Shown here piece by piece: positions 1 through 64,000 of a DNA stretch of 64,000 bases. Source of the stretch: Actinomycetota bacterium (GTDB taxonomy: Bacteria > Actinomycetota > Actinomycetes > S36-B12); NCBI GenBank assembly GCA_046046455.1, contig JBJOJS010000095.1, positions 1,995-65,994 of the forward strand. The letters are read 5' to 3'. How positions within the stretch are numbered: the first letter of the stretch is position 1; the number at the start of each line of letters is the position of its first letter. Below the pieces are notes generated by a model. It had not been told where the DNA came from. It saw only the letters and a program-made list of their open reading frames with translations, and did not search any database. Position numbers and translations under genes: made by a program.

Positions 1-17
1 CGGCGTAGAGTCATTGC

Positions 18-467
18 ATGGCACGCACAGCCGACGACCTCATCGATGCGCGGGGCCCGCGCTTTGCCTCCGTGATCACCGCGGTCGTGCTCGGTGTCGC
101 CCTGATCGGCATCTACACGCCTGCCTTCCCCGTGCTCGTCGGCTTGCAGGCGCTGGTCTTCCTTGTCGGGGCGGCTCTCGGGGTGCGCCGCCAGCCCTAC
201 GTCGCCTTCTTCAGCTCCGTGCTTGCCCCACGCCTCGCACCGGCACCCCGGTGGCAGGACCCCACGGCGCCACGCATCGCGCAGGCCATCGCCCTCGTCC
301 TACTCGTCGTCGCACTAGTGGGATGGTTCTTCGGGGGGCTCACCGTTGCAGCTATCTGCGTCGCCGCCGCCTTCGTCGTCGCACTCACGCTCGCGCTGAC
401 CGGCTTCTGCATCGGCTGCCAGGGGTACGCCGTCTACCAGGACCTGAAGCGCTCAGCGTCCCCGTAG
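18..467 (+). CDS. DUF4395-like small integral membrane protein
   Basis: 149 aa, ATG at 18. Has a DARGPRF N-terminal motif, about 4 hydrophobic helices and a C-terminal GFCIGCQ motif. The family name is from memory. Followed by a strong hairpin. Confidence 0.55.
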   Translation: MARTADDLIDARGPRFASVITAVVLGVALIGIYTPAFPVLVGLQALVFLVGAALGVRRQPYVAFFSSVLAPRLAPAPRWQDPTAPRIAQAIALVLLVVALVGWFFGGLTVAAICVAAAFVVALTLALTGFCIGCQGYAVYQDLKRSASP

Positions 468-510
468 GGACTCACGAAGCCTCACCTCGAGACGGTCGCG
501 CTGAGGGAAA

Positions 511-548
511 GTCAGAGGGGACCGGCCTCACGGCCGGTCCCCTCTGAC
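511..548. terminator. Bidirectional hairpin terminator between convergent genes
   Basis: Perfect 17-bp stem GTCAGAGGGGACCGGCC / GGCCGGTCCCCTCTGAC with loop TCAC. Lies between the stop at 467 (+) and the stop at 564 (-). Confidence 0.6.
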
Positions 549-563
549 TGCTAGCCCCTGGAG

Positions 564-2207
564 CTATAGGGCCTTGATGTCATCGATCTTCATCAGATAC
601 AGCGCGCCACCCTCGACGACGAGGTTGTCGAACGCCGTGATCTGCTCCGGCGACATACCTACCACCAGGTCGGGTCGAGCCACGGAGGGCTTGGCGTGCA
701 CCTGGGCATCGAAGAGGAAGTAGCTCGCCTTGTCACCCGGCTCCGCGACCAGACTCGTGATGTCGACGATGCCGCTGGACTCCTCGTCGTTCGTCAGCTT
801 GCCGGGGGCACCGTTGCCGAAGAGCGACGGGTTGAACTGCGCCACGGTCGAGATCTTCTTGGTCGTGGTGTTGTAGGACACGATGCGGGCGATGTGATCG
901 TTGCCGCCCGGATCTTCCTGGATCATGATCGTGCCGTCCGGCGAGATCGACATGTTGTCGGGCTTATTGAGGTAGATCGACTCCTTGCCGTCGAGCACCA
1001 TCTCGATCGTTGCACCGGCCAGCGGCGTCTTGGCGTCGACGAAGGTGAGCTTCCAGAGTGCACCACCGTCGCGCTTGAAGTTGGTCGCCGGATCAGGGGT
1101 GGTGACGGCACCGGCGGACTCGGTCGTCACGAACCAGTAGACATTGGGGTTGCGCGGATCCCAGGCTCCGTCCTCGACGCGGGCGAGCACCGTGCCCACA
1201 CGGGCGGCAGCAGCGTTCTGGGCGTTGCCCGACTGGTCCCAGCCGACCGTGGCGAAGGTCGCCTTTGCGACCTTGCCCTTGCCGAACTGCGTGCGGAATG
1301 CGACGTCATTGGCAAGCGCGTTGCCCGTGTCATCCAGGATCTGCATCACGTAGTTCTTGCCGTTGGTGAAGCCGGCCTTGTCAGCCCAGGTGCCTGCGTC
1401 GGTCTTCTTGCCGACGTACATCCACAGCTGGCTGTCGGTAGCCGAACCATCCTCATTGCCCATGACCACCGTGGCGCGACCCGAGTTGGGGGCAGTCACG
1501 AGGTTCTCCCAGGCGGCAAGGCCCAGGCGCGGGAGTTGGAAGGCTTCCCCCGCCATGTTGACGGCGAAGGCGCGCGACTCGTCGCCACCCTCCTCGCCCG
1601 TGAGGTACACCGCACCGTCGTAGCCGTAGGTCTTGGTGACGATCTTCTTGCCGACCTTCTCCTTGACGGTGGTCAGCAGGGCCCCCGCGGGCACGAGGTC
1701 CGCTGAGCAGAATCGGTTGATGCCCACGGTGTGGTTGGGAGTCCCGTAGGAGTCGAGGACCTTGGCTCCCGCCGGAGAGGTGGCCGACGCGCCGTAGGAG
1801 TCCGTGGCGTAGTTCCACCAGTTGATCTTCTTGATCAGCTCTTCGCCCTTGGTCACCGTGCCGTCTGCGACGTCCACGGTGAGCTTGGACACGAAGGAGC
1901 CGGAGCCACCCCAGGCTCGCTTGTGATCCTTGGCGGGACCGGCCAGCGACAACTCGTGGTTGACGAGGACGGTGAGGGAGCCGTCCTTGTTCTTGTAGAC
2001 GCCCAGGCCGTCCGGCACACCGGGCAGGGTGAAGTTGCCAATGCGGTCACCGGCCGCGGCGAGCATGACGAGTGACACACCGGTGCCCTTCGCCTGAACG
2101 TACTCGGGCGCGGTGCTTCCCGCATACGTGGGCGTCGCCACGGCAGCGAGGCCGACCCCCGAGGCCGCAATGACAGCGGCCACCTTCAACGAGCGAAAAT
2201 GGGTCAC
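564..2207 (-). CDS. Secreted PhoX/DUF839-like beta-propeller phosphatase (putative)
   Basis: 547 aa. Sec-type signal MTHFRSLKVAAVIAASGVGLAAVATPTYAGS. The VLVNHELS and KPDNMSISPDGTIMIQEDPGGN motifs resemble the PhoX/DUF839 family as I recall it. GTG start preceded by an AGGGGA SD. Lies next to the pst genes. Confidence 0.5.
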   Translation of the reverse strand: MTHFRSLKVAAVIAASGVGLAAVATPTYAGSTAPEYVQAKGTGVSLVMLAAAGDRIGNFTLPGVPDGLGVYKNKDGSLTVLVNHELSLAGPAKDHKRAWGGSGSFVSKLTVDVADGTVTKGEELIKKINWWNYATDSYGASATSPAGAKVLDSYGTPNHTVGINRFCSADLVPAGALLTTVKEKVGKKIVTKTYGYDGAVYLTGEEGGDESRAFAVNMAGEAFQLPRLGLAAWENLVTAPNSGRATVVMGNEDGSATDSQLWMYVGKKTDAGTWADKAGFTNGKNYVMQILDDTGNALANDVAFRTQFGKGKVAKATFATVGWDQSGNAQNAAAARVGTVLARVEDGAWDPRNPNVYWFVTTESAGAVTTPDPATNFKRDGGALWKLTFVDAKTPLAGATIEMVLDGKESIYLNKPDNMSISPDGTIMIQEDPGGNDHIARIVSYNTTTKKISTVAQFNPSLFGNGAPGKLTNDEESSGIVDITSLVAEPGDKASYFLFDAQVHAKPSVARPDLVVGMSPEQITAFDNLVVEGGALYLMKIDDIKAL

Positions 2208-2329
2208 GTGATCCCCTAGTGAACGAAGGCCAACCTCCTTGGCTGACGCGGCAACCCTGGCCGCTGTGTCCTACGCGCAAGGGACTCTCACATGAACTTC
2301 AGCGGTCGCGTTTCTGAAGGTACAACTCC

Positions 2330-3790
2330 CTACGGCGGAGTAGGACGTGCTCTCAAGCCGGACAGTTTGCGCCCCGAAATCTCGTCCAGGGACTTGCCTG
2401 CCGGCTCGATCTTGAAGGCCTGCGTGATGATGAGTGCCAGGATGCAGATCCCCGCCATGCCGAAGACGAGGGCAGGGATGCCGATGGCCTCCTGGAGGAT
2501 CGGGAAGAAGAAGACGCCCAGGGCCGCCCCCAACTTGGCGGCGCCAGCCGCGAAACCGTGCCCCGCAGCCCGGATGTCCGAGGGGAAGATCTCCGCTGGC
2601 AGCGCGTATGTCGTCGCATTGGGACCGGCGTTCATGAAGAAGTTGAAAATCGCGAAGCCGAGGAAGACGAGCCCGAGATAGCCCGTGCCCTCGGGGCCCT
2701 GGAGTACCGACGACACCCCGAGGATGACGAGGCCGACAGCCATGAAGACGAAGCCGGTCGTCTGCAGGCGAATCCGACCCCATCGCTCCACGAGGAAGAT
2801 GGCGGCGGCGAAGCCGAGCACGAGGAAGATGTCGAGTACCGCGGTCCACTCGGTCGAAGCGATATCGTCCGCGATGAAGTTGGTGTTGGACTTGTCCTGA
2901 TTGCCGCCGAAGGCCAGCGCCGCGATCAGGGTGGGCGTGAAGATACCGACCCCATAGGTCGCGATGTCCATGAGGAACCACGGCACGGATGTGAAGATCG
3001 TGCGCCTGATCATGTCGGGCTTGAAGAGTTGAGGCTGCCAGAGCGCCTGGATCCCCTCCGATGACTGCTCTGCCTTCTCCCGATCCTTGTCCGTGATGAC
3101 CACCGGGACGTTCGTGAGCTCCTCGACGACCTTGATCGCCTCATCCTCGTGGCCATTCTGGGCGAGCCAACGCGGACTCTCCGGGACTCTTCGCCTGAGC
3201 AGGATGATGACCAGGGCGGGCACGATCCCGAAGCCGAGCATCCATCGCCATGACGTCTCGTAGGGCAGCAGGAGGAGCACACCCACACCCACCAGGGCGC
3301 CCAGGAGCATGCCCACCGCCTGCAGCGAGAACGCCGACACCAGCCAACGGCCGCGATTCTTCTGCGGAAGCACCTCGGCGAGATAGGACGCCGCGATCGG
3401 GTAGTCCAGCCCGATGGCAATGCCGAGCAGGAAGCGGAAGGCGATCAGCGACCAGGTGTCCCAGGCCACCATGCACCCGATGGAGAACACGACGAACATC
3501 CACAGGTCGTACTTGAAGATGCGGCGTCTGCCGAGCTTGTCTCCCAGCGGCCCGAGCACGGCCGCACCGAACATCGCTCCCACGATGGCTGCCGCGGAGA
3601 TGAGTCCCTTCTGCCACGCGTTGGCGCCGAGATCCTCGGAAATGAGGGGATTGGCCACGCCGATGATGAAGAAGTCGAACCCGTCGAGCATGATGCCAAG
3701 GCCGGCAAGGAGCCAGAACTTCTTATGCAGGCGCGTCATGCGCGCCTGGTCCAGCGCCTTGCCGAGGGGAATGGCCTGGGCATCACTCAC
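2330..3790 (-). CDS. MFS transporter, sugar-porter / PHS (Pho84)-like
   Basis: 486 aa, 12 TM-like segments. Has a GDKLGRRRIF loop, PESPRWL, and GIAIGLDYPIAASYLAE (the D-Y-P signature seen in PHS/YaaU-type members). Confidence 0.75.
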   Translation of the reverse strand: MSDAQAIPLGKALDQARMTRLHKKFWLLAGLGIMLDGFDFFIIGVANPLISEDLGANAWQKGLISAAAIVGAMFGAAVLGPLGDKLGRRRIFKYDLWMFVVFSIGCMVAWDTWSLIAFRFLLGIAIGLDYPIAASYLAEVLPQKNRGRWLVSAFSLQAVGMLLGALVGVGVLLLLPYETSWRWMLGFGIVPALVIILLRRRVPESPRWLAQNGHEDEAIKVVEELTNVPVVITDKDREKAEQSSEGIQALWQPQLFKPDMIRRTIFTSVPWFLMDIATYGVGIFTPTLIAALAFGGNQDKSNTNFIADDIASTEWTAVLDIFLVLGFAAAIFLVERWGRIRLQTTGFVFMAVGLVILGVSSVLQGPEGTGYLGLVFLGFAIFNFFMNAGPNATTYALPAEIFPSDIRAAGHGFAAGAAKLGAALGVFFFPILQEAIGIPALVFGMAGICILALIITQAFKIEPAGKSLDEISGRKLSGLRARPTPP

Positions 3791-3841
3791 GGCGACAACC
3801 TAGGAAGTCCCACCAGCATGTGGCTAGGCCTCACACCGAAC

Positions 3842-3868
3842 CTTCACCCTCGTCCCCGAATGTTCACC
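3842..3868. promoter_or_regulatory. Candidate PHO-box-like direct repeat (TTCACC x2)
   Basis: cTTCACC at about 3842 and gTTCACC at about 3862, in the 87-nt gap between the pstB stop and the MFS start. The core matches the Streptomyces PHO-box GTTCACC, but the 20-nt spacing is not a multiple of 11. Confidence 0.2.
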
Positions 3869-3877
3869 TACTGCGGA

Positions 3878-4696
3878 TCAGCCGAAGCGGCCGTTCACGT
3901 AATCGAAGGTGCGCGGGTCCTGCGGCTCACCAAACATCAGGTCGGTGGGGCCGTGCTCCACGATGTGGCCCGGCTGGCCATGCTCGGCAAGGAAGAAGGC
4001 ACACGTCTGCGACACGCGCTGGGCTTGCTGCATGTTGTGGGTCACGATGACGATGGTGACCTCCTCGCGCAACTCCCCGATCGTCTCCTCGATGCGCCTC
4101 GTCGACGTCGGGTCCAGAGCCGAACAGGGCTCGTCCATGAGGAGGACCTTGGGCTTGATTGCCAGCGACCGAGCGATGCACAGGCGCTGCTGCTGGCCGC
4201 CGGAGAGGCCGCCACCGGGTGCGCGCAGGCGGTCCTTGACCTCCTTCCAGAGGCCTGCCTTGGTGAGGCAGTGCTCGACCAGCTCATCCTTCTCGTCGCC
4301 GCTGGCGTGCACACCGTTGAGCTTGAGCCCCGCGATGACGTTGTCGTAGATGCTCATCGCCGGGAAGGGGTTGGGCTTCTGGAAGACCATGCCGATCTGC
4401 CTGCGGGCATCGGTGATGCGGACGTTGGGCGCGTAGATGTCCTCGCCGTCGAGCAGCACCTCCCCCGCGATACGGGCGCTCACCACGAGCTCGTGCATGC
4501 GGTTGAGGGACCGAAGGAAGGTGGACTTGCCGCAGCCGGAGGGCCCGATGAGAGCGGTGACCTCCCCCGCGGGCATGAGCAGTGAGACTCGATCCAGAAC
4601 CAGGTGCGTGCCGAACCAGCATGAGATGTCGATGGCGTGCAGCGAGAAGAGCTGGGGAGCCGCGGCCGTCGAGGTGTCGTCGATCGTCATCGTCAT
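3878..4696 (-). CDS. pstB: Phosphate ABC transporter ATP-binding protein PstB
   Basis: 272 aa. Walker [18 protein letters not shown] signature, and the PstB-typical [10 protein letters not shown] and [10 protein letters not shown] motifs. GGAAG SD 8 nt upstream. Confidence 0.95.
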
Positions 4697-4709
4697 CGCA
4701 GTCTTCCGT

Positions 4710-5633
4710 TCAGAGGAGGTTGGGCAGGAGTCGGAGGGCGCTCATCGATGCCATGATCCCCGCGAAGAACACGATGGGGGCGGCCACGAGCCAGGCCTGC
4801 CACTTGCCCCAGCGGATGACCAGCCAGACGGTCGCCACCGCGACGACGAGGAGGAGTTGCAGCCACAGCAGCAGCGGCACCAGGCCGGCAGGGTCGCCGG
4901 CCATCGCCTGCTCCGCGGGATCGAGGGCGGCTGCGGTGATGACGCGAGGAGGCGCGGGCTGCGCGGGGGTCACCAGGTCGGCGTCGACGCGCAGCAGATC
5001 CGTGGGCATGAAGCGCGGCCCCATGGCCGTCACGAGCGTCAACCGACCCTGACCTGCCGCCACGGGCGCCGGCAGCGGATCACCGGGGCGACGAACCCCG
5101 ACGACGCGGTACTCCGCAGGGCCCTGACCCGTGGTGGCGACGATGGTCATGCCGGGCTGAAGGATCTCCAACTGCCCGAAGGGTCCACCGAAGGCTGCCT
5201 GCCGCCCGTAGATCACCGAGGTGCCGGGCTGGCCGGGGAGCACGGTGTCGCGCTTGTGCCCGGGACCGCTTTGGGTGACGGTCGAGGTCGTGCCCTCGAC
5301 CACGACCTCCTTCATCCCGAGGTCGGGGATCTCCAGGACGGCCACGGGGGCACCGGGTCGCAGGAGTGCGCCGTTGACATCGGTCTGACCCACCGGGGCA
5401 ATCGCGTTGGCAAGTTCGCTGCGGAAGTCGGAGTAGAGGACCTCCTGATCACGCGCATGCACGAGCTGGCTCACGATGAGCAGGTTGGCCAGGAAGCCCA
5501 GGCAGAGGATCGCGAACGCAAGCAGGACGCTGATCACAAGGAACTTCGGAGACTGCACTACAGACAGGGTCGAGTCGGCGCTGTCTGCCGATCCGGCTTC
5601 CACGACCTCAGGCTCGCGATCCATCACGCTCAT
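4710..5633 (-). CDS. Sortase-fold membrane protein lacking the catalytic His and Cys (pseudo-sortase)
   Basis: 307 aa with an N-terminal TM and 2 C-terminal TMs. The core [65 protein letters not shown] follows the class E sortase layout. It reads YGRQ where AGHR is expected and TLVTA where TLxTC is expected. Its ATGA start overlaps the upstream gene's stop. Confidence 0.6.
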
Positions 5634-6517
5634 GATCCCACGCTCACCGATTCGTCGGACGAAATTTCATGGCGCCGTCCGCGCCAGTAGGCGTAGGCAG
5701 CACCGAGGATGAGAAGGGCACCCGCCACGAGCGCGATCATCCGCCATGACGAGTCCTCGGAGGTCGGTGACGCGCTCGAGGAGGACGTCCCCGTCAGTGC
5801 CACGGCGGTCGGGTCGCTGCCCGTCACTTCCTGAGCGGGCAGAGCGGCATCCTCGGCACCCGGATCTGCGGCGCCCGCACTGCCAGCTGCCTGACCACCC
5901 TCTCCTGAGCCGCTGCCCGACTGATCCCTCTCCTGACCCTGCGACCCAGCACCCGAGGACTCCTGGGCCGCATCGGATGTCGAGTCGGATCCCGCATCGC
6001 CAGGCACAGTCGCGGAAGACTCCTGGGCAGGGTCGGGAGTGGACACGAACTCCGCCACCGGCGTCGCGGCTGCCCCCAGAGCGACGTAGCTATCGCCCTT
6101 GATGCGCAGCGCACCCGTGAAGGTCTGCAGGTCCTGCAGGTCGAGGCGATTGCGACAGGCGAAGACGAGGTCGTAGGTGCCCTTAGGAGTGCTCACGCCA
6201 TGGGAGACGAAGAACTCCCGCAGGGTACGGGCCAGTGGCACCGCATGATGCCCCGGGTAGATCGCCGGCTCGAGTACAGCGAGCTCCGTGTTGCCGACGG
6301 CGTTGCCCGCCGTCACAGGATCGATGCCCGCGCCGCGGACAGCCACGACGAAGGTGACTCCCTGCGAGCACACACCCGAGGTCACGACGTCCATGGGGGT
6401 GTCCAAAGTGCCTTCGGCAGGGACGATCGCCAACGTCCCCTCACCCGCTGCGGACGCCGGCGAAGCCCAGGAGAGCACCGCGAAGCACGCGACCGCGGCC
6501 GCAACTGCCTTCCTCAT
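5630..6517 (-). CDS. Secreted protein: Cys-pair N-domain, acidic Ser/Gly stalk, C-terminal TM anchor
   Basis: 295 aa. Signal peptide ...SPASAAGEG, a roughly 100-aa low-complexity D/E/S/G/Q stalk, then WRMIALVAGALLILGAAYAYWRGRRHE. GAGGAG SD. The N-domain is paralogous to 6580..7377. Confidence 0.6.
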   Translation of the reverse strand: MRKAVAAAVACFAVLSWASPASAAGEGTLAIVPAEGTLDTPMDVVTSGVCSQGVTFVVAVRGAGIDPVTAGNAVGNTELAVLEPAIYPGHHAVPLARTLREFFVSHGVSTPKGTYDLVFACRNRLDLQDLQTFTGALRIKGDSYVALGAAATPVAEFVSTPDPAQESSATVPGDAGSDSTSDAAQESSGAGSQGQERDQSGSGSGEGGQAAGSAGAADPGAEDAALPAQEVTGSDPTAVALTGTSSSSASPTSEDSSWRMIALVAGALLILGAAYAYWRGRRHEISSDESVSVGS

Positions 6518-6535
6518 CCCGGCTCCTCGTGGTGC

Positions 6536-6572
6536 GAGTGGGACCGGGGCATGAGATGCCCCGGTCCCACTC
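6536..6572 (-). other. Intercistronic 17-bp perfect stem-loop inside the operon
   Basis: GAGTGGGACCGGGGCAT gag ATGCCCCGGTCCCACTC. It lies in the 62-nt gap between the stop at 6580 and the start at 6517. No T-tract follows, and the next gene's SD comes directly after it. Confidence 0.55.
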
Positions 6573-6579
6573 GGTGGAA

Positions 6580-7377
6580 CTACTTCTTGGCGATGGTGAC
6601 ACTCGCCGAAGCGGTGCCATCGGTATAGCCGTCCGCCTTGGCCGTGACCGTGACGGTGACCTTCTTACCCTTGTCAGCAGCCGCCACCTTGTAGGTGTTC
6701 TTGGTGCTGACGACCTTGGTGCCGACCTTCCACGAGTAGGCGTAGGAGGTGGGCGTGGTCGACCAGGTGCCATTGCTCACCTTGAGGGTCTGGCCTGCCT
6801 TGGCCGTGCCGGTGATCTTCGGCTTCGTGACGTTGGTGATCGGCGACGGCGCACCCTCCTTGAACGTGAGGGTGGCTCCGTCGATGATCGTCACCGTGGT
6901 CGAGAAGGACGAAATCGCCTTCGGGTCGAGCTTGGCGCGGCACTCCAGCGTGAGGGTGTAGGCCCCACTCGGAAGCTTGGCGTCCTTGTTCTCCGCCTTG
7001 ACCATGCTGAAGAGCTTGCTCAGCGGTGTGCGGATCGGCGAGGTCGACTCACCGGAGGACCCCGCGGCCGAGAGCGCCGTGTTGCCCACCATGTAGTTGA
7101 CGTCCTCGTACGTCGGCCCCGTGGAGCCTGGGCCGGGGACGGCGTACTGCACGCCCGCACCCGTCAGCTTGACCACGAAGTGCGTGGCCGAGGCATCGGA
7201 GCAGCCGGCCGAGGTGACGACGGATACCGGGTCAGCCCCGGTGCCCGACGACGGCTCGAGCTTCAGCGTGCCCGTGGTGCCCGCACTCGCCGCAGGGGCC
7301 ACGAGGGCCATGCCTGCGGCAGCGAGTGCGGTGGCAGCCAGGGCCGCTGCGCCCGCGCGCATGATTCGAATGCTCAT
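6580..7377 (-). CDS. Secreted protein: Cys-pair N-domain plus Ig-like C-terminal repeat (no anchor)
   Basis: 265 aa after trimming to the ATG at 7377 (AAGGAGAA SD). Signal ...VAPAASAGTTG. The N-domain aligns with 5630..6517. The C-terminal KITGTAKAGQTLKVSNGTWSTTPTSYAYSWKVG..VTVTAKADGY is a typical actinobacterial Ig-like surface repeat. Confidence 0.6.
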   Translation of the reverse strand: MSIRIMRAGAAALAATALAAAGMALVAPAASAGTTGTLKLEPSSGTGADPVSVVTSAGCSDASATHFVVKLTGAGVQYAVPGPGSTGPTYEDVNYMVGNTALSAAGSSGESTSPIRTPLSKLFSMVKAENKDAKLPSGAYTLTLECRAKLDPKAISSFSTTVTIIDGATLTFKEGAPSPITNVTKPKITGTAKAGQTLKVSNGTWSTTPTSYAYSWKVGTKVVSTKNTYKVAAADKGKKVTVTVTAKADGYTDGTASASVTIAKK

Positions 7378-7406
7378 GTCATTTTCTCCTTGGTCTGCGC
7401 GTCGGA

Positions 7407-8405
7407 TTAGCTGCGGCTCGAGGTGTCGCCGCAGGTGGTCGCCAGCACGCCGAAGCCCTGCTGAGCGATGACTGCGGACTGCTTGCACACCAGCGAGTCC
7501 TTGCCGACGAAGACCTGGTACTCCTTCGACGCGGTGTCGGTGACCTTCGTGGTCGGGACGACGTTGAAGACGTCGCGGCTGTAGACGCTCGAGGTGTTGA
7601 GCAGGGTGGGAGCCTGGTCGCCCAGGACACCCAGCACGCTCATGCCGCGACGATCGGGGGCAGCGCCTGTGGCCTGCGCCTGCCAGACGGCGATCGAGTA
7701 GGGCTGGATCTCGTTGGCCTTGAGCTGGCGACCGTCGTGCTCCTGCGTGTACTCAGCCCCGGTGCCGCCCGCCGACTTGGGCTTGAGGCAGGGGTAGGTG
7801 CCCGCGGTGATCTGGTCCTCGGTGATGCCGAAGCGACCGAGCCAGTAGGAGCGCGTGCCCGAGCCCGCCTGCGGGAGCACCGGCACGATGCTGGTGTTCT
7901 CGCACTTGTAGATCGAGGTGAGCTCGGCGACGCTGAGCGACTTCGGCACCGAACCGTCGGAGCGCACCGCGAAGGTCACAGCATCCTTGGCGAAGGGGAT
8001 CCAGGTGTAGCCGGTCGGAGACGAGGAGCTCTTCGCCGAGGACGACCGGGCGAACTGGATGCAGCCGTCGCCCGCCTTGACGCTGGCGTCGAGCACCTTG
8101 ACGCCGTTGCTGGAGCCGTTGGCCGCCGCACGGGTGAAGGTGCACTTGGCGTCGGCCTTGGTCTGGAAGGTCTCGGTCGTGCTCGAGCTCGCGTTGTAGG
8201 AGCCGATGACCTTGACGTCGTTGATCTTCACGACCTGCGACAGGGCCTGGACGAGGTCCATGGTCGTGTCCGAGCCGACACCGACGAGGTCGCGGTACTG
8301 GGGCGGACCATCCGGGTCTGCGGACGCGGTGGGGATGACGGCCAGCATGAGGCTGAGCGCGCCGGCGCCCGCCGCGGCCGCGATGAGTGCCTTCTTTGCG
8401 TTCAC
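7407..8405 (-). CDS. PstS-family (PBP-like 2) periplasmic-binding-domain protein, secreted, no lipobox
   Basis: 332 aa, GTG start with AAGGAAAGGGA SD. Sec signal ...IPTASADP. Motifs GVGSDTT, ANGSSNGV, FARSSS and PQAGSGTR correspond to PstS-type anion-binding loops. Confidence 0.65.
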   Translation of the reverse strand: MNAKKALIAAAAGAGALSLMLAVIPTASADPDGPPQYRDLVGVGSDTTMDLVQALSQVVKINDVKVIGSYNASSSTTETFQTKADAKCTFTRAAANGSSNGVKVLDASVKAGDGCIQFARSSSAKSSSSPTGYTWIPFAKDAVTFAVRSDGSVPKSLSVAELTSIYKCENTSIVPVLPQAGSGTRSYWLGRFGITEDQITAGTYPCLKPKSAGGTGAEYTQEHDGRQLKANEIQPYSIAVWQAQATGAAPDRRGMSVLGVLGDQAPTLLNTSSVYSRDVFNVVPTTKVTDTASKEYQVFVGKDSLVCKQSAVIAQQGFGVLATTCGDTSSRS

Positions 8406-8419
8406 TGTGTTCCCTTTCC

Positions 8420-10972
8420 TTACGGTGTCCGACGCGGTTCCGCGACGGGGTCTGTGGATCCTGCGAGGGCAGGAGTGGTGGAGCGCATGAGCCGCTGGCC
8501 CAGCACGGCAGCGACGAGCAGGGCAGCACCTCCGGCGATGAGCAACAGCACAGCGAGGTAGCGGACGAGGCCGACGGGCGTCGTCGGTGTCGTAGGCAGT
8601 GCCGCGGCCACGAGCGAGTCATCGACCGACACCGCAGCGGTCTCCTCGACGACGACCTCCTCCTCGGACGTCGTCTCCTCGACCACCGTCTCGGTGTCGC
8701 CCGAGGCGTCGGTGGTCTCGGTCACGGTCGTGGTGTCCGTGTACGTCGTATCGGTGTACGTCGTATCGGTATACGTCGTATCGGTTGTCACGTCCGTTGT
8801 CGTATCGGTGGTGATGTCCGTCGTCGTATCGGTCGTGGTGTCCGTGGTCGTGCCCGATCCGCCATCGTCGGGAATCGGCTTGCCGGCCTGCTTGACGATC
8901 GCCGCGGCCACCTTCGTGGCGGCAGCGCGTGCGTCCTCGGGGAGGGGGACGTAGCCCGGGGGCAGCTGTCCGGTGGAATCGCCCACCACCTGCCCGGGGC
9001 CCACGGCGTAGTCGATGAATCGGGCGTACTCCGCCGCAGCGGCCTTCGTGAGGCTCGGCGGCGACGTCATGGCATAGACGAACGAAGCGAGGGGGTAGGC
9101 CCCTGCCACCTTCTTGCCGGGGTCGGGCTGCTCGATCTCCTTGACCTCGGTCGGCACAGCGGCAGACCCTGCCTTGCTGATGGACTGGTCCGTAGGGGCG
9201 ATGTACTCGCCATCCGCATTGCGCAGCAGAGCGGCGTTCAGCGCGAAGCGGCCGGTGAGTGCGGAGTCGGTCAACGTGATGATCGCTCGCTTGCCGGGCT
9301 CCTGAGCGGGGGTGCGCTTGTTGCCCGGCGGGATGGCGGTCGGGTCGTAGATGCCCGTTGACAGGGTGTCGCCTCGGCTGGCCGCCCGTGCCCCCGAGTA
9401 GAGGTCGGCGGAGTAGGGCACGAGATCGAAGGTGCACATGGGCACGACGCGGTCCGCGTAGGTGACGCACACGTTATCGGCGCGAGGGAAGTCCGAGCGC
9501 GGGAACGTCGTCTTCTTGTAGACCGGGTTGATCTTGGTGCCCCAGGGATCTTCCTTGCCCTCGAGGAAGGCCCGGGCATCCTTGTCGGCCCAGATCCACT
9601 CCCACACCAGTCGCGCAGTGTCCGAATCACCCGAGGGCGTCATGATGTGCCCGAGAGCGGGGATGCGGAGTTCCTTGAACTGCGGATTCAACTCCAGGAA
9701 CTCCGGGTCGGTGGCGAGGTCCCAGGGGTTGTCCTCGACGCGCTTGGGGTCAGGGGCGGCGTCGTAACGATAGGTCTGCGTGAGCAGCTTGGCCACGAGA
9801 CGCTGGTTGAGCTTGATGCCCGCAAGACGCTGGCCGTCACGTGCACGCACGGACTCAGGAGCCAGGCTTGAGGACTGGCTCTCGAGATTGAAGGAGATCG
9901 TGACACCCGACAGGGCGATCGGGGCGTAGACCACCGGATGCTGCGGGCTCACCGCCTCGGGGGCTAGGCCGCGCTCGACGAAGGTGAGATCCGGCGCCGG
10001 GCTCTGGGACTTCTGTCGAGCGGCTTCATCGCTCAGGGCCACGAAACTGAAGTTGCCGTCGCCGTCGGCGCAGAGAGTGGGCTGCCACCGGCTGACCGCC
10101 TCGGCAATCCGATCGGTCCCGAGGAGGGGAATCTCGTCGCGCCCGATCGGGCAGGCAAGGCCGATGGGCTGGAACTCCATCGGGAAGACGATGCGATGGG
10201 CCCAGTTCGATGCGGACAGCGGTGTCGTGTCGAGGGGATTGCCCGTGTTGGTGCCCCGCACCGATCCGTCGACCTCGGTCTTGCCCCGGGGCACGACCAC
10301 CAGCCAGCACAGCGGCGTCTCGCCGTCGCGGGTCTGCCCGCAGCCCAGGCCCGGTGACTCGACACCCGTCTGGACCTCGAAGTACTCCTCGCCCGTGCCA
10401 TCCGGGCGGATGCGAGCGTGATTGACCTCGTTGGAGGTGTAGCGGTCGAAGAATTCGCTCTTCGGGCCGGTCGACGTCTTGCCGGTCCATGACTCGAAGG
10501 GGATGTAGGAGATCCCGTCGACATTCCAGTCGGGATTGTCCTTCTCCTTGGGATCGACGACACCGCTCGTGGTGAGCTGCCGCGAGTTGGTGTTCTGACC
10601 GCCGTTCCATGCGCGCTGGCCGCCGTATTGGCACTTCTCGCGCGGGGGACCATCCTCGGCGGTGCCTCCCCAGCACTGCATGATCTGGAGATAGTTGATG
10701 CCGAGGTTGCCGAACTCCGGCTTCGTGGGCTGCCCACCCGTCCACGAGATCCGGACCACCTGATTGACGAGGTCCTGGGTCTGGCTCACGGTGACCTTGA
10801 GGTCCGCGAAATCGCCCTTGCCGGACTTGGTGACGGCGCTGTCGGTGTTGCGCACATGCACGGTACCGTCACGACCGACGTCGGATGCCCCCGCGATCGG
10901 CGCCATGGCGATGAAGGCGCCGGACGCGATCATGGCCAGGCCCGCGGCCGACGCAAGCGACTTGCGGATCAT
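8420..10972 (-). CDS. Large surface protein: Cys-rich N-domain, divergent PstS-like domain, Thr/Asp repeat stalk, C-terminal TM anchor
   Basis: 850 aa with signal ...APIAGASDV. About 270 aa form a Cys-rich domain of unknown family. The central region has PBP-like features (YPLASFVYAMT, FIDYAVGPGQ, PPGYVPLP). Then come TTTDTTTDTTTDITTD...TTYTDTTYTDTTY and the anchor YLAVLLLIAGGAALLVAAVLGQRLMR. ATGA overlap with the upstream gene. Confidence 0.65.
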   Translation of the reverse strand: MIRKSLASAAGLAMIASGAFIAMAPIAGASDVGRDGTVHVRNTDSAVTKSGKGDFADLKVTVSQTQDLVNQVVRISWTGGQPTKPEFGNLGINYLQIMQCWGGTAEDGPPREKCQYGGQRAWNGGQNTNSRQLTTSGVVDPKEKDNPDWNVDGISYIPFESWTGKTSTGPKSEFFDRYTSNEVNHARIRPDGTGEEYFEVQTGVESPGLGCGQTRDGETPLCWLVVVPRGKTEVDGSVRGTNTGNPLDTTPLSASNWAHRIVFPMEFQPIGLACPIGRDEIPLLGTDRIAEAVSRWQPTLCADGDGNFSFVALSDEAARQKSQSPAPDLTFVERGLAPEAVSPQHPVVYAPIALSGVTISFNLESQSSSLAPESVRARDGQRLAGIKLNQRLVAKLLTQTYRYDAAPDPKRVEDNPWDLATDPEFLELNPQFKELRIPALGHIMTPSGDSDTARLVWEWIWADKDARAFLEGKEDPWGTKINPVYKKTTFPRSDFPRADNVCVTYADRVVPMCTFDLVPYSADLYSGARAASRGDTLSTGIYDPTAIPPGNKRTPAQEPGKRAIITLTDSALTGRFALNAALLRNADGEYIAPTDQSISKAGSAAVPTEVKEIEQPDPGKKVAGAYPLASFVYAMTSPPSLTKAAAAEYARFIDYAVGPGQVVGDSTGQLPPGYVPLPEDARAAATKVAAAIVKQAGKPIPDDGGSGTTTDTTTDTTTDITTDTTTDVTTDTTYTDTTYTDTTYTDTTTVTETTDASGDTETVVEETTSEEEVVVEETAAVSVDDSLVAAALPTTPTTPVGLVRYLAVLLLIAGGAALLVAAVLGQRLMRSTTPALAGSTDPVAEPRRTP
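8735..8852 (-). repeat. In-frame tandem repeats (15-nt x3 plus degenerate 12-nt units) encoding the Thr/Asp stalk
   Basis: gtacgtcgtatcggt is repeated 3 times from about 8741, followed by gtcgtatcggtg-like units. These encode YTDTT and TTDT repeats. Confidence 0.7.
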
Positions 10973-12669
10973 GCGTCACCGCCGGTGCGCTTGGCTGCCA
11001 TGTAGCGCGCCACGAGTGGCGGGGCGAAGAGCAGGGCCAGCACGACGACGAACGTCGCGACCAGCAGACCCGTGTAGGGACCCCAGCCTGAGCTTGCCTC
11101 GGTCGACACCGGGATCCCGGCGACGTAGGCGCCGCCCGTCACGCCTGTGGCCGCCGCGGCCGCGGCCGGATCGACGATGACCTCGCCCGTCGTCGGGTCG
11201 ACGGCTGTCGGATCGGCCGCGATGACCTGACCGGTCTCGGGATCCACGACAACGGCCGCGCCTCCCGCATCGACGGTGACGTCGGTCACAGCCCCGCCGG
11301 CGGTGCCTCCCCCCGTCGTGCCTCCCCCTGACGTCGTGCCGCCGGTCGTGCCCCCGGTCGTGCCGCCACCCGAACCACCACCCGAACCACTACCCGAACC
11401 TCCACCGGAACCACCGCCGGCTGCGCCACCCTCAGCAGCCGTGCCGCACTGGGTCGGACCCTTGGCGTCACACGCCGGAGGCTGGGGCGCGGTCTTGGCG
11501 AGGGTGTTGGTGCCATCCGCGGAGAAGGTGGGGTTCTTGCAGTTCGCGATGTTGATGTTCTCCGGGATAGCCCCGGGAATGCGCTTGATCTGATCGAAGC
11601 CCGCCTTGACCAGATTGATCGGCAGCGGCGAGTACCCCAGGGCATCGGCCTGCTGCTGACCCTGGCAGAGGAAGTAGTTGGCGAAGTCCGCGAGGGTGTT
11701 GCCCTTCTCATTGCTGAAGCCGTTGTCCAGGCTCGTAGGGATCACCATGTAGCTGTACGACGAGAGCGGGTAGGCCCGCTTGTCGCTGCTGGCGTAGACA
11801 CCGCTGAGGTTGGACGTCAGGTCCGAATTGATCTTGGCACCCAGAAGTCCCACGGCGACAGCCTCCGCCGTCGGCAGGACGTAGTAGCCTGACTTGTTCA
11901 GCACCTTCGCGGCGGGGAAACCCGCAGCCTTGGCGTAGGAGTACTCGACGTACGTGATGGCCCCGACGCTCTGATCCTGCTTGACATAGCCGGAGACACC
12001 GAGCGAGCCACTCTGCGCGACGAAGCCAGGGCCGCTCGGGAAGTTCGAGGTGAAGCCGCACGGGGTGCCGCGACCGACCTTCTGGCAGTAGGCATTCCAG
12101 ATGTCGGGGTACATCGCGGCAAGCCACGCCGTGAACTGGGCCGTCGTACCGGAGCCGTCCGAACGCACGACCGGGACGACCTTGATGGGAGGCAGGGTCA
12201 GGCCGGGGTTGTCGGCCTTGATCGCCGCGTCATCCCACTTCGTGATGACGCCCGTGAAGATCTTGGCGATCGTGTCACCCGAGAGCCGAAGCTGCGTGAC
12301 GCGGTTGGGCCCGATCTTGAGGTTGTACATGAACGCCGTGCCACCGGCGACGATCGGCATGTAGGCGAAGGGACGCGTCGGCAACGGATCGACGACGCTG
12401 CCGTCCTTCAGGCCGTAGGGGATCTCAGAGACCGCGAAGTCGACGGTCCCGTTGCGGAACTGGTTGCGGCCATCCGAGGAGCCCGATGCCTGGTAGTCGA
12501 TACGCATGCCGTACTGGTTGACGTTGCGTCGCCACTGGTCCATGGCGTTCGCGCTCCAGGTCGAGCCCGAGCCGGACACGGGCACGTAGCTGGCGGCTGA
12601 CGCCGGCAGGATGGGGCTTACGAGCACGGCGCCGAGGGCAAGGACGACGACGCTGAGGACGCGCTTCAT
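10969..12669 (-). CDS. pstS: Phosphate-binding protein PstS domain with Gly/Thr stalk and C-terminal TM anchor
   Basis: 566 aa with Sec signal ...ILPASAASY and no lipobox Cys. PstS motifs SGSGSTWS, ASGSSDGRNQF, DFAVSE and RSDGSGTT. A Gly/Ser/Thr-rich low-complexity stalk is followed by LLVATFVVVLALLFAPPLVARYMAAKR. ATGA overlaps at both ends. Confidence 0.8.
   Translation of the reverse strand: MKRVLSVVVLALGAVLVSPILPASAASYVPVSGSGSTWSANAMDQWRRNVNQYGMRIDYQASGSSDGRNQFRNGTVDFAVSEIPYGLKDGSVVDPLPTRPFAYMPIVAGGTAFMYNLKIGPNRVTQLRLSGDTIAKIFTGVITKWDDAAIKADNPGLTLPPIKVVPVVRSDGSGTTAQFTAWLAAMYPDIWNAYCQKVGRGTPCGFTSNFPSGPGFVAQSGSLGVSGYVKQDQSVGAITYVEYSYAKAAGFPAAKVLNKSGYYVLPTAEAVAVGLLGAKINSDLTSNLSGVYASSDKRAYPLSSYSYMVIPTSLDNGFSNEKGNTLADFANYFLCQGQQQADALGYSPLPINLVKAGFDQIKRIPGAIPENINIANCKNPTFSADGTNTLAKTAPQPPACDAKGPTQCGTAAEGGAAGGGSGGGSGSGSGGGSGGGTTGGTTGGTTSGGGTTGGGTAGGAVTDVTVDAGGAAVVVDPETGQVIAADPTAVDPTTGEVIVDPAAAAAATGVTGGAYVAGIPVSTEASSGWGPYTGLLVATFVVVLALLFAPPLVARYMAAKRTGGDA
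11295..11435 (-). repeat. Low-complexity triplet repeats encoding the Gly/Ser/Thr stalk
   Basis: Runs of ggtcgtgcc / acccgaacc units. Coordinates are approximate. Confidence 0.5.
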
Positions 12670-13943
12670 CGGGAGTCTCCGAAGTCGAGGGATCGGGGGC
12701 TAGACGAAGGTCCCGCGGCAGCCTCCTGCGATGCCACCCGAGAGGCCTCGCGCTTGGTGAACCTTTGGGAATCCTCGCGTGAACGCTTCGCCCGACGCTT
12801 CTGCTGGGACTTCGACAGATTGCCGGGGCCACGGCCGCCGATGATGCGGGCGATGATGAAGAGGATGAGGACCAGGAACATCAGCACGGCCGCCGTACCG
12901 AATCCGCGGGCGATCATCGTGGGCTCGGGCGACTTGACGAACTCGAAGGTCGCCAGGGGCAGGGAGACCATCGGGCCCGTCGTCGGGTTGAGGTTGAGGG
13001 CCGCGGTGAAGCCTGCGGTCAGTAGGACGGGCGATGTCTCACCGACCCCGCGTGCGGTGCCGAGGATGATAGCGGTCATCAGACCCGAGCGAGCGGTGGG
13101 CAGCGTGACGTGCCACACGGTCCGCCACTGCCCTGCCCCGAGGGCGTAGGCCGCTTCCTTGAGGTTGCCCGGCACGAGTCGGAGGACGACATCGGAGGCA
13201 CGGATGATGATGGGAAGCATCATCACGCTGATCGCCATAGCCGCGGCGAGCCCGGACTTGTCGAATCCAAGGATGAGGATGAGTGACGCGTAGATGAACA
13301 GACCCGCAACGATGGAGGGCAGTGCGGTCATCGCCTCGGAGATGGTGCGCACGAATCGGGCGAAGGGCCCCGGGATCTCGTTCATGTAGACCGCGCAGGC
13401 CACCCCGAGGGGGATCACGATCGCGAGCGCGATGGTGATCATGATGAGGGTGCCGAGGATCGCGTGGAGGATGCCACCGGCCGTTAGCGGATCGAGCGGG
13501 CCGGCATTCTGCATGTCCTGCGTGAAGAAGTTGAGGTTCGTGAGCGCTTCCCAACCGCGGATCACCGTGAAGCTGACGACGAAGATGAGCGCCATCAGCA
13601 GTGTGAAGGCCAGGCTGTGGATGAGCACGGCCGCGAGGCGGTCCTTGACGGCCGAGAAGTCCTCGTCCAGGGACACGAGTACGGCGTAGAGCGCTACGAA
13701 GCCCAAGTAGGCGACCGCGAGGAAGCCGAGCCACCCGCTGAAGGGCAGCAGGGTGAAGAGCAGCGCGGCGAAGCCGACGCCGGCGACGGCGGCGCCGGAG
13801 AGCGACAGCACGTCCGACCGGCGGAAGCCGCCGATGCGGCGCGGCTTGAGATCCGGCGGGGTCGGAGTGCGCTGCGGCAGCGTGGTCTTGCGCCCAGTCG
13901 TGCCCGAGGCGAGCTTGTCGAGGTCGTCGATGGAGGCGGTCAT
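12666..13943 (-). CDS. pstA: Phosphate ABC transporter permease PstA
   Basis: 425 aa. PstA-type core with ALGAGQWRTVWHVTLP and GTARGVGETSPVLLTAGF, plus a long N-terminal extension. The start lies 1 nt after the pstC stop. Confidence 0.9.
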   Translation of the reverse strand: MTASIDDLDKLASGTTGRKTTLPQRTPTPPDLKPRRIGGFRRSDVLSLSGAAVAGVGFAALLFTLLPFSGWLGFLAVAYLGFVALYAVLVSLDEDFSAVKDRLAAVLIHSLAFTLLMALIFVVSFTVIRGWEALTNLNFFTQDMQNAGPLDPLTAGGILHAILGTLIMITIALAIVIPLGVACAVYMNEIPGPFARFVRTISEAMTALPSIVAGLFIYASLILILGFDKSGLAAAMAISVMMLPIIIRASDVVLRLVPGNLKEAAYALGAGQWRTVWHVTLPTARSGLMTAIILGTARGVGETSPVLLTAGFTAALNLNPTTGPMVSLPLATFEFVKSPEPTMIARGFGTAAVLMFLVLILFIIARIIGGRGPGNLSKSQQKRRAKRSREDSQRFTKREASRVASQEAAAGPSSSPRSLDFGDSR

Positions 13944-13944
13944 G

Positions 13945-14997
13945 TCAGTCGGCCGTCGATGCGCCGGATCGCGACCTCGCCACGATGGAGGAAGCGATGA
14001 AGTTGACGATGAGCGTGATGATGAAGAGCGCGAGGCCCGCAGCCATGAGGGCCGAAGTGCCGAACGGCGTGGCTTCGCCGTAGCGGAGCGCGATGAGCGC
14101 CGAGACCGAGTTGGTGCCGTTCTGCAGGATGTGCGGCTGGAAGACGAAGACCGGCGAGATGATCATGAAGACCGCGATGGTTTCACCGAGTGCTCGGCCC
14201 AGGCCGAGCATCGTGCCGCCGATCATGCCGCCCTTGCCGAAGGGCAGGACGACGGAGCGGATCATGCCCCACTTGGTCGCGCCCAGGGCGTAGGCGCCTT
14301 CGCGCTCGCCGACAGGCGCCTGCGAGAAGACCTCGCGCATGACCGACGTCGTGATGGGGGCGACCATGAGCGCGACGACGATGCCGGCGATGAACGTCGA
14401 GGACGTGAAGACCGTCGCGGTGGACAGCGGATCATTGGGATCGCTGCCGTCGACGGCGAAGATGGGGATCCAGCCGAAGTAGGTGGAGATCCATCGAGCC
14501 AAGCCGATGATCTGGCCCTGGAGGAAGAAGAACCCCCACAGACCGAAGACCACGCTGGGGACCGCGGCCATGAGATCGACCAAGCTGATGAGCGTCTGCT
14601 TGATCTTGCGAGGGCTGTACTCCGAGATGTAGAGCGCGACACCGGTCGAGAGCGGGACGGCGAAGAAGATCGCCGTGAGCGCGATGAGGACGGTGCCGCT
14701 GAGCACGGCCGCGATGCCGAAGTTGCCACCGTCAGGCTCCCAGGCCTGCGTGGTGATGAAGGAGAAGCCCGCCTGGCTGAGCGCTTGCAACGCGCGAATC
14801 GTCAGGAAAATCCCGACGAGGGCCATGATGAGCAGCACGAGCGCCCCGCTGGCACTCACACCACCTCGGAAGAAGCGATCGCTCTGACTACGTGTGGTGG
14901 TGAGTTGACGGGGCTCGACCGAGGCCGCGTCATCGTCGTGGCGCGGTGGGAGGAAGGTCGTGGCCACGGACGGGACTCTTTCCACCCTTGCTGACAC
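13945..14997 (-). CDS. pstC: Phosphate ABC transporter permease PstC
   Basis: 350 aa, GTG start. Has EGAYALGATKWGMIRSVVLP and GLGRALGETIAV motifs. First gene of the operon; no pstS lies upstream. Confidence 0.9.
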   Translation of the reverse strand: MSARVERVPSVATTFLPPRHDDDAASVEPRQLTTTRSQSDRFFRGGVSASGALVLLIMALVGIFLTIRALQALSQAGFSFITTQAWEPDGGNFGIAAVLSGTVLIALTAIFFAVPLSTGVALYISEYSPRKIKQTLISLVDLMAAVPSVVFGLWGFFFLQGQIIGLARWISTYFGWIPIFAVDGSDPNDPLSTATVFTSSTFIAGIVVALMVAPITTSVMREVFSQAPVGEREGAYALGATKWGMIRSVVLPFGKGGMIGGTMLGLGRALGETIAVFMIISPVFVFQPHILQNGTNSVSALIALRYGEATPFGTSALMAAGLALFIITLIVNFIASSIVARSRSGASTAD

Positions 14998-15032
14998 CGT
15001 CTCGACAGCGGCCCGAACACCACCTTTCGACT

Positions 15033-15102
15033 AGGTGAACGACTGGATTCACTCGAGTCGTACACGGGCACTGGGTCCAGATGACGCACAGGTGAACGAA
15101 GC
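15033..15102. promoter_or_regulatory. Candidate Pho-regulator sites (GTGAACGA x2) in the divergent pstC / HD-gene region
   Basis: GTGAACGAC at about 15035 and GTGAACGAAG at about 15092. These read GTTCAC on the pstC strand. The same 10-mer GTGAACGAAG occurs at about 2219 upstream of the PhoX-like gene. Confidence 0.3.
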
Positions 15103-15727
15103 ATGTCGTGTGAGTGGCATCACGACCACGCGAACATGGCGCGCAACCGACCTAGGCCCTGAGCACACTGTCCCCGTGGCCGCGGCTCCCCCTCCGATCG
15201 TCGCACGTGCGCGCGCACTCGCGGCCGCCGTGCTGAGTGATGACCCTGAGGTCTACGAGCACAGTGCACGAACCGCCCATCGGGCTTCCGATATCGCCCG
15301 GCGAGTCCCCGGCAGTCGCGCAGCCGACGTTGTGGCGGCAGCGTGGCTGCACGACATCGGGTACGCCGGTCGACTGTCGCGGACGGGGTTCCACCCGCTC
15401 GACGGAGCCCTCTTCCTCATTGCCGAGGACTGGCCGGAGCGGGTCGTACGGTTGGTGGCCCATCACTCGCTCGCCTCCCTTCAGGCCCCCTTCTACGGGG
15501 TGGGCCACCACCTGGGCGTCATCGAGGTCGTCACGGGCATCGACGCTGATCTCCTCGTCAGTGCCGACCTCCGTGCAGGCCTGGGCGATCCGATCCCTTC
15601 GGTGCAGGAGCGTCTCGATGCCATGCGTCGAGAAGAGGAGCGGATGGGACTGGTACCCGAGGATGTCCGTGAGACGCGCTATGCCGGACTGCATGCCGCG
15701 CACCAGCGAGTCGAGGCACTCCTCTAG
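15035..15727 (+). CDS. HD-domain metal-dependent phosphohydrolase (start uncertain, possibly GTG 15176)
   Basis: AAWLHDIGY (H-D dyad), FHPLDGALFL, LVAHHS. The ORF's first ~47 codons overlap the likely pstC promoter, so the later GTG at 15176 is plausible. Confidence 0.65.
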   Translation: MNDWIHSSRTRALGPDDAQVNEACRVSGITTTRTWRATDLGPEHTVPVAAAPPPIVARARALAAAVLSDDPEVYEHSARTAHRASDIARRVPGSRAADVVAAAWLHDIGYAGRLSRTGFHPLDGALFLIAEDWPERVVRLVAHHSLASLQAPFYGVGHHLGVIEVVTGIDADLLVSADLRAGLGDPIPSVQERLDAMRREEERMGLVPEDVRETRYAGLHAAHQRVEALL

Positions 15728-15800
15728 CAGACAGCGCTCCTTCATCGAGTGTTCATCCTGAGGGCGAGCGCACGCCACCTCGGGCGTGTGACATGCGGCC

Positions 15801-16379
15801 GTGGACAGTCAGCTCCTCCGCTACTCACGCGATTGCGCCAGGACTCTGCTGGCGTCCGAGGCGCCAGCGGCGTGGATGAGGAGTTCGCACGCGGCAGACC
15901 AGGCGGCACGGGCAGTGACTGCGCTCGACCGGCCCCGCGGCGACATGATCATCTCCGCCGCATGGCTCCACGCAATCGGCGAGAGTCCTTCCATCCGCAC
16001 GACCGGATTCGCTCCCGTGGACGGCGCGGTGTACCTCCTCGCCGCAGGCTGGCCGACCCCGGTGGTCAACCTCATCGCGCACCAGGGGCAGGCGCGTCTG
16101 ATCGCGCCTGCCTACGACGCGCACGAGAGGCTTGCCCTCTTCGAGAGAATCCAGGGCTGGCCCAGTGACATCCTCGACTACTCGATCACGACCTCGCTGA
16201 CAGGCGCCCCCGACGCAGACCCGGAAGCATGCCTCCGTCTTGCGGCCAAGGCACTACCTCCCTCGCTGAGCATCACGGCACGGGATCGAGGCGAGCGTGA
16301 ACGACGTCTGCGGCGTGCCGTCGATCGCGTCAGCGCGGCGTTGATCGCGGCTCGATCCCCAGCTCGCCCAGGAGCCTGA
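15801..16379 (+). CDS. HD-domain paralog with a degenerate metal-binding motif
   Basis: 192 aa. Collinear with the upstream gene, but it reads AAWLHAIGE (D->A) and IAHQGQ in place of VAHHS. Confidence 0.55.
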   Translation: MDSQLLRYSRDCARTLLASEAPAAWMRSSHAADQAARAVTALDRPRGDMIISAAWLHAIGESPSIRTTGFAPVDGAVYLLAAGWPTPVVNLIAHQGQARLIAPAYDAHERLALFERIQGWPSDILDYSITTSLTGAPDADPEACLRLAAKALPPSLSITARDRGERERRLRRAVDRVSAALIAARSPARPGA

Positions 16380-16752
16380 TGACCCGACCGCGGATCTCAT
16401 CGCGGATGCGGCGTACCGACTCGGCGCCCTGCCCGGCAGGGTCGTCGAGCACCCAGTCCTCGTAGCGCTTGCCGGGGTAGATGGGGCAGGCGTCTCCACA
16501 TCCCATGGTGATGACGACGTCCGACTCGCGCACTGCGTCCGTCGTGAGCAGTGCGGGAACCGCCTGCGAGATATCGATGCCCTCCTCGCCCATCACTTCC
16601 ACGGCGACCGGATTGATGGCGTCGCCCGGAGCCGATCCCGCGGAGAGCACCCGGATGGCGTCACCGCCGAACTCGCGCAGGTAGCCCGCGGCCATCTGGG
16701 ACCTACCTGCGTTGTGGACGCAGACAAAGAGCACGGTCGGCTGGTCGCTCAT
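16330..16752 (-). CDS. arsC: Arsenate reductase, LMW-PTPase type
   Basis: 140 aa after trimming. CVHNAGRS P-loop and GCGDACP. Its ATG overlaps the stop of the MIP gene (ATGA). Confidence 0.85.
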   Translation of the reverse strand: MSDQPTVLFVCVHNAGRSQMAAGYLREFGGDAIRVLSAGSAPGDAINPVAVEVMGEEGIDISQAVPALLTTDAVRESDVVITMGCGDACPIYPGKRYEDWVLDDPAGQGAESVRRIRDEIRGRVIRLLGELGIEPRSTPR

Positions 16753-17501
16753 GACGACTTCCTTTCGGGACGGGTCGGATCGTCTCCGTGGACGGGGTAG
16801 GGCAGGTCGAGCGGCTCGGGTGTGACACCACGCCGGGGGTACAGCACCTCGGTGAGTGCGGCGCCCACGGCAGCTCCCAGGATCTGGAATGCGATGAAGT
16901 AGGGCACGGAGGCTGGGGAGATACCCGCGAAGGTGTCCGTGAGGCTGCGACCGATCGTGACAGCGGGATTCGCGAATGACGTCGAGGACGTGAAGAAGTA
17001 CGCCGAGCCGATCCATGCCGGTACCAAGATTGCTCCGAGTCGGCCATTGCCCGTGCGCGTGAGCGCACCGATGAGCAGGAGCAGACCCGCCGTGGCGACG
17101 ATCTCTCCCAACCAGATCGGCCCGCCTTCCCTCACCTTGGTTGAGGTGTGCCACGCGGGCAGGGCGAACATGAGGTTAGCGAGCGCGACACCCGCTACGG
17201 CGCCTGCGACCTGCGCGACGATGTAGAGCAGTCCCTCACCGATGCGAATCTCCCTGCGCACCATCTCGACGCCGGTAACGCAGGGGTTGAAGTGGGCTCC
17301 TGAGATGGGGCCCAGCATCCAGATGAGGACACCCAGCGCCGCAACGGTGGAGACCGCATTGACGAGGAGGACCACGGCAAGGTCATCGGAGAGCAGGCTC
17401 CCCATGATCCCCGAACCGACGACGGCCGCGACGAGAAGCGCTGTGCCGAGGCACTCAGCAGCCAGACGTCGCGAAAGTGCGTGCGGGGCGGCGGTGGACA
17501 T
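16749..17501 (-). CDS. MIP-family channel (aquaglyceroporin-like, arsenite-context)
   Basis: 250 aa, 6 TM. The first box is HFNPCVT (NPC rather than NPA); the second is FANPAVT. Confidence 0.85.
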   Translation of the reverse strand: MSTAAPHALSRRLAAECLGTALLVAAVVGSGIMGSLLSDDLAVVLLVNAVSTVAALGVLIWMLGPISGAHFNPCVTGVEMVRREIRIGEGLLYIVAQVAGAVAGVALANLMFALPAWHTSTKVREGGPIWLGEIVATAGLLLLIGALTRTGNGRLGAILVPAWIGSAYFFTSSTSFANPAVTIGRSLTDTFAGISPASVPYFIAFQILGAAVGAALTEVLYPRRGVTPEPLDLPYPVHGDDPTRPERKSS

Positions 17502-17505
17502 GGCG

Positions 17506-17988
17506 CTACGCAGGCGTCGTGCAGCAGGCGCTGTCGGAGCCGTCGATCAGCATGAGCGTGGATTGCGCCGGCTGAGCGTCAGCGGGATTGTCATCCTTGA
17601 CGACGTACACCTCCCAGGGCACACCGGCAGGATCGTGGACCCACACCTTGTCCTGGAGGGCGTAGCAGCAGGTGGTGTCGCGCTCGTCGAACGTCGCGAG
17701 TCCGGCATCCTGCAGTCGCTGAGTCGCCTGCTCTACCTCTGCGCCGTCGAAGACCTCGACGCCCATGTGGTTGAGCGCTCCCTCAACTCCGTGCCCGCGA
17801 TCCTCCACCTCGATCAGAACGAGCTTGAGCGGTGGGTTGTCGACAGCGAAGTTGGCATAGCCGGGGCGCCTCTTGTGCGGCTCCGCCTTGAGCAGTGCGC
17901 TGTAGAAGGCGATCGACGCCTCGAGATCGCTCACATTGAGGGCGAGTTGGACGCGGGACGTCGAATCCGGCACGGAACTCATGTGCAC
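17506..17988 (-). CDS. arsI: ArsI/CadI-family VOC (glyoxalase-fold) metalloenzyme, putative C-As lyase
   Basis: 160 aa with a VOC fold. The vicinal cysteine pair DTTCCYA matches the ArsI substrate-binding pair, and there is a C-terminal CC. Divergent from arsR. Confidence 0.65.
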   Translation of the reverse strand: MHMSSVPDSTSRVQLALNVSDLEASIAFYSALLKAEPHKRRPGYANFAVDNPPLKLVLIEVEDRGHGVEGALNHMGVEVFDGAEVEQATQRLQDAGLATFDERDTTCCYALQDKVWVHDPAGVPWEVYVVKDDNPADAQPAQSTLMLIDGSDSACCTTPA

Positions 17989-18026
17989 ACCTTGCCAACT
18001 GAATCGACACCTGTCAATATGGATTC

Positions 18027-18377
18027 GTGCCCTCCACCGCCACGAAGCCGCGCAGTCTCACCGCCGGACCTTCTTGCTGCCCCACGGGACTGGGTGCCCC
18101 CATCGATCGTGACGCCGCCGAGGAGCTCGCCTCACTGCTCAAGGCGGTGGCCGACGCGACCCGCCTGCAGATCCTCGCGCTCCTGCGCTCGAGCCCCGAA
18201 TGCGCCGCCTGCGTCTGCGACATCGCCGATGAGATCGGCGTCAGCCAACCGACCGTGAGCCACCACCTGCGCATCCTCGCTGAGGCGGGGATCGTCGAAT
18301 CCGAGAAGCGCGGCTACTGGACGTGGTACTCCCTGAGGCGCACGCGCCTCGCCGAGCTGAGCGCCGTCCTCACCTAA
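18027..18377 (+). CDS. arsR: ArsR/SmtB-family metalloregulator
   Basis: 116 aa. Has the ECAACVCDIADEIGVSQPTVSHHLRIL metal-site and HTH signature. Confidence 0.85.
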   Translation: MPSTATKPRSLTAGPSCCPTGLGAPIDRDAAEELASLLKAVADATRLQILALLRSSPECAACVCDIADEIGVSQPTVSHHLRILAEAGIVESEKRGYWTWYSLRRTRLAELSAVLT

Positions 18378-18400
18378 CCGCACCGGAGTAGTCTCTGCCG

Positions 18401-19588
18401 GTGTCGAGGCGCACGGGCACTCCCCCCTGGCTGCTCCTTGCGACTCTCGCGCTGGTCGCGCTCAATCTCCGCTCGGTGCTCACCGCGATCCCCCCGCTGA
18501 CACTCGAGATCCAGTCGGCCACGGGCTGGAACGACACCACGATGGGCTTCCTCACCACGCTGCCGGTCATCGTCATGGGGCTCGCCGCACTCATCGTCCC
18601 CGCGGTCGCGCAGCGCGTCGGTCGCCCGCAGACCGTGTGGATCGCCCTCGGCATCCTCGTCGTGGCGAGCGCCGGTCGCCTCGCCGCCGGCATCCCCATC
18701 GTGCTCTTCATCACGGCGTTCCTCGGCGGCCTCGGCATCGCACTCGCCTCCGGATTGGTCCCGGCGATCGTGCGCGAGGATCTGCCGCGATCCACCGGGG
18801 CCGCGACGGGATTGTGGACCGCATCCATGTTCACCGGCGCGGCACTCGCCGCAGCTCTGACCGTGCCCGTCTCTCTCGCTACCGGATCCTGGCAGTGGGG
18901 CCTCGCCGTATGGTCCGTGCCCGCGATCACCGCTCTCCTGCTCTGGACCTTCGTCGAGGCTCCCTATCGACGACACGCGAGTGACCGCGGCACCGGTGCC
19001 ATCGCCCTTCGCTCGCTCCCCTGGCGCAGCCCCCTCGCGTGGGCACTCACGGCGTACCTCGCCATCAACTCCCTCGTCTTCTACACCGCTCTCGCGTGGA
19101 TTGCGCCGTCACTCGACGAGCGCGGCTGGACGAGCGAGGAGGGGGGCCTGCTCTTCGGGCTCTTCACCGCATCGCAGATCGTCGCCGCGCTGCTCATGCC
19201 GTGGCTTGCCCAGCGGCTCCCGGGGCGCCGCATCGCCTGGGCGGTCACCGTCGTCGTCACCGCCCTCTGCCTGCTGAGCCTCGCCTACACCCCCGGTTTC
19301 CTCACCGTCCTGGTGCTCTTCCTCTTCGGCTTCACCAACGCCGGCGGCTTCACCATCGGACTATCGATGCTGAGCGAGTTCTCCCCCGATGCACCGTCCG
19401 CGGCCCGGCTTACCGCCATGGCCTTCGCCGTCACCTATCTCCTGGCCGCCATCGGGCCGACCCTGGCCGGTGCACTCCTCGACGCCGCCGGATCCTGGAC
19501 GCTCGTGTACGTCGTCCTCGCCGTCATCGCCCTGCTCCAGCTCCCCGCGCTCCTGCCACTGCGCAAGGGCACGATCATCCGCGCGTGA
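18401..19588 (+). CDS. MFS transporter (CynX/NimT-like)
   Basis: 395 aa, 12 TM. Co-oriented 24 nt downstream of arsR. Confidence 0.7.
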   Translation: MSRRTGTPPWLLLATLALVALNLRSVLTAIPPLTLEIQSATGWNDTTMGFLTTLPVIVMGLAALIVPAVAQRVGRPQTVWIALGILVVASAGRLAAGIPIVLFITAFLGGLGIALASGLVPAIVREDLPRSTGAATGLWTASMFTGAALAAALTVPVSLATGSWQWGLAVWSVPAITALLLWTFVEAPYRRHASDRGTGAIALRSLPWRSPLAWALTAYLAINSLVFYTALAWIAPSLDERGWTSEEGGLLFGLFTASQIVAALLMPWLAQRLPGRRIAWAVTVVVTALCLLSLAYTPGFLTVLVLFLFGFTNAGGFTIGLSMLSEFSPDAPSAARLTAMAFAVTYLLAAIGPTLAGALLDAAGSWTLVYVVLAVIALLQLPALLPLRKGTIIRA

Positions 19589-19595
19589 GGCGAGG

Positions 19596-20168
19596 TCACT
19601 CGCGGAGCAGTCGGGCGACTGCTCCGGCCAGTGCACCGGGGACAGCGGAGGCATTCGCGGACGGCTGCATGACATGGCTGAGCACCGTGCGGACCAGCAG
19701 ATCGACGATCGCATCGAGCGCAGCGGCGTCCACTCCCGGGTAAGGCATCAGCCGATCGCGCACGCGCTCGCTCGCTACCGCGATCACGACGTCCGCCCGC
19801 GTCGTGAGCAGAGGGACGAGTTCGGTCTCGGCTCCGTGGGTGGCCGTGACGATGGCGCGCAGAAGGGGATTGATCCGCGCGAGATCAAGCACCCGTGCGA
19901 TGGCATCGGCGACCCCGACCTCCAAGTCATCGGGGTGAGCATCGAATCCTGCATCGACCTCATCGAGGAAGGCCCCGAGCTCACGCAGGACCATCGCCTC
20001 GGCGAGGCGATCACGCGAGCCCCACTCGTTGTAGACCGTCTGCCGGCTGACGCCCACCCGCTCGGCCACCGCCGCCATCGTCACACTCGACCAGCCGACC
20101 TCGGTGGTCATCTCTGCGGCAGCAGCGAGGATGCGCTCCCCTGTCGCCATGTCCGCGACCTTCATCAT
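19596..20168 (-). CDS. TetR-family regulator (AlkU-like)
   Basis: 190 aa after trimming. HTH VTMAAVAERVGVSRQTVYNEW. Its ATG overlaps the alkB stop (ATGA). Confidence 0.8.
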   Translation of the reverse strand: MMKVADMATGERILAAAAEMTTEVGWSSVTMAAVAERVGVSRQTVYNEWGSRDRLAEAMVLRELGAFLDEVDAGFDAHPDDLEVGVADAIARVLDLARINPLLRAIVTATHGAETELVPLLTTRADVVIAVASERVRDRLMPYPGVDAAALDAIVDLLVRTVLSHVMQPSANASAVPGALAGAVARLLRE

Positions 20169-21556
20169 CACTCCGCGTGGATCACGAGGAAGTCGACCTT
20201 CTCTCGAACGCCGCAATCGGGGCAGCACCAGCCATCGGGGATGGAGGCGAAGGGTGTGCCCGCGGGGAAGCCCTCGCGCGCATCCCCCCGCCGCTCGTCG
20301 TAGGTGTAGCCGCAGCCGGGACATGTGGCGATGATCGTGCCTCCGGTGAGCACCGCGACAGCACCAGGCAGGGACTCTGCGACCACAACCTCAGCGCGCG
20401 CGGGTGCGGGCGGGAATCGGCGGAGCACGCGCTCGCGCTTCCCAGACTGGATATTGGCGAGCGACATGTCGCCGTCGTAGTGCGAGGCCACGCGCGGATC
20501 CATGACCCGATTCCACAGCGGCGGCACGAGCGCGAGCAGGATCATGCCGGCGTACCCCGTGGGCAGAGCAGGTGCACCCTTCTCATCACGCAGCGCCTGG
20601 TACCGCCGCGTGGGGTGCGCGTGGTGATCGCTATGGCGCTGCAGGTGGTAGAGCAGGACATTGGTCGCCAGGTTGTTGGAGTTCCAACTATGCCGCGGCT
20701 CGACGCGCTCGAAGCGCTCCTTGCCGGGTACCCCGACGATCTGGCGCAGCAGCCCGTAATGCTCGAGGTAGTTGACCGCCTCGAGGAGGGTGAATCCCAC
20801 GACCGCCTGGATGACGAGGTAGGGCAGGATCGCCGGGCCGAGCCAGATGACCATCACGGTCCAGAGGGCCGCCGACATGAGTAGGGCGTTGAGGACATCA
20901 TTGCCGATGCGCCAGGGATGCTGGCCGCGTCGGGAGTAGCGGCGCGACTCCAGGCGCCACGCGTTGGCAAAGGATCCGGACACGGTGCGCGGCCAGAAGC
21001 GGTAAAAGCTCTCCCCCACCCGCGAGCTCGCCGGATCCTCCGGCGTGGCTACGCGCACATGGTGTCCGCGGTTGTGCTCGATGTAGAAGTGGCCGTAGAA
21101 GGACTGTGCGAGCGCGATCTTGGCGAGCCAGCGCTCGACGCTCTCCTTCTTGTGCCCGAGTTCGTGCGCGGTGTTGATGCCCAGGCCACCGATGAAGCCG
21201 ACTGTGACGGCAAGGCCCACGCGATCGAGCGTGCTGAGATCCGCTGTCGCGATGTACCAAATGGCGAAGGCGAATCCGGCGTACTGCAGTGGCAGGAAGA
21301 GATAGGTGAGCCAGCGGTAGTAGCGATCCTCCTCCAGTGCCTTGATCACCGCGTCCGGCGGATTCGACGGATCGAGGCCGGCCGTCCAGTCGATGAGCGG
21401 GACGATGCCGAGGATGACGATGGGGCCGAGCCAGAGCCACACGCCCCAGCCGGTGACAGAGTTGAGGATGACGGCGAGGAAGGGCAGCAGGGGCATCGTG
21501 AGCCCGAAGATCCACAGGTAGCGCTTGCCGTCGCGCCAGGTCGCTGCCGCCTCCAT
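20168..21556 (-). CDS. alkB: Alkane 1-monooxygenase fused to a C-terminal rubredoxin
   Basis: 462 aa. His boxes HELGHKK, EHNRGHH and LQRHSDHH. The C-terminal CPGCGYTY...CCPDCG is a rubredoxin domain. Confidence 0.9.
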   Translation of the reverse strand: MEAAATWRDGKRYLWIFGLTMPLLPFLAVILNSVTGWGVWLWLGPIVILGIVPLIDWTAGLDPSNPPDAVIKALEEDRYYRWLTYLFLPLQYAGFAFAIWYIATADLSTLDRVGLAVTVGFIGGLGINTAHELGHKKESVERWLAKIALAQSFYGHFYIEHNRGHHVRVATPEDPASSRVGESFYRFWPRTVSGSFANAWRLESRRYSRRGQHPWRIGNDVLNALLMSAALWTVMVIWLGPAILPYLVIQAVVGFTLLEAVNYLEHYGLLRQIVGVPGKERFERVEPRHSWNSNNLATNVLLYHLQRHSDHHAHPTRRYQALRDEKGAPALPTGYAGMILLALVPPLWNRVMDPRVASHYDGDMSLANIQSGKRERVLRRFPPAPARAEVVVAESLPGAVAVLTGGTIIATCPGCGYTYDERRGDAREGFPAGTPFASIPDGWCCPDCGVREKVDFLVIHAE

Positions 21557-21565
21557 GGTTTACAG

Positions 21566-21594
21566 AAGGTAGCCCTGTGTAAAGCGGGGGTCAA
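21566..21594 (-). promoter_or_regulatory. Candidate promoter giving a leaderless or near-leaderless alkB mRNA
   Basis: On the gene strand: TTGACC, 17 nt, TACCTT (fits TANNNT), then about 9 nt to the ATG. No SD lies upstream of the ATG. Confidence 0.3.
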
Positions 21595-21604
21595 GCCCCC
21601 TCCG

Positions 21605-21675
21605 CTTTCACCCTTCGCCTGGCAGCCATTCGAGGGCGAAACGCCGGGAAGGAACAGCCGATTCGAGGGTGAAAG
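21605..21675. promoter_or_regulatory. Three copies of an 11-12 nt motif (candidate TetR/AlkU operator or alternative pairing)
   Basis: CTTTCACCCTTCG (21605-17) is the inverted partner of CGAGGGCGAAA (21631-41) and CGAGGGTGAAAG (21664-75). Confidence 0.3.
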
Positions 21676-21706
21676 CAGCGAGACGGGGTCAATGGGGTCG
21701 TGCGAC

Positions 21707-22330
21707 CTAGAGGTACCGGAAGATCACCATCGCGGCGAGGATCGCGATGATGAGCACCGTGCCCCAGATGTCCGCCCCGATACGCAGGAGGTAGAGCGCT
21801 CGTTCGTGGGCGCGAGGCGACAGCCCGAAGGTGTTGTCGGACAGGTTGACCCGCAGCAGGCTCGCGAAGACGGTCGTCGTCGTGGCGGTGACGAGCAGGC
21901 ACCACGGGCACAGGGCACCGATCTCGAAGTAAGCCTGGAAGAAGAGCCAGTAGGCGAAGGCGAGCCCGATGGCGTAGACGGCCATCGCCGAGTTCATGAA
22001 CCAGCGCGGGAAGCGCACGCCGCCCAGGCCCGCGACGGCGATGGTGATGACCACGGGCTCAGCGATGAGTCCAAGGAAGGCGTTGGGGAATCCCAGCAGA
22101 TTTGCCTGCCAGCTCAGGCCCACCTTGGCGCACGAGATCGTCTCGGAGATGTTGCAGGACAGACCGGCATTGGGATCGGCAGCGAGGACTACCGCATCGA
22201 TGGAGAGCACGATCGAAGCCGTGAGGCCGAGGAGGCTGGAGATGAGCATCTCCAGATAGGCGCCGCGGTGACGGCCCTTCGAGGGAAGTTCCTCGTCGGC
22301 CCCTGCCGAGGCAACGGCATCGATGGTCAC
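21707..22330 (-). CDS. Vitamin K epoxide reductase (VKOR) family protein
   Basis: 207 aa from the GTG at 22330 (GGGAGGG SD). Loop Cys pair CNISETISC and active-site CPWC. Confidence 0.75.
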   Translation of the reverse strand: MTIDAVASAGADEELPSKGRHRGAYLEMLISSLLGLTASIVLSIDAVVLAADPNAGLSCNISETISCAKVGLSWQANLLGFPNAFLGLIAEPVVITIAVAGLGGVRFPRWFMNSAMAVYAIGLAFAYWLFFQAYFEIGALCPWCLLVTATTTTVFASLLRVNLSDNTFGLSPRAHERALYLLRIGADIWGTVLIIAILAAMVIFRYL

Positions 22331-22355
22331 TCGCCCTCCCTTTCGCCGCCTGACC

Positions 22356-24920
22356 CTAGCGAAGGTGACGCGCGCGGCTGCGACGCGGTTCCCGTAGCCA
22401 ACGGTAGATCTCAAACCACACGATGGACGCCAGACCCGCGACGATCGCAAGCGCCCACTGCGCGGGCGTCAGTGGACCGAGATCCAGGGCGTCGCGCACG
22501 GGGGGTACGCCGATGAGCAGGACGAGAAGTGCAGAGGCGAGGCCGATGATGGCCAAGAGAGCGGGATTGCGGCGCGTCAGCAGCGCCCGAGCGGCTGAGA
22601 CATGGCGCGACCGGTTGACCAGGATAAGTGCGATATTGCCGACCACGAGCGTGACGAAGGTCATCGATCGCACGGACGGCTCGGACATCCCCGAGGACAT
22701 GCTGCCCAGATACACGGCAAGCACCATGGCCAGCAGGACCAGCCCCTGGGCAAGCGCCACCGTGATCTCACGCCACCCGAACATGAGCGCGCCGGGGGGC
22801 CGCGGTGGCTCCTCCATAGCGGCGGGGCTGACGGGCTCGCTCTCGAAGGCGATCGTGCATGCGGGGTCGATGATGAGTTGGAGCAGGACGACCTCAATGG
22901 GGAGCAGGACGAGTGGCCACCCGGCGACGAAGACGGGAATGAGTGCAATGCCATAGATCGGGACGTGCACGCTGATGATGTAGGTGAGGGCCTTGCGGAG
23001 GTTGGCGAAGATCCCCCTCCCCTGCCGGATTCCCTCGACGATCGACGTGTAGTCGTCATCGACGATCACCAGGTCTGCGGCCTCCCGCGCGACATCCGTG
23101 CCCCGACCTCCCATGGCGATGCCGACATCGCTGGCCCCGAGGGCGGGGGCATCGTTGACACCATCGCCGGTCATGCCAACCACTTCGCCATCGGCCTGGA
23201 GCGCCCTGACGAGCGCCACCTTGCGCTCGGGCACCATGCGGGCGAAGACGCTCACCGATCGAGCTGCCTCGGCGAGATCCCTGTCGCTCATCGCGTCCAT
23301 ATCCGCGCCGGTGAGGTGACCTCCCGCGGTGGGGATCCCCGCGTCTCGGGCGATGGCGAGCGCGGTGCCCGGATAGTCGCCGGTGATCATCACGGTGCGC
23401 ACGCCGGCGCGGGCGCACTCGGCAACCGCCTCGGGGACCCCGGGGCCGACCGGATCCTGCAGTCCCGCGAAGCCAAGCAGGTGGAGGCGTAGGCCACTCT
23501 GAGACTCAGGCAGGGCATCGGCCTCGAGTAGTGCGCCGCCCACGGCGAGGATGCGCAGGCCGTCATCGCTCGCCGCATCGATGAGCGCGTCCAGACGTGC
23601 ACGCTCCGCAGGGGCGACATCGGCCAGGGCCATCACCGCTTCCGGTGCACCCTTGACAGCGGCGTAGAGCGTGCCGTCCGCGAGCCGCCAGACATGGCAC
23701 ACGGACAGCTGCTCCGGTGTGAGGGGATAGTCGCGCACCAGATCACCCGACTCCCGCCGCCAGTCGGGCAGTCGCGCATCCGCGAGGCGCACGAACGCGC
23801 GATCCATGGGGTCCACGGGCTGCTCGGGACAAGCCAGGGCCGCCGTCCGCACGAGATCGCGAAGCTGATGATCGGGAAGGTCCGCGAGCATGTGCCGGGA
23901 ATGGTCGACGATCACCTCACGCACACTCATGTCACCGCGCGTCAGGGTCCCGGTCTTGTCTACGCAGAGCACGGTCACCGAACCAAGGCTCTCGATGACC
24001 GGCGGTCGGTGAGCGAGCACCCGATACCGGGATAAGCGCCAAGCGCCGAGCGCGAGGAAGACACTGAAGACGACGGGGATCTCCTCGGGGATGACGGCGA
24101 GAGCTGCCGTGATCCCGGCCAGCGCACCCTCGAGCCAATTGCCGCGCGTGAGGCCGTAGACGACGACCACTGTCACGGCGGCGACGAACGCCACCAGGGC
24201 GAAGATGAGCACGAGCCGGTCGAACTCCCTCTGGAGCCGAGTGCGGGGTGGGGCCTGCTCGCGCAGCGCACGTCCGATGCGGCCGAACGCGGTGTGGGCG
24301 CCGGTCAGTGCAACGAGCATCTCCGCCCGGCCGCCCACGACGAGGGTGCCAGCGAATACCCACGGCGTGCCGTCGCCCCCCGGATCGCCCATGTCCGGTC
24401 CATCCACCCCCGCTGCAGCACCGGAAGCTGGCTGCTTGGTCACCGGGACGGACTCACCCGTAAGCGCGGCCTCGTCCACCGTGAGATGAGACGCACCGAC
24501 GAGGATGCCATCGGCAGGAACGCGATCGCCCTCCGCAAGCAGCACCACATCTCCCTGGACGACCTCGCGACCCGCCACGCGACTCGGCACGCCATCCCGG
24601 ACGACCATGGCGCGCGGCGAACTCAACTGACGCAGAGCCGCCAGGGCGCTCTCGGTCTTGCGCTGCTGGTAGAGGGAGATGAGCGCGACGATGAGCACGG
24701 AGCCCAGGAGGACGGAAGCTTCGAGCGGATCAGCGAGGAGGAAGCTCACGGCCGCTGCCCCGAGGAGCAGCAGGATCATGGGCTCGCGCACGACCGACCA
24801 GGCGGTCGCTGCCAGGCTCCTCGGCTGCTCGCGAGGCAACTCGTTGGGACCATCTCTCGCCAGGCGCCGCGCCGCTTCGCGCGCAGACAATCCGCGACTC
24901 AGCGCAACTTCCTGTGACAC
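22356..24920 (-). CDS. Cation-translocating P-type ATPase (P2-like)
   Basis: 854 aa. Motifs LTGESVPV, DKTGTLT, TGDGVNDAPAL, and IPEEIPVV in TM4. Confidence 0.9.
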   Translation of the reverse strand: MSQEVALSRGLSAREAARRLARDGPNELPREQPRSLAATAWSVVREPMILLLLGAAAVSFLLADPLEASVLLGSVLIVALISLYQQRKTESALAALRQLSSPRAMVVRDGVPSRVAGREVVQGDVVLLAEGDRVPADGILVGASHLTVDEAALTGESVPVTKQPASGAAAGVDGPDMGDPGGDGTPWVFAGTLVVGGRAEMLVALTGAHTAFGRIGRALREQAPPRTRLQREFDRLVLIFALVAFVAAVTVVVVYGLTRGNWLEGALAGITAALAVIPEEIPVVFSVFLALGAWRLSRYRVLAHRPPVIESLGSVTVLCVDKTGTLTRGDMSVREVIVDHSRHMLADLPDHQLRDLVRTAALACPEQPVDPMDRAFVRLADARLPDWRRESGDLVRDYPLTPEQLSVCHVWRLADGTLYAAVKGAPEAVMALADVAPAERARLDALIDAASDDGLRILAVGGALLEADALPESQSGLRLHLLGFAGLQDPVGPGVPEAVAECARAGVRTVMITGDYPGTALAIARDAGIPTAGGHLTGADMDAMSDRDLAEAARSVSVFARMVPERKVALVRALQADGEVVGMTGDGVNDAPALGASDVGIAMGGRGTDVAREAADLVIVDDDYTSIVEGIRQGRGIFANLRKALTYIISVHVPIYGIALIPVFVAGWPLVLLPIEVVLLQLIIDPACTIAFESEPVSPAAMEEPPRPPGALMFGWREITVALAQGLVLLAMVLAVYLGSMSSGMSEPSVRSMTFVTLVVGNIALILVNRSRHVSAARALLTRRNPALLAIIGLASALLVLLIGVPPVRDALDLGPLTPAQWALAIVAGLASIVWFEIYRWLREPRRSRARHLR

Positions 24921-24979
24921 CCCGCCCAGGGTGCCCCTTCACCCCGGGGCCACCGGCGTTGTCGCCGGTCCATGACCGG

Positions 24980-25735
24980 TCAGATCACGGCGTCGAGGAA
25001 CTTCTTGGTCTCCGGGCGCTGGGGGGAGGTGAACATCTGCTCCGGCGTTCCCTGCTCGAGGATGACCCCCTCGTGGAAGAAGCAGAGCCGGTTGGCTACC
25101 TCGCGCGCGAAACCCATCTCGTGGGTAACGACGACCATCGTCGTCGAATGCGTCTCCGCCAGGCGCTTCATGACAGCGAGGACCTCGTGGATGAGCTCGG
25201 GATCAAGTGCCGACGTCGGCTCGTCGAAGAGCATGACATCAGGGCGCATGGCCAGGGCTCGCGCGATAGCCACCCGCTGTTGCTGGCCGCCAGACAGCCG
25301 GATCGGGTGCTGATCGGCCTTGTCGGCCATGCCGACGTCGTTGAGCAACTCCATAGCACGGTCACGCACCTCGGCGGCCGGCTCGCCCTTGACCCGCAGC
25401 GGGCCCTCCATGACGTTGTCGAGCACCGTCATCTGGGGGAAGAGGTTGAACTGCTGGAAGACCATGCCGCAGTGAGTGCGCAGGCGACGGATCTCCTTGC
25501 GTCGATGCCGTGTGGCGAGACCCGCATCCACGGCAATGCCCGCCACCTCGACCGATCCCTGATCGGGCTCCTCGAGGAAGTTGATGCACCGAAGGAAGGT
25601 GCTCTTGCCCGAGCCGGACCGGCCGAAGACGACAACCACCTCACCGGAGTCGATCTCCATGTCGATGCCCTTGAGCACCTCGAGATCGCCGAAGGACTTG
25701 TGGAGTCCGCTCACGCGGACGACGGGTGAACTCAT
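24980..25735 (-). CDS. Amino-acid ABC transporter ATP-binding protein
   Basis: 251 aa. [24 protein letters not shown]. Polar amino-acid (GlnQ/HisP-like) type. Confidence 0.9.
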
Positions 25736-26610
25736 CCGGCCTTCACCGCCGTCCGCACATATCCCCTGCTCATCCGAGCCTCGAGCTTGCGCTGGAATAA
25801 GGAGAAGATCGCTGTGAGGCCCCAGTAGACGAGGGCAGCGACGATGAGAGCTTCGAGATTGCGGAAGTCAGCCTTGCCCGTGAGCTGAGCCACCCGGAAG
25901 GGGTCGGCCCAGAGGATCGTGGTCCCGAGGAGTCCGATGAGCGCGGTGTCCTTGATCATGGCGATGAACTCGTTGCCCGTCGGCGGGATGACGATGCGCA
26001 TCGCCTGGGGAAGGATGACGCGTCGCATGCGCTGCCCGTAGGACATGCCGAGTGCGTCCGCGGCCTCAGTCTGGCCGTGGGGCACGGCCTCGATGCCCGA
26101 GCGGAAGATCTCCGTCATGTAGGCGCCGTAGTTGAAGGCGATCCCGACAACGCCAGCAACCTGGGCCGGCCAGATGAACCACGACGCATACGGCTCGGGC
26201 AGCAGGCCGATGGCCAACTGCGGCAGAGCGAGGTACCAGAGGAAGAGCTGGACGATGAGGGGAGTGCCGCGGAAGAACGACGTGTAGAAGCCACTGATTC
26301 CGTAGGCGATGGGGTTCTTCGAGATGCGACCCAGCGCGCCGAGGAGAGCCAGGATCGTCGCCGCGACGATCGCGATAACCGAGAAGAGGATCGTGACCCA
26401 GACGCCCTTCACGATCGCCGGCGCCTTGTCGATCATCCAGGCGACGTCGAAGCCGCTGCGGAAGAACGCGAAGGCCAGCAGGGCGAAGATGACCGCCCAG
26501 ACAACAGCGACCTTGAGCCGGAAGGGAACGGCGAGGCTCGCTCGCTCGATTGACTCCGCGAGGCCGTGCCGCTGATGCGGCACGGCCTCGCGGGTCGTTG
26601 AATCAGGCAT
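25732..26610 (-). CDS. Amino-acid ABC transporter permease
   Basis: 292 aa. HEQRo-type core [19 protein letters not shown]. 4-nt overlap with the ATPase gene. Confidence 0.85.
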
Positions 26611-26616
26611 CGACGA

Positions 26617-27576
26617 TCAGGCGCCCGGGCCCTTGGTGATGTCCACGCCGTACCACTTCATCGAGAGCTCGCTGAGCGTCCCGTCGGCGTGCATCTCGGC
26701 GATGATCCGGTCGAGCTCCGCGACGAGGCTCTCCACCGGGAGCGACGAGCTCTTGTCCGCCGCAACAGCGAGAGGCTCGAGGAAGACAGGGTCGCCGACG
26801 AGTCGGATCTCCTTGCCCTTCTTGATGGCCTCCTCGAGCAGCGGCACCGCGGACACCATCGCGTCCACGCGGCCGAGCTTGAGGTCCTGGAGGGCGGTGG
26901 TGTCGGTGTCGTACGTGACGATCTCGACATCCTCGGGCACGACAAACTCGAAGTTGAAGCCCGGGATGCTCAGCGTGCGGTTGAGGTAGTACTCGTAGGT
27001 GCACGCACCGCAGACACCGACCCGCTTGCCTGCGAGCTGGTCGATGGACTGGATGTCGCTATCAGCGTTGACGGCCACACCCGCCGGCGTGAAGTAGTAG
27101 GGCTCGGTGAAGTCGAGCACCTGCGCGCGCTCCTCGGTGATCGACATGGATCCGACCGAGATATCCCAGCGGTCATTCCAGTTGCCTGCCGTGATGACAT
27201 CCCACGAGGGGGTCTCCCACTGGGTGACGACGCCCATGCGCGTAGCGATCTCATTGGCCACGTCGATGTCGAAGCCCTGCCACTCACCGGTCGCCTCGTC
27301 GTACGAGGACTGCGGCGGGTACGCCGGATCGGTCGACACGCGCAGCACCCCGGTCTCGAGGATCTGAGCGAGCAGGCCGTCAGCCGCCGGGGCCGCGCTG
27401 GACTCCGCAGGGGCCGCGCTGGACTCCGCGGGAGCCGCGGTGGACTCCGCGGGCGCCGCCGAGCTGCTGGTGGTGGAACTGCTTCCCCCGCCGCAGGCGA
27501 CGAGAAGGACCGAACTAGCCGCGAGGGCACCGAGGGCGATCAGGCCCCTCGGGGTGCGGCGGGTGGTGGTGCGCAT
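26617..27576 (-). CDS. Amino-acid ABC transporter substrate-binding lipoprotein
   Basis: 319 aa after trimming to the ATG at 27576 (GAGGAG SD). Lipobox LLVAC. SBP_bac_3-like. Confidence 0.8.
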   Translation of the reverse strand: MRTTTRRTPRGLIALGALAASSVLLVACGGGSSSTTSSSAAPAESTAAPAESSAAPAESSAAPAADGLLAQILETGVLRVSTDPAYPPQSSYDEATGEWQGFDIDVANEIATRMGVVTQWETPSWDVITAGNWNDRWDISVGSMSITEERAQVLDFTEPYYFTPAGVAVNADSDIQSIDQLAGKRVGVCGACTYEYYLNRTLSIPGFNFEFVVPEDVEIVTYDTDTTALQDLKLGRVDAMVSAVPLLEEAIKKGKEIRLVGDPVFLEPLAVAADKSSSLPVESLVAELDRIIAEMHADGTLSELSMKWYGVDITKGPGA

Positions 27577-27596
27577 GGGACTCCTCACGTAGACGT

Positions 27597-29165
27597 GTGG
27601 GGCCATTGTGGTCACGACCGGCGTCCCCTTGGGGCGGATTCGCCGGATCCGTCCCGCCCCGCGGGGAAGCCACCCCCCGGGCGCGGTTGGATGGGCCGGT
27701 GACCGACGTCCCCCCGGCTCCCTACGCCGATGCTCTCCACCGCAATGCAGCGGGAGCGTGGACGCGGCTCGGCGTCCCCGGACACCAGGACCAGCCCGAC
27801 CGTCACCGGGCACTGGCCTCCCTCGCGGGCGACGAGGTCCTGGCGATGGACATCCCGATGTTCACCGAGGGGGTGGACCTGCCCGAGCCCGGATCCTCCG
27901 AGCCGAGTCCGCTGCAGCAGGCGATGGCGCTCGCGGCGCGTGCCTGGGGTGCCCGGCGCACATGGTTCCTCACCAATGGCGCATCGCAGGGCAACCACGT
28001 GGCCTGCCTGGCGCTGCGAAGCCTGGGTGGCACCGCGGTCGTGCAGCGCTCAGTGCACACGTCCGTCATCGATGGTGCGATCCTCGCCGGGCTGCGACTG
28101 GAGTTCGTGCTCCCCACGATCGATCCGGCGCTCGGGATCGCCCACGGCGTCACGGCTGCGCATCTCGATGCGCAGCTCGCCGCGCATCCCGACGCTGTCG
28201 CGGCGTACGTCGTCACCCCCTCCTACTTCGGCGCCTGCGCGGACGTCGTCGCGCTCGCGAAGGTCGCGCACGACCGCGGCATCCCGCTGGTCGTGGACGA
28301 GGCCTGGGGCAGTCACTTCGGCTTCCACCCCGAGCTCCCCCGCTCGGCGCTCCAGAGCGGGGCCGATCTCGTCATCTCCAGCACCCACAAGCTCGGCGGC
28401 AGTCTCACGCAATCAGCGATGCTTCACCTCGCCGACGGGGCGTACGCCGATCTCCTCGAGCCGCTCATCGACCGGGCGATGACGACGGTGCAGACCACCA
28501 GCCCCTCCGCGCTCCTCTTCGCCTCACTCGACCTCGCACGGCGTGATCTCCAACTCAATGGCATCGAGGGAATCGGCGCGAGCATCGCCGATCTCGAGCG
28601 GGCTCGCACACTCCTCAACGAGCGTGGCCGCTTCGTCGATCCGGATCCCTCCATCCACGCCGCACCGGATGTCATCGCACTCGATCCGCTACGCATCGTC
28701 GTCGACACTCGCTCGGGTGGCACTCCGGGCTACGTCGCCCGCCGACTGCTCGAAGAGCACAGTCTCATCCATGTCGAGATGGCGACCGACTCGTGCATCG
28801 TCGGATTGGTCGGCGCCGGGAGCCGACTCGATGTCGATCACTTCGTCAACGCTCTCCACGACCTGCCGGTGATGGATCTCGGTGAGCATCCGCCCATCCA
28901 CCTGCCGCCCCTCAGCACGCGGGCCATGGACCTGCGCGAGGCGTACTTCAGCCCGACGGAGTTGGTGCCCGCCGCCGAGGCCGTGGGCCGCATCTCGGCC
29001 GACTCCCTCGCCGCCTACCCGCCCGGCGTGCCCAACATCCTGCCCGGGGAGATCCTCACCCAGCCGATCATCGACTTCCTGCGATCCACTGCCGCATCGC
29101 CGTACGGCTGGGTGCGCGGCAGTCTCGATCCGAAGCTGGATCGCATTCGCGTCATCGCGCAGTAG
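27597..29165 (+). CDS. Orn/Lys/Arg decarboxylase family PLP enzyme (start uncertain; GTG 27699 possible)
   Basis: 522-aa ORF. PLP-lysine motif SSTHKLGGSLTQSAMLH. Fold-I decarboxylase layout like B. subtilis SpeA. Confidence 0.8.
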   Translation: MGPLWSRPASPWGGFAGSVPPRGEATPRARLDGPVTDVPPAPYADALHRNAAGAWTRLGVPGHQDQPDRHRALASLAGDEVLAMDIPMFTEGVDLPEPGSSEPSPLQQAMALAARAWGARRTWFLTNGASQGNHVACLALRSLGGTAVVQRSVHTSVIDGAILAGLRLEFVLPTIDPALGIAHGVTAAHLDAQLAAHPDAVAAYVVTPSYFGACADVVALAKVAHDRGIPLVVDEAWGSHFGFHPELPRSALQSGADLVISSTHKLGGSLTQSAMLHLADGAYADLLEPLIDRAMTTVQTTSPSALLFASLDLARRDLQLNGIEGIGASIADLERARTLLNERGRFVDPDPSIHAAPDVIALDPLRIVVDTRSGGTPGYVARRLLEEHSLIHVEMATDSCIVGLVGAGSRLDVDHFVNALHDLPVMDLGEHPPIHLPPLSTRAMDLREAYFSPTELVPAAEAVGRISADSLAAYPPGVPNILPGEILTQPIIDFLRSTAASPYGWVRGSLDPKLDRIRVIAQ

Positions 29166-29781
29166 CCACGACGGCCTTCACTAGGTCGAGGTACGTCGAC
29201 ATCCCCCATTCGAATGCGACATCGTCGACCGCCTCCCGATCAGCGGCATCCAATGCCTGCGCGAGAGCGGGATGGCCGGGCGCATAGTCGTCGGAGGTGC
29301 CGGTGAAGGCAGCCTCGAAGGGTTCCACGGCGGAGCCGAGGACAAGATTGTCGAACAGCGCCATGAGCGGCATGACCTTCTCCTGGGGTACGCCGTACCG
29401 CGTGAGGAAGGACGCGATCGCTTCGTATACGCGCAGGGCATGATCGCGATTAACGCTGCGCGAGACGATGATCGATGCGGCGACCCGGTGCGATCGATAG
29501 GCACGCCGGTAGCGACGTCCCAACTCAGCCAGGTCGCGGGGATCCACGGAGGCCTCCACCACCGACACGTCGATCGTGGAGTTGATGAGCGCGTGCACAA
29601 GGTCGTGGATCTCGTCCATCCCGCTCACGTGGGCGTAGAGGGACGGCGCCTGGATCCCCAGGCGCGCGGCGAGGCTACGCATCGTGAGGACGGTCTCGTC
29701 CGGCCCCTCGTCGAGGAGTGCGAGGGCTTCTTCGGCGATCCTCTCCGGAGTGACGGCAGGGCGCGCCGAGACAGCCGTCAC
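29152..29781 (-). CDS. TetR/AcrR-family regulator
   Basis: 209 aa with HTH TMRSLAARLGIQAPSLYAHV. Divergent from potA. Confidence 0.8.
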   Translation of the reverse strand: MTAVSARPAVTPERIAEEALALLDEGPDETVLTMRSLAARLGIQAPSLYAHVSGMDEIHDLVHALINSTIDVSVVEASVDPRDLAELGRRYRRAYRSHRVAASIIVSRSVNRDHALRVYEAIASFLTRYGVPQEKVMPLMALFDNLVLGSAVEPFEAAFTGTSDDYAPGHPALAQALDAADREAVDDVAFEWGMSTYLDLVKAVVATAR

Positions 29782-29829
29782 GGGGCACTCCCCTCGAAGA
29801 TCACGGTGTCATCACGACCTTCCGCTCGT

Positions 29830-29847
29830 GACCTAACGCCGTTAGTC
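29830..29847. promoter_or_regulatory. Candidate TetR operator palindrome
   Basis: GACCTAACG-C-CGTTAGTC in the TetR/potA divergent intergenic region. Confidence 0.35.
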
Positions 29848-29894
29848 TGCGCTCAGTCCAGGGCCGGGTCAACCCCGGTCATCGAGGAGGTGCG

Positions 29895-30971
29895 GTGTCC
29901 ACGGAGACGGTCCCGGCGCTCCGGGTGCGTGGGGTGTCGAAGACATTCCCGACACCCGAGGGCGGCGAGGTCAGAGCACTTGACGACGTCAGCCTGGATG
30001 TCGCGGACGGTTCGTTCATGGTGCTCCTCGGACCTTCGGGCTGCGGCAAGACCACGCTGCTGAGGTGCATCGCAGGCCTCGAGGCGCCTGACGCGGGCGA
30101 GATCCTGCTGCGCGACGAGCGCATCGACACAGTCCCGGTCTGGAAGCGCCGGGTCAATACTGTCTTCCAGTCCTACGCACTCTTCCCCCACATGACCGTC
30201 GCGCAGAACATCGCGTTCGGGTTGCAGATGGATCACCTTCCCAAGGACGAGATCGCTCGTAAGGTCGATCAGTCGCTGGAACTCGTGCGCCTCACCGGTC
30301 TCGGGGGTCGACGGCCCCATCAGCTGTCCGGGGGGCAGCAGCAGCGCGTCGCCCTCGCCCGGGCACTGGCCAAGGAGCCTGAGGTGCTGCTCCTCGACGA
30401 GCCTCTGTCCGCCCTGGACCTCAAACTGCGTCGCGGAATGCAGCTGGAGTTGAAGCGGCTCCAGCAGCAGACGCACATCACCTTCATCCTCGTGACGCAC
30501 GACCAGGACGAGGCCATGTCGATGGGCGACCAGGTCGCGGTCTTCAATGAGGGGCGCATCGTGCAGGTGGGCGAGCCCCGTGAGGTCTACCTGCGACCGC
30601 GCACGCGCTTCGTAGCCGACTTCATCGGAGAGGCCAACATCCTCGACCTCGCGGTCGACGGCACCGGTACGTCGATCAGCGGATGGGGGACTGTCCCCGC
30701 GGAGGCCTGGGCCTCGGACTCTTCGGCCATCGCAGGCAGCGGCAGCGTCGCCGCGGTGAGACCCGAAGACGTGCTCTTGTCCGCAGACGAGGGCGGCCGC
30801 TTCTCAATCGTCGATGCGACCTTCATCGGAGGCGACCTCCACGCCGTCGTGCAGGTCGGCGACACCACACTGTCGGCCCGACAGCCCGCAGCTCACGCGA
30901 GCGGCCTGACGACCGGCGGCCGATGCGAGGTCGCCTTCCGCCCCGGCAGCCTGAGGATCGTGGAGGCCTGA
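29895..30971 (+). CDS. potA: Spermidine/putrescine ABC transporter ATP-binding protein
   Basis: 358 aa. [24 protein letters not shown], and a C-terminal TOBE-like domain. Confidence 0.9.
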
Positions 30972-31900
30972 TGGCGAAGGGCAGCACGCGGGCACGCGCG
31001 GGTCAGGGTTCATGGTGGGCAGGACTCCCGGGACTCGCCTACCTCGTCGCCCTCGTCCTCGCTCCGCTCGTCATCATCGTGATCTTCTCCTTCCTCAGCC
31101 GAGCCAAACTCGGCGTAGGAGTGAAATGGGAATTCACTGTCCAGCCCTACATCGAGCTCTTCTACTCCGAATCCCTCTCGGGTGAGCGGAGTTTCGACCC
31201 CACCTACCTGCAGATCTTCTTCAACTCGGTCCTCTACTCGCTCGTGACCGCAATCGTGTGCCTCGTGCTGTCGATTCCGATCGCACTGTGGATCGCCACC
31301 CGGCCGCCGAAGTGGCGGACTCTGCTCGTCTTCCTCGTCACGATCCCGTTCTGGACGAGCCTGCTCATCCGCACGTACGCCTTCGTCATCATCCTCAACG
31401 ACAACGGACCGATCAACGGCGCGCTGACGGGGCTGGGCATCCTCAGCGAGCCTCTGCCCATGCTCTATACGCCCTTCGCCACGATCGTGGGGCTCGTCTA
31501 TTCCTTCCTGCCCTTCATGATCCTGCCGATCTACGCCAGCGCTGAGCGGTTCGACTTCAGGCTCGCGGAGGCCGCCTACGACCTCGGCGCCACCAAGGGC
31601 AGGGTCCTGCGCCGCATCGTGCTGCCGGCTGTGCGACCCGGGATCATCGCGGGTCTCATCCTCGTCTTCATCCCCGCCCTCGGGTCCTTCCTCGCACCCG
31701 AACTCCTCGGCGGCGGCAAGACGTCGATGATCGCCAATGTCATCGCCGCGCAGTTCGGGGCATCCCGCAACTGGCCGTTCGGAGCCGCCCTTTCCGTCAT
31801 GGTGCTCGTCATCGTCATGCTCGCCCTGGTCATCTTCGCCGTGATCGCGCGCCGGGCGAGCCGACGCGGCTCGCAGCAGAGCCTGGAGTCGCTGCTATGA
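30971..31900 (+). CDS. potB: Spermidine/putrescine ABC transporter permease
   Basis: 309 aa from the ATG at 30971, which overlaps the potA stop. EAAYDLGATKGRVLRRIVLP motif. Confidence 0.85.
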   Translation: MAKGSTRARAGQGSWWAGLPGLAYLVALVLAPLVIIVIFSFLSRAKLGVGVKWEFTVQPYIELFYSESLSGERSFDPTYLQIFFNSVLYSLVTAIVCLVLSIPIALWIATRPPKWRTLLVFLVTIPFWTSLLIRTYAFVIILNDNGPINGALTGLGILSEPLPMLYTPFATIVGLVYSFLPFMILPIYASAERFDFRLAEAAYDLGATKGRVLRRIVLPAVRPGIIAGLILVFIPALGSFLAPELLGGGKTSMIANVIAAQFGASRNWPFGAALSVMVLVIVMLALVIFAVIARRASRRGSQQSLESLL

Positions 31901-32697
31901 GGTCTCCCCGCGGCACCGGCACGTCGCTCAAGAACTTCCCCTTCTTCGGCCCCATGGCCGCGATCGTCTTCGGATTCCTCTACATCCCGCTGGTCTTCGT
32001 CGTCGGGTACTCCTTCAACAGCAATCGCGTCGTGACGGTCTGGAAGGGCTTCAGCCTCGAGTGGTACGCCGAGGTGCTGGGCAATGACGACATCCAGCGT
32101 GCGGTCATCAACTCCTTGCGCGTGGCCAGCATCTCGACAGTGCTCTCGGTCATCTTCGCCACGGGCCTCGCCATCGGACTGCTGCGCATGGCGCGCGCGG
32201 GCAAGACGTTCGCCTGGTCCCTCATCATGGCGCCCCTGGTCATCCCCGAGATCGTCTTCGCCATCGGCACCCTGGCGCTCTTCGTCCAGATCCGCTTCCC
32301 CCTGGGGGTCGACGCGATCACCCTGGCACACACGGCGTTCTGCATCCCCTTCGCGCTGCTCCCGATCCGCGCACGTCTGCGGTCGGTGGACCTCGCCGTC
32401 TATGAAGCAGCAGCCGACCTGGGTGCCAACGAGTGGGTGATCTTCCGTCGCATCACACTGCCGCTCCTTGCGCCGGGAATCATCGCCGGAGCGCTGCTGG
32501 CCTTCATCATCAGCCTGGACGACTTCATCGTGTCGTACTTCCTCGCCGGAGCTGGCGGCACCACACTGCCCGTCTACATCTTCGGCATGATCCGCAACGC
32601 CATTACGCCGGGTGTCAATGCACTCTCCACGCTCCTGCTGCTCGCGAGCGTCCTTATCGTCTCTGTTTCCTACATCATCGCAAGAAGGAAGAGGTAA
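31897..32697 (+). CDS. potC: Spermidine/putrescine ABC transporter permease
   Basis: 266 aa. EAAADLGANEWVIFRRITLP. ATGA overlap with potB. Confidence 0.85.
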   Translation: MRSPRGTGTSLKNFPFFGPMAAIVFGFLYIPLVFVVGYSFNSNRVVTVWKGFSLEWYAEVLGNDDIQRAVINSLRVASISTVLSVIFATGLAIGLLRMARAGKTFAWSLIMAPLVIPEIVFAIGTLALFVQIRFPLGVDAITLAHTAFCIPFALLPIRARLRSVDLAVYEAAADLGANEWVIFRRITLPLLAPGIIAGALLAFIISLDDFIVSYFLAGAGGTTLPVYIFGMIRNAITPGVNALSTLLLLASVLIVSVSYIIARRKR

Positions 32698-32699
32698 CT

Positions 32700-33866
32700 A
32701 TGAAGAGGTGGAAGAACCGCCGACCGTCCGGCATCCTGCTGGCGCTCGGCCTGACAGGGATCATGGCCCTGTCCGCATGCGGCGGTGAGACCACCGTCGG
32801 CGGCGGAGGTGAGGCCAGCAGCGCGCCGGCGTCATCGGCCGCCGCATCGGATGCAGCGAGTCCCGAGGCTCCCGCAGGGGACTTCCCGACGCCCAATGGC
32901 GGGGAGGTCAACCTCTACAACTGGACCGACTACATCTCGCCCGAATTGCTGGACCGCTTCGAGTCGGAGACCGGCATCACCGTCAATCTCGACAACTACG
33001 ACTCCAACGAGACGATGCTGAGCAAGCTGCAGGCTGGTGGCGCCAACTACGACGTCATCGTCCCCAGCGACTACATGGTCGCCCAGATGATCGAGCTGGG
33101 GCTCCTCCAGGAGGTCGACCCCGCGTCCTTCCCCAATGGCCAGTACATCAAGCCGGAGTTCATGGACGTCTACTTCGATCCGGGCCGCAAGTACTCGGCT
33201 CCCTACATGTACGGCACGACGGGCATCGCCTACGACCCGACCAAGACCGGAGTCGAGATCACGTCCTGGGCGGACTTCTTCAATGCGGACAGCCCCGCCG
33301 CAGGCAAGATCGGCACGCTCAACGACCAGGTTGAGGTCATCCACGCTGCTCTGCGCGCGGTGGGGTCGCAGCCGTGCTCGACGAACCGCGACGACTACAT
33401 CAAGGTGGAGGAGCTCCTGGCCGGCTGGAAGCCCGGACTCGCGGTCATCAATTCCGACGGCGTCATCGGTCGCATGGCTTCAGGCGAGCAGATCATGCAC
33501 ATGATGTGGAACGGCGCCTTCACCCGGGCACAGGCAGACAACCCGAATCTGCAGTACGTCTACCCCGCTGAGGGCATCACGCTCTGGTCGGACAACTTTG
33601 CGGTCCCCGTGGGCGCGCAGAACGTCGACAACGCCAAGATCTTCATCAACTGGATGATGGATCCGGCCAACATCGGCGAGGCGACCAACTTCGTCGGCTA
33701 CGACAATGGCATCACCGGCTCCTCGGAGTTCATGACCGCCGAGCTCGGCGCCAATCCGGCCGTCGTCATTCCGGAGGAGTTCAAGGCGCTGGCCGCGCCC
33801 GTGCCTGGTTGCCCCGTGGAGGCCATCGACCTCTACGACCAGGTCTGGACCAACTTCAAGAAGTAG
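32700..33866 (+). CDS. potD: Polyamine ABC transporter substrate-binding lipoprotein
   Basis: 388 aa from the ATG at 32700. Lipobox ALSAC. PotD/PotF-like NLYNWTDYI motif. Confidence 0.85.
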   Translation: MKRWKNRRPSGILLALGLTGIMALSACGGETTVGGGGEASSAPASSAAASDAASPEAPAGDFPTPNGGEVNLYNWTDYISPELLDRFESETGITVNLDNYDSNETMLSKLQAGGANYDVIVPSDYMVAQMIELGLLQEVDPASFPNGQYIKPEFMDVYFDPGRKYSAPYMYGTTGIAYDPTKTGVEITSWADFFNADSPAAGKIGTLNDQVEVIHAALRAVGSQPCSTNRDDYIKVEELLAGWKPGLAVINSDGVIGRMASGEQIMHMMWNGAFTRAQADNPNLQYVYPAEGITLWSDNFAVPVGAQNVDNAKIFINWMMDPANIGEATNFVGYDNGITGSSEFMTAELGANPAVVIPEEFKALAAPVPGCPVEAIDLYDQVWTNFKK

Positions 33867-33872
33867 TACGAC

Positions 33873-33907
33873 GTGGGGGGGCCCGGACCTGACCCGGGCC
33901 CCCCCAC
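33873..33907 (+). terminator. Hairpin after potD (terminator or attenuator)
   Basis: 14-bp GC stem GTGGGGGGGCCCGG / CCGGGCCCCCCCAC with only a weak T-tract. Confidence 0.5.
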
Positions 33908-33956
33908 GTTCTGCACCCTGCCCCGATCAGCCCCTTTCCTCGCGGATGGAGCCACC

Positions 33957-35567
33957 GTGACGACCACTCGTATCGAGAACGCCACCGTCTGGACTGGGCA
34001 CCGCCTGCCCGATGGGAGCGTCTACACGACGGACGCCGTACTCATCGCAGACGACCGCGTCATCGCCCTCGGCGCATCCGCGCGACGCTTCACGGCCGAT
34101 CACGTCATCGACGCCGGGGGCGGCTTCATCGCCCCTGCCTTCGGTGACGGCCATGTGCACCCGATCTTCGGCGGCCTGGAGCGCGAGTTCGCGCCCGTCC
34201 GCGATCACGCGACACCGCAGGACATCGCCGCGGCGGTCGGCGCCTGGGCCAAGGCCCACCCTGAGGTCGAATGGGTGCGAGGCGAAGGCTTCGACCACAC
34301 CCTCGCTCCCGAGGGCATCTTCCTCGCTTCCTGGCTCGACGCTCACGTGCCGGACCGACCTGTCGTCCTGCGGGCCACGGACTACCACACCGTCTGGGTC
34401 AACTCCGAGGCGCTGAGGCGCGCGGGGTACGGCCCCGGGGTTGCCCAGCCTCACGATGGCGAGATCGTCCTGGATGACACGGGATCACCCACCGGCACTC
34501 TGCGGGAGTGGGGCGCGTGGCGGCCCGTCTACGACCTGCTCCCCCGCCCAGCGACCGCGATGATGCTCAGCGCCGTCGACTTCGCCACAACCAGTTTTGC
34601 CTCAGCTGGGATCACCTGGGCACAGGACGCGTGGGTCGAACCCGCAGACGTCGAGACATGGATCACCGCCCTCCAGCAGGATCGAGTCCACGCTGACATC
34701 GATCTTGCCCTCTGGGCAGATCCCAACTCATGGCGTGACCAGCTCCCGCACTTCGGGGCAGCTCGCGACCGAGTAGCGCGCGACGGCCAGAGTGTCATCA
34801 CAGCGCACACGGTCAAGTTCTTCGCGGACGGTGTCATCGAGTCGGGCACGAGCGCCATGCTCGAACCCTTCTGCGACTGCCCCCACTCCAAGGGCCTGCC
34901 CAACTGGGACGCTGCGGAGATGGCTGAGGCGGTGGCGGCGATCGATGCCATGGGATTCACCGCGCACATCCATGCGATTGGCGACTACGGAGTGCGCATG
35001 GCTCTCGATGCGATCGAGCACGCAGCGCGCGTCAACCCGCCCCGTGACCGCCGCTGGATCATCGTCCACACGCAGTTGGTCGACCCGGCAGACCTTCCCC
35101 GCTTCGCCGAGTTGGGCGTCATCGCGAACTTCGAGCCCTACTGGTCCAAGTACGACTCCTGGCAATCCGAGCTCACGGCTCCGCGTCTCGGTCCGGAGCG
35201 GACGGACCGCCAGTTCCAGACAGCGACCCTCGCCGCCCTGGGCGCGCGCATCTCCTTCGGCAGCGACTGGCCGGTGACGACCTACTCACCGCTGGAGGGA
35301 ATCCAGGTCGCCGTCACGCGCAAGATGGAGCCCGACGACGATCCGTGGATGCCCGAAGAGTGCATCAGCGTCGATGACGCGCTCCTCGCGTACACCCGCG
35401 GTGTTGCCTTCCAGTCCGGGCGCGATGATGCCGGCATCCTCCGCCCGGGTGCGCGTGCCGACCTCGTCTGGATCGATGCCGATCCCCGATCCGTCGACCC
35501 GATGACCATCGGTGCCATTCCTGTGCGGGGCACCTGGCGTCGAGGCGTGCGCACGTTCGGCACCTGA
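33957..35567 (+). CDS. Amidohydrolase-3 (YtcJ-like) metal-dependent hydrolase
   Basis: 536 aa from the GTG at 33957. GGFIAPAFGDGHVHP metal motif and FGSDWPV near the C-terminus. Confidence 0.8.
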   Translation: MTTTRIENATVWTGHRLPDGSVYTTDAVLIADDRVIALGASARRFTADHVIDAGGGFIAPAFGDGHVHPIFGGLEREFAPVRDHATPQDIAAAVGAWAKAHPEVEWVRGEGFDHTLAPEGIFLASWLDAHVPDRPVVLRATDYHTVWVNSEALRRAGYGPGVAQPHDGEIVLDDTGSPTGTLREWGAWRPVYDLLPRPATAMMLSAVDFATTSFASAGITWAQDAWVEPADVETWITALQQDRVHADIDLALWADPNSWRDQLPHFGAARDRVARDGQSVITAHTVKFFADGVIESGTSAMLEPFCDCPHSKGLPNWDAAEMAEAVAAIDAMGFTAHIHAIGDYGVRMALDAIEHAARVNPPRDRRWIIVHTQLVDPADLPRFAELGVIANFEPYWSKYDSWQSELTAPRLGPERTDRQFQTATLAALGARISFGSDWPVTTYSPLEGIQVAVTRKMEPDDDPWMPEECISVDDALLAYTRGVAFQSGRDDAGILRPGARADLVWIDADPRSVDPMTIGAIPVRGTWRRGVRTFGT

Positions 35568-35568
35568 C

Positions 35569-36303
35569 GTGGCGCTCACTCCGAGCGAGTCGGACCGCCT
35601 CCTGCTCTTCCTCCAGGGAGAGCTCGCACGCAGTCGCCGTGCACGCGGTCTGCGACTCAATGTGCCGGAGGCCACGGCGTACATCGCCGATGCCGTCTGC
35701 GAGATGGCACGCGACGGAGTCGACCTGCCCACGGTGCGCGAGCGGGCACGTCACCTGCTCCACCGCAGCGATGTCATGGACGAAGTGCCCGACCTGCTCT
35801 CCGACGTACGCGTCGAGGCGCGTTTCGATGACGGCACCCGCCTCGTCGTCGTCACGGACCTGTGGGAGACCGCGCACGAAGACGATCCCGGATCTCCCAC
35901 GCCCGAAAGCGATCAGGAGATCGTGGTCCGCAATGAGGCGACCACGGCCATCGCGATCAGCTCGCACATCCACCTCGCCGAAGTGAATCCGCGATTGCGC
36001 CTCGACCGCGAAGCCGCCTTCGGTCGTCGCCTCGCAGTCCCCGCGGGAGCTACGGTGTGGATCCCCGCGGGGGACTCGATCACCCTGCCGACGACTCGGC
36101 TGCGCGGCGATCGCATCGTCGTAGGCAACACCGGCCTCGTCGAGGGATCCGTCGATGACCCTGTGGTGCGCGAGCGCGCACTCGCCGCCCTACGCCGCTG
36201 CGGCTACCTGGACGTCGTCGACGGGGCCGAGGTCAACGACATCGCGCAGGCAGACAGCGCCGTCGCCCAGCTGGTGGCCGAGCGCCGGGATGTCTCCTCA
36301 TGA
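35569..36303 (+). CDS. ureAB: Urease gamma-beta fusion subunit
   Basis: 244 aa from the GTG at 35569, 1 nt after the amidohydrolase stop. The N-terminal half, ALTPSESDRLLLF..GLRLNVPEA, is the gamma subunit. The C-terminal half, IVVRNEATTAIAISSHIHLAEVNP, is the beta subunit. Confidence 0.8.
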   Translation: MALTPSESDRLLLFLQGELARSRRARGLRLNVPEATAYIADAVCEMARDGVDLPTVRERARHLLHRSDVMDEVPDLLSDVRVEARFDDGTRLVVVTDLWETAHEDDPGSPTPESDQEIVVRNEATTAIAISSHIHLAEVNPRLRLDREAAFGRRLAVPAGATVWIPAGDSITLPTTRLRGDRIVVGNTGLVEGSVDDPVVRERALAALRRCGYLDVVDGAEVNDIAQADSAVAQLVAERRDVSS

Positions 36304-37943
36304 GCGGCTACGGCCCCCGACCGGGCGACGTGATCCGCCTCGGGGCGACCGGCCTACGCCTGGGCATCCCCCAGCGCGTCGATGACGCAGGCGATGAATT
36401 CCACGTCGGATTCGCCAAGACCGGACGCGACGGGATCGGGCTCGCACCGGTCACCACTCGGGAGTCCTGCGATCTCGTGATCACCAATGCCATCGTGCTC
36501 GACCCGGTCGACGGGGTGCGGGTCGCGTCGATCGGGATCCGCGAGGGCCGCATCAGCGGGATCGGGCGGGCGGGCAATCCCGCCGTATCGGATGACGTCG
36601 ACATCGTGGTCGGGTCCGGCACCGTCGTCGTCGACGCCGACGGGCTCATCGTCACACCGGGCGGCATCGACACCCACGTGCACGCCATGGCTCCCCGTGT
36701 CTTCGAGTCGGAGATCTCCTCCGGCGTCACGACGGTGCTCGCCCAGGAGGCCGGTCCGGTCTGGGGCGTGGGCATCAACTCCCCCTGGTTCCTCGGCATC
36801 GCTCGCGAGGCACTGGAGGCCGTCCCACTCAATGTCGGGATCCTCGGCCGCGCGTCGTCTGCGCGCCGTGCCGCACTTGACGAGGCGGCAGATGCCCACA
36901 TCTGCGGGTTCAAGGTGCATGAGGACACCGGCGCGACACTGATGACGATCGACACCGCACTCCGGGTGGCTGACGACATCGACGTCCAGGTGGCACTGCA
37001 CACGGACGGACTCAACGAGACGCTCTCGGTCGCTGACACGCTAGCCGTGCTCGACGGACGCGTCGCCCACGCGTTCCACGTCGAGGGAGGCGGCGGCGGC
37101 CACGCCCCCGACGTGCTGACCCTCGCCGGTCGTGAGCACGTCATCGCCTCCTCGACCAATCCGACGCTGCCGTATGGGGTCAATGCGGCAGCAGAGACGC
37201 TGGACATGGTGCTCTTCTGTCACGGGCTCGCCGCGGACCGCGAGAGCGACCTCCAAATCGCACGGGCGCGGATCCGCGAATCCACCATGGCGGCTGAGAA
37301 TCGCCTGCACGACCTGGGGGTCATTCCGATCACGTCATCGGACGCCCTCGGCATGGGCCGTGCAGGAGAGACATGGTGGCGAACTTTCGCGATGGCCGAT
37401 GCGCAGGCGACCCAGTCGGGTGACAGTCTCGAGGCATCGGACGACAACGATCGCATCCTGCGTTACCTCGCCAAGATCACCATCAATCCCGCGCTGGCCC
37501 ACGGTCTCGCGCATGAGGTGGGGCGGCTTGCTGTGGGTCACCGGGCAGACATGGTGCTGTGGGATGCCCGTTCCTTCGCCGCCAAGCCGCTCCTCGTCAT
37601 GGTCGCGGGATATCCCGCCTGGGGAGCGACAGGTGACCCCAACGCGACCATCGACGGTGCGGAGCCGCTGCGCCTCGCTGAACAGTTCGGCGCGCTCGGC
37701 CGAGCGCCGCGACGCCTCGGCTCGATCATCACGAATGCTCGTGCTGCCGCACACGCACCCCTGGATCGCCCAATGATCGTGACACGCGGTTGCCGCACCG
37801 TACGCAGCTCGAACATGGTGCGCCACGGCGTGCTGGGAGAGGTCGTCGTCTCCGCAGACGGGGAGGCCGTGACCTGGCAGGGGAACCCGGTGACGTGCGC
37901 CCCTATCGGCACGGCCTCCCTGTCACGCGTCCACTACTGGTGA
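36300..37943 (+). CDS. ureC: Urease alpha-subunit homologue
   Basis: 547 aa. GGIDTHVH, GFKVHEDTG, ALHTDGLNE, HAFHVEGGGGGHAPD, SSTNPTLPY, FCHGL, SSDALGMGR. All canonical metal and catalytic positions are retained. ATGA overlap with ureAB. Confidence 0.85.
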   Translation: MSGYGPRPGDVIRLGATGLRLGIPQRVDDAGDEFHVGFAKTGRDGIGLAPVTTRESCDLVITNAIVLDPVDGVRVASIGIREGRISGIGRAGNPAVSDDVDIVVGSGTVVVDADGLIVTPGGIDTHVHAMAPRVFESEISSGVTTVLAQEAGPVWGVGINSPWFLGIAREALEAVPLNVGILGRASSARRAALDEAADAHICGFKVHEDTGATLMTIDTALRVADDIDVQVALHTDGLNETLSVADTLAVLDGRVAHAFHVEGGGGGHAPDVLTLAGREHVIASSTNPTLPYGVNAAAETLDMVLFCHGLAADRESDLQIARARIRESTMAAENRLHDLGVIPITSSDALGMGRAGETWWRTFAMADAQATQSGDSLEASDDNDRILRYLAKITINPALAHGLAHEVGRLAVGHRADMVLWDARSFAAKPLLVMVAGYPAWGATGDPNATIDGAEPLRLAEQFGALGRAPRRLGSIITNARAAAHAPLDRPMIVTRGCRTVRSSNMVRHGVLGEVVVSADGEAVTWQGNPVTCAPIGTASLSRVHYW

Positions 37944-37991
37944 GACCGGTGGCTGCTGGTGAGCCCGGGCTCTCGTGGCGTGCCCTGGGGC

Positions 37992-38120
37992 TCAGGCGTA
38001 GCGGGAGAAGATCGCGTCGATCTCTGCACGCTCGGCCGGGGTCATCGCGCGCTCGCGCTCACGGTCCCACAGCTGGCGGAAGGTCAGCTCCCCGTCGTTC
38101 TGCTTCTTGCGTCCAAACAT
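37992..38120 (-). CDS. Hypothetical small protein (42 aa)
   Basis: MFGRKKQNDGELTFRQLWDRERERAMTPAERAEIDAIFSRYA. GGAAAGGAAG SD upstream. No family recognised. Confidence 0.3.
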   Translation of the reverse strand: MFGRKKQNDGELTFRQLWDRERERAMTPAERAEIDAIFSRYA

Positions 38121-38313
38121 GGCTCTTCCTTTCCTCCGGGCCCAGGGCTGGCGCCCGGCCCGATCGGCGGCCATGTGCCGGCCGACGCTCGGGCCTGGAC
38201 CCGCGGCCCCTTGTGAGGGCCATGTAAACGGTGACATGGAGGGCCGAGCTCACGGGTCGAGGGGGTCTGAGGGCGTGGCCCAGATCACGCGTGTCGCGCG
38301 GAACCATGCTCCT

Positions 38314-38397
38314 GGCGGCCAGCACTGTCCGGAGGCCGGCACCGTTCGGAGGCCGGCACTGTCCAGGGCCCGCACTGTCCGGGGCCGGCGCCGGCCT
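38314..38397. repeat. Non-coding 17-nt tandem repeat, 4 copies plus a degenerate fifth
   Basis: ggcggccagcactgtcc / ggaggccggcaccgttc / ggaggccggcactgtcc / agggcccgcactgtcc / ggggccggcgccggcct. The unit length is not a multiple of 3. Confidence 0.7.
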
Positions 38398-38580
38398 CAT
38401 CACCTACGCCGCATCCGAACTTTGGGACAAAAGCGTCACGGGGCGGCACTTTCGTCCCGAAGTTCGCCGCGAGACGCATTCGAGAAGACCGCGTGACACC
38501 CCGGAACCAGGCGTGCGAGAAGCGGGAGGGGGAGCGGCCAGGATCGCGGAGCAGAAACCCCGCGTGGACGCCCTGACGGG

Positions 38581-40089
38581 CTAGTTGTCCTGCCAGAGGG
38601 CGGAGCCGCGCTTCCACTCCGGCCAGGTGTAGTTCCAGTAGCCGGCGAGGTAGTCATCCGTGCCGATCTTGGCGGAGGTCCCGGTGTACTCGGCCACATC
38701 ACCGAACTTCGTGTTGCGCCAGATCCACTGCATGTCGCTCGGCGTCATGTTGGTGCAACCGTGCGACGTGTTGGCGTACCCGATGCTGTAGTTCCACGGG
38801 GCGTCGTGGATGTACTCGCCGTTGTCATTGACGCGGATGCCGTAGTCGACGGTGACATCCCAGCCCTCTTCCGGGTCCGGGTTGTAGAGACGCTTCGGTG
38901 AGATGTGAGCCGTGATGACCTTCGTGCCGGACTCCGTCTCCCAGCCGGCCTTGCCGCCCGAGATGGGGAACGTGCGCTCCTCTACGCCGTTGCGCGTGTA
39001 CTTCATCGTGTGCTTGTTGAGGTTGACCTTGAGGATGACCTGGTCACCCGTCGTGAAGGTCGACGTGACCTTCGGGCCGTACGCGCCCTTGGCTCCCTCG
39101 ACTGAACTGAGGTTGGCGTTGAGGGTGATCGTGGCATTGCCGGGCCAGTAGTTGCGGGGGCGGAAGACGGCCTTCTGCGAGTTGACCCAGAACCAGCCCG
39201 CCTCCCCGAAGTCCTTGTCCGATGTGACGACGAGAGCCTTCTCGACCGCTTCCTTGTTGGTGATGGGGATACCGAAGTCGACGACCAGGGGCACACCAGC
39301 GCCCATGTTGTCCTCCTTCGGCCACACATCCAGGGTGAAGGTCTTCTCCGCGCGGCCCATCTTGAAGTTGGTGCGTCCGCCCGGAACGAGTGCGCCGGAG
39401 GGATCGGTGACGGTGACCCACAGACGGCGCGCTGGGGGCAGCGGCTCGGTCACCCAGGTACGAGCCTTGGTGGTCTCGCGAACGGGGACGGAGAAGGAAG
39501 CATCCTTCTTGTCGACGATCGAGATGGTGGCGCCCTCGGGGACGTTGCGCAGCTTGAGCACGCTGCCGGGCTTCAGGGTGATGACCTTCGCGCCGTGCGG
39601 CTTGCCGAGCGGCTGACCCGCGACCTCGAAAACGACGGTGCGCACCGGTGGCGGCGGCGGGGCGATCCTGAACTCCACCGGCGCGGACGCCGCGCCGACA
39701 CCGTCGGCGCTCACCGCACGAAGGGCAACGGAGTAGGGCTGCCCGGGCTGAATGCCCGGGATCGTCACCGGGCTCGTGGTCACCGCGGGATCGAAGGCGA
39801 CCCACTTGCCACCCTGGTCAGCCCACTCGTAGTTGGTGATCGCCTTATCGGTAGCAGGCGCCGTGAAGGAGATGATGGCGGAGTCGGTCCCGAGTGCCAC
39901 CTTCAGACCGGTGGGCGCGGGCAGGCTCGCATCGACGGGGGGTTCCGCCGGATCCACGGGGGTCGTCGGATCTTCATTGACCACGACATTGCTCGGCCCT
40001 GTCGAGGACTCCGCCAGTGCCGGAGCCTGCACGAGACCTGCAGCGAGAGCCGCAGTCACGACAGCGATGGCGAGGCGGGCGGGTCGCAC
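38581..40089 (-). CDS. L,D-transpeptidase (YkuD domain) with N-terminal Ig/FN3-like domains
   Basis: 502 aa with signal ...VQAPALAES. The YkuD catalytic region is IHDAPWN..SHGCTNM. GTG start with a GGAGGA SD. Confidence 0.85.
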   Translation of the reverse strand: MRPARLAIAVVTAALAAGLVQAPALAESSTGPSNVVVNEDPTTPVDPAEPPVDASLPAPTGLKVALGTDSAIISFTAPATDKAITNYEWADQGGKWVAFDPAVTTSPVTIPGIQPGQPYSVALRAVSADGVGAASAPVEFRIAPPPPPVRTVVFEVAGQPLGKPHGAKVITLKPGSVLKLRNVPEGATISIVDKKDASFSVPVRETTKARTWVTEPLPPARRLWVTVTDPSGALVPGGRTNFKMGRAEKTFTLDVWPKEDNMGAGVPLVVDFGIPITNKEAVEKALVVTSDKDFGEAGWFWVNSQKAVFRPRNYWPGNATITLNANLSSVEGAKGAYGPKVTSTFTTGDQVILKVNLNKHTMKYTRNGVEERTFPISGGKAGWETESGTKVITAHISPKRLYNPDPEEGWDVTVDYGIRVNDNGEYIHDAPWNYSIGYANTSHGCTNMTPSDMQWIWRNTKFGDVAEYTGTSAKIGTDDYLAGYWNYTWPEWKRGSALWQDN

Positions 40090-40257
40090 GAGTCCTCCAG
40101 GGCGGCTAGGGGCATGTTCTGTCCCAGCATTATGGGGGACCGATGGGGCCCGAGTCGCCCTGAGGGGCCAGGGTCCTCCGTCGGCGCGTCGGGACTGTGA
40201 GCGCCGTCACAGCCCGCGGGGGACGGATATCCCGTGGGCCGGGACGGACGCCCGCGC

Positions 40258-41811
40258 TCACGCGCCCTGATCGCGCAGCATCCGCCTGAGGATCTTGCCC
40301 GAGGGGGACTTCGGAATGCTGTCGATGAAGACGACGTCGTGCACCACCTTGTACGTCGCCACGTGTTGGCGGGTGAACTCGGTGATCTCGGACGCTGCGA
40401 CGTCCTGACCCGGCTTGAGCACCACGTAGGCGCGGGGCAGCTCGCCCGCCTCGTCGTCGGAAATCCCGATAACGGCAGCATCAGCGACCGCGGGGTGGGT
40501 GAGGAGAAGCGCCTCGAGCTCCGCGGGCGCTACCTGGAAGCCCTTGACCTTGATGAGCTCCTTGACCCGGTCGACGATGGTGAGGTGGCCATCGGCGTCG
40601 ATGACCCCAACGTCACCCGTGTGCAGCCAGCCGTCGGCGTCGATCGTCGCAGCGGTGGCCTCGGGATTGTTGAGGTAGCCCTTCATCACCATCGGTCCGC
40701 GCACCCAGAGCTCTCCCTCAGCGTCGACCGGCTGGTCCTCCCCCGTGGTCGGATCCACGATGCGGCACTCGGCGTTGGGCACCGTGACGCCCGACGTACC
40801 CGCCTTGAACTGACCCTGCGGCGTGAGATGGGAGACCGGACTCATCTCCGTCATGCCGTAGCCCTGGACGACCTCGCAGTGAATGCGATTGCCCGCCTCG
40901 AGCGCGAGCTCCGCGCTGAGAGGTGCGGCTCCGGAGAAGACCTGCTTCAGGGAAGACAGGTCGTAGTTGTCGACGAGGGGGTGCTTGGCCAGGGCGAGCA
41001 CGATGGGCGGCACGGCGAAGAATCGGGTCACCTGACGCTCCTGGATGATCCCCAGCGCCTGCTCGAGGTCGAAGCGAGGCAGCGTCACGATGGTGATGCC
41101 CTGGGCGAGGAGGCCATTCATGAGCACCTGCATGCCGTAGATATGGAAGAAGGGCAGCACGGCCAGCGCGACCTCGCCCTCCTCTACCGCCAGGCCCGAC
41201 TCGATCTGGCACAGGTTGGCGACGAGATTGCGGTGGGTGAGCATCACTCCCTTGGGGAAGCCTGTGGTTCCCGACGAATACGGCAGCACCACCACGTGCT
41301 CGTGGGTGTCCACCGGCACCTGAGCGATGGGCTCGCCAAGCAGCGCCGTCACGGGGAGCGTGCCCTCCGGAGCCTCGCCGATCACGACGATGTCCTGCAC
41401 GTCCGTGCCCTCGGCCGCCTCCCGGGCGACATCGACGAACATGCCGATCGTGATGAGCAGCACCGACCCGGAGTCGCGCAACTGGAAGCGCACCTCCTCC
41501 GCGGTGTACGTCGGGTTGATCGTGCTCACCGCCACGCCGGCGACTGCCGCACCGTGGAAGGCGACGGCGTACTCGGGGATGTTGGGGGCCATGAGCGCGA
41601 TCGTGTCGCCGGGTCCGAGGCCGCGTGCGGCGAGCCCACCGGCGAAGCTGGCGATCATCGCCGCAAGTTGCCCGTAGGTGTAGGTGCGTCCCGTGGGTCC
41701 ATCGATGAGCGCGGGTCGGTCGGGCGCACGATCAGCCCACCGGAGCACGTGCTCGGTGACCGTGATGTCGGGAATGTCGACATCGGGGAACGGGCTGCGA
41801 TGGATGATCAT
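40258..41811 (-). CDS. AMP-dependent acyl-/aryl-CoA ligase (4-coumarate-CoA ligase-like)
   Basis: 517 aa. Motifs YSSGTTGFPKGV, GYGMTE, GWLHTGD, PKSPSGKILRR. Confidence 0.85.
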   Translation of the reverse strand: MIIHRSPFPDVDIPDITVTEHVLRWADRAPDRPALIDGPTGRTYTYGQLAAMIASFAGGLAARGLGPGDTIALMAPNIPEYAVAFHGAAVAGVAVSTINPTYTAEEVRFQLRDSGSVLLITIGMFVDVAREAAEGTDVQDIVVIGEAPEGTLPVTALLGEPIAQVPVDTHEHVVVLPYSSGTTGFPKGVMLTHRNLVANLCQIESGLAVEEGEVALAVLPFFHIYGMQVLMNGLLAQGITIVTLPRFDLEQALGIIQERQVTRFFAVPPIVLALAKHPLVDNYDLSSLKQVFSGAAPLSAELALEAGNRIHCEVVQGYGMTEMSPVSHLTPQGQFKAGTSGVTVPNAECRIVDPTTGEDQPVDAEGELWVRGPMVMKGYLNNPEATAATIDADGWLHTGDVGVIDADGHLTIVDRVKELIKVKGFQVAPAELEALLLTHPAVADAAVIGISDDEAGELPRAYVVLKPGQDVAASEITEFTRQHVATYKVVHDVVFIDSIPKSPSGKILRRMLRDQGA

Positions 41812-41824
41812 GTGGACTCCTGAT

Positions 41825-42586
41825 CTAGAGATGGATCCCCCGGGTGAGCGCCCCGTCGACGACGAGGTTGGTGCCGGTCGTGAAACTCGAGATGGGACAG
41901 GCGAGGAAGACGACGGCCGCGGCCATCTCCTCCGGGGTGCCCATGCGCCCGGTGGGGTTGAGCCCGAGCGCCGTGGCGAAGAGGTCCGGGTTGCCGTGCT
42001 TGATGGACTCCCAGACGCCGCCCTCGAAATAGGTGTTACCGGGCGAGACGGTGTTTGCGCGGATGCCCTTGTCGGCGAGTTGGTTCGCGAGGCCCTGCGT
42101 GTAGGCGACGAGCGCGGTCTTGATCGTGCCGTAGGGACCGGCCGCGAAGTCCACCTCGCGTCCGCTGACGCTGGAGATCGTCACGATCGATCCGTGGGTG
42201 CTCTTCTCGAGGTAGGGCATCGCTGCCTTGACGAGTCGCACCGTGCCGAGGAGGTCGACGTTGATCGACGCCTCCCAGTTGTCCTCCGTGTCGGGGATGG
42301 CGAGCGCACTCACATTGCTCACGATGATGTCGATGCCACCGAGCTCCGCAGCCGAGGTAGTGACCCAGTCCTGGATCGCCTGGGCGTCGCCGACATCGAC
42401 GACGGAGCCGTGGGCACGAGCTGCGGATCCGCCCAGTGCCTGGGTGGTCTCCGCGACCGCATCGGCAGAACGGGCACAGAAGGCGACGTTGACGCCCTCA
42501 TCGAGGAACGCCGATACGACGGCGCGTCCGATGCCTCGAGTGCCGCCGGTGACGAGCGCATTGAGGCCCTGGGCCTTGAGATCCAT
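41825..42586 (-). CDS. SDR-family oxidoreductase
   Basis: 253 aa from the ATG at 42586 (GAAGGAGA SD). TGGTRGIG, and YGTIK (YxxxK). Confidence 0.85.
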   Translation of the reverse strand: MDLKAQGLNALVTGGTRGIGRAVVSAFLDEGVNVAFCARSADAVAETTQALGGSAARAHGSVVDVGDAQAIQDWVTTSAAELGGIDIIVSNVSALAIPDTEDNWEASINVDLLGTVRLVKAAMPYLEKSTHGSIVTISSVSGREVDFAAGPYGTIKTALVAYTQGLANQLADKGIRANTVSPGNTYFEGGVWESIKHGNPDLFATALGLNPTGRMGTPEEMAAAVVFLACPISSFTTGTNLVVDGALTRGIHL

Positions 42587-42615
42587 CGTGTCTCCTTCGA
42601 CTGAGTGAGGTGGCG

Positions 42616-43620
42616 TTAGGTGAGTTGGCCGGCGCGGGCACGGAGGTCGGCGTGGATACCGCCGTACGCCGACGCTGCAGGCAGGATCGCCTTGGGAGCC
42701 TTGACGACAACGCTGAAGTTGGCATCGACGACGTTGGCGATGGGCGTCAGGGACACCTGGGAGAGCAGTTGGTAGGCGTCCATGGCGTGGAGGCCGTAGA
42801 GCTCCTCGAGCCACCGCACCATCTCGACGTTGCCGATGCGCCAGGAGTCCTCGAGGGGGCGCGCCGAGCCCACCGCCATCCAATGGCTATCGCTCTCCAG
42901 TCGCGGCCACGCGGGCGCCCCGCCCTTGATGAGCTCGACGATGATCGTGGAGTCCATGGCGCCCTCCACCGCGGTGCCACAGGACTCACCCTCGCCCTGG
43001 CGGTAGTGACCATCCCCCAGTGAGAAGAGCGCGCCCTCGACGTTGACTCCGAGGTAGACGGTGGTCCCCGCGCGCACCTCGGGCGAGTCCATGTTGCCGC
43101 CAAAGCGTTCGGGCACGAGGGAGGTGCGCACCTCGCCTGCTGCTGGCGCTACGCCGATGGTGCCGAGCATCGGCTCCACGGGCAGATCGACGGCGAGATC
43201 GCCGAAGCGCGCATCGAAGGTGACCGTGTTGCGCGCACGATCAAGGTGGTAGATCCACGTGGTGTCGGGAAGCGCCTCCTGCAGCATCGCCGTTGCGCCC
43301 GTGGAGGTGAGTCCTCCGAAGAACGGAATCGCCGCGGAGACCCCCCAGTCGCGCGCAGGCGTCAGGTCGACGATGTGGATGACCAAGGTATCGCCCGGCT
43401 CCGCGCCCTCGACATAGAACGGTCCCGTCTGCGGGTTGACATAGCGCAGATCGACCTTGGCGGTGGAGAGGTCATCGACGGACTGCAGTGCGAAGTTGAA
43501 GGCGTCCTCCGACCACAGCTTCAGCACACTGCCGGGCGTGACGCGGGCGACGGGCGCCGCTCCGCCGAAGGTGTAGGCGTACTGGGAGCGCTCAGGCCGG
43601 AACTCCACGACGTGGACCAT
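42616..43620 (-). CDS. Acetamidase/formamidase-family amidohydrolase
   Basis: 334 aa. The family is recognised from overall layout (N-terminal ..YTFGGAAPVARVTPGSVL.., GGNMD). Assignment is from memory. Confidence 0.7.
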   Translation of the reverse strand: MVHVVEFRPERSQYAYTFGGAAPVARVTPGSVLKLWSEDAFNFALQSVDDLSTAKVDLRYVNPQTGPFYVEGAEPGDTLVIHIVDLTPARDWGVSAAIPFFGGLTSTGATAMLQEALPDTTWIYHLDRARNTVTFDARFGDLAVDLPVEPMLGTIGVAPAAGEVRTSLVPERFGGNMDSPEVRAGTTVYLGVNVEGALFSLGDGHYRQGEGESCGTAVEGAMDSTIIVELIKGGAPAWPRLESDSHWMAVGSARPLEDSWRIGNVEMVRWLEELYGLHAMDAYQLLSQVSLTPIANVVDANFSVVVKAPKAILPAASAYGGIHADLRARAGQLT

Positions 43621-43664
43621 CCGGGGACGTTAGCGCCGCGGAGCGCCCGGCGCATCCGATCTGC

Positions 43665-44879
43665 TCAGTCTCGCAGGCGTAGGGAGTCGGGCCCGAGATC
43701 CGCCACCGAGGTACGGCCGAGGAGTTGCATCATCGTGGCGATCTCCTGGGCCAGCAGATCGCCCACGCGCTGGACCCCCGCCTCCCCGCCTGCCATGAGG
43801 CCGTAGAGGTACGCCCGCCCGACAGCCACGGCCGTGGCCCCCTGGCACAGCGCCGCCACCACGTCAGCGCCCGACATCACGCCACCGTCGATGAGGACCT
43901 CGACACGATCATCGAGCGCCTCGCGGACGCGAGGCAGGATCTCGAAGGGCACGGGCGCGCGCTCGAGCTGGCGGCCGCCGTGGGTGGACAGGATGACGCC
44001 ATCGACACCGTGGCCGGCGACGAGGACCGCATCGTCCACCGTCTGGATTCCCTTGACGACGAGGCGACCGGGCCAGACCGACCGCAGCCAGTCGAGATCA
44101 GCCACGGTGACGGCGGGATCGAAGACACGGCCGATGAGATCGGCCACCGTGCCCCCCGTGCTCGTGAGCGTGGCGAAGGTCAGCGGCTCGGAGGTCAGCA
44201 GGTTCATCCACCAGCGCGGGTGCACGGCCATGTCCGCAAGAGTCCGCGGGGTGAGTTGGGGTGGAATCGTCAGGCCATTGCGCACATCGCGATGACGACG
44301 CCCTGCGACAGGCGTATCGACGGTGAGGATGATCGTGTCGTAGCCCGCATCACGGGCTCGGTCCACGAGTTCGACGCCGTAGCCGCGATCGGTCATCAGA
44401 TAGAGCTGGAACCACCTGCGTACGCCGGGCACGGCCGCCGCCAGATCCTCGAGGGACGTCGTACCCAGGGTGGACAGGCCGTAGGGGATGCCCATGCGCT
44501 GGGCGACCCGCGCGACGGCCGGCTCTCCCGCGGAATGCATCATCCGGGTGAACCCCGTCGGCGCGAAGACGAGCGGCAGGTCAGAGCGCTCACCGAGGAT
44601 CGTTGTGGACGTATCGACCGTGCGTACGTCGCGCAGCACGCGCGGTTGGAACTCGACGCGAGCGAACGCGTCCCGGGCGCGGCGCAAACTCGCCTCGTCC
44701 TGTCCCGCAGCCCCGTCGGTGTAGTCGAAGACCGCGCGCGGCACTCGACGCCGCGCGAGGGACCGCACGTCCGCGACACTCGCGCAGCGATCCAGCAGCA
44801 CCTGGGTCCTGTCCAGCCGCGGCCGCAGGTCCCCGACGAGCGGCTGGATGTCACTCCAGCGCGGCACCCTCCGGCTCAT
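43665..44879 (-). CDS. FMN-dependent alpha-hydroxy-acid dehydrogenase/oxidase (LldD-like)
   Basis: 404 aa after trimming. FDYTDGAAG and LSTHGGRQLE motifs. ATGA overlap with the upstream FMN reductase gene. Confidence 0.85.
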   Translation of the reverse strand: MSRRVPRWSDIQPLVGDLRPRLDRTQVLLDRCASVADVRSLARRRVPRAVFDYTDGAAGQDEASLRRARDAFARVEFQPRVLRDVRTVDTSTTILGERSDLPLVFAPTGFTRMMHSAGEPAVARVAQRMGIPYGLSTLGTTSLEDLAAAVPGVRRWFQLYLMTDRGYGVELVDRARDAGYDTIILTVDTPVAGRRHRDVRNGLTIPPQLTPRTLADMAVHPRWWMNLLTSEPLTFATLTSTGGTVADLIGRVFDPAVTVADLDWLRSVWPGRLVVKGIQTVDDAVLVAGHGVDGVILSTHGGRQLERAPVPFEILPRVREALDDRVEVLIDGGVMSGADVVAALCQGATAVAVGRAYLYGLMAGGEAGVQRVGDLLAQEIATMMQLLGRTSVADLGPDSLRLRD

Positions 44880-45508
44880 GGAGATGACTCTGCCTGCAGA
44901 TCGGCGTAGGCGCGACGCATGTACGCGAACTCCACGACCTGGTGGCCGACGAGATGGAGCTGCTCCACGGCTGCGGGCGCGGCGCCCGGGTCGTCGAGGT
45001 GCACCTCGGAGGAATTGACGACGGCACCGAAGGGGGTGGGCCAGCCGCGCAGGGCGTGGACGACCTGGCGGAGCTGGTGCAGGGTCCCCACAGCCGCCTG
45101 CCAGCCGTGGGCGACGGCGATGCACCCCACGGCCCGGCCGTCGAGGTAGGGGCCGCGAGGCTCGCGACGCAGATCTTCGAGGTAGTCGAGGGCGTTCTTG
45201 ACCAGACCGCTCAAACCTCCGTGGTAGCCCGGGCTCACGATGATGAAGCCGTCCGCCTGCCGCGCGAGGTCCAACAGTCTCAGGGCCTCGGGTGCACGGT
45301 CGGCGGCGTCCGGGTCGTAGATCGGGAGCATGAGCTCGCGTCCACTGAGGATGTGCACCTCCGCGCCCGCCTCGCGCGCGCCGTCAGCCGCAAGGCGCAA
45401 CGCGGCTTCCGACGTGGACTGCGTGCGCGTGCTCCCCCCGATCGCCAGGATCATGGGCGCTCCCCGGTCAGCATCATCCTGGGAATTCCCTGGGGTGGCC
45501 TCGCGCAT
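44876..45508 (-). CDS. NAD(P)H-dependent FMN reductase (start may be ATG 45454)
   Basis: ILAIGGSTRTQSTSEAAL..., SPGYHGG. Flavodoxin-like fold family. Confidence 0.75.
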   Translation of the reverse strand: MREATPGNSQDDADRGAPMILAIGGSTRTQSTSEAALRLAADGAREAGAEVHILSGRELMLPIYDPDAADRAPEALRLLDLARQADGFIIVSPGYHGGLSGLVKNALDYLEDLRREPRGPYLDGRAVGCIAVAHGWQAAVGTLHQLRQVVHALRGWPTPFGAVVNSSEVHLDDPGAAPAAVEQLHLVGHQVVEFAYMRRAYADLQAESSP

Positions 45509-45544
45509 GGGGGGACGCTAGCCGAGCCAACCTAGGCTCGCCTC

Positions 45545-45946
45545 ATGAGGAGACCCCTCGCCTTCGCGATCGCCGTAGGAGCAGTGGCGCTCGTGCTGAC
45601 GGCGTGCGGAAGCAACGGAGGATCCGACCCCAGCCCCGAGCCCACACTCGACGGGGGTGAGGCCGTGTGCGACGAGCCGACGATCCGCGCCGCCGTCGAA
45701 GCCGACTTCGCCGCCAACTACCCCGGCTCCACCTTCATTGCGCTCGAGGACTTCACCTGCGAGGGCGGCTGGGCGATGGCAAACGCCGAGTTCGAGGCCT
45801 CGGGCTCGACCTTCCCCACCGTGGTCTTCCTGCGCGCCGAGGGCCAGTTCTGGGTGCCCACGACGATCGAGGAGATCTGCGCGACACCGCAGGCCGAGGC
45901 CGGAGTCCCCGCCGACATGTACGTCGCTGCGTGCGGCGTTCAGTAG
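45545..45946 (+). CDS. Small lipoprotein of unknown function
   Basis: 133 aa. Lipobox VLTAC and 4 further Cys. Confidence 0.5.
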   Translation: MRRPLAFAIAVGAVALVLTACGSNGGSDPSPEPTLDGGEAVCDEPTIRAAVEADFAANYPGSTFIALEDFTCEGGWAMANAEFEASGSTFPTVVFLRAEGQFWVPTTIEEICATPQAEAGVPADMYVAACGVQ

Positions 45947-46620
45947 CCGCTCACGATCCGGGCGCCAGCCGCCCGCATCTCATCCCACGCTGCCGTTGTC
46001 GACTCCGGACTCACTCCTGCGCAGAGCGACGACAGCACCCGCACGGGGTACCCCAGATTGCGAGCATCGAGCACTGTCGCCTTGATGCAATAGTCGGTCG
46101 CGATGCCCACGACGTCGAGAGCATCGATTCGGCTGGCTCTCAGCAGGTCCACGAGACTGCGCCCGTCTCGAGCGGTTCCCTCGAATCCGCTGTACGCCGC
46201 CTTGTATTGGCCCTTCGAGATGACGGCATCCATCACGCGCGCGAAGTCCACATGCCTGTCGAGTCCGGGATGGAATCGAGCACCCGGGGTGCCCTTGACG
46301 CAGTGCACCGGCCATGAATCGACGTAGTCGGGAGTCTCGGAGAAATGGTTACCGGGGTCGATGTGCCAGTCTCGCGTCGCCACGATGAGGGGGTACCGTG
46401 CCCGGCTTCGGGCGAGGAGCGCCGAAACACCGCGCGCCACGGCTGCGCCACCCGCGACCCCGAGCGAACCGCCCTCGCAGAAGTCCACCTGGACATCGAC
46501 GACGATGAGAGCTCGGCGGCGCTCGTGCGCCTGCGCGGTGCCCGCGAGCGCGACCGCACCGAAGGAGCCGACCAACCCCACCAGCAAGCCGCGTCGCGAG
46601 ATCTCGGGACGCGTGACCAC
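45940..46620 (-). CDS. pncA: Nicotinamidase/isochorismatase-family hydrolase with an N-terminal Tat-type signal
   Basis: 226 aa. MVTRPEISRRGLLVGLVGSFGAVALAGTAQA precedes the PncA core ALIVVDVQVDFCEGGSL, RDWH, WPVHCV, IATDYCIKAT. Confidence 0.75.
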   Translation of the reverse strand: MVTRPEISRRGLLVGLVGSFGAVALAGTAQAHERRRALIVVDVQVDFCEGGSLGVAGGAAVARGVSALLARSRARYPLIVATRDWHIDPGNHFSETPDYVDSWPVHCVKGTPGARFHPGLDRHVDFARVMDAVISKGQYKAAYSGFEGTARDGRSLVDLLRASRIDALDVVGIATDYCIKATVLDARNLGYPVRVLSSLCAGVSPESTTAAWDEMRAAGARIVSGY

Positions 46621-46668
46621 GACCCCAGCGTGCCACAGGCGCGACCAGCGTCGAGGGAGTACGGCCGC

Positions 46669-47580
46669 CTATTCCTCGGGTGCGGCGGGACTCGGCGCGC
46701 GCACACGCACTGCCCACGCGACACAGGCCACGACGACGAGCGCCGCCATGATCGTGCCGATCGTGATGGTCTCTCCGAGAAGAAGCGCCGACCACACCAG
46801 CGTGAGCGGCGCCTGCAACTGCTGCACCTGCGCACCGCGTGCGACACCGGCCTGAGCAAGTCCGCGGTACCACGCGAAGAACGCGAAGTAGACGGATACG
46901 ACCCCGAGCATGACCATGCCGATCCACGCGTGCGTCGTCACGGGAGTGATGACCCCGCCGGTGGCGATGATCAGGATCGACACGGGCAGGGTGATGGGCA
47001 GGGCGAAGACCACGACCCAGGAGATGACCTGCCATCCGGGCATCTGGCGCGTGAGCGTGGCTCCCTCGACGTAGCACCAAGAGGATGCCACGACGGCTCC
47101 AGCGATGAGCAGGTCCGCGACGAGGTTCCCGCCTTCAGCACCCCCGCGTAGGAGCGCGAAGACCACGAGCGCCGCCGTGCCGCACGCCGCGGCAACCCAG
47201 AACTGCCGTGCGACGCGCTCGTGCGTGCGCAGGACGGCGATCACGGCGGTCACCAAGGGCATCACCGCGGCGATGACAGCGGCATGTGCCGCGGTCGTGC
47301 GCTCGAGTGCCAGTGCGATGAGAATCGGCCACCCGAAGATGGCTCCCGCCATGGTGTAGATGAGCGGCTTGATCTGATCGCGCCTGGGCCAGGGCACACG
47401 ACGCACCGCGAGGACGACGAACGCGAGCGCGCCCGCGATGACCGCGCGACCCGTGGCGGTGAACACGGGAGTGAAGCTCTCCAGGGCCCACACGGTCCAG
47501 GGAAGCGAGAAGGAGAAGCCCACCACGGCGAGCAGGGCAATGGCCAGCCCCTGGCGCTCTCGGGTCGATGCGGACATCAC
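46669..47580 (-). CDS. EamA/DMT-family transporter
   Basis: 303 aa, 10 TM, with two EamA-like halves. Confidence 0.8.
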   Translation of the reverse strand: MMSASTRERQGLAIALLAVVGFSFSLPWTVWALESFTPVFTATGRAVIAGALAFVVLAVRRVPWPRRDQIKPLIYTMAGAIFGWPILIALALERTTAAHAAVIAAVMPLVTAVIAVLRTHERVARQFWVAAACGTAALVVFALLRGGAEGGNLVADLLIAGAVVASSWCYVEGATLTRQMPGWQVISWVVVFALPITLPVSILIIATGGVITPVTTHAWIGMVMLGVVSVYFAFFAWYRGLAQAGVARGAQVQQLQAPLTLVWSALLLGETITIGTIMAALVVVACVAWAVRVRAPSPAAPEE

Positions 47581-47654
47581 CGCTGGACCCTACTGACAGA
47601 ACCCGGGGACCCCGGTGCGGTGAGCGGCCGTCGGGTGGTAGCGTCCCTCCTCGC

Positions 47655-47727
<73 letters not shown>

Positions 47728-47758
47728 CTTTCCTTTTCCGGCCGCGGCACGGGCACGG

Positions 47759-49186
47759 TCAGTTCGTGAACTTCGGGTCGCGCCAGCCGCCGTGATTGCG
47801 CACGAACTTGTCCGCCTCATGCGGACCCCACGTTCCTGGCGCGTACGGCAGCACGGGCGGCGGATCGCTCAGCAGTGGCTCGACGACTTCCCATGTGGCC
47901 TCGACCGAGTCCCAGCGAGGAAACAGCGTGTGATCGCCCACCATCGCGTCATGTAGGAGGCGCTCGTAGGGACTGGGGAATACCCCGAGCGTGTCGCCGA
48001 AGTCGAGTGAGAGGAACTCAGGCTCGACCGCGTCCACGCCGGGGGTCTTGACGCGAACGCCGATGTCGATGCCCGACGGCTGGCCGATCCGCAGGACGAC
48101 ATCGTCGTGGCCGACGACACGCTGCATGTGATCGCCGAGCCGGAAGGCCGGAGCCTTCTTGAAGCGCACGACCACCTCGGTCGCTGTCGTGGGCATCTTC
48201 TTGCCCGCGCGGATGACGATCGGCACTCCGGCCCAGCGCCAGGTGTCGCAATGCAGTCGTACGGCCACGTAGGTCTCGGTGTCCGAGTCGCCGGCCACGC
48301 CCGGGATGGACCGGTACCCGTCGTACTGACCGCGCACGACATCGGCATCATCGAGCGGGCGCAGGGCTCGGAAGATGTCGAGGCGACGATCCCCGATCGG
48401 GTCATCGCTGGCACCCGGAGGTTCCATGAGCACTAGGGCGAGGACCTGCAGCAGGTGGTTCTGCACGACGTCGCGGAGGGTGCCGACCTTGTCGTAGAAG
48501 GAACCGCGATCCTCGACGCCGAAGCTCTCCGCCATCGTGATCTGGATCGACTCGACGTACTCACGGCGCCACAGCGGCTCGAGCCATGCGTTGGAGAAGC
48601 GGACGTAGACGATGTCCTGGACGGGCTCCTTGCCCAGGTAGTGGTCGATGCGCAGGATCTGGTCCTCGCGCAGGACCGCGTGCAGTCGATCGTTGAGTTC
48701 GCGCGCGGTCTCGAGGCTCGTACCGAAGGGCTTCTCCACCGCGACACGGCAGCCCGATGTGAGATCGGCAGCCCCGAGCTGCTCGACGACCGGGCCGAAG
48801 AGGCTCGGCGGGATCTCAAGGTAGAAGAGCGGGTTGTTCACGCCCTTCAGCCGGGCCGCGAGGCGCGTATACAGACCCGCATCGGTGAAGTCACCGCCGA
48901 GATAGGTCATGCGGCCGACGAGACGCGCGAGGACGGTGTCGTCGACCTGCTCGCCAGACTTCTCCAGCACCGTGTGCACGGACTCTCTCGTCATCGCCCA
49001 GAGGTCCTCGTCGCCCATGTCATTGGCAGCGACGCCGATCACCGGGACGGAGAGCAGCCCGCGCTTCTCCAGGTGATAGAGCGAGGGGAGCGTCATCTTG
49101 TGTGCCAAATCACCTGTGATGCCGAAGATCACGAGGGCATCCGAGTGCACGGTGCCTGCCGAAGCAGCGCTTGCCGAACGAGACAT
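47759..49186 (-). CDS. zwf: Glucose-6-phosphate dehydrogenase
   Basis: 475 aa after trimming to the ATG at 49186. FGITGDLAHKM and RIDHYLGKE motifs. Confidence 0.9.
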   Translation of the reverse strand: MSRSASAASAGTVHSDALVIFGITGDLAHKMTLPSLYHLEKRGLLSVPVIGVAANDMGDEDLWAMTRESVHTVLEKSGEQVDDTVLARLVGRMTYLGGDFTDAGLYTRLAARLKGVNNPLFYLEIPPSLFGPVVEQLGAADLTSGCRVAVEKPFGTSLETARELNDRLHAVLREDQILRIDHYLGKEPVQDIVYVRFSNAWLEPLWRREYVESIQITMAESFGVEDRGSFYDKVGTLRDVVQNHLLQVLALVLMEPPGASDDPIGDRRLDIFRALRPLDDADVVRGQYDGYRSIPGVAGDSDTETYVAVRLHCDTWRWAGVPIVIRAGKKMPTTATEVVVRFKKAPAFRLGDHMQRVVGHDDVVLRIGQPSGIDIGVRVKTPGVDAVEPEFLSLDFGDTLGVFPSPYERLLHDAMVGDHTLFPRWDSVEATWEVVEPLLSDPPPVLPYAPGTWGPHEADKFVRNHGGWRDPKFTN

Positions 49187-49193
49187 GACTCCC

Positions 49194-49553
49194 CTAGAGG
49201 TAGAGGCCGGTGTGATCGTCCGCGTGGCGTGACGACGCAACGGCGTGCACATCGCGCTCGCGCAGCAGGACGTACTCCAGGCCGTGGAGCTCCACGGATC
49301 CACGATCCTCGGGCTCGAAGAGCACGCGATCGCCGATCTCGATGGTCCGCACGGTAGGGCCGATCGCCACGACACGCGCCCACGACAGTTTCCGACCCAC
49401 CTGAGCGGTCGCCGGGATCACGATGCCGCCCGTGGACCGACGTTCCCCCTCATCAGCTCCCGGGCGCACCAAGACGCGGTCGTGGAGCAAGCGAATCGGG
49501 ACCGAACCATCGGGTCGTGGCGTGGTGTCGGGGGCGTCGAGCGTGCTCGTCAT
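49194..49553 (-). CDS. GroES/Cpn10-family co-chaperonin paralog
   Basis: 119 aa. IRLLHDRVLVRP..STGGIVIPATA..VVAIGP..IGDRVLF..EYVLLRERDVHAV is collinear with GroES. Confidence 0.65.
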   Translation of the reverse strand: MTSTLDAPDTTPRPDGSVPIRLLHDRVLVRPGADEGERRSTGGIVIPATAQVGRKLSWARVVAIGPTVRTIEIGDRVLFEPEDRGSVELHGLEYVLLRERDVHAVASSRHADDHTGLYL

Positions 49554-49569
49554 GCGAGTGAGGAGCCCA

Positions 49570-49848
49570 TCAGTGGCAGTGGCAGCGACGGCTGCGACGC
49601 CAGCGGCGGAAGACCACGAGGGTGACGACTGCACCGGCCGCGATGGCGACGCGCTCCGGACGGATCCCTCCGTACTCGTCGGTGAAGACGCCCTTCACCT
49701 TGGCGACACCGCGGTGCACGAGTGCCTGAGGAGTGGTTTCGGCCTTGAGCTGCTCAATGGTCGCGGCGAGGTTGCTGCGCGCCGCGGCGATCTCGGCCTC
49801 GAGTTGAGCAGCCGAGGGCGCGGAGCCCTGCTCCGGAGACTGGGTCAC
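49570..49848 (-). CDS. DUF3618-like small protein with a C-terminal TM
   Basis: 92 aa. QLEAEIAAARSNLAATIEQLK helix, then a TM and a basic tail. The family name is from memory. Confidence 0.45.
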   Translation of the reverse strand: MTQSPEQGSAPSAAQLEAEIAAARSNLAATIEQLKAETTPQALVHRGVAKVKGVFTDEYGGIRPERVAIAAGAVVTLVVFRRWRRSRRCHCH

Positions 49849-49891
49849 GGCGGGAGCCTACGCCGTGGCGGGAGGAACCACCGGGGGTGTG

Positions 49892-49918
49892 TCTAATTGC
49901 AAAGATTTTGCATTTAGA
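49892..49918. promoter_or_regulatory. AT-rich 12-3-12 palindrome, candidate Zur/Fur-family operator
   Basis: TCTAATTGCAAA-GAT-TTTGCATTTAGA (1 mismatch), 26 nt upstream of the metal ABC operon. The inner TGCAAAgaTTTTGCA resembles actinobacterial Zur boxes. Confidence 0.45.
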
Positions 49919-49943
49919 CCGGTCACGCCCCTAGGGTCGTCCC

Positions 49944-50975
49944 ATGCGCCCCGCCCGTCGCCGTCTGATGACCTGCCTGGCCCTCACTGCAGCAGCAGCC
50001 CTGACCCTCAGCGCCTGCGGCGGCGGGGACTCCGCCACGCCATCGAACGCCGAGGGAGAGCCGGTCTCGGGGCTGGTGGTCGCCACCACGGTCTCCCCCC
50101 TGACCTCGATCGTGTCAGCGGTGGCGGGCGACAACGTCACGATCGAAGGCATCGTGCCGGAGGGCACCAACTCGCACACCTTCGAGCCGGAGCCGCAGGC
50201 AGCCGAACTCCTCAACAAGGCGGACCTCATCTTCATCAATGGCCTCAAGCTCGAGGATCCGACGCTCGCGCTTGCCGAGGCCAACAAGAAGGAGGGGGCG
50301 GAAATCGTCGAGCTCGGCACCCTCGTGCTGCCCGAGTCCGATTACATCTTCGACTTCTCCTTCCCCGAAGAGGAGGGCAAGCCCAATCCGCACCTGTGGA
50401 CCGATCCGGGCTACGCCGTCGCCTACGCCGATCTCGTGCGCCAGAAGCTGAGCGAGCGCGATCCCGCGAACGAGGCTGAGTACCAGGCAAACTTCGATGC
50501 GTTCAAGGCCGAGGCGGACAAGCTCGCCGAGGCCGTCCGCGCCGACCAGGCTTCCGTGCCCGAGGGTCAGCTCAAGCTCGTCACGTACCACGACGCCTAC
50601 GCCTACTTCGCGAAGAACTTCGGCTGGGAGGTGGTGGGAGCGATCCAGCCCAGCAGCTTCGACGACCCGACCCCTTCGGAGGTCGCCGATCTCATCGAGC
50701 AGGTTCGCGCCGCCGGGGTGCCGACGATCTTCGGCTCGGAAGTCTTCCCCTCCGCCGTACTCGAGGCCATCGCCGCCGAGACCGGCGTCCGCTACGAGGA
50801 CTCCCTCCGCGATGACGATCTTCCCGGCATGCCCGGGGAACCCCAGCACTCACTGCTCGAGCTGCTGCGGTACAACTACCGCACCATGATCTCCGGACTC
50901 GGTGGCCAGCCCACGCAGCTCGACGCACTCGTCTTCGAGCGGACCGTCCCCGACACGGCGTACTACCCGCAGTGA
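49944..50975 (+). CDS. Metal (Zn/Mn) ABC transporter substrate-binding lipoprotein, ZnuA/TroA family
   Basis: 343 aa. Lipobox LSAC. Motifs NSHTFEP, NPHLWTDP, TYHDAYAYF (His at the third ligand position suggests Zn). Confidence 0.85.
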   Translation: MRPARRRLMTCLALTAAAALTLSACGGGDSATPSNAEGEPVSGLVVATTVSPLTSIVSAVAGDNVTIEGIVPEGTNSHTFEPEPQAAELLNKADLIFINGLKLEDPTLALAEANKKEGAEIVELGTLVLPESDYIFDFSFPEEEGKPNPHLWTDPGYAVAYADLVRQKLSERDPANEAEYQANFDAFKAEADKLAEAVRADQASVPEGQLKLVTYHDAYAYFAKNFGWEVVGAIQPSSFDDPTPSEVADLIEQVRAAGVPTIFGSEVFPSAVLEAIAAETGVRYEDSLRDDDLPGMPGEPQHSLLELLRYNYRTMISGLGGQPTQLDALVFERTVPDTAYYPQ

Positions 50976-51736
50976 CGTCGACCGGGCTGATCGACCTCGC
51001 CGCCGTCTCCGCAGGCTACGGGCGGACGACAGTCCTGCATGATGTGTCGCTTCGTATCGATGCCACGGCATTTTCGGGCATCGTCGGTCCATCCGGTGCG
51101 GGCAAGACCACGCTCCTGCGAGTGCTGCTCGGACTCATCAAGCCCAGCAGCGGCACGCGCACCACGGCCCCGGGTTTGCGTGTCGCCTACGTGCCGCAGC
51201 TCGAGACGGTCGACTGGAAGTTCCCCGTCACTGTCTTCGAGTGCGTGCTCATGGCGCGGACCGAGCACCGGGTCTGGCCCTGGCCCTCGGCCCAGGAGCG
51301 CACTGCCGTAGCCGCTGTCCTCGAGCGCCTCGGCATCGGGGACCTCGCCGACCGCCACATCCGTGAACTCTCAGGTGGTCAGCAGCAGAGGATGTTCCTG
51401 GCGCGTGCACTCCTACGCGAACCACAGGTGCTGCTCCTCGATGAGCCGACGAGCGGGGTCGACATCAATACCCGGCATGACGTGCTCCACCTGCTCGGCG
51501 ACCTTCACGCCGACGGCATGGCCATCGTGCTCACGACCCATGACCTGAACGGCATGGCAGCTCACCTTCCCCATCTCATCTGCGTCAACGGCCACATCGT
51601 CGCGTCGGGGACTCCCCGCGAGGTGATCGTGCCGCACGTGCTCGAGGAGACCTTCGGCGCGCAACTCGAGGTCCTCGAGCATCTGGGCATGCCCATCGTC
51701 GTCGACGGCGCCTACTCGACCCGAGAGGCACGGTGA
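50972..51736 (+). CDS. Metal ABC transporter ATP-binding protein
   Basis: 254 aa. [28 protein letters not shown] overlap with the SBP gene. Confidence 0.85.
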   Translation: MTSTGLIDLAAVSAGYGRTTVLHDVSLRIDATAFSGIVGPSGAGKTTLLRVLLGLIKPSSGTRTTAPGLRVAYVPQLETVDWKFPVTVFECVLMARTEHRVWPWPSAQERTAVAAVLERLGIGDLADRHIRELSGGQQQRMFLARALLREPQVLLLDEPTSGVDINTRHDVLHLLGDLHADGMAIVLTTHDLNGMAAHLPHLICVNGHIVASGTPREVIVPHVLEETFGAQLEVLEHLGMPIVVDGAYSTREAR

Positions 51737-51737
51737 G

Positions 51738-52610
51738 ATGGAGACCCTCATCGAGCCGCTGAGCTTCGCGTTCTTCCAAAAGGGCCTCATCGTCGCAACC
51801 CTGTCCGGTGCGCTGCTCGGCTTCATCGGCGTCTACATCGTCCTGCGCGGCATGAGCTACATCGGCCACGGCCTCTCGCACGCCATCTTCGGCGGGTACG
51901 CCGCCATGCAGCTCTTCGCCGTGCAGTTCTACGTCCTCGGAGCCGGGCTCTGGGGCATCGCTTCGGCGATCGCGATCACGTCTGTCGCACGCCGCGGCCG
52001 CGTCGGGGCAGACGCGGCCATCGGGGTCATCACCACGGCGTCGTTCGCTCTGGGCGTGGCGCTCTTCAGCAAGTTCGGCTCGGCGGGCCCGGCCTTCGAC
52101 CAGGCGCTCTTCGGCAGCATCCTGGGCATCACCAACAGCCAGATCATCTGGCTGGTTGTCGTGATGGCCATCGCGGGCGCCTTCGTGCTCCTGCGCTATC
52201 GCGAGCTCCTCTTCACCACATTCGATCCGGAGGTCGCCCAGGCGTCCGGGATCCGCGTCGCCCGCGTAGAGGCCATGCTCATGATCGTGCTGTCCCTGTC
52301 GATCCTGGTCACCCTCACCGTCATCGGTGTCACGCTGGTCGCGGCCATGCTCGTCATCCCCGCGGTGATCGCGCGCATGCTGACCGACTCCTTCGCCAAG
52401 ATGCTGGCGATCTCGACCGTCGTCGGCCTCGTGTGCGGTCTCGTGGGCATGTACCTGAGCTACTACGCGGGCGTGCCCTCGGGCACGATGATCGTCCTCG
52501 TCGGCGCGGTGGCCTTCCTCATCGTCTTCGGCGTCACCGGCATCCGGGGCCGCGAGCGTGCCGCCGGGGTCGACGATCACGCAGGGCCACGCGCCACAAT
52601 CTCCGCATGA
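51738..52610 (+). CDS. Metal ABC transporter permease (ZnuB/MntB-like)
   Basis: 290 aa, 8-9 TM, ABC-3 family layout. Confidence 0.85.
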   Translation: METLIEPLSFAFFQKGLIVATLSGALLGFIGVYIVLRGMSYIGHGLSHAIFGGYAAMQLFAVQFYVLGAGLWGIASAIAITSVARRGRVGADAAIGVITTASFALGVALFSKFGSAGPAFDQALFGSILGITNSQIIWLVVVMAIAGAFVLLRYRELLFTTFDPEVAQASGIRVARVEAMLMIVLSLSILVTLTVIGVTLVAAMLVIPAVIARMLTDSFAKMLAISTVVGLVCGLVGMYLSYYAGVPSGTMIVLVGAVAFLIVFGVTGIRGRERAAGVDDHAGPRATISA

Positions 52611-53074
52611 CGCGACTCGAGCCGGGCGACCTCGCCCCCGCCTTCACCCTCCTCGACGACCACGGCGACCGGGTCGCTCTGCGGTCCTACAAGGGCACCC
52701 CGGTGATCCTGTACGCCTACCCCGCGGCGATGACGCCCGGCTGCACGACCCAGGCCTGCGACTTCCGCGACTCGCTCGCCTCCCTGACGAAGGCGGGATA
52801 CGCCGTCCTCGGCATCTCCCCCGATCCCGTCGACACGCTCGCCGAGTTCCGCGAGCTCGATCACCTCACCTTCCCGCTCCTGTCGGATCCCGATCACAAG
52901 GTCCTGGTGAAGTACGGCGCGTACGGGGAGAAGAAGCTCTACGGCAAGACCGTCGTGGGAGTGATCCGCTCGACCTTCGTCATCGATGCCCAGCAGCGCA
53001 TCGAGCGCGCGATGTACGCCGTGAAGGCGACCGGTCACGTGGCCAAGCTGCGCCGCGACCTCGGCCTGGACTAG
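52607..53074 (+). CDS. bcp: Thiol peroxidase Bcp (peroxiredoxin Q)
   Basis: 155 aa from the ATG at 52607 (ATGA overlap with the permease stop). YPAAMTPGCTTQAC active site. Confidence 0.85.
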   Translation: MTRLEPGDLAPAFTLLDDHGDRVALRSYKGTPVILYAYPAAMTPGCTTQACDFRDSLASLTKAGYAVLGISPDPVDTLAEFRELDHLTFPLLSDPDHKVLVKYGAYGEKKLYGKTVVGVIRSTFVIDAQQRIERAMYAVKATGHVAKLRRDLGLD

Positions 53075-53090
53075 GCGATCACATGCTCGG

Positions 53091-53172
53091 TGCGGAAGGC
53101 GGGACTCGAACCCGCAAGCCCGGAGGCACTGCGTCCTAAGCGCAGCGTGTCTGCCAATTCCACCACTTCCGC
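53091..53172 (-). tRNA. tRNA-Leu (anticodon TAG)
   Basis: 82 nt, class II. Acceptor GCGGAAG/CTTCCGC, anticodon loop CTTAGGA, long variable arm, T-loop GGTTCGAGTCC. Confidence 0.85.
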
Positions 53173-53217
53173 GTGGGGATGAACTCTACGGCTTCGCCTC
53201 TACCGCCTCACGATGGT

Positions 53218-54735
53218 TCAGTGGCCGTGCTCATGGCTCCCACCACCGCCACCGCCCTTGCCCTTCTCGACGATGCGGAAGGCACCCATCATCCCCATGT
53301 CCTCGTGGAAGAGGATGTGGCAGTGGAAGACGGTCTTGCCCGTGAACTTCCGGAACTTCATCTTCAAGACGACGTACTCGTGGGGCAGCACCTGCTGGGT
53401 GTCCTCGAATGCCCGGGGCTCGACCTCGCGATAGGTGACCGTCTTGCCGGTGGCCGGGTCCCACTCGCCGCGACCCACGACAACGAAGTGGTTCACGTGG
53501 ATGTGGAAGGGGTGTCCCTCGATGGCGCCACCCTGGGCCACTGATGGGTCGTTGCGGACCACCCACTCCTCCACCGTGTCGACCTCGACCTCGAAGGGGT
53601 CATGCATGTCCTGGTGGTCGAAGACCTTGCCGTTGATGTAGAAGACCGGGCCGGTCGCGTCACTGAACGACTCGGAGAGCGTGAAGGTGCGCCGCTTGAC
53701 GGGCGCATCGTCAAGCCATGAGGGCCGGGGGGTGATTGACGCGGGAGCACGCGCGGACTTGGCGGATGGACCCTCGACCCTCACCGTGGCAAGGACCTGG
53801 GGTTGCCATTGGCCGAAGGGCCCGTTGTCGTAGCCCAGCGTGCGCAGCGAGTAGGTGCCCGGCTGCGCACTCCCGGTCACCGCGATCTCCGCCCGGGCAC
53901 CCGGCGCCAGGACCAGCTCCCGCGTCTTCCACGTGTCGAAGACGGGTACGCCGTCCACGGCCAGCACCGTCATCCGGTGATCGTCCAGGCAGATCCGGAG
54001 GAATCCGTCATTGCCCAAGTTGCCCATGCGCCAGATCTGCGTCTCCCCTGGCCGGATGACCATGGTCGGAGCGACAACACCGTTGGTCGTGAAGATCGTG
54101 TCCTTCGACGACGCCGTCCGGACCGACTCCATCGTCGGTGTCGATGCCTGCGGATCGAGGACGAAGCCCTTGAAGACCAGCAGCCGGTCGCGGCAGCCGC
54201 GGTACTCGGGTAGCGACTCCACACCGCCTTCGACGACGATCGGGCCGGACAGGCCATTCCATACGGACTCGTTGGTGTAGCCGTGAACGTGCGGGTGGTA
54301 CCAGAAGAGGCCGCGCGGGTGCGTGCGCGGGAGCGCGAGGCGACTGCGGATCGACTCACCGGGATCGGCGTGGATGAATACGTTGTCGGCGTCCCCGGAC
54401 GGGTCGACCCACCAGCCGTGGAAGTGCGTGTTGATCGGCACGGGGACCCGGTTGCGCACCGTGAGGTCCACGCGATCGCCAGGCGACACCCTCAGGCACG
54501 GTCCCACGAAGGACCCTTCGTACGTCCACAGGCCCGCGGTCATCGTGCCGTCGATGCGCGCCGAGCCCGGTGCCGCGGTCAGCGCCGCGCGCAGGACGCC
54601 GCCCCGGCTGCGCACCGTCGGGATGCGCGGGAGCGTGTCACGAGTCGAGGCAGCGGCAGGGGATGCGCCCAGGAGGATCCCGCCGCCCGCGACGGCCGCG
54701 AGGGCGAAGGCTTGGCGCCGGGTGAGCTCGGCCAC
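53218..54735 (-). CDS. Multicopper oxidase with a Tat signal and a Gly/His-rich C-terminal tail
   Basis: 505 aa from the GTG at 54735. Tat signal LTRRQAFALAAVAGG. Copper motifs HFHGWW, WYHPHVHG, HPFHIHVNHF, FHCHILFHEDMGMM. Tail GKGGGGGGSHEHGH. Confidence 0.85.
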   Translation of the reverse strand: MAELTRRQAFALAAVAGGGILLGASPAAASTRDTLPRIPTVRSRGGVLRAALTAAPGSARIDGTMTAGLWTYEGSFVGPCLRVSPGDRVDLTVRNRVPVPINTHFHGWWVDPSGDADNVFIHADPGESIRSRLALPRTHPRGLFWYHPHVHGYTNESVWNGLSGPIVVEGGVESLPEYRGCRDRLLVFKGFVLDPQASTPTMESVRTASSKDTIFTTNGVVAPTMVIRPGETQIWRMGNLGNDGFLRICLDDHRMTVLAVDGVPVFDTWKTRELVLAPGARAEIAVTGSAQPGTYSLRTLGYDNGPFGQWQPQVLATVRVEGPSAKSARAPASITPRPSWLDDAPVKRRTFTLSESFSDATGPVFYINGKVFDHQDMHDPFEVEVDTVEEWVVRNDPSVAQGGAIEGHPFHIHVNHFVVVGRGEWDPATGKTVTYREVEPRAFEDTQQVLPHEYVVLKMKFRKFTGKTVFHCHILFHEDMGMMGAFRIVEKGKGGGGGGSHEHGH

Positions 54736-54752
54736 GACGCGAAGGCTACGCG

Positions 54753-55346
54753 CTAGGGCGCCAGGACGGTGCGAGCGAGTGCCCTCAACGCCTGGCCACG
54801 ATGACTGACGGCGTCCTTCTCGTGGGGACGCAATTCGGCGGTCGTCAGCGCATAGCCCAGCGGGCGGAAGATCGGGTCGTAGCCGAACCCGTGAGCACCG
54901 TGGGGCTCGCGGGCCAGCGTGCCCTCGAGAACTCCCTCGACGACGTGCTCGTCTCCCTCCGCGCCAACCCAGGCGGCCGCGCACACGAACTGCGCTCCAC
55001 GCCGCGCCTCGGGCACCTCGGAGAGCTGGGCGAGCACCAGTGCGAGGTTGGCAGCGTCATCACCGTGGCGACCTGCCCAGCGGGCTGAGAGAACGCCGGG
55101 CATGCCGTGCAGTGCATCGACGCAGAGCCCGGAGTCATCGGCGATCGCGGGCAGGCCGGTCGCCGCTGCAGCTGAGCGCGCCTTGAGCAGTGCGTTGCCC
55201 GCGAAGGTGGACTCGGTCTCCGCGACATCCGGAGCATCGGCCGGCAGCGCGATCAACTCGATGTCGACACCCTCGGCCTGGAGGATGCGGGTGACCTCGG
55301 CGACCTTGTGATCATTGCGGGTCGCAAGGACCGCACGGATCGTCAC
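54753..55346 (-). CDS. rdgB: Non-canonical purine NTP pyrophosphatase (RdgB/HAM1)
   Basis: 197 aa. LATRNDHKV and FGYDPIF motifs. Confidence 0.85.
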
Positions 55347-56065
55347 GATGTGAGCGCTGCGCGCTGCAACGCCGTGAGATCAGCGCAGCCGGCCGCGGCA
55401 AGATCGAGCAATTGGTCGAGAAGGCGGCGATCGAAGGGCTCCCCCTCGGCCGTGCCCTGGACCTCGACGTAGGTGCCGCTCCCGGTCATGACGACGTTCA
55501 TGTCCGTCTCCGCGCGTACGTCGTCGTCGTAGTGCAGATCCAGACGCGGCTCGCCATCGATGATGCCGACACTCACTGCAGCCACCGAGTCGATGAGCGG
55601 ATCGCCCTTGACGTGACCCTGCGTCTTCGCCCATGCGATCGCATCGGCGAGTGCAAGATAGGCACCGGTGATCGCGGCCGTGCGCGTGCCTCCGTCGGCC
55701 TGCAGCACATCGCAGTCGAGGACGATCGTGTTCTCGCCGAGCGCCTCCATGTCGATGACCGCCCGCAGGCTGCGTCCGATGAGGCGCGAGATCTCCTGGG
55801 TGCGCCCACCGAGCCGACCCTTGACCGACTCGCGGTCGCTGCGCGTATTGGTCGAGCGCGGGAGCATGGCGTACTCCGCCGTGACCCAGCCGCGGCCGGA
55901 ATCCTTGAGCCATCGCGGCACACCGGGAGTGAAGCTCGCGGTGCAGAGGACTCGGGTGCGCCCGAAGCTCACCAGGGTCGAGCCCTCCGCCTGCTCGAGC
56001 CACCCGCGCTCGAAGGTGACGGGGCGGAGCTGGGTCGAATCGCGGCCATCGGAACGCGTGGTCAT
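55343..56065 (-). CDS. rph: Ribonuclease PH
   Basis: 240 aa. [28 protein letters not shown]. Confidence 0.95.
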
Positions 56066-56076
56066 GGGGCTTGACC

Positions 56077-56823
56077 CTAGGCCACATCGATGACGAGGCC
56101 GCTGGAGGCCAGCATGATCTCGCCCTCGAATGCCGGGCGGGCCTCGGCCATCGTGGCTTGCGGGTCGTTCCAGGCGACCAGGTGGGTGAGCACGAGGATG
56201 CCGGCACCTGCAGCCTGCGCGTGTTCAGCAGCCTGGCGGGCGGTGAGGTGCACATCGGGCGCCGGGCGCGACTCGAGGCAGCTCGCCTCGATGAGCGCCA
56301 CATCGGCATCGCGCGCGAGATCGATGAGCGCCGCTGATTCACCCGTGTCACCCGAGTAGGCAATCGCATGGCCATCGACTGCGACGCGAAATCCGTACGC
56401 CTCAACGGGATGGTTCACGCGCGCGGCGGTGACCGTGAGGGGTCCTATCGCATGCGCTCCCGCGACGAGATCACGGAAGTCGAACTGCCCGGTCATCCCG
56501 GGTTCCTCCGGCAGGTCGTACGCGCGGGCCATGCGCGCAGCTGTGCCGCGGGGGCCCCACACCGGGATGCGATCGTGCGGCCCCTCCGGGTCATAGCGCC
56601 GCGCGACGTAGAGCCCGCACAGATCCAGGCAGTGGTCCGCATGCAGATGCGACAGCACCACCGCGTCGATGTCCTGCAGGGGGATGTGCCGCTGAAGCAC
56701 ACCGAGGGCGCCGTTGCCCAGGTCGAGCAGGAGCCGGAAGCCGTCATGCTCGATGAGGTAGCAGGACGCAGGCGAGTCGGCACCGGGGAAGGAACCGGCG
56801 CAGCCGATCACCGTGAGGCGCAC
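56077..56823 (-). CDS. MBL-fold metallo-hydrolase (Rv1339-like)
   Basis: 248 aa with HLHADH motif. Conserved position between murI and rph, as in mycobacteria. Confidence 0.8.
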
Positions 56824-56832
56824 AGCGCCAGC

Positions 56833-58855
<2,023 letters not shown>

Positions 58856-58864
58856 GGTCCAAGC

Positions 58865-59284
58865 CTAGGCGACGATCTCGATCGGCTCCTCCGAGACCAC
58901 CCCGTCGACGATCCGGTACGAACGGACCTCCACCGGCCCCTCCTCGGCCCCCGCCTCGCGGGTGGAGACGAGGACGTAGTGGGCACCGGGCTCGGAGGCG
59001 TAGGAGATGTCGGTTCGCGAAGGGTAGGCCTCCGTGGCCGTGTGGGAGTGGTAGATCACGACGGGCTCCTCGCCCAAGTCGTCCATTTCCCGGTAGAGGC
59101 GCAGCAGGTCGGCCGAGTCGAATTCGTAGAAGGTGGCCGATCGCGCGGCATTGACCATGGGGATGAAGCGCTCAGGGTGGTCACTGCCCTCTGGGCCCGC
59201 GATGACGCCGCAGGCCTCATCGGGGTGGTCGGCCCGGGCGTGGGCCACCATCGCGTCGACGAGTTCCGCCCGGATCCTCAGCAC
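58865..59284 (-). CDS. mec: JAMM/MPN+ metalloprotease Mec
   Basis: 139 aa. E..HSHTATEAYPSRTD JAMM motif. Confidence 0.8.
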   Translation of the reverse strand: MLRIRAELVDAMVAHARADHPDEACGVIAGPEGSDHPERFIPMVNAARSATFYEFDSADLLRLYREMDDLGEEPVVIYHSHTATEAYPSRTDISYASEPGAHYVLVSTREAGAEEGPVEVRSYRIVDGVVSEEPIEIVA

Positions 59285-59393
59285 GCGCCAAGCCTAGGGC
59301 GCCTCAATTACGCACCGGCCAGGGTCCATAAATCGTGTCGTAGGTGGTTCAACTTGCGGGCGTCCCCAACCCGGAGGACAGTCCGGTCCGTAC

Positions 59394-59433
59394 GGCGCCT
59401 CTGGGGCGCCCGAGGTCGGCGCCGGAGGGCGCC
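59394..59433 (+). promoter_or_regulatory. Array of four GGCGCC palindromes in the rhodopsin 5' region
   Basis: GGCGCC at 59394, 59405, 59418 and 59428 (spacings 11, 13, 10). The array ends 18 nt before the GTG start. Each copy is self-complementary, so alternative hairpins are possible. Confidence 0.3.
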
Positions 59434-59451
59434 ACGAGAAAGGGGTGCTGC

Positions 59452-60273
59452 GTGGAGGTCGTCGAGACTCTCACCAATGCTCAGTTCCAAACTGTGTACA
59501 ACATCCTGTCCCTGGCGCTGGCCTCCATGGCTGCGACGACAGTGTTCCTGCTGGCTGTGACGCCGCGCGTCCTGCCGCGCTACCGGCTCGCTCTCGTGGT
59601 CTCGGCCATGGTCTGCTTCATCGCCGCCTACCACTACCTGCGCATCTTCGATTCGTTCTCGGATGCCTACATCGCCGTGGGCGCCGGCACGCCAGGCGTG
59701 CAGGAGGTCTTCGAGCTCGTCAAGGGTGACGGCTTCAATGAGGGCTACCGCTACGTCGACTGGCTGCTCACCGTTCCGCTGCTGCTCTTCGAAACGGTTG
59801 CCGTGCTCGCCCTTCCCGCAGCCGTGCGTCGTTCGCTGCTGTGGAAGCTCATCCCCGCTTCGGCTCTCATGATCATCCTGGGCTACCCCGGTGAGATCAC
59901 GGCCGAGCTGGCTCCTAAGGCCATCTGGGGTGCGCTCTCGACGATCCCGTTCATCTACATCCTCTACGTGCTCTTCGTGGAGCTCAGCCGAGCGGCGAAG
60001 AACCAGCCGAACCAGGTGGGCAAGGAGCTCGCGGGCCTGCGCTGGCTGCTCCTCGCCACGTGGGGTGTCTACCCGATCTCCTACGCCTTCCCGATGCTCG
60101 GGCTCGACGGTGCCGACGCCTTCGTCTACCGCCAGGTGGGCTACTCGATCGCGGATGTGCTCGCGAAGTGCCTCTACGGCCTTCTCATCTTCAAGATCGC
60201 GCGCATCAAGTCGATGGACGACAGCCCGGAGTTCGCCGAGGCTGAGATGAAGGAAGCTCCCTCGAGCAAGTAG
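59452..60273 (+). CDS. Microbial (type I) rhodopsin, DTE-motif xanthorhodopsin/proteorhodopsin-like proton pump
   Basis: 273 aa from the GTG at 59452 (AAAGGGG SD 6 nt upstream), 7 TM. Helix C is RYVDWLLTVPLLLFE (D, T, E at the PR D97/T101/E108 positions; Leu at the 105 position). Helix B has AAYHY. Helix G YSIADVLAK carries the Schiff-base Lys. Confidence 0.85.
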   Translation: MEVVETLTNAQFQTVYNILSLALASMAATTVFLLAVTPRVLPRYRLALVVSAMVCFIAAYHYLRIFDSFSDAYIAVGAGTPGVQEVFELVKGDGFNEGYRYVDWLLTVPLLLFETVAVLALPAAVRRSLLWKLIPASALMIILGYPGEITAELAPKAIWGALSTIPFIYILYVLFVELSRAAKNQPNQVGKELAGLRWLLLATWGVYPISYAFPMLGLDGADAFVYRQVGYSIADVLAKCLYGLLIFKIARIKSMDDSPEFAEAEMKEAPSSK

Positions 60274-60287
60274 TTCGACCGGGACAG

Positions 60288-60328
60288 GAGAAGAGGCGGG
60301 GCCCCTCGGGGCTCCGCCTCTTCTCTTT
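60288..60328. terminator. Rho-independent terminator after the rhodopsin gene (shared with the convergent gene)
   Basis: GAGAAGAGGCGGGGCCCC tc GGGGCTCCGCCTCTTCTC followed by TTTGT. Confidence 0.7.
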
Positions 60329-60345
60329 GTCGGGATCTCGGCGCC

Positions 60346-60891
60346 TCAGGGCATCACCGACTGGACAAGGCTTTCCTGCAGGTAGGTCAGCCAGTCGTAG
60401 ACATGGAAGGTCGCCGCCCGCGGATCCTCGTCCGGCAGATCGGCGAGTTCGGCCATTCCGTCTTCGGTGATGCCCAGGCGTGTGCCGAGGGCAAGCCGCA
60501 CGTCATTGAGAGCTCCGAGCCAGGCACTCGCCTCATCGGCGCTGAGCGTGACCTTCTCCCCCGATCGGCGCAGCGTCTCGATCGCCGTGGCGGCATGGGC
60601 CAACTTGGTCTCGCGCAGGGAGCGCTCGGTGAAGCGCCGGAACTGCGCGGACGACTCGACATCGTCTAGGTACGCATCCGGGAAGAGCCGGGCGAGTGCG
60701 GGATCCTCGGGGCGAGCGGCATCCGGGTTGAGGCCGACCAGGCTGACGAGCGGGTCCTCGTCCTCGGCGCCCTCGGGAGTCACGAACTCGACGAGTTGCT
60801 CGAGGAGCGACAGGAGCAGACCCTTCTCCACGACGTCGACCCGGAGGATGACGCGACCCGTGGCGGTGCGCCGGAAGCCGTGCACGCTCAC
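60346..60891 (-). CDS. DUF2017-family protein (ClpS-associated)
   Basis: 181 aa from the GTG at 60891 (GTGA overlap with the clpS stop). Conserved partner of clpS in Actinobacteria, as I recall. Confidence 0.7.
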
Positions 60892-61181
60892 GTGTCGTCC
60901 TTGGTCAACGTCGCCCACAGACCGTAGGAGTGCATCGCCGAGACATCGCGCTCCATCTCCTCGCGCGATCCGGCCGAGACCACCGAGCGCCCGTCCTGAT
61001 GCACCTGCATCATCAACTTCTCCGCCTTCTCGCGCGGATAGTGGAAGTAGGTCATGAAGACGTAGGTGACATAGGACATCAGATTGACGGGGTCGTTCCA
61101 CACGATGGTGATCCACGGGGTATCCGCGGACACGACCTCATCGACATCGGGGCGCTCGAGTTCCGTCGGAGCCGTCGTCAC
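60888..61181 (-). CDS. clpS: ATP-dependent Clp protease adaptor ClpS
   Basis: 97 aa. [43 protein letters not shown]. Confidence 0.9.
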
Positions 61182-61203
61182 GGCTTCAGGGTACGGCGAA
61201 CCG

Positions 61204-63054
61204 TCAGCCGACGGTGATCACGAGGCGAGCCGAGGCCCCCTGGGCGACGGTCGCGGACTCGGGGACGAGGAGGCGGTAGGAGACCTCGCCCTCGACCGTC
61301 GGCTTGACCGTCGCGGTTACCTTGCCACCGGCGATGGTCATCGCGGTGGCCACGTCGCGCCATGCGCCCGAGGAGTTGCGTCGCTGGACGGTCACGGAAA
61401 TGCCGTCGAGGTTCGGCGAGACGACGCCCGTGATGGTGACGGGCGTGCCTACCGCGACCGTAGTCGCGCTTGCCTGAGCGGTCACGGCATAGCGCACAGT
61501 CGTTGGCGCCGGATCGCTCTCGCCGGCTGCTCGCGACCACGAGCCCTCGACCGACACGGTCCAGGACCCACTGGACTCGACTGGGACCTTAAAGACACCC
61601 TTGCCCTCGCCATCGAGGGTGATCGAGTCCACCTTCGCGCGCGTCGCCGATCCACCCTTGGGCTCGAAGTAGAGGGTTGCCTCGGCGCCCTTGGCCGCGC
61701 CCGCACGCGAGTCGGTGCTCACGCGCACGGAGACGGTGCGCCCATGCGTCGTCACCTTCGGCGCCTTGACGGTCACTGTCGTCGCGGCAGGAGCGATCTC
61801 GCGGCCGTAGTCAGCGAGACGCGAGTAGAAGTCGCTGGTGACCGTGCCGAAGTCCCACACGGCAATGCCACCGATCTTGAGATCCGGCACGATCTTGGCT
61901 CGACTCAGAGCGGAACGAGTGTCCGCGAACCACACGCGGCGCTTGACGTCGCAGGTGCGCTCCTTCTTGTCCACCTTGCCGGCGGTGGGCAGCCAGTAGT
62001 CGAAGGTCCACTCCCCCGACTCCGCGTCCCACGTGGGCTCGATCTTCTCGCGGGCAGCGATCTCACGTGCGGACATGGGCGTGACGCTGGTGCGCGAGGG
62101 AGTGGTCGTCGGCTTCCACCCCGCCGGACACTGGTCGTCGACAGCCCAGCCGGTGCCCACCTGCACGGGCCAGTTGCGGCCGTACTGCGGAGCCCCGATC
62201 CACACGCGGTCGGCATATTCCTCGCCCACCTGCTGGACGGCGCTCTTGGCGACCAGGGTCGCCCAGTCGTTAGGGCCGATGGGTCCCGGCACGTCCCAGC
62301 TGTAGTCGTAAGCCATGATGTTGAGGCGGTCCACGAAGGGCGCGATCTCGTTCCATGCGTACACCCAATAGCCCGTGCCGGGATTGGGTGCGCCCGAACC
62401 CGAGAACGGCGGGACACCACCCGGCACGGTCGCCCACAGCGTGAGCCCCTTCGCGTGAAGTTGCTCCGAGAGCTCCTTGACCATCGCCACCCAGCGCGGC
62501 TTGGTGGCCTCCCACGAGTCACGGCCGTCAGCGAAGGCGAAGGCCTCCCAGTCGAGATCGATGCCGTCGACGCCTGCCTTGACGGCGTAGTCGGTGATCT
62601 GCTGGGCGTAGGCCTTGCGGTTCTTGCCCGACGCCAGGTAGGCGCTCAGCTTCCCCGCGTTGGCCGAACCGAGATCGGTGATCGACGCGTTGACCTTGAT
62701 GCCAGCGGCCTGGAGCACCTTGCGCTGCCGATCGAACTTCGGCGTCGTCCAGGGGGTCGCGCTCTTGCACAGGGGATCACCCCATGCGCCGTCCTTGTCG
62801 TAGTCGCCGTTGTCGTAGAGGCACAAGGGGTTCTTGTCGCCCTGGAAGGACCACCAGAACATCGCCACCTCGCCGACGACGCCGTCGGCGGTCGAGACCA
62901 TCTGCGAGATCGAGGTATCCGACGCCCACCAACCGAACCAGCCCGACACGACAGGTCGCGGCGCCTCGGCCGCGGATGCCGCCGGGGCAGCCACGAGCGT
63001 GGCGGCCGCGACCGCGGCTGAGGCGATAAGGGCGGTGGTCCCGCGCAGGCGCAT
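61204..63054 (-). CDS. Secreted glycoside hydrolase family 18 protein with C-terminal Ig-like domains
   Basis: 616 aa with signal ...[11 protein letters not shown]18 catalytic motif [10 protein letters not shown]. About 200 aa of beta-rich repeats at the C-terminus. Confidence 0.8.
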
Positions 63055-63245
63055 GGTGCTCCCTTCGATCCCATCCAGGCTACGTCGGGTGTCGCGCTGA
63101 GAGCCTCAGCCGATCGGCTCCACCCGGAATTCCCAGGGCGATCTGCGTCACATCTGAGGCACTTCGTTGACTGGCGACTTATCGCACCTGACTTCGGCGT
63201 GTCGCCCGCGATAACCCGCCACTGAACGATGTCCGCGGAGCAGGC

Positions 63246-63884
63246 CTAGCCCAGGGCTCGGGCGATCTCCTGAGCAGCACGGGCGACCCGGGCCCCGACC
63301 TCGTCCGGGGGGACAGCGACCGCCACTCCCACGGCCGCCTCGATACCCGGGATGCCCAGGACCGGGGCTGCGATGCCGCTGCTGCCCGGGGAGTCGCCGG
63401 TGGAGACCACCCACGGGGGATCGAGGGGGCGACCCGCTGCCGTGCGCGCTGCCAGCACGGCGCGCCCGGCAGCGCCAAGCTCCAGCGGGATACGGGACCC
63501 GAGCCGATAGGCCACATGCACATCGGAGCGCGGGGGCTCGGCCACCGCGACGGCGAGCAGGTCCTGGCCGTCCACGACTCCGAGATATGCCGTGGCGCCG
63601 ATCCCTTCGGCGAGGCGGCGCAGGACGGGCATGGCCGCATCGCGGAGGAAGGGCTGCACCTGCCGGGCGAGGGTGAGCACCGCAAGGCCGAGGCGACAGC
63701 GTCCGTCGGTGCCGCGCCGCACGAGGCCGTGCTGCTCGAGGGTGACGATGAGCCTGTAGACGACGGTGCGACTCACCCCGAGGGCCGCCGCGACTTCCGT
63801 CACGGTGAGGCCCTCGGGGGAGTCCGCGAGCACCGAGAGGACCCGTAGCCCCCGATCGAGGGTCTGCGAGGTCTCCTTGGGCAT
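63246..63884 (-). CDS. IclR-family transcriptional regulator
   Basis: 212 aa. The N-terminal wHTH LDRGLRVLSVLADSPEGLTVTEVAAALGVSRTVVYRLIVTLE is followed by an IclR effector domain. Confidence 0.85.
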   Translation of the reverse strand: MPKETSQTLDRGLRVLSVLADSPEGLTVTEVAAALGVSRTVVYRLIVTLEQHGLVRRGTDGRCRLGLAVLTLARQVQPFLRDAAMPVLRRLAEGIGATAYLGVVDGQDLLAVAVAEPPRSDVHVAYRLGSRIPLELGAAGRAVLAARTAAGRPLDPPWVVSTGDSPGSSGIAAPVLGIPGIEAAVGVAVAVPPDEVGARVARAAQEIARALG

Positions 63885-63890
63885 AGGGCG

Positions 63891-64000
63891 CTAGGCCGCG
63901 GCCTTCTTGGCCAGTGACTTCACCTGGAACGCCGAGATGATCTCGAAGATGCCGAGCACGAGGAGCCAGATGCCCGCGATCCACACGAAGATGCCGACGG
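63891..64000 (-). CDS. 3' end of a membrane-protein gene truncated by the window edge (HdeD/DUF308-like?)
   Basis: My hand translation gives ...VGIFVWIAGIWLLVLGIFEIISAFQVKSLAKKAAA, then TAG at 63891-3. This ORF is not in the track and the family guess is weak. Confidence 0.3.
   Translation of the reverse strand, partial: VGIFVWIAGIWLLVLGIFEIISAFQVKSLAKKAAA

What the first reader, a model, noticed from the sequence alone, without database searches (positions are those of the whole stretch)
3878..14997. pst phosphate-transporter operon split by a six-gene cell-surface module (pstC-pstA-[6 genes]-pstB)
Seen directly. On the minus strand the gene order is:
- pstC (13945-14997)
- pstA (12666-13943)
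- PstS domain on a stalk with a TM anchor (10969-12669)
- 850-aa surface protein with a second, divergent PstS-like domain (8420-10972)
- third PstS-like binding protein (7407-8405)
- two paralogous secreted proteins (6580-7377 and 5630-6517)
- sortase-fold protein without its catalytic residues (4710-5633)
- pstB (3878-4696)

Junctions are tight. There are ATGA overlaps at pstA/pstS, at pstS/850-aa and at 5630-gene/sortase-like. The other gaps are 14, 29, 62 and 13 nt. The ATPase of the transporter can therefore only be expressed by reading through the surface module.

Established knowledge: the canonical arrangement is pstS-pstC-pstA-pstB(-phoU), with PstS a lipoprotein in Gram-positives. 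Here no pstS precedes pstC, no phoU is in the window, and none of the three PstS-like proteins has a lipobox. Four other binding or secreted proteins in this window do (LLVAC, ALSAC, LSAC, VLTAC).

Inference: this is a dedicated phosphate, or phosphate-polymer, capture apparatus displayed beyond the wall and feeding PstCAB. I do not recognise it as a described system.
Basis: partly seen in the sequence, partly recalled or inferred. Interest (0 to 1): 0.8.

Follow-up and report, generated by a model that had tools for sequence, protein, structure and literature searches.

The report
Phosphate transporter operon with built-in surface module
A phosphate-uptake operon carries six cell-surface genes between its membrane and ATPase genes; the same nine-gene order recurs in every adequately flanked relative among the 80 examined, from at least 581 actinobacterial species, and I found no description of it.

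Summary
On the minus strand, 3878-14997 encodes pstC, pstA, a stalked PstS with a C-terminal membrane anchor, an 850-aa protein, a third PstS-like protein, two paralogous secreted proteins, a sortase-fold protein and pstB. The junctions are as tight as stated.

It is not a lineage accident. At least 581 species genomes encode the 850-aa protein. In the 80 loci examined, every one with enough flank has the same genes in the same order and strand, from Nanopelagicales to Streptomyces, Actinoplanes and Amycolatopsis.

New points:
- The stalked PstS keeps seven of eight phosphate ligands, with a family-wide Asp56-to-Glu change.
- The 850-aa protein has a PstS fold but has lost the binding residues.
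- The sortase-like protein lacks Cys and His in all 150 family representatives.
- The two paralogues share a new 130-aa Ig-like domain. In mycelial relatives it is joined to WxL, WxLIP or LAxTG wall anchors.
- PhoP-type PHO boxes precede pstC.

Best reading: a phosphate-starvation-induced, envelope-embedded phosphate acquisition complex, comparable in logic to the Isd haem relay. I found no description of it. I rate it a new variant of a known kind. Its function is untested.

The parts
15076..15097 (-). PHO-box-like operator, two 11-nt direct repeat units (GTTCACCTGTG | CGTCATCTGGA), about 80-100 nt upstream of the pstC start
   Evidence: Read directly. The units match the Streptomyces PhoP consensus G(G/T)TCAYYYR(G/C)G in 10 of 11 and 9 of 11 positions; the consensus is taken from PMC2275107. 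The GTTCA core is conserved in 9 related loci whose flanks are otherwise diverged.
15008..15040 (-). Second PHO-box-like site: GTTCACCTAGT, a weak middle unit, then GTTCGGGCCGC (repeat cores 22 nt apart)
   Evidence: In 72 related loci, GTTCAY-N16-(G/C)TTCAY pairs occur at 0.31 per kb in the 900 nt upstream of pstC and at 0.014 per kb elsewhere. The 22-nt-spaced upstream pairs (19 of the 20 found) are all on the operon strand.
13945..14997 (-). pstC, permease (350 aa)
   Evidence: TIGR02138 scores 249.6 bits against a cut-off of 196. Hydropathy gives about 6-7 membrane segments.
12666..13943 (-). pstA, permease (425 aa), with about 98 extra N-terminal residues (two extra hydrophobic segments) and a charged tail of about 55 residues
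   Evidence: TIGR00974 scores 211.5 bits against a cut-off of 193. The core, residues 99-370, aligns to E. coli PstA 9k3s_A residues 25-291. Extra membrane segments lie at 45-63 and 72-90.
10969..12669 (-). S1: stalked PstS (566 aa). Signal peptide without lipobox; PstS domain about residues 26-365; Gly/Thr/Ala-rich stalk; membrane helix 535-553 ending in PPL and basic residues
   Evidence: TIGR00975 scores 231.4 bits against a cut-off of 205. It aligns to E. coli and Xanthomonas PstS. The ligand residues Thr10, Ser38, Arg135 and Ser139-Gly140-Thr141 are kept. Asp56 is Glu in 74 of 76 family members and Phe11 is Trp in 75 of 76. In the tail, 'PV[ST]' occurs in 57 of 74 and 'PP[LVIMAF]' in 74 of 74.
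8420..10972 (-). X850: 850-aa surface protein. Signal peptide; Cys-rich beta-rich N-domain (about 45-280) with no recognised family; PstS-fold domain (285-692) without the phosphate ligands; Thr/Asp-rich disordered stalk (706-796); membrane helix (804-829)
   Evidence: AlphaFold model: pLDDT 83.5, pTM 0.79. Foldseek matches PstS structures at E about 1e-12 and target-normalised TM 0.74-0.80; every match at E <= 0.001 is a binding-protein-fold structure (PstS, DING or related, plus one MBP-fusion entry). hhalign against the S1 family gives 97.5% probability; Thr10 maps to Asp, Ser38 to Asp, Arg135 to Gly, and the Ser-Gly-Thr loop is deleted. More than 1640 homologues were found and none has a Pfam domain on record.
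7407..8405 (-). S3: secreted short-type PstS-like protein (332 aa), no membrane anchor, six conserved Cys
   Evidence: PBP_like_2 scores 38.6 bits against a cut-off of 27. The family (77 sequences) conserves the GSDTT, RSSS and GSGTR motifs. No match to solved structures by sequence.
6580..7377 (-). P1: secreted protein (265 aa) made of a P-domain and one Ig-like domain
   Evidence: Paralogous to P2. AlphaFold model pLDDT 81.7, two beta-sandwich domains. Only generic tandem Ig/FnIII matches in the PDB. P-domain alignment A4 has an invariant Cys pair plus two Gly and a Tyr.
5630..6517 (-). P2: P-domain, acidic low-complexity stalk, C-terminal membrane helix (260-278) and basic tail (295 aa)
   Evidence: Relatives carry 2-4 or more P-domains in their P proteins, joined to WxL, WxLIP_PGBD or LAxTG/LPxTG signals.
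4710..5633 (-). Pseudo-sortase (307 aa): N-terminal membrane helix, sortase fold, two C-terminal membrane helices, conserved C-terminal 'LLPNLL'
   Evidence: Pfam Sortase scores 48.6 bits against a cut-off of 26.6. The class E sortase model scores only 56.9 bits against a cut-off of 160. In 64 operon-linked sequences the His site is Arg and the Cys site is Ala, Gly or Thr. In 150 representatives at 50% identity the His site is Arg 147 / Lys 3 and there is never a Cys.
3878..4696 (-). pstB, ATPase (272 aa)
   Evidence: TIGR00972 scores 337.1 bits, E 5e-101. The best solved relative is E. coli PstB, 9k3x_C, at 253 bits.

Best explanation
This is one conserved transcription unit encoding a phosphate-starvation-induced phosphate acquisition complex that is built into the cell envelope.

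**Proposed working parts**
- PstC, PstA and PstB form an ordinary type I ABC importer.
- Its cognate receptor is S1, a true PstS. S1 is not a lipoprotein. It is tethered by a C-terminal membrane helix on a flexible stalk of about 170 residues.
- S3 is a second, soluble, anion-binding PstS relative.
- X850 (a PstS fold that has lost its ligand site, plus a Cys-rich N-domain) and the Ig-like P-domain proteins form a scaffold in or on the wall. This scaffold holds the binding proteins near the permease.
- The sortase-fold protein is not an enzyme. I propose that it binds the conserved C-terminal anchor segments of S1, X850 and P2 (and the LAxTG proteins in relatives) and organises them in the membrane next to PstCA.

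**What is shown**
- The gene set and gene order.
- Conservation of the cassette across relatives.
- The retained or lost ligand and catalytic residues.
- The predicted folds.
- The presence of PHO-box-like repeats.

**What is inferred**
- That phosphate is the substrate.
- That the proteins form a complex.
- That ligand is relayed between them.
- The role of the pseudo-sortase.
For: 1. **Same order and strand everywhere.** pstC-pstA-S1-X850-S3-P1-P2(n)-pseudo-sortase-pstB is found in every locus with enough flank among the 80 related loci plus two more. These span Nanopelagicales, Mycobacteriales, Streptomyces, Kitasatospora, Actinoplanes, Amycolatopsis, Lentzea, Marmoricola and Motilibacter.
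2. **S1 is a true PstS.** It passes the PstS equivalog cut-off and keeps Thr10, Ser38, Arg135 and Ser139-Gly140-Thr141.
3. **S3 keeps anion-site motifs.** GSDTT, RSSS and GSGTR are conserved in 77 sequences.
4. **PHO boxes.** Repeats matching the PhoP consensus lie upstream of pstC. They are footprinted in 9 close relatives and are 22-fold enriched upstream of pstC across 72 loci.
5. **Phosphate-related neighbours.** A PhoX-like protein and a phosphate:H+ symporter-like MFS transporter lie here; GDPD and PhoX lie next to the cassette in a Mycobacteriales genome.
6. **Envelope placement.** All five module proteins have signal peptides. Three have C-terminal membrane helices behind disordered stalks. 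Relatives add WxL (29.5 bits against 25), WxLIP_PGBD (37.6 bits against 27.3) and LAxTG/LPxTG sorting signals to the same P-domain proteins.
7. **The pseudo-sortase is under selection.** It has its own invariant residues although it lacks Cys and His.
8. **The anchors are conserved.** S1 and X850 have conserved motifs before and at the end of their membrane helices.
Against: - No experiment and no transcript data exist.
- Free phosphate diffuses through peptidoglycan, so a stalked receptor is not obviously needed for uptake.
- S1 carries family-wide changes at two ligand positions (Asp56 to Glu, Phe11 to Trp). These could alter specificity.
- The PHO-box assignment rests on similarity to the Streptomyces consensus. 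The strict repeat pattern was found in only 20 of 72 loci.
- Nothing tested here shows that the proteins touch each other or PstCA.
- The window's version lacks the WxL, WxLIP and LAxTG wall anchors of its relatives, so its wall association is weaker than theirs.
- Promoters inside coding sequence cannot be excluded.
Confidence: 0.55

Rival explanations
1. The transporter imports something other than orthophosphate. Candidates are arsenate-discriminated phosphate, a phosphate ester, pyrophosphate or polyphosphate ends, or another oxyanion. On this reading the altered S1 pocket and the extra binding proteins set that specificity.
For: - The Asp56-to-Glu and Phe11-to-Trp changes are fixed across the S1 family. 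From established knowledge of PstS structures, Asp56 is the residue that reads the protonated oxygen of phosphate.
- S3 is a second, different binding protein.
- Arsenic-resistance genes (aquaglyceroporin, ArsI/CadI, ArsR, arsenate reductase) lie next to the cassette in three separate lineages.
Against: - S1 scores above the curated PstS equivalog cut-off and keeps seven of eight ligand positions.
- PstC, PstA and PstB are typical Pst proteins.
- The ars adjacency is absent from Streptomyces, Actinoplanes and most other loci.
Confidence: 0.2
2. The six genes are mainly an adhesion or surface-remodelling module of the WxL/Csc type, switched on by phosphate starvation. The PstS-fold domains would act as adhesins for phosphate-bearing particles or surfaces rather than feeding the transporter. 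Sharing an operon with pst would serve co-regulation only.
For: - Relatives carry WxL, WxLIP_PGBD, Ig-like domains and LAxTG proteins, the cast of firmicute WxL clusters that are thought to link cell wall and host or substrate surfaces.
- X850 cannot bind phosphate in the canonical way.
- The P proteins are generic Ig/FnIII arrays like those of adhesins.
Against: - S1 is the only PstS in the operon and sits directly after pstA with overlapping codons, so at least one module gene is the transporter's receptor.
- The module is never found apart from pstCA and pstB in the 80 loci.
- The window's version has lost the wall-binding domains but keeps all the binding proteins.
Confidence: 0.15
3. The arrangement is a historical accident: a surface-protein cluster inserted into a pst operon, with no functional coupling.
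For: The module proteins are of a kind (Ig-like, WxL, sortase-related) that elsewhere forms independent clusters.
Against: - Order and strand are identical in every informative locus across several actinobacterial orders.
- At least 581 species carry the marker protein.
- Start and stop codons overlap.
- Family-specific conserved residues occur in S1, X850, S3 and the pseudo-sortase.
Confidence: 0.03

Closest known systems
Canonical PstSCAB high-affinity phosphate transporter (E. coli; Streptomyces pstSCAB; M. tuberculosis pst clusters)
   Same: - PstC, PstA and the PstS domain pass the curated cut-offs, and PstB falls just under its cut-off.
- The best solved relatives are the chains of the E. 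coli PstSCAB complex, 9k3s and 9k3x.
- PHO-box-like repeats lie upstream, as at Streptomyces pstS.
   Different: - The gene order is pstC-pstA-[six genes]-pstB rather than pstS-C-A-B.
- PstS is not a lipoprotein. It is tethered by a C-terminal helix on a long stalk.
- Asp56 is Glu.
- PstA has two extra N-terminal membrane segments and a charged tail.
- There are five extra secreted or anchored proteins and a pseudo-sortase.
- The 2021 review of phosphate transport in Streptomyces and relatives does not mention such a system.
Isd haem-uptake system of Staphylococcus aureus (isdC-D-E-F-srtB-isdG). This comparison is from my own knowledge and was not tested here.
   Same: - An ABC importer operon that also encodes wall-associated receptor proteins and a sortase-family protein.
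- The wall proteins are thought to pass ligand inward to the membrane binding protein.
   Different: - Isd uses NEAT domains, a catalytically active sortase B, a lipoprotein binding protein and a different transporter class.
- Here the sortase-like protein is inactive, and the receptors are PstS-fold and Ig-like proteins.
- This is an analogy of logic only. No homology is implied.
WxL / Csc cell-surface clusters of Firmicutes (WxL proteins, WxLIP = DUF916 + DUF3324 + membrane helix, small LPXTG protein)
   Same: In mycelial relatives the P proteins carry a C-terminal WxL domain, a WxLIP_PGBD (DUF916) domain with a C-terminal membrane helix, and a small LAxTG/LPxTG protein. This is the same cast.
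   Different: - The published definition needs at least one full WxLIP and two WxL proteins (PMC10599100). Relatives show one WxL and one PGBD-only protein.
- The window has none of these domains.
- WxL clusters are not described inside ABC transporter operons or in Actinomycetota in the paper read.
Class E sortases of Actinomycetota (SrtE; structures 5uus, 5go5, 5cuw)
   Same: The sortase fold; the conserved GPGH and PGxxG motifs; the N-terminal membrane anchor.
   Different: - The catalytic His is Arg and the catalytic Cys is Ala, Ser, Thr, Gly or Val throughout the family. The catalytic Arg position is not conserved.
- It has two extra C-terminal membrane helices.
- It scores 56.9 bits against a cut-off of 160.
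- NCBI nonetheless names these proteins 'class E sortase' or 'sortase'.

Membership tests
PstSCAB phosphate ABC transporter | PstC and PstA permeases and PstB ATPase of the Pst subfamilies | tested here: met
   TIGR02138 scores 249.6 bits against 196. TIGR00974 scores 211.5 against 193. TIGR00972 scores 337.1 against 343, marginally under, with E 5e-101. The best PDB matches are E. coli PstA and PstB.
PstSCAB phosphate ABC transporter | A PstS binding protein with the phosphate ligand set (Thr10, Phe11, Ser38, Asp56, Arg135, Ser139, Gly140, Thr141 in E. coli numbering) | tested here: inconclusive
   S1 scores 231.4 bits against a cut-off of 205. Six positions are identical. Asp56 is Glu and Phe11 is Trp, both fixed across the family. 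Binding was not measured.
PstSCAB phosphate ABC transporter | Canonical operon order pstS-pstC-pstA-pstB(-phoU), with PstS a lipoprotein in Gram-positives | tested here: not met
   The order is pstC-pstA-S1-X850-S3-P1-P2-pseudo-sortase-pstB. There is no lipobox. No other pst gene lies in the window; phoU was not searched for.
PstSCAB phosphate ABC transporter | Induction by phosphate limitation through PhoP/PhoR | not testable with these tools
   Only PHO-box-like repeats could be shown.
Sortase (cysteine transpeptidase) | Sortase fold or domain | tested here: met
   Pfam PF04203 scores 48.6 bits against 26.6. It aligns to 5uus and 5go5.
Sortase (cysteine transpeptidase) | Catalytic His-Cys-Arg triad (TLxTC motif) | tested here: not met
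   The His site is Arg in 147 and Lys in 3 of the 150 representatives. The Cys site is never Cys. The Arg site is variable.
WxL cell-surface cluster | At least one WxLIP (PGBD + HBD + membrane helix) and two WxL-domain proteins within a few genes of each other (definition in PMC10599100) | tested here: not met
   The window proteins have no WxL or WxLIP hit. Relatives have one WxL protein and one WxLIP_PGBD protein.
Anchored-repeat ABC transporter system of Actinobacteria (TIGR03769 domain proteins) | TIGR03769 repeat domain above its cut-off | tested here: not met
   P1 scores 13.8 bits against a cut-off of 30.9, E 0.066.

The most novel reading that the evidence does not exclude
The cassette is an envelope-spanning phosphate relay peculiar to Actinomycetota. 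In it a catalytically dead sortase has been re-used as a receptor for C-terminal anchor signals, and assembles the other parts onto a Pst importer whose PstA carries extra helices to dock them. Those parts are a stalked PstS, a ligand-blind PstS-fold scaffold protein and the Ig-like P-domain proteins. This would be a phosphate counterpart of the Isd haem relay, and the first assigned role for a pseudo-sortase.
Probability: 0.3. Interest if true: 0.85.

Novelty: new variant of a known kind. Interest (0 to 1): 0.7.

Why it matters
Phosphate uptake by PstSCAB is one of the best-studied bacterial transport systems. It is central to the Pho regulon, which controls antibiotic production in Streptomyces and growth of freshwater Actinomycetota in phosphorus-poor lakes.

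A second, strictly conserved Pst-type cassette with five extra envelope proteins and a dead sortase, present in at least 581 species, shows that part of actinobacterial phosphorus acquisition is unexplored.

It also supplies several concrete leads:
- Three protein families with no functional assignment: the X850 N-domain, the P-domain and the pseudo-sortase.
- A natural PstS variant at the residue that discriminates phosphate from arsenate.
- A clear, testable case of pseudo-enzymes and pseudo-receptors kept under selection.
- A correction for annotation pipelines, which currently name the pseudo-sortase 'class E sortase' although it cannot be one.

Tried and rejected
- **Lineage-specific accident.** Rejected by synteny in the 80 related loci.
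- **First ORF-level synteny count.** It suggested that the sortase-like gene or S3 was missing in some Kitasatospora and Streptacidiphilus loci. This was an artefact of over-long ORFs and my overlap filter. Domain-level mapping found them in all loci.
- **Labelling error for P2.** I had first labelled the seventh gene of Streptomyces as 'P2' by position. A separate P-domain profile showed that it is a larger protein, with WxLIP_PGBD first and the P-domain later.
- **P-domain equals WxLIP_PGBD.** Rejected, because the two occupy different parts of the same Streptomyces protein.
- **X850 as a second phosphate receptor.** Rejected on ligand mapping.
- **An upstream tenth gene.** The 208-aa ORF at 15152-15778 has no similarity to the 166-aa ORF that precedes pstC in Streptomyces niveus. 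It recurs only in two close relatives.
- **Function for the X850 N-domain or the P-domain from structure.** X850 gave no PDB match beyond the PstS part. P1 gave only generic Ig/FnIII hits.
- **A PHO box between pstB and the MFS gene.** The two repeats there are 20 nt apart, not 11 or 22, so I do not count it.
- **Literature searches.** These led nowhere: sortase with pst genes, pseudo-sortase, and WxL with PstS or Actinobacteria.

Full report
**1. Observation**

Eight of the nine passed my GC3/GC2 coding filter, with GC3 of 0.84-0.93 in a 66% GC window; P2 (5630-6517) did not pass it. The junctions are as described:
- a 1-nt gap between pstC and pstA;
- ATGA overlaps at pstA/S1, S1/X850 and P2/sortase-like;
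- gaps of 14, 29, 62 and 13 nt elsewhere.

Curated models confirm the assignments:
- PstC: TIGR02138, 249.6 bits against a cut-off of 196.
- PstA: TIGR00974, 211.5 against 193.
- PstS domain in the 566-aa protein: TIGR00975, 231.4 against 205.
- PstB: TIGR00972, 337.1 against 343, E 5e-101.

Pfam finds a Sortase domain in the 307-aa protein (48.6 bits against 26.6) and PBP_like_2 in the 332-aa protein (38.6 against 27).

The three PstS-like proteins have signal peptides without a lipobox cysteine. A consensus scan found no sigma-70-like promoter and only weak, intragenic terminator-like sites in 3500-15800. No other pst gene is in the window.

**2. Conservation**

The 850-aa protein (X850) has more than 1640 homologues, and none has a Pfam domain on record. 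All of the best 80 are Actinomycetota: Nanopelagicales-like metagenome genomes, Streptomyces, Kitasatospora, Streptacidiphilus, Actinoplanes, Amycolatopsis, Lentzea, Saccharothrix, Catellatospora, Motilibacter and Marmoricola.

Gene calls in Streptomyces niveus and in a Mycobacteriales genome already showed the same nine-gene order.

Domain-level mapping of the nine proteins onto all 83 loci gives the same picture. The order is pstC, pstA, S1, X850, S3, P1, one or more further P proteins, sortase-like, pstB, all on one strand, in every locus long enough to show it. An earlier ORF-level count had suggested gaps. That was an artefact of over-long ORFs. The one odd locus (L067) lacks pstC, pstA and S1 upstream of X850 in a metagenome contig.

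**3. The parts**

*S1 (10969-12669).*
- It aligns to E. coli and Xanthomonas PstS over the whole domain.
- In 76 family members the phosphate ligands Thr10, Ser38, Arg135 and Ser139-Gly140-Thr141 are kept.
- Asp56 is Glu in 74 members and Phe11 is Trp in 75.
- Behind the domain come a Gly/Thr/Ala-rich stalk and one membrane helix.
- The tail is conserved: 'PV[ST]' lies about 15-20 residues before the helix in 57 of 74 sequences, and 'PP[LVIMAF]' plus basic residues lie at its end in 74 of 74.

*X850 (8420-10972).*
- It folds confidently (pLDDT 83.5, pTM 0.79) into a beta-rich N-domain (about 45-280), a binding-protein fold, a disordered Thr/Asp stalk (706-796) and a membrane helix.
- Foldseek matches the binding-protein part to PstS structures at E about 1e-12 and target-normalised TM 0.74-0.80.
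- Every match at E <= 0.001 is a binding-protein-fold structure (PstS, DING or related, plus one MBP-fusion entry). The N-domain therefore has no clear solved relative.
- Profile-profile alignment to the S1 family (97.5%, E 8e-12) maps the ligand positions: Thr10 to Asp, Ser38 to Asp, Arg135 to Gly, and the Ser-Gly-Thr loop is deleted.
- X850 is thus a PstS-fold protein that cannot bind phosphate in the canonical way.
- Its tail also carries a conserved motif, 'PVGxxRY', before the helix and 'GPxL.R' after it.

*S3 (7407-8405).*
- It is a short-type PstS relative without an anchor.
- In 77 sequences it conserves the GSDTT, RSSS and GSGTR motifs and six cysteines.
- From my knowledge of short-type PstS proteins, these motifs line the anion site. 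I did not test this.

*P1 and P2.*
- They are paralogues that share a domain of about 130 residues. I call it the P-domain. It has an invariant Cys pair plus two Gly and a Tyr.
- A profile of the P-domain finds two to four or more P-domains in every locus long enough to show the P-gene region.
- The P1 model (pLDDT 81.7) is two beta-sandwiches. It matches only generic tandem Ig/FnIII arrays.

*The sortase-like protein (4710-5633).*
- It has one N-terminal and two C-terminal membrane helices.
- In 64 operon-linked sequences the catalytic His position is Arg and the Cys position is Ala, Gly or Thr.
- A full search of 1.84 billion representatives gives 309 clusters at E <= 1e-30.
- In the best 150 of these the His site is Arg (147) or Lys (3), and the Cys site is never Cys.
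- The family keeps its own near-invariant residues: Gly125, Gln135, Arg144, Phe152, Arg181, Leu200, Asp217 and Pro304-Asn305.
- It is a pseudo-sortase under selection. NCBI names members 'class E sortase' or 'sortase'.

*PstA.* It has about 98 extra N-terminal residues with two extra hydrophobic segments, and a charged tail, relative to E. coli PstA.

**4. What the relatives add**

In Streptomyces, Actinoplanes, Amycolatopsis and others the P-domain is embedded in four kinds of larger protein:
- P-domain, two Big_3_5 Ig domains and a C-terminal WxL domain (29.5 bits against a cut-off of 25).
- WxLIP_PGBD (DUF916; 37.6 bits against 27.3), then the P-domain, then a membrane helix.
- A small P-domain protein ending in a true sorting signal (LASTG, LAATG, LAHTG, LAYTG, LANTG, LPITG or LPVTG), followed by a hydrophobic stretch and a basic tail.
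- P-domain plus Ig domains.

Database names agree: 'LPXTG cell wall anchor domain-containing protein' and 'WxL protein peptidoglycan domain-containing protein'.

WxL, a DUF916 protein with a membrane helix, and a small LPXTG protein make up the cast of firmicute WxL/Csc surface clusters (PMC10599100). The window's version is a reduced form. P1 is a P-domain plus one Ig domain, and P2 is a P-domain, stalk and helix, with no WxL, WxLIP or LPXTG. This supports envelope association of the module as a whole. It also shows that the conserved core consists of the binding proteins, the P-domain and the pseudo-sortase, not the wall anchors.

**5. Regulation and neighbourhood**

About 80-100 nt upstream of pstC lie two 11-nt direct repeats, GTTCACCTGTG and CGTCATCTGGA (15076-15097). 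A second site lies at 15008-15040. They match the Streptomyces PhoP repeat-unit consensus G(G/T)TCAYYYR(G/C)G in 10 and 9 of 11 positions (consensus from PMC2275107).

In nine Nanopelagicales-like loci the GTTCA cores are the only conserved blocks in otherwise diverged upstream DNA.

Across 72 loci, GTTCAY-N16-(G/C)TTCAY pairs occur at 0.31 per kb in the 900 nt upstream of pstC against 0.014 per kb elsewhere, and the 22-nt-spaced upstream pairs (19 of the 20 found) are all on the operon strand. The strict pattern is found in only 20 loci.

Downstream of pstB lie an MFS transporter whose best model is the phosphate:H+ symporter (195 bits, below its cut-off) and a PhoX-like protein. A Mycobacteriales genome has GDPD and PhoX there.

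**6. Mechanism**

Shown:
- a fixed operon;
- a bona fide Pst importer;
- one near-canonical tethered PstS;
- one further probable anion binder;
- one ligand-blind PstS fold;
- Ig-like proteins;
- a dead sortase;
- stalks and anchors;
- PHO-box-like sites.

Inferred:
- The cassette is induced by phosphate starvation.
- S1 delivers phosphate to PstCA.
- X850 and the P proteins form a scaffold in the wall that positions S1 and S3.
- The pseudo-sortase binds the conserved anchor segments and organises them beside the extended PstA.

The logic resembles the Isd haem system, in which an ABC importer operon also encodes wall receptors and a sortase. That comparison is from my own knowledge and is an analogy only.

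I put 0.55 on this reading. Rivals:
- A different or arsenate-discriminating substrate (0.2), prompted by the fixed Asp56Glu change and by ars genes beside the cassette in three lineages.
- A starvation-induced adhesion module that only shares regulation with pst (0.15).
- Accident (0.03).

**7. Novelty**

Searches of full text found nothing on this architecture. The search topics were sortase with pst genes, pseudo-sortase, WxL with PstS or Actinobacteria, and pstC/pstA/pstB with sortase. A 2021 review of phosphate transport in Streptomyces and relatives does not mention sortase or a second system of this kind. Database names are generic.

The transporter class and the idea of wall receptors feeding an ABC importer are known. 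The cassette, the pseudo-sortase family, the ligand-blind PstS protein and the P-domain are not described.

I therefore rate it a new variant of a known kind, with interest 0.7. The literature tool does not cover subscription journals, so an existing description cannot be fully excluded.

Noticed in passing
window 16749-19588: An arsenic-resistance cluster lies directly upstream of the cassette: an aquaglyceroporin (MIP, 16749-17501), an ArsI/CadI metalloenzyme (17506-17988; 183 bits against a cut-off of 116), ArsR (18027-18377) and a CynX-type MFS transporter. Homologues of these genes or of an arsenate reductase also flank the cassette in L002/L003, L004, L005, L012, L013 and L068. They do not flank it in the Streptomyces or Actinoplanes loci.
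   Followed up: partly
window 3840-3868 (+) and 2215-2225 (-): Between pstB and the MFS gene there are a GTTCACC and a CTTCACC 20 nt apart on the opposite strand. A single GTTCAC lies just upstream of the PhoX-like gene. These are possible further PhoP sites, but the 20-nt spacing does not fit the 11-nt repeat rule.
   Followed up: partly
L019 21662-22126 and L020 21488-22375: In two Streptomyces genomes a second pstC of the same subfamily (188 and 428 bits) begins about 850-950 nt after pstB. This suggests a tandem second copy of the cassette running off the end of the locus.
   Followed up: no
L067 (Pseudonocardiaceae metagenome contig): This is the only locus in which X850, S3 and P1 are not preceded by pstC, pstA and S1, although 10 kb of upstream sequence is present. 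Only a generic ABC ATPase hit lies upstream. It may be an assembly chimera or a true variant.
   Followed up: no
window 15152-15778 (-): A 208-aa ORF with coding-like GC3 (0.81) lies just upstream of the PHO boxes. It has no Pfam or NCBIfam family. It recurs only in two close relatives (L009, L013) and is unrelated to the 166-aa ORF that precedes pstC in Streptomyces niveus.
   Followed up: partly
window 20168-21556 (-): A fatty-acid-desaturase-family protein is fused to a C-terminal rubredoxin domain (462 aa). This is the arrangement seen in AlkB-type alkane hydroxylase-rubredoxin fusions.
   Followed up: no
L001 5336-5836: In Streptomyces niveus a 166-aa hypothetical gene overlaps the start of pstC. 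The PHO-box-like repeats of the Streptomyces loci lie 550-890 nt upstream of the pstC domain, consistent with a position ahead of this small gene, so those cassettes may have a tenth gene.
   Followed up: partly

Follow-up and report, generated by a model that had tools for sequence, protein, structure and literature searches.

Sortases are the enzymes that attach proteins to Gram-positive cell walls; they are regarded as obligate cysteine transpeptidases and are targets in drug development as well as in protein engineering. Class E of these enzymes includes SrtE1 from S. coelicolor (5cuw), SrtE from S. avermitilis (5go5, 5go6), SrtF from C. diphtheriae (5uus) and SrtE from T. fusca (9iok), and this class gives the nearest sequence and profile matches of the protein described here. 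Sortases also occur in nutrient uptake: the Isd locus for haem uptake in Staphylococcus and Bacillus encodes SrtB, an active Cys transpeptidase whose substrate carries the motif NPQTN. Inactive relatives of an enzyme are known from the rhomboids, where iRhoms and Derlins are pseudoenzyme adaptors and client binding has been demonstrated for iRhoms. The capture of scarce phosphate across the envelope of thick-walled actinobacteria is, to our knowledge, poorly understood.

We analysed a stretch of 64,000 nucleotides (the window) that encodes a sortase homologue at 4710..5633 on the minus strand, here called the pseudo-sortase. The gene is fixed in an accessory Pst operon for phosphate import, which is enlarged by further genes. 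Catalytic residues of the enzyme are lost and yet the protein is strictly conserved within this phosphate-uptake operon; therefore, its most probable function is that of a partner, without enzymatic activity, of the surface proteins whose genes are adjacent.

The gene is an intact reading frame with an ATG start and codes for 307 amino acids, the same length as in its orthologues. Its start codon and the stop of the 295-aa gene upstream overlap in ATGA (5630-5633), and only 13 nt lie between its own stop and the ATG of pstB at 4696, in line with the original prediction that placed it directly upstream of pstB. Within 4710..5633 (minus strand, as are all features below) the order of domains is an N-terminal TM helix, an extracytoplasmic sortase beta-barrel, a C-terminal TM hairpin and an invariant LPNLL C-terminus. 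The first TM helix (residues ~31-57, 5463..5543) is part of a helix modelled by AlphaFold2 at residues 29-75; after it comes a juxtamembrane helix with the conserved pattern HARDQ..YSDFR..LANA, where R61, Q63 and R71 are invariant. The 25 residues preceding the first TM helix are net basic throughout the family, so we place them in the cytoplasm. The sortase-fold domain (residues ~92-222, 4968..5360) has eight strands, modelled between residues 96 and 220. The two extra C-terminal TM helices claimed earlier appear in the model at residues 248-275 and 277-302 and form the hairpin (residues 248-302, 4728..4892), whose turn is basic, Trp-rich and cytoplasmic: W270, R274, W275, G276 and W281 are conserved as invariant columns, and loop 272-280 contains on average 2.4 Lys or Arg versus 0.1 Asp or Glu in the family. 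The extreme C-terminus, LLPNL-L (4713..4727), has a predicted location outside the membrane; L303, P304 and N305 are each conserved in at least 93% of the family, and the terminus LPN[LVM]x-COOH is found in 84/84 orthologues read from loci.

The pseudo-sortase is a member of the sortase superfamily (Pfam PF04203 / MEROPS C60 fold). It scores 48.6 bits with the Pfam Sortase model PF04203 (gathering cut-off 26.6), and its top NCBIfam model is the class E sortase NF033747, although the 56.9 bits obtained are far under the 160-bit cut-off. The AlphaFold2 model (pLDDT 80.8) retrieves only sortases as top PDB matches in Foldseek (E ~1e-10, TM up to 0.77), and profile matches in the PDB are 5uus, 5go5, 5go6 and 4d70. 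The sortase homology seen from the sequence is confirmed, and it is closest to class E. Like the class E sortases, the pseudo-sortase combines a beta-barrel in an extracytoplasmic domain with an N-terminal TM anchor, and it shares with them the motifs EGT, GPGH, LPGxxG, G.PF, DPxP and RxLTLxT. EGT, GPGH, LPGxxG and DPxP form the groove; in the profile alignment the common elements are DPxP of the beta6/beta7 loop and the motifs of the N-terminal half. In contrast to class E sortases, GPGH is followed by Lys or Arg instead of Tyr, the C-terminal hairpin and the invariant LPNLx terminus are added, and the gene is located in a pst operon.

The original prediction read Arg at the position of the catalytic His and Ala at that of the catalytic Cys, and the alignments agree on both. 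In catalytic sortases the His ends beta4, the Cys of TLxTC ends beta7 and the Arg is on beta8. R144 (codon 5202..5204, GR for GH) aligns in HMMER with the catalytic His of 5uus, 5go5 and 4d70 (YGRQ vs AGHR), and among 147 diverse relatives this column holds Arg in 144 and Lys in 3. A203 (codon 5025..5027) falls on the catalytic Cys of 5go6 in the profile alignment (LTLVTA vs LTLVTC); in the same relatives the column is occupied by Ala (108), Ser (17), Gly (7), Thr (7), Val (6) or Leu (1) and the Cys of TLxTC is never retained. The sole Cys of the pseudo-sortase sits in the first TM helix, and Cys is absent from the sortase domain in 137/147 relatives and from the whole protein in 74/147, hence no alternative alignment can supply a catalytic Cys. 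The downstream Arg had been claimed as retained, which is doubtful because the catalytic Arg of 5go5 aligns on L213 (codon 4995..4997; HSHRLIVWAHL against its 11-residue counterpart) and not on R215, in a region of low to moderate posterior (~0.5), and because R215, two residues further, varies between Arg and Tyr (R55/Y53). Column 213 itself holds Val, Ala, Thr, Leu or Ile, and residue 215 (Arg or Tyr) showed no association with the type of motif in the neighbouring protein. Judging from this alignment, the catalytic Arg has probably been lost as well. The pseudo-sortase is a membrane protein with three TM helices that keeps the class E barrel and has lost the His-Cys-Arg catalytic set, in the case of Arg probably. 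The domain contains near-invariant R144 (Arg or Lys in 147/147), T/S202 (146/147) and D217 (140/147), and its invariant arginines are R128, R144, R181 and R197.

At 50% identity (E<1e-30) the family falls into 309 clusters, and it is carried by at least 542 species representatives. Carrier taxa include Streptomyces, Micromonosporaceae, Jiangella, Microbacterium and Acidimicrobiales, with Dactylosporangium fulvum, Phytohabitans flavus and Streptomyces hyaluromycini among the cultured carriers. Viewed in isolation, the loss of catalytic residues would fit a class E sortase gene in decay or a pseudogene confined to one strain, which was also the alternative named in the original prediction. However, the reading frame is intact and of orthologue length, dN/dS among orthologues is 0.04-0.2, and the His-to-Arg and Cys-to-Ala substitutions are conserved under this purifying selection, identical across orders. 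Two conserved features, a TM hairpin and the LPNL tail, are new gains, and synteny has been kept. Purifying selection, family-wide substitutions and conserved synteny refute decay, the probability of which we regard as negligible.

The operon unites all four PstSCAB equivalogs, with PstB marginally under its cut-off. Its first gene encodes the permease PstC (13945..14997; TIGR02138, 249.6 bits vs cut-off 196.45), followed by the permease PstA (12666..13943; TIGR00974, 211.5 vs 193.45) and the phosphate-binding protein PstS (10969..12669; TIGR00975, 231.4 vs 205), while the ABC ATPase PstB (3878..4696) matches Pfam ABC_tran and reaches 337.1 bits with TIGR00972 against a cut-off of 343.2. The genes of the operon are translationally coupled at their junctions. 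In contrast to canonical PstSCAB, the genes run pstC-pstA-pstS-...-pstB and enclose five additional ones, PstS is anchored through a Gly/Thr stalk and a TM helix at its C-terminus instead of a lipid, and two more divergent PstS-like proteins are present together with the pseudo-sortase. The arrangement is conserved across Actinomycetes: nearly all of 83 loci follow the order pstC, pstA, PstS, a divergent PstS-like protein of ~850 aa, a small periplasmic-binding-protein-like (PBP) gene, a variable slot of one to three Ig-like proteins, the pseudo-sortase and pstB, which comes directly after the pseudo-sortase in 81/83 related loci.

Three proteins of the operon (5630-6517, 8420-10972 and 10969-12669) end, as stated in the original prediction, in a TM helix with a basic end and have no LPXTG or LAXTG. 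The 295-aa protein encoded just upstream of the pseudo-sortase (5630..6517) consists of a signal peptide, a beta-sandwich with two Cys, a disordered acidic Ser/Gly stalk and a TM anchor with the conserved pattern WR..L...GA.LL.GAAY..W.GRR. According to the alignment it is the orthologue of the LPxTG or LAxTG proteins of other lineages and has lost the motif. Its AlphaFold2 model (pLDDT 67) reproduces sandwich, disordered stalk and TM helix; in Foldseek this model gave nothing significant, with a best E of 0.16 to generic Ig/PKD folds. A paralogue with the same two-Cys N-terminal domain (6580..7377, likely start ATG 7377) has an Ig-like C-terminal domain and is without TM anchor. Next is a secreted, divergent PBP/PstS-like protein of 332 aa (7407..8405; Pfam PBP_like_2, 38.6 bits), whose gene is syntenic in most loci. 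The 850-aa protein (8420..10972) is composed of an unassigned N-terminal domain, a very divergent PstS-like domain with a large insertion, a Thr/Asp repeat stalk and a TM anchor. It matches NCBIfam TIGR00975 partially, and a profile of 19 orthologues finds PstS structures in the PDB with E 1.8e-9; Pfam gave no match on these 19 orthologues, and the 850-aa and 332-aa sequences searched directly against the PDB gave none either. Its LPTTP, pointed out before as the closest resemblance to a sorting signal, is not a conserved sorting motif; conserved instead is TP..G..R[WYF] ahead of the TM anchor, which is itself conserved. PstS likewise carries a conserved anchor on its Gly/Thr stalk, xPVxL, 13 aa, TM and GPPLxAR, in 60 orthologues. 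The tails of the partner proteins are thus conserved as sequence, beyond mere hydrophobicity.

Outside the clade of the window, in most lineages, the upstream neighbour has a canonical sorting signal (LPxTG, LAxTG or MAxTG) at its end; LAxTG proteins beside the gene in many lineages are a further likeness to class E sortases. In 52/74 readable loci the upstream reading frame ends in [LM][PA]x[TS]G, a TM segment and basic residues, and 54 of the 69 frames that match this pattern, out of 1505 scanned at these loci, occupy the slot just upstream of the pseudo-sortase. Within the genus Asanoa the motif switches between LA and LP (LALTG in locus L029 vs LPTTG in L044). The T-G cleavage dipeptide is kept in these other lineages, which suggests from the sequences that a real sortase still cuts their neighbours. 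When the 64-kb window was searched, neither another sortase nor a substrate with LPXTG was found. In the Nanopelagicales clade, to which the window belongs, the neighbour has no LPxTG-like motif and the pseudo-sortase is equally conserved under strong purifying selection; therefore, recognition of the motif cannot be its only role.

We propose that the pseudo-sortase is a non-catalytic adaptor derived from a sortase, which would attach to the C-terminal anchors of the stalked proteins from the same operon and keep these proteins at the accessory Pst importer; in our judgement the case for this reading is evenly balanced. The dead sortase domain would bind the segment of the partners just ahead of the TM helix, that is LPxTG, LAxTG or MAxTG in most lineages and a degenerate sequence in the lineage of the window, and the TM helices of the pseudo-sortase would pack on the conserved TM anchors. 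Stalked PstS-like and Ig-like proteins would in this way be gathered or retained at the PstCA-PstB transporter, and the outcome might be an envelope-spanning assembly for phosphate capture that follows the logic of the Isd haem relay minus transpeptidation. Binding, scaffolding and phosphate relay are all inferred functions. Of the scaffold or chaperone in the original prediction, the descent from sortases, the missing catalytic residues and the operon of stalked, C-terminally anchored proteins stand, and the retention of the catalytic Arg probably does not. The likeness to the Isd locus, which also has an ABC importer, a binding protein, surface proteins with sorting signals and a dedicated sortase-family gene in a nutrient-uptake locus, suggests by analogy an envelope-spanning relay; unlike SrtB, the homologue here is dead, phosphate is the presumed cargo, and the binding proteins sit on long stalks with TM anchors. 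As with iRhoms and Derlins, a conserved membrane-embedded relative of a peptide-processing enzyme has lost catalytic residues and is linked to client membrane proteins, although fold and kingdom are unrelated and client binding is here only deduced.

Several observations count against an adaptor: the pseudo-sortase is equally conserved beside the neighbour without a motif in the clade of the window, the retained T-G suggests cutting by a real sortase, which a pure scaffold does not require, and near-invariant R144 and D217 could serve a chemical rather than a structural role. Alternatively, the pseudo-sortase could modulate the housekeeping class E sortase by binding the LAxTG or LPxTG signal of the neighbour or the sortase itself, so that the signal would be shielded and the protein would stay membrane-anchored beside the transporter, or would be passed to the catalytic sortase. 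The full cleavable motif including T-G in the neighbours of most lineages, the LP/LA switch within Asanoa, as would be seen with a promiscuous class E enzyme recognizing the motif, and the retained class E groove motifs all fit such a modulator. However, the Nanopelagicales pseudo-sortase is under strong purifying selection beside a neighbour that has no motif, and the 64-kb window contains neither a catalytic sortase nor an observed link to one, thus we consider modulation unlikely, if well short of far-fetched.

The near-invariance of R144, T/S202 and D217 exceeds the needs of a dead-site filler, and it could mean that the protein is still an enzyme with another catalytic set (e.g. Thr/Ser202 or Asp217 with Arg144), processing the neighbours or another envelope substrate. 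Yet T202 is no more than the Thr inherited from the ancestral TLxTC motif, the former nucleophile position is variable, mostly Ala or Gly, and the conservation would follow equally well from a salt bridge between R144 and D217 that occupies the former active site. Sortases that work independently of Cys are not known to us, and continued catalysis appears rather improbable. Alternatively, the dead active site might have turned to binding ligands of anionic or wall type (e.g. phosphate, polyphosphate, lipid II or polymers resembling teichoic acid), making the protein a sensor or tether of the Pst system independent of sorting signals. This would suit the invariant arginines R128, R144, R181 and R197 within the domain, and a gene that is fixed in a phosphate-transport operon and kept where the sorting motif of the neighbour was lost. 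But R197 is also found in catalytic class E sortases, and it would not explain why, in most lineages, the gene is so strongly linked to proteins with sorting signals; such a ligand site is in our view distinctly improbable.

Returning to the adaptor, its furthest extension is tentative and we lean against it as a whole: the pseudo-sortases could be the first natural family of their kind, ancient, actinomycete-wide and dead, and a structural subunit of an undescribed envelope-spanning machine for phosphate capture. Stalked, TM-anchored PstS-like proteins and Ig-like proteins with sorting signals would be docked on a second PstCAB. For phosphate, this would be the equivalent of the Isd haem relay, with the peptide recognition of the sortase fold kept and its chemistry dropped, and the invariant extracellular LPNLx terminus might act as a built-in pseudo-substrate. 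A large, conserved, Cys-less natural branch points to a second, non-catalytic use of the sortase fold. Annotations as "sortase" or "sortase A" on these genes over-predict catalytic sortases. The branch marks a conserved Pst-type cluster of nine or more genes, carried by hundreds of Streptomyces and Micromonosporaceae species and by abundant freshwater actinobacteria, and this cluster is a concrete, genetically testable candidate for phosphate capture in the envelope. No description of the family or its enlarged Pst cluster was found in the literature searched; A. missouriensis has five sortases, none with the size or architecture of the pseudo-sortase (PMC13251363).

As in canonical PstSCAB operons, Pho-box-like repeats are present upstream, but a pattern scan of the whole window gave 45 matches vs 42 expected from shuffles, i.e. 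no enrichment. Two sites are well placed, ~15076-15097 and ~2208-2224, and as a hint of Pho regulation they are only suggestive. PhoX-like and phosphate:H+ symporter-like genes adjoin the operon.

The protein encoded at 4710-5633 on the minus strand, here called the pseudo-sortase, belongs to the sortase fold superfamily and derives from class E sortases. Its score against the Pfam Sortase model is 48.6 bits (gathering cut-off 26.6), and its best NCBIfam model is the class E sortase, with 56.9 bits, far under the 160-bit cut-off. The AlphaFold2 model made from 33 homologues (pLDDT 80.8, pTM 0.74) consists of one long transmembrane (TM) and juxtamembrane helix at the N-terminus (residues 29-75), a barrel of eight strands (96-220) and two C-terminal TM helices (248-275 and 277-302). 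A Foldseek comparison of this model with the PDB returned sortases only (E about 1e-10, target TM up to 0.77), among them A. oris SrtC2, C. perfringens SrtD, C. diphtheriae SrtF and T. fusca SrtE. The original prediction of a sortase homologue with two extra C-terminal TM helices is confirmed by these data, as are the proposed His to Arg and Cys to Ala replacements: when sequence or profile is aligned with class E enzymes of known structure, R144 falls on the catalytic His ('YGRQ' versus 'AGHR') and A203 on the catalytic Cys ('LTLVTA' versus 'LTLVTC'). No other alignment can supply the catalytic Cys, because the single Cys of the protein sits in TM1. The downstream catalytic Arg was thought to be retained as R215; the Arg of 5go5 ('HSHRLIVWAHL') aligns instead to L213, two residues upstream, and since the posterior around this position is moderate, we regard the Arg as probably lost. 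The pseudo-sortase falls short of both the catalytic definition of a sortase and the NCBIfam class E threshold, and it should not be classed as a sortase enzyme; the source labels on its relatives are 'sortase', 'sortase A' or 'class E sortase'.

The replacement of the catalytic site is deeply conserved and not sporadic. In all 120 closest readable database relatives the His site reads G-R, and the Cys site is occupied by A, G, P, L or V. An exhaustive HMMER search over 1.84 billion cluster representatives gave 309 clusters at 50% identity with E<1e-30. In an alignment of 147 full-length members, chosen among the most diverse, the His column holds R (144) or K (3), and the Cys column holds A (108), S (17), G (7), T (7), V (6) or L (1), never C. 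The same alignment has R in 55 and Y in 53 members at position 215, near-invariant D217 and A218, a sortase domain without Cys in 137 of the 147 and a whole protein without Cys in 74. Between pairs of eight orthologues from the window's clade (Nanopelagicales), dN/dS is 0.04-0.20 (dS 0.36-1.8). Because the replacements are family-wide and dN/dS is low, the decaying gene put forward as an alternative is excluded, as is a strain-specific pseudogene, and the pseudogene reading is refuted.

The open reading frame is intact (307 aa, ATG start) and is the eighth of nine genes in a tight minus-strand array: pstC (13945-14997; NCBIfam equivalog, 249.6 bits, cut-off 196.45), pstA (12666-13943; equivalog, 211.5 bits, cut-off 193.45), a 566-aa PstS (10969-12669; equivalog, 231.4 bits, cut-off 205), the 850-aa protein p850 (8420-10972), a 332-aa PBP-like protein (7407-8405), a ~265-aa protein (6580-7377), a 295-aa protein (5630-6517), the pseudo-sortase and pstB (3878-4696; NCBIfam 337.1 bits, marginally below the cut-off of 343.2). 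The stop of the 295-aa gene overlaps the pseudo-sortase ATG (shared ATGA), and 13 nt lie between the pseudo-sortase TGA and the pstB ATG, which agrees with the predicted placement directly upstream of pstB. The longest frame of the ~265-aa gene (6580-7488, minus strand) begins with GTG at 7488 and would share 82 nt with the PBP-like gene; translation more likely starts from the ATG at 7377, where a signal peptide begins (MSIRIMRAGAAALAAT...). The minus strand continues immediately beyond pstB with genes for an MFS transporter (2330-3790; best NCBIfam model phosphate:H+ symporter, below cut-off) and a secreted PhoX-like alkaline phosphatase (564-2207; Pfam PhoX 32 bits), and the gene neighbourhood is that of phosphate acquisition.

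With each GTDB species represented by a single genome, relatives were detected in at least 542 species. The best 80 loci belong to Ca. Nanopelagicales and other freshwater MAGs, Plantactinospora, Micromonospora, Phytohabitans, Asanoa, Dactylosporangium, Actinoplanes, Virgisporangium, Hamadaea, about 40 Streptomyces species, Streptacidiphilus, Jiangella, Kineosporia, Allonocardiopsis, Microbacterium mangrovi, one Pseudonocardiaceae MAG and one Acidimicrobiales MAG. According to tblastn with the nine window proteins, the order pstC, pstA, PstS, p850, PBP-like protein, variable slot, pseudo-sortase, pstB is found in nearly all sufficiently long loci, and pstB directly follows the pseudo-sortase in 81 of 83. 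This order is unlike that of the canonical pstSCAB; since a canonical pst operon exists separately in Streptomyces, the pseudo-sortase operon is most likely an accessory system. Beyond pstB, the cluster of Micromonosporaceae extends with further Big_3_5 and LPXTG-type proteins (loci L021, L022, L028 and L033, about 13000-15200; L001/L002, about 11900-14700).

The orthologous system in other lineages is linked to canonical sorting signals. Outside the window's clade, the gene directly upstream of the pseudo-sortase usually has a textbook signal at its C-terminus: LPVTG in Micromonospora and Actinoplanes, LPRTG in Dactylosporangium, LPTTG in Virgisporangium and Asanoa, LALTG in Plantactinospora, LAQTG in Jiangella and LASTG or the variant MA[SA]TG in Streptomyces, in every example followed by a hydrophobic stretch and basic residues. 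The pattern [LM][PA]x[TS]G plus hydrophobic stretch occurs in 52 of 74 readable upstream frames; as an internal control, 69 of 1505 long high-GC3 frames in the same loci match, 54 of them in this slot. Streptomyces neighbours have an extra conserved 'RRKGLL[ST]FG' tail after the basic residues. In a subset of the Streptomyces species, the unusual MASTG or MAATG replaces LAxTG (loci L036, L040, L051, L053, L056, L058, L063, L067, L068, L071, L074 and L082, about 7600-9800), with a conserved cytoplasmic 'RRKGLLTFG' beyond the basic stop-transfer residues. An N-terminal domain of about 120 aa, marked by a G.Y motif and two invariant Cys, is common to the slot proteins and to the 295-aa and ~265-aa proteins of the window. 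The statement that LPXTG and LAXTG are absent is right for the window itself, in whose clade another conserved anchor, 'WR..L...GA.LL.GAAY..W.GRR', takes the place of the motif column.

The other anchored proteins also have conserved tails. In 60 orthologues, from Nanopelagicales to Streptomyces, PstS ends in conserved 'xPVxL', followed after about 13 aa by a TM helix and 'GPPLxAR'. The conserved end of p850 is 'TP....G..R[WYF]', a TM helix, 'GP' and then 'RR'; the 'LPTTP' of the window's p850, earlier taken as closest to a sorting motif, is not conserved as such. The stalks preceding both anchors are low-complexity and not conserved, and sequence-specific anchors after such stalks argue for specific partners in the membrane. 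The window's PstS has a C-terminal TM helix anchor and a Gly/Thr-rich stalk of about 150 aa, with no lipobox anchoring. The N-domain of p850 (about 280 aa, conserved, several invariant Cys and Trp) has no detectable relatives; after it come a very divergent PstS-like domain (profile versus PDB PstS, E 1.8e-9), which an insertion of about 200 aa interrupts, and a stalk of (TTD)n repeats.

The C-terminal TM hairpin of the pseudo-sortase is an addition to the sortase architecture and is found family-wide. The turn of the hairpin is rich in Trp and basic residues (W270, R274, W275, G276, W281; on average 2.4 K/R versus 0.1 D/E) and the segment preceding TM1 likewise carries a net positive charge; the positive-inside rule predicts a cytoplasmic N-terminus and turn, with the sortase domain and the C-terminus outside. 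A further addition is the C-terminal end, LPN[LVM]x-COOH in all 84 orthologues, and L303, P304 and N305 rank among the most conserved residues. This terminus (4713-4727, minus strand), constant across L001-L083 and predicted to be extracellular, resembles a sorting motif and could be a built-in pseudo-substrate for the protein's own groove. EGT, GPGH, LPGxxG, G.PF, the 'DPxP' of the beta6/beta7 loop and 'RxLTLxT' are kept from class E sortases, which would fit a kept peptide-binding groove.

The best-supported reading, in which our confidence is evenly balanced, is that the pseudo-sortase is a non-catalytic sortase-derived adaptor for the co-encoded stalked proteins. Its groove and three TM helices would bind their C-terminal anchor regions and hold these proteins at the PstCAB importer, a putative working mode most like that of a pseudoenzyme adaptor. 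What the analysis establishes is the fold, the lost catalytic residues, the selection, the synteny and the link to proteins with sorting signals; binding and assembly are inferred. One could argue that it modulates a housekeeping class E sortase, as the T-G dipeptide kept in other lineages would favour; however, the gene is retained in the motif-less clade, and we consider such a role unlikely. A non-canonical enzyme is more doubtful again: R144, T/S202 and D217 are nearly invariant, but T202 is inherited from the ancestor, and a salt bridge between R144 and D217 that fills the site would explain their conservation equally well. An anion-binding or wall-binding module is slightly less probable still. 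Full-text literature searches turned up neither a natural Cys-less family of sortases nor a sortase linked to pst genes, and an earlier account may exist elsewhere.

Pho-box-like direct repeats are seen upstream of pstC (GTTCACCtgtgCGTCATCtgga at ~15076-15097 and a second GTTCACC at 15034-15040, minus strand), and another, GTTCACtagggGATCAC (2208-2224, minus strand), abuts the start of the PhoX-like gene on its upstream side. PhoP control through these repeats is only suggestive, because the pattern is not enriched over the whole window (45 found, 42 expected). Divergent from the pst operon lie tandem paralogous HD-domain-like genes (15035-15727 and 15801-16379, plus strand), the second of which, without a Pfam hit, resembles the first.

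Follow-up and report, generated by a model that had tools for sequence, protein, structure and literature searches.

The actR gene and its neighbours

The window, by which we mean the whole 64-kb stretch of DNA analysed here, carries on its minus strand a series of genes that Pfam identifies as rdgB (Ham1; 54753-55346), rph (RNase PH; 55343-56065), MBL (56077-56823), murI (56833-57717), cysM (PALP; 57624-58571; PF00291, E 6e-73), cysO (ThiS; 58583-58855; PF02597, E 2e-17), and mec (58865..59284; PF14464, E 9e-32). The cysO and cysM genes lie downstream of mec, which encodes a JAMM/Prok-JAB CysO hydrolase whose product shows 72-93% identity in 80 actinobacterial genomes. Further along, the same strand carries DUF2017 (60346-60921; PF09438, E 6e-58) and clpS (60888-61181; PF02617, E 1e-22). 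Between mec on the left and DUF2017-clpS on the right, in what we refer to as the slot, lies a single plus-strand gene, actR (59452..60273; 273 amino acids, GTG start), which is transcribed divergently from mec, with a 167-nt spacer between the two starts, and convergently with DUF2017. A sequence-only reading of the window had described this ORF as a monocistronic rhodopsin gene on the opposite strand between mec-cysO-cysM and DUF2017-clpS, with its own 167-nt upstream region and a strong terminator, and the Pfam matches, the spacer, and the hairpin described below agree with it on all of these points.

The ORF matches the rhodopsin family PF01036 (Bac_rhodopsin) with an E-value of 6e-39; its score of 134.3 bits exceeds the cut-off of 24.6, and the match pairs residues 19-250 with profile positions 7-221 of 224. 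Homologues number in the thousands, with identities of 97-72% among the matches listed; many deposited proteins match the 273-residue form, and the cluster to which the protein belongs at an identity of at least 90% carries the deposited name 'bacteriorhodopsin-like [Candidatus Nanopelagicales bacterium]'. The top match among solved structures is 9hfk (E 1.9e-81, residues 6-269). Gloeobacter rhodopsin (6nwd, 5.6e-76), xanthorhodopsin (3ddl, 8.6e-62), psXR, a 5azd chain, and Kin4B8 are also among the nearest. E-values for the xanthorhodopsin/Gloeobacter group range from 1e-61 to 1e-81, whereas proteorhodopsins give values of 1e-19 to 1e-24 and bacteriorhodopsin gives 1e-15. Judged from its sequence, the ORF is thus a typical actinorhodopsin, a type-1 rhodopsin of the xanthorhodopsin-like group.

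The key residues, placed by alignment to Gloeobacter rhodopsin numbering, are H61, D103, T107, L111, E114, P135, G160, D235, and K239. D103, T107, E114, and H61 correspond to D121, T125, E132, and H87 of Gloeobacter rhodopsin, and both the D-T-E motif and the helix-2 histidine are kept in 15 of 15 related sequences. The Schiff-base lysine is present in a DxxxK motif ('ADVLAK'), with D235 and K239 equivalent to D253 and K257. At the spectral tuning site, L111 aligns with L129 of Gloeobacter rhodopsin and with what we take to be the equivalent position in proteorhodopsin, L105; a leucine here predicts absorption of green light. G160 aligns with G178, the small helix-5 residue that opens the carotenoid fenestration, and would permit binding of a carotenoid antenna but does not demonstrate it. 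All seven helices align with those of both Gloeobacter rhodopsin and xanthorhodopsin, with identical proton-pump residues and the same antenna-site glycine. Gloeobacter rhodopsin differs, however, at a position in helix 4, where it has V153 and the window protein has P135 ('LIPASA'). This proline is found in 9hfk and in every Nanopelagicales sequence compared, and a proline in the middle of helix 4 is reported to separate ActR from the xantho-opsins (10.1101/367102). Although 9hfk ('Bacteriorhodopsin') has the ActR proline and all key residues in common with the window protein, its B-C loop is shorter and its F-G loop longer; a literature search for this PDB entry found no paper.

Control region and terminator

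Alignment of the mec-actR spacer from seven lineages reveals several conserved blocks. Those at 59285..59353 comprise CCTAGG, which adjoins the mec start, AATTNCGCAC, AAATCG, and GTTCAAC, and may represent the mec promoter or a site bound by a regulator. They are followed by a putative actR promoter on the plus strand (59354..59382), proposed on grounds of conservation, in which a -35-like TTGCGG (59354-59359) and a -10-like GACAGT (59377-59382) are separated by 17 nt. Its invariant positions are TTGC and, in the downstream hexamer, G, A, and T; visual inspection of L006 and of the low-GC loci described below shows the same layout, TTGC(A/G)N-N17-NANNNT. A promoter at this position would give actR a 5' UTR of about 60-65 nt. 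A scan of 59150-60450 for the sigma-70 consensus returned no match, and inspection of the spacer by eye for a mec promoter or SigH-type motif gave no convincing -10 element. The composite motif AAATCG-N13-TCAACTTGC has a single site in the window, the mec/actR region itself, which is within chance expectation, since one or more matches also arise in 48 of 100 shuffles. The ribosome-binding site, GAGAAAGGGG (59436..59445, plus strand), was read from the sequence; it ends 6 nt before the GTG and is found at the same position in L010 (CAZLZC01) and L011 (CAIVWG01).

The region between the convergent actR and DUF2017 genes contains a G+C-rich symmetric hairpin followed by a T-rich tail (60288..60333). 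The hairpin proper (60288-60328) has a folding energy of -48.5 kcal/mol (z = -4.4), a value reached by none of 200 shuffles; its arms (60288-60305 and 60308-60325) are 94% complementary, and it was also matched in a terminator scan. It is probably a bidirectional intrinsic terminator, as judged from these features. Of 11 related slot loci open to examination, 10 have an equivalent hairpin, which takes the form AAAAACCCCC...GGGGGTTTTT in the low-GC loci. An Rfam scan of 58500-61300 (E <= 1) found no riboswitch or leader; the miRNA and snoRNA families that it matched on the terminator hairpin were set aside as chance matches.

The slot in related genomes

Twelve distinct lineages with a rhodopsin were sampled, and in 11 of them actR occupies the slot between mec and DUF2017, across 46-70% GC and at 97-56% rhodopsin identity. 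The arrangement of mec, actR on the opposite strand, and DUF2017-clpS is found in L001-5, L010, L011, L014, L090, L091, and L092, which have 60-70% GC and rhodopsins that are 94-73% identical, and again in L018, L026, L034, L049, L058, and L093, which have 47-49% GC and 56-59% rhodopsin identity; the order-level names of the compared loci are the depositors' own, and the low-GC loci are not proven members of the cultivated acI genera. In L094 (46% GC, 65% identity), mec-cysO-cysM is gone, but actR is still convergent on DUF2017-clpS. The orientation of actR is identical across all slot loci. Its spacer to DUF2017 is always short (33-116 nt), and the upstream spacer measures 135-204 nt, with L014 (311 nt) as the exception. 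Among lineages with 97-73% identical rhodopsins, the slot, orientation, and terminator layout are kept in all but one. L006 carries the same cassette of putative promoter, gene, and terminator elsewhere, adjoining a tRNA-Arg gene. We found no description of the conserved slot in the literature searched on the genomic context or synteny of actinorhodopsin; the acI synteny figure in PMC3526179 shows an rRNA-bearing fosmid and not actR.

The rhodopsin and its flanks also have congruent phylogenies. We compared neighbour-joining trees built from tblastn segments, rather than maximum-likelihood trees of marker genes, and for the flanks concatenated seven proteins encoded by the very genes that border the slot. 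The two trees have 7 of 11 bipartitions in common, a number reached by none of 2000 label permutations, their strongly supported clades are identical, and pairwise distances correlate with r = 0.81. Taken together, the shared slot and the congruent trees indicate that the arrangement is not peculiar to this genome and that the slot is the normal actR locus of the order. The deep backbone of the flank tree has bootstraps of 28-59, and six rhodopsin-less lineages (L013, L015, L028, L035, L040, and L076) fall between the two rhodopsin-bearing groups, so that one gain with several losses and two gains both fit. The ratio of rhodopsin to flank distance is 1.2-1.8 between the low-GC and high-GC groups versus 0.4-1.2 within the high-GC group. 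9hfk branches near the low-GC group, with a bootstrap of 48, which amounts to no support.

The series from clpS through mec-cysO-cysM to MBL, rph, and rdgB is found without rhodopsin in loci from Nocardia, Gordonia, Mycolicibacterium, Amycolatopsis, and Streptomyces, in keeping with the synteny across Actinobacteria that the sequence-only reading had described. In rhodopsin-less genomes the distance from the DUF2017 stop to the start of the co-directional mec is -28 to +61 nt, and clpS-DUF2017-mec is tightly packed in some rhodopsin-less Nanopelagicales MAGs with sludge- or bioreactor-like isolate names as well. The empty-slot genomes closest to the window have gaps of a few to about 60 nt between clpS, DUF2017, mec, cysO, and cysM, an operon-like spacing. 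Several rhodopsin-less MAGs have isolate names, our sole indication of their habitat, that suggest sludge, bioreactor, or mine-drainage sources, where loss of rhodopsin would be expected. Two rhodopsin-less lineages, L016 and L020, cluster with the rhodopsin-bearing L090-92 in the flank tree (bootstrap 93), which points to loss. Rhodopsin is not the only cargo of the slot, which houses an HNH-type ORF in L020 and, in Streptomyces and Nocardia, 1-2.7 kb with different genes.

Origin and role of the actR unit

The sequence-only reading had reported no compositional break at actR, no transposase, integrase, or repeats, and no retinal or carotenoid genes in the 64 kb, and our checks bear this out. 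GC3 is 0.87 for actR against a window mean of 0.85 +/- 0.04, and its codon-usage fit is z = +0.87 (rank 50 of 56 genes); its total GC lies somewhat below the mean (z = -1.65), an effect that we ascribe to the amino acids typical of a membrane protein. A Pfam sweep of the window found no transposase or integrase domain, and the nearest tRNA is at 53089-53172. The search for target-site duplications around actR yielded only imperfect pairs of 12-33 nt, at chance level and typical of G+C-rich DNA; inspection of the L010 spacers by eye showed no equivalent of the 13-nt repeat pair at 59393 and 60339. Among about 66 ORFs scanned with Pfam across the window, none belonged to a crt, blh, or lycopene-cyclase family.

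We consider it likely that actR encodes a green-absorbing proton pump and is a self-contained unit that was inserted once, long ago, and has since been inherited vertically with few losses or relocations. In the ancestral state, clpS, DUF2017, mec, cysO, and cysM would have formed a co-directional, close-packed, operon-like block, which a single insertion of actR on the opposite strand would have split in the common ancestor of a large part of the order. Besides the coding sequence, the inserted unit would include a promoter of its own, a 5' UTR some 60 nt long, and the bidirectional hairpin terminator. From then on actR would have passed down together with its flanks, a few lineages losing it and at least one moving it. 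Its retinal would either be supplied by crt and blh genes at other sites in the genome or be taken up from the environment; scavenging, as in acI-B and acI-C, would go with an absence of blh. The pump would add light energy to the heterotrophic life of a high-GC member of Candidatus Nanopelagicales.

Other histories deserve consideration. A horizontally acquired islet is not supported, given the host-like codon usage, the absence of mobility signatures, the presence of the gene in the same slot in all close relatives, and the congruence of the trees outside their deep nodes. A lineage-specific gain, in which this genome or genus acquired one rhodopsin gene whose composition has since become host-like, would account for actR being an extra gene, by comparison with Streptomyces, Nocardia, Gordonia, Mycolicibacterium, and several Nanopelagicales MAGs, in an otherwise unbroken block, and rhodopsin genes are known to move, as the L006 cassette beside tRNA-Arg illustrates. 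It is nevertheless very improbable, because at least 11 lineages of 46-70% GC share the slot, orientation, and terminator layout at identities down to 56%, the rhodopsin and its flanks co-diverge, and neither an integrase, transposase, nearby tRNA, or flanking repeat nor a deviation in codon usage is seen at the locus. The proposal of the sequence-only reading, an old or ameliorated single-gene acquisition, therefore survives as an ancient insertion but not as a trait of this genome: the synteny comparison places the gene at the same position in nearly all rhodopsin-bearing lineages sampled, and the agreement between the rhodopsin and flank trees favours vertical inheritance. The DUF2017-mec junction could instead be a hot spot, entered independently in the high-GC and low-GC groups or reached by homologous recombination through the mec and clpS flanks. 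The rhodopsin-less lineages between the two groups in a poorly resolved flank tree, the other cargo in L020, Streptomyces, and Nocardia, the higher distance ratio between groups, and the apparent ability of the L006 cassette to move intact would all fit this scenario. We regard it as unlikely, however, in view of the uniform orientation, the narrow ranges of both spacers (L014 apart), and the hairpin found in all but one locus. Moreover, the ActR helix-4 proline occurs in both groups, which together make up a single family beside 9hfk, apart from Gloeobacter rhodopsin; actR of L094 stays beside DUF2017 despite the loss of mec-cysO-cysM; and several rhodopsin-less MAGs have names that suggest habitats where loss is expected.

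As for function, the residues predict an outward, light-driven proton pump. The long B-C loop and charged C-terminal tail might suggest a sensory function or the pumping of a different ion, but this is extremely improbable, since proven proton pumps have the same D-T-E motif, counter-ion histidine partner, and residues equivalent to D235 and K239, Pfam finds no transducer gene among the neighbours of actR, and light-driven acidification of the medium has been measured for an acI actinorhodopsin (10.1101/367102).

The unit that we envisage, inserted once and then inherited with its flanks, would have its own promoter back to back with mec. The mec-cysO-cysM genes encode a sulfur-carrier route to cysteine that has a connection with oxidative stress in mycobacteria. 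One could imagine that the shared region (GTTCAA abutting CTTGCGG, together with AATTNCGCAC and AAATCG) links expression of the rhodopsin and of the divergent mec-cysO-cysM genes at the level of transcription, the cassette, as in L006, being separately mobile. If so, light harvesting and thiol/photo-oxidative defence would be under one shared regulator, an idea that we consider doubtful.

Much of this matches what is known of acI. The ActR of acI SCGC AAA027-L06, characterised by Dwulit-Smith et al. 2018 (10.1101/367102), belongs to the same family and has the D-T-E motif, Schiff-base lysine, green-tuning leucine, helix-4 proline, and antenna-site glycine; as in the window, it is a lone gene distant from crt and blh (10.1101/367102). 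All Nanopelagicales isolates have one actR each, and blh is frequently absent (PMC12817590, PMC5301498). The acI hosts are streamlined, with 40-51% GC (PMC12817590), whereas the window comes from a relative with 67% GC that would have retained the light-driven proton pump of the order. The low-GC Nanopelagicales MAGs sampled have actR in the same slot beside DUF2017-clpS, but the window rhodopsin is only 56-65% identical to theirs, and cysO-cysM is inverted or lost in those loci whereas the window keeps the ancestral orientation. In contrast to the xanthorhodopsin and Gloeobacter systems, no ketocarotenoid genes lie near actR. Marine proteorhodopsin photosystem islands likewise encode what in the window is predicted to be a retinal-based, light-driven proton pump, but there the rhodopsin lies beside crtEIBY-blh, whereas the window gene has no linked chromophore operon or signs of an island and appears to be inherited vertically at a fixed locus.

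The actinorhodopsin type and the lone actR of acI are already known. This is an ordinary finding whose main value is correct annotation, with little beyond; the conserved slot is a small addition to acI genome organisation rather than a new kind of system. It does provide a synteny marker, as actR beside DUF2017-clpS can help to recognise Nanopelagicales contigs, and the slot can be used to score rhodopsin loss, for example in MAGs with sludge- or bioreactor-like isolate names.

An actinorhodopsin gene between mec and DUF2017

The plus-strand open reading frame under study stops at 60273 and in its longest form begins at 59344, as read from the ORF list and the sequence. We prefer the GTG at 59452 as its start, given the ribosome-binding site GAGAAAGGGG, conservation in relatives, and the many deposited proteins of 273 aa. 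Pfam assigns the frame to Bac_rhodopsin (E 6e-39) and matches every neighbor named in the sequence-only reading, all on the minus strand: Ham1/rdgB, RNase PH, an MBL-fold protein, murI, cysM, cysO (ThiS), and mec (Prok-JAB) on one side, and DUF2017 and ClpS on the other. That reading had described an opposite-strand gene with its own spacer and hairpin inside the mec / DUF2017-clpS block, which is borne out by the ORF list, Pfam, and folding. The spacer to mec measures 167 nt, and the 72-nt spacer to DUF2017 contains a near-perfect hairpin with 18-bp arms and a T-rich tail (−48.5 kcal/mol, z = −4.4).

The gene had correctly been called a rhodopsin, as Pfam, homologues, structure matches, and key residues agree. 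Relatives found by homology search number in the thousands; the best 120 are 97–72% identical, and some of these are deposited, for example, as ‘bacteriorhodopsin-like [Candidatus Nanopelagicales bacterium]’ or as ‘xanthorhodopsin [Actinomycetota bacterium]’. Members of the protein’s own 90% cluster bear the Nanopelagicales name. The kind of gene is thus already known, with near-identical proteins deposited and named. The best solved-structure match is 9hfk (E 1.9e-81), and further best matches are Gloeobacter rhodopsin 6nwd (E 5.6e-76), psXR, Salinibacter xanthorhodopsin 3ddl, Kin4B8, and the 5azd chain, called ‘Bacteriorhodopsin’ in its file, which we take to be thermophilic rhodopsin TR. 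Proteorhodopsins (about 1e-19 to 1e-24) and bacteriorhodopsin (about 1e-15) match much more weakly.

Alignment to Gloeobacter rhodopsin, whose residue numbers follow in brackets, locates the counter-ion D103 (D121) and its partner H61 (H87), the motif threonine T107 (T125), the green-tuning L111 (L129), the proton donor E114 (E132), G160 of the carotenoid fenestration (G178), the helix-7 aspartate D235 (D253), and the Schiff-base K239 (K257). These eight residues are the same in both proteins, whereas the ActR-specific helix-4 proline, P135, replaces V153; all nine are kept in 15 of 15 related sequences compared. The helix-4 proline is reported to separate ActR from xantho-opsins (Dwulit-Smith et al., 10.1101/367102). 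The window protein is an actinorhodopsin, and would be expected to absorb green light and pump protons outward.

Window ORFs were called by GC3, and about 66, including those in first-pass gaps, were scanned against Pfam. None matched phytoene synthase/desaturase, lycopene cyclase, or the Blh/BCD family, which agrees with the earlier remark that crt and blh genes are absent from the 64 kb. Each Nanopelagicales isolate carries a single actR, and blh is missing from many of them (PMC12817590, PMC5301498); in acI, actR is reported to lie far from crt/blh (10.1101/367102). A lone actR with no chromophore genes nearby is thus the known norm. The only FA_desaturase match in the scan (20168–21556) was considered as a carotenoid ketolase and rejected on account of its rubredoxin fusion and TetR neighbor; within 19596–21556 on the minus strand, this 462-aa fatty-acid-desaturase-family protein with a C-terminal rubredoxin lies beside a TetR regulator, a layout like that of AlkB alkane hydroxylases.

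The DUF2017–mec junction in related genomes

Genomes with an empty junction comprise Nocardioidaceae, Aeromicrobium, Streptacidiphilus, acAMD-2, and several MAGs named Candidatus Nanopelagicales (loci L015, L016, and L040; the isolate names of L015 and L040 suggest bioreactor or activated-sludge sources). In these, clpS-DUF2017-mec-cysO-cysM looks like one operon, because the distance from the DUF2017 stop to the co-directional mec start is −28 to +61 nt. Compared with these genomes, the rhodopsin unit is inserted within the block and divides it. This explains its having a terminator of its own, and also why the 167-nt spacer would have to supply a promoter for mec. Streptomyces and Nocardia hold 1–2.7 kb of other genes in the same slot. 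In rhodopsin-less L020 it holds a 505-aa ORF (4474–5991) ending in the HNH-endonuclease-like motif CRFPGC...HCDVDH...CRRHHNLKTH, so the junction can accept other cargo.

Look-ups starting from rhodopsin homologues revealed the layout of mec, opposite-strand rhodopsin, and DUF2017-clpS in L001/2 (85% rhodopsin identity), L003–5 (81%), L090 and L091 (76%), and L092 (73%), all on contigs of 60–66% GC. Scanning species-representative genomes with Mec gave 80 loci, mapped by tblastn, among which the slot is likewise filled in L010 (94%), L011 (93%), and L014 (82%), and also in five loci of 47–49% GC (L018, L026, L034, L049, and L058) at only 56–59% identity. L093 (49% GC, 57% identity) follows the pattern of the other low-GC loci. 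In L094 (46% GC, 65% identity) mec-cysO-cysM is absent and murI directly borders the rhodopsin, which is still convergent on DUF2017-clpS. Cultivated acI genera have 40–51% GC (PMC12817590), a range that includes the low-GC loci, several of which are deposited as Candidatus Nanopelagicales. Between actR and DUF2017 the spacer is short (33–116 nt); of the 11 related slot loci open to examination, 10 carry a symmetric hairpin in it. A literature search found no description of the slot.

Several details vary. The spacer of L003 (6832–6864, 33 nt, −5 kcal/mol) is the only one examined without a strong hairpin, the others ranging from −29 to −71 kcal/mol. Relative to mec, cysM-cysO is inverted in L018, L026, L034, L049, L058, and L093. 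A plus-strand ORF of 138–143 aa without a Pfam match is predicted between murI and cysM in L001 (1001–1432), L002 (3653–4084), L090 (2392–2811), and L091 (2560–2976); in the window the two genes abut or overlap, and no such ORF is evident between them. The closest species-representative genome, L010 (CAZLZC010000002.1; rhodopsin 94%, Mec 93% identical), is deposited as ‘uncultured Actinomyces sp.’, a label that looks wrong, given that its rhodopsin belongs to a cluster whose deposited name is Candidatus Nanopelagicales.

Inheritance of the locus

The GC3 of actR is 0.87 vs 0.85 ± 0.04 for 56 window genes, and its synonymous codon choice fits window usage better than that of most genes (rank 50/56), in keeping with the lack of a compositional break noted earlier. 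The overall GC of 0.635 (z = −1.65) is a little on the low side, which we attribute to membrane-protein amino-acid composition. No tRNA gene lies near the rhodopsin (the window’s two are elsewhere), a repeat search found no meaningful flanking repeats, and Pfam scans of the window found no integrase or transposase domains.

Neighbour-joining trees were built for the rhodopsin and for a concatenation of seven flank proteins. The strongly supported clades (window, L010, L011) and (L001, L003, L014) appear in both, and the union of these two, like the low-GC clade, reaches 100% in each tree. Over their 14 common taxa the trees agree in 7 of 11 bipartitions, a number that stayed at 4 or below in all 2000 label permutations, and pairwise distances correlate (r = 0.81). 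The sequence-only reading of a lone, old or ameliorated single-gene acquisition is right in that a gene was inserted into an otherwise contiguous block; with the slot filled at 94–56% identity in high-GC and low-GC loci and the trees congruent, the insertion is not peculiar to the window. For the order Nanopelagicales this is the standard actinorhodopsin locus, passed on vertically.

One ancient gain followed by losses is the more economical reading, favored by the same orientation at every locus, by the short spacer and its recurrent hairpin, and by the persistence of the actR–DUF2017 junction in L094. Secondary loss is indicated for rhodopsin-less L016 and L020, since they cluster with rhodopsin-bearing L090–92 (bootstrap 93). 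A single gain is not proven, because deep backbone bootstraps are only 28–59 and lineages lacking the rhodopsin are placed between the high-GC and the low-GC clades that carry it. Movement of the gene is exemplified by L006 (P0083, 74% identity, 54% GC; 5649–6950 of contig MUNK22-1_SAMEA7428527 scaffold_98), where it lies outside the usual slot, beside SSB and an ABC-F gene and 280 nt from a tRNA-Arg(TCT). This rhodopsin nests with that of L091 (bootstrap 91), their terminator hairpins have nearly the same sequence, and a TTGCGG-N17-AAACCT element is kept upstream; the whole promoter-gene-terminator cassette seems to have been relocated or transferred. Cassette mobility is possible, but in the window it did not take place.

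Control region and other gene groups of the window

Alignment of seven high-GC mec–actR spacers shows invariant columns at TTGC (59354–59357) and at the G, A, and T of the hexamer GACAGT (59377–59382), 17 nt downstream. We read this element as a putative actR promoter; the 5′ UTR would then be about 60–65 nt long. The element TTGCAA-N17-CAGGCT is readable by eye in the low-GC loci. Between the putative promoter and the mec start (59285–59353), the seven lineages conserve the blocks CCTAGG, AATTNCGCAC, AAATCG, and GTTCAAC, which could be a candidate regulator site. An Rfam scan of the control region gave nothing. GTTCAA/CTTGCGG can be read as a back-to-back pair of −35-like hexamers; the shared spacer yielded no −10 element to match for mec.

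Elsewhere, 29895–37943 encodes an ABC importer (ATPase, two permeases, and a solute-binding protein), then Amidohydro_3, a fused urease gamma/beta, and urease alpha, directly downstream of which no urease accessory genes were seen. On the minus strand, within 5630–10972 and at 15152–15778, four sizeable high-GC3 ORFs without a Pfam match (8420–10972, 850 aa; 6580–7488; 5630–6517; 15152–15778) are interspersed with a sortase, two PBP_like_2 proteins, and ABC permeases.
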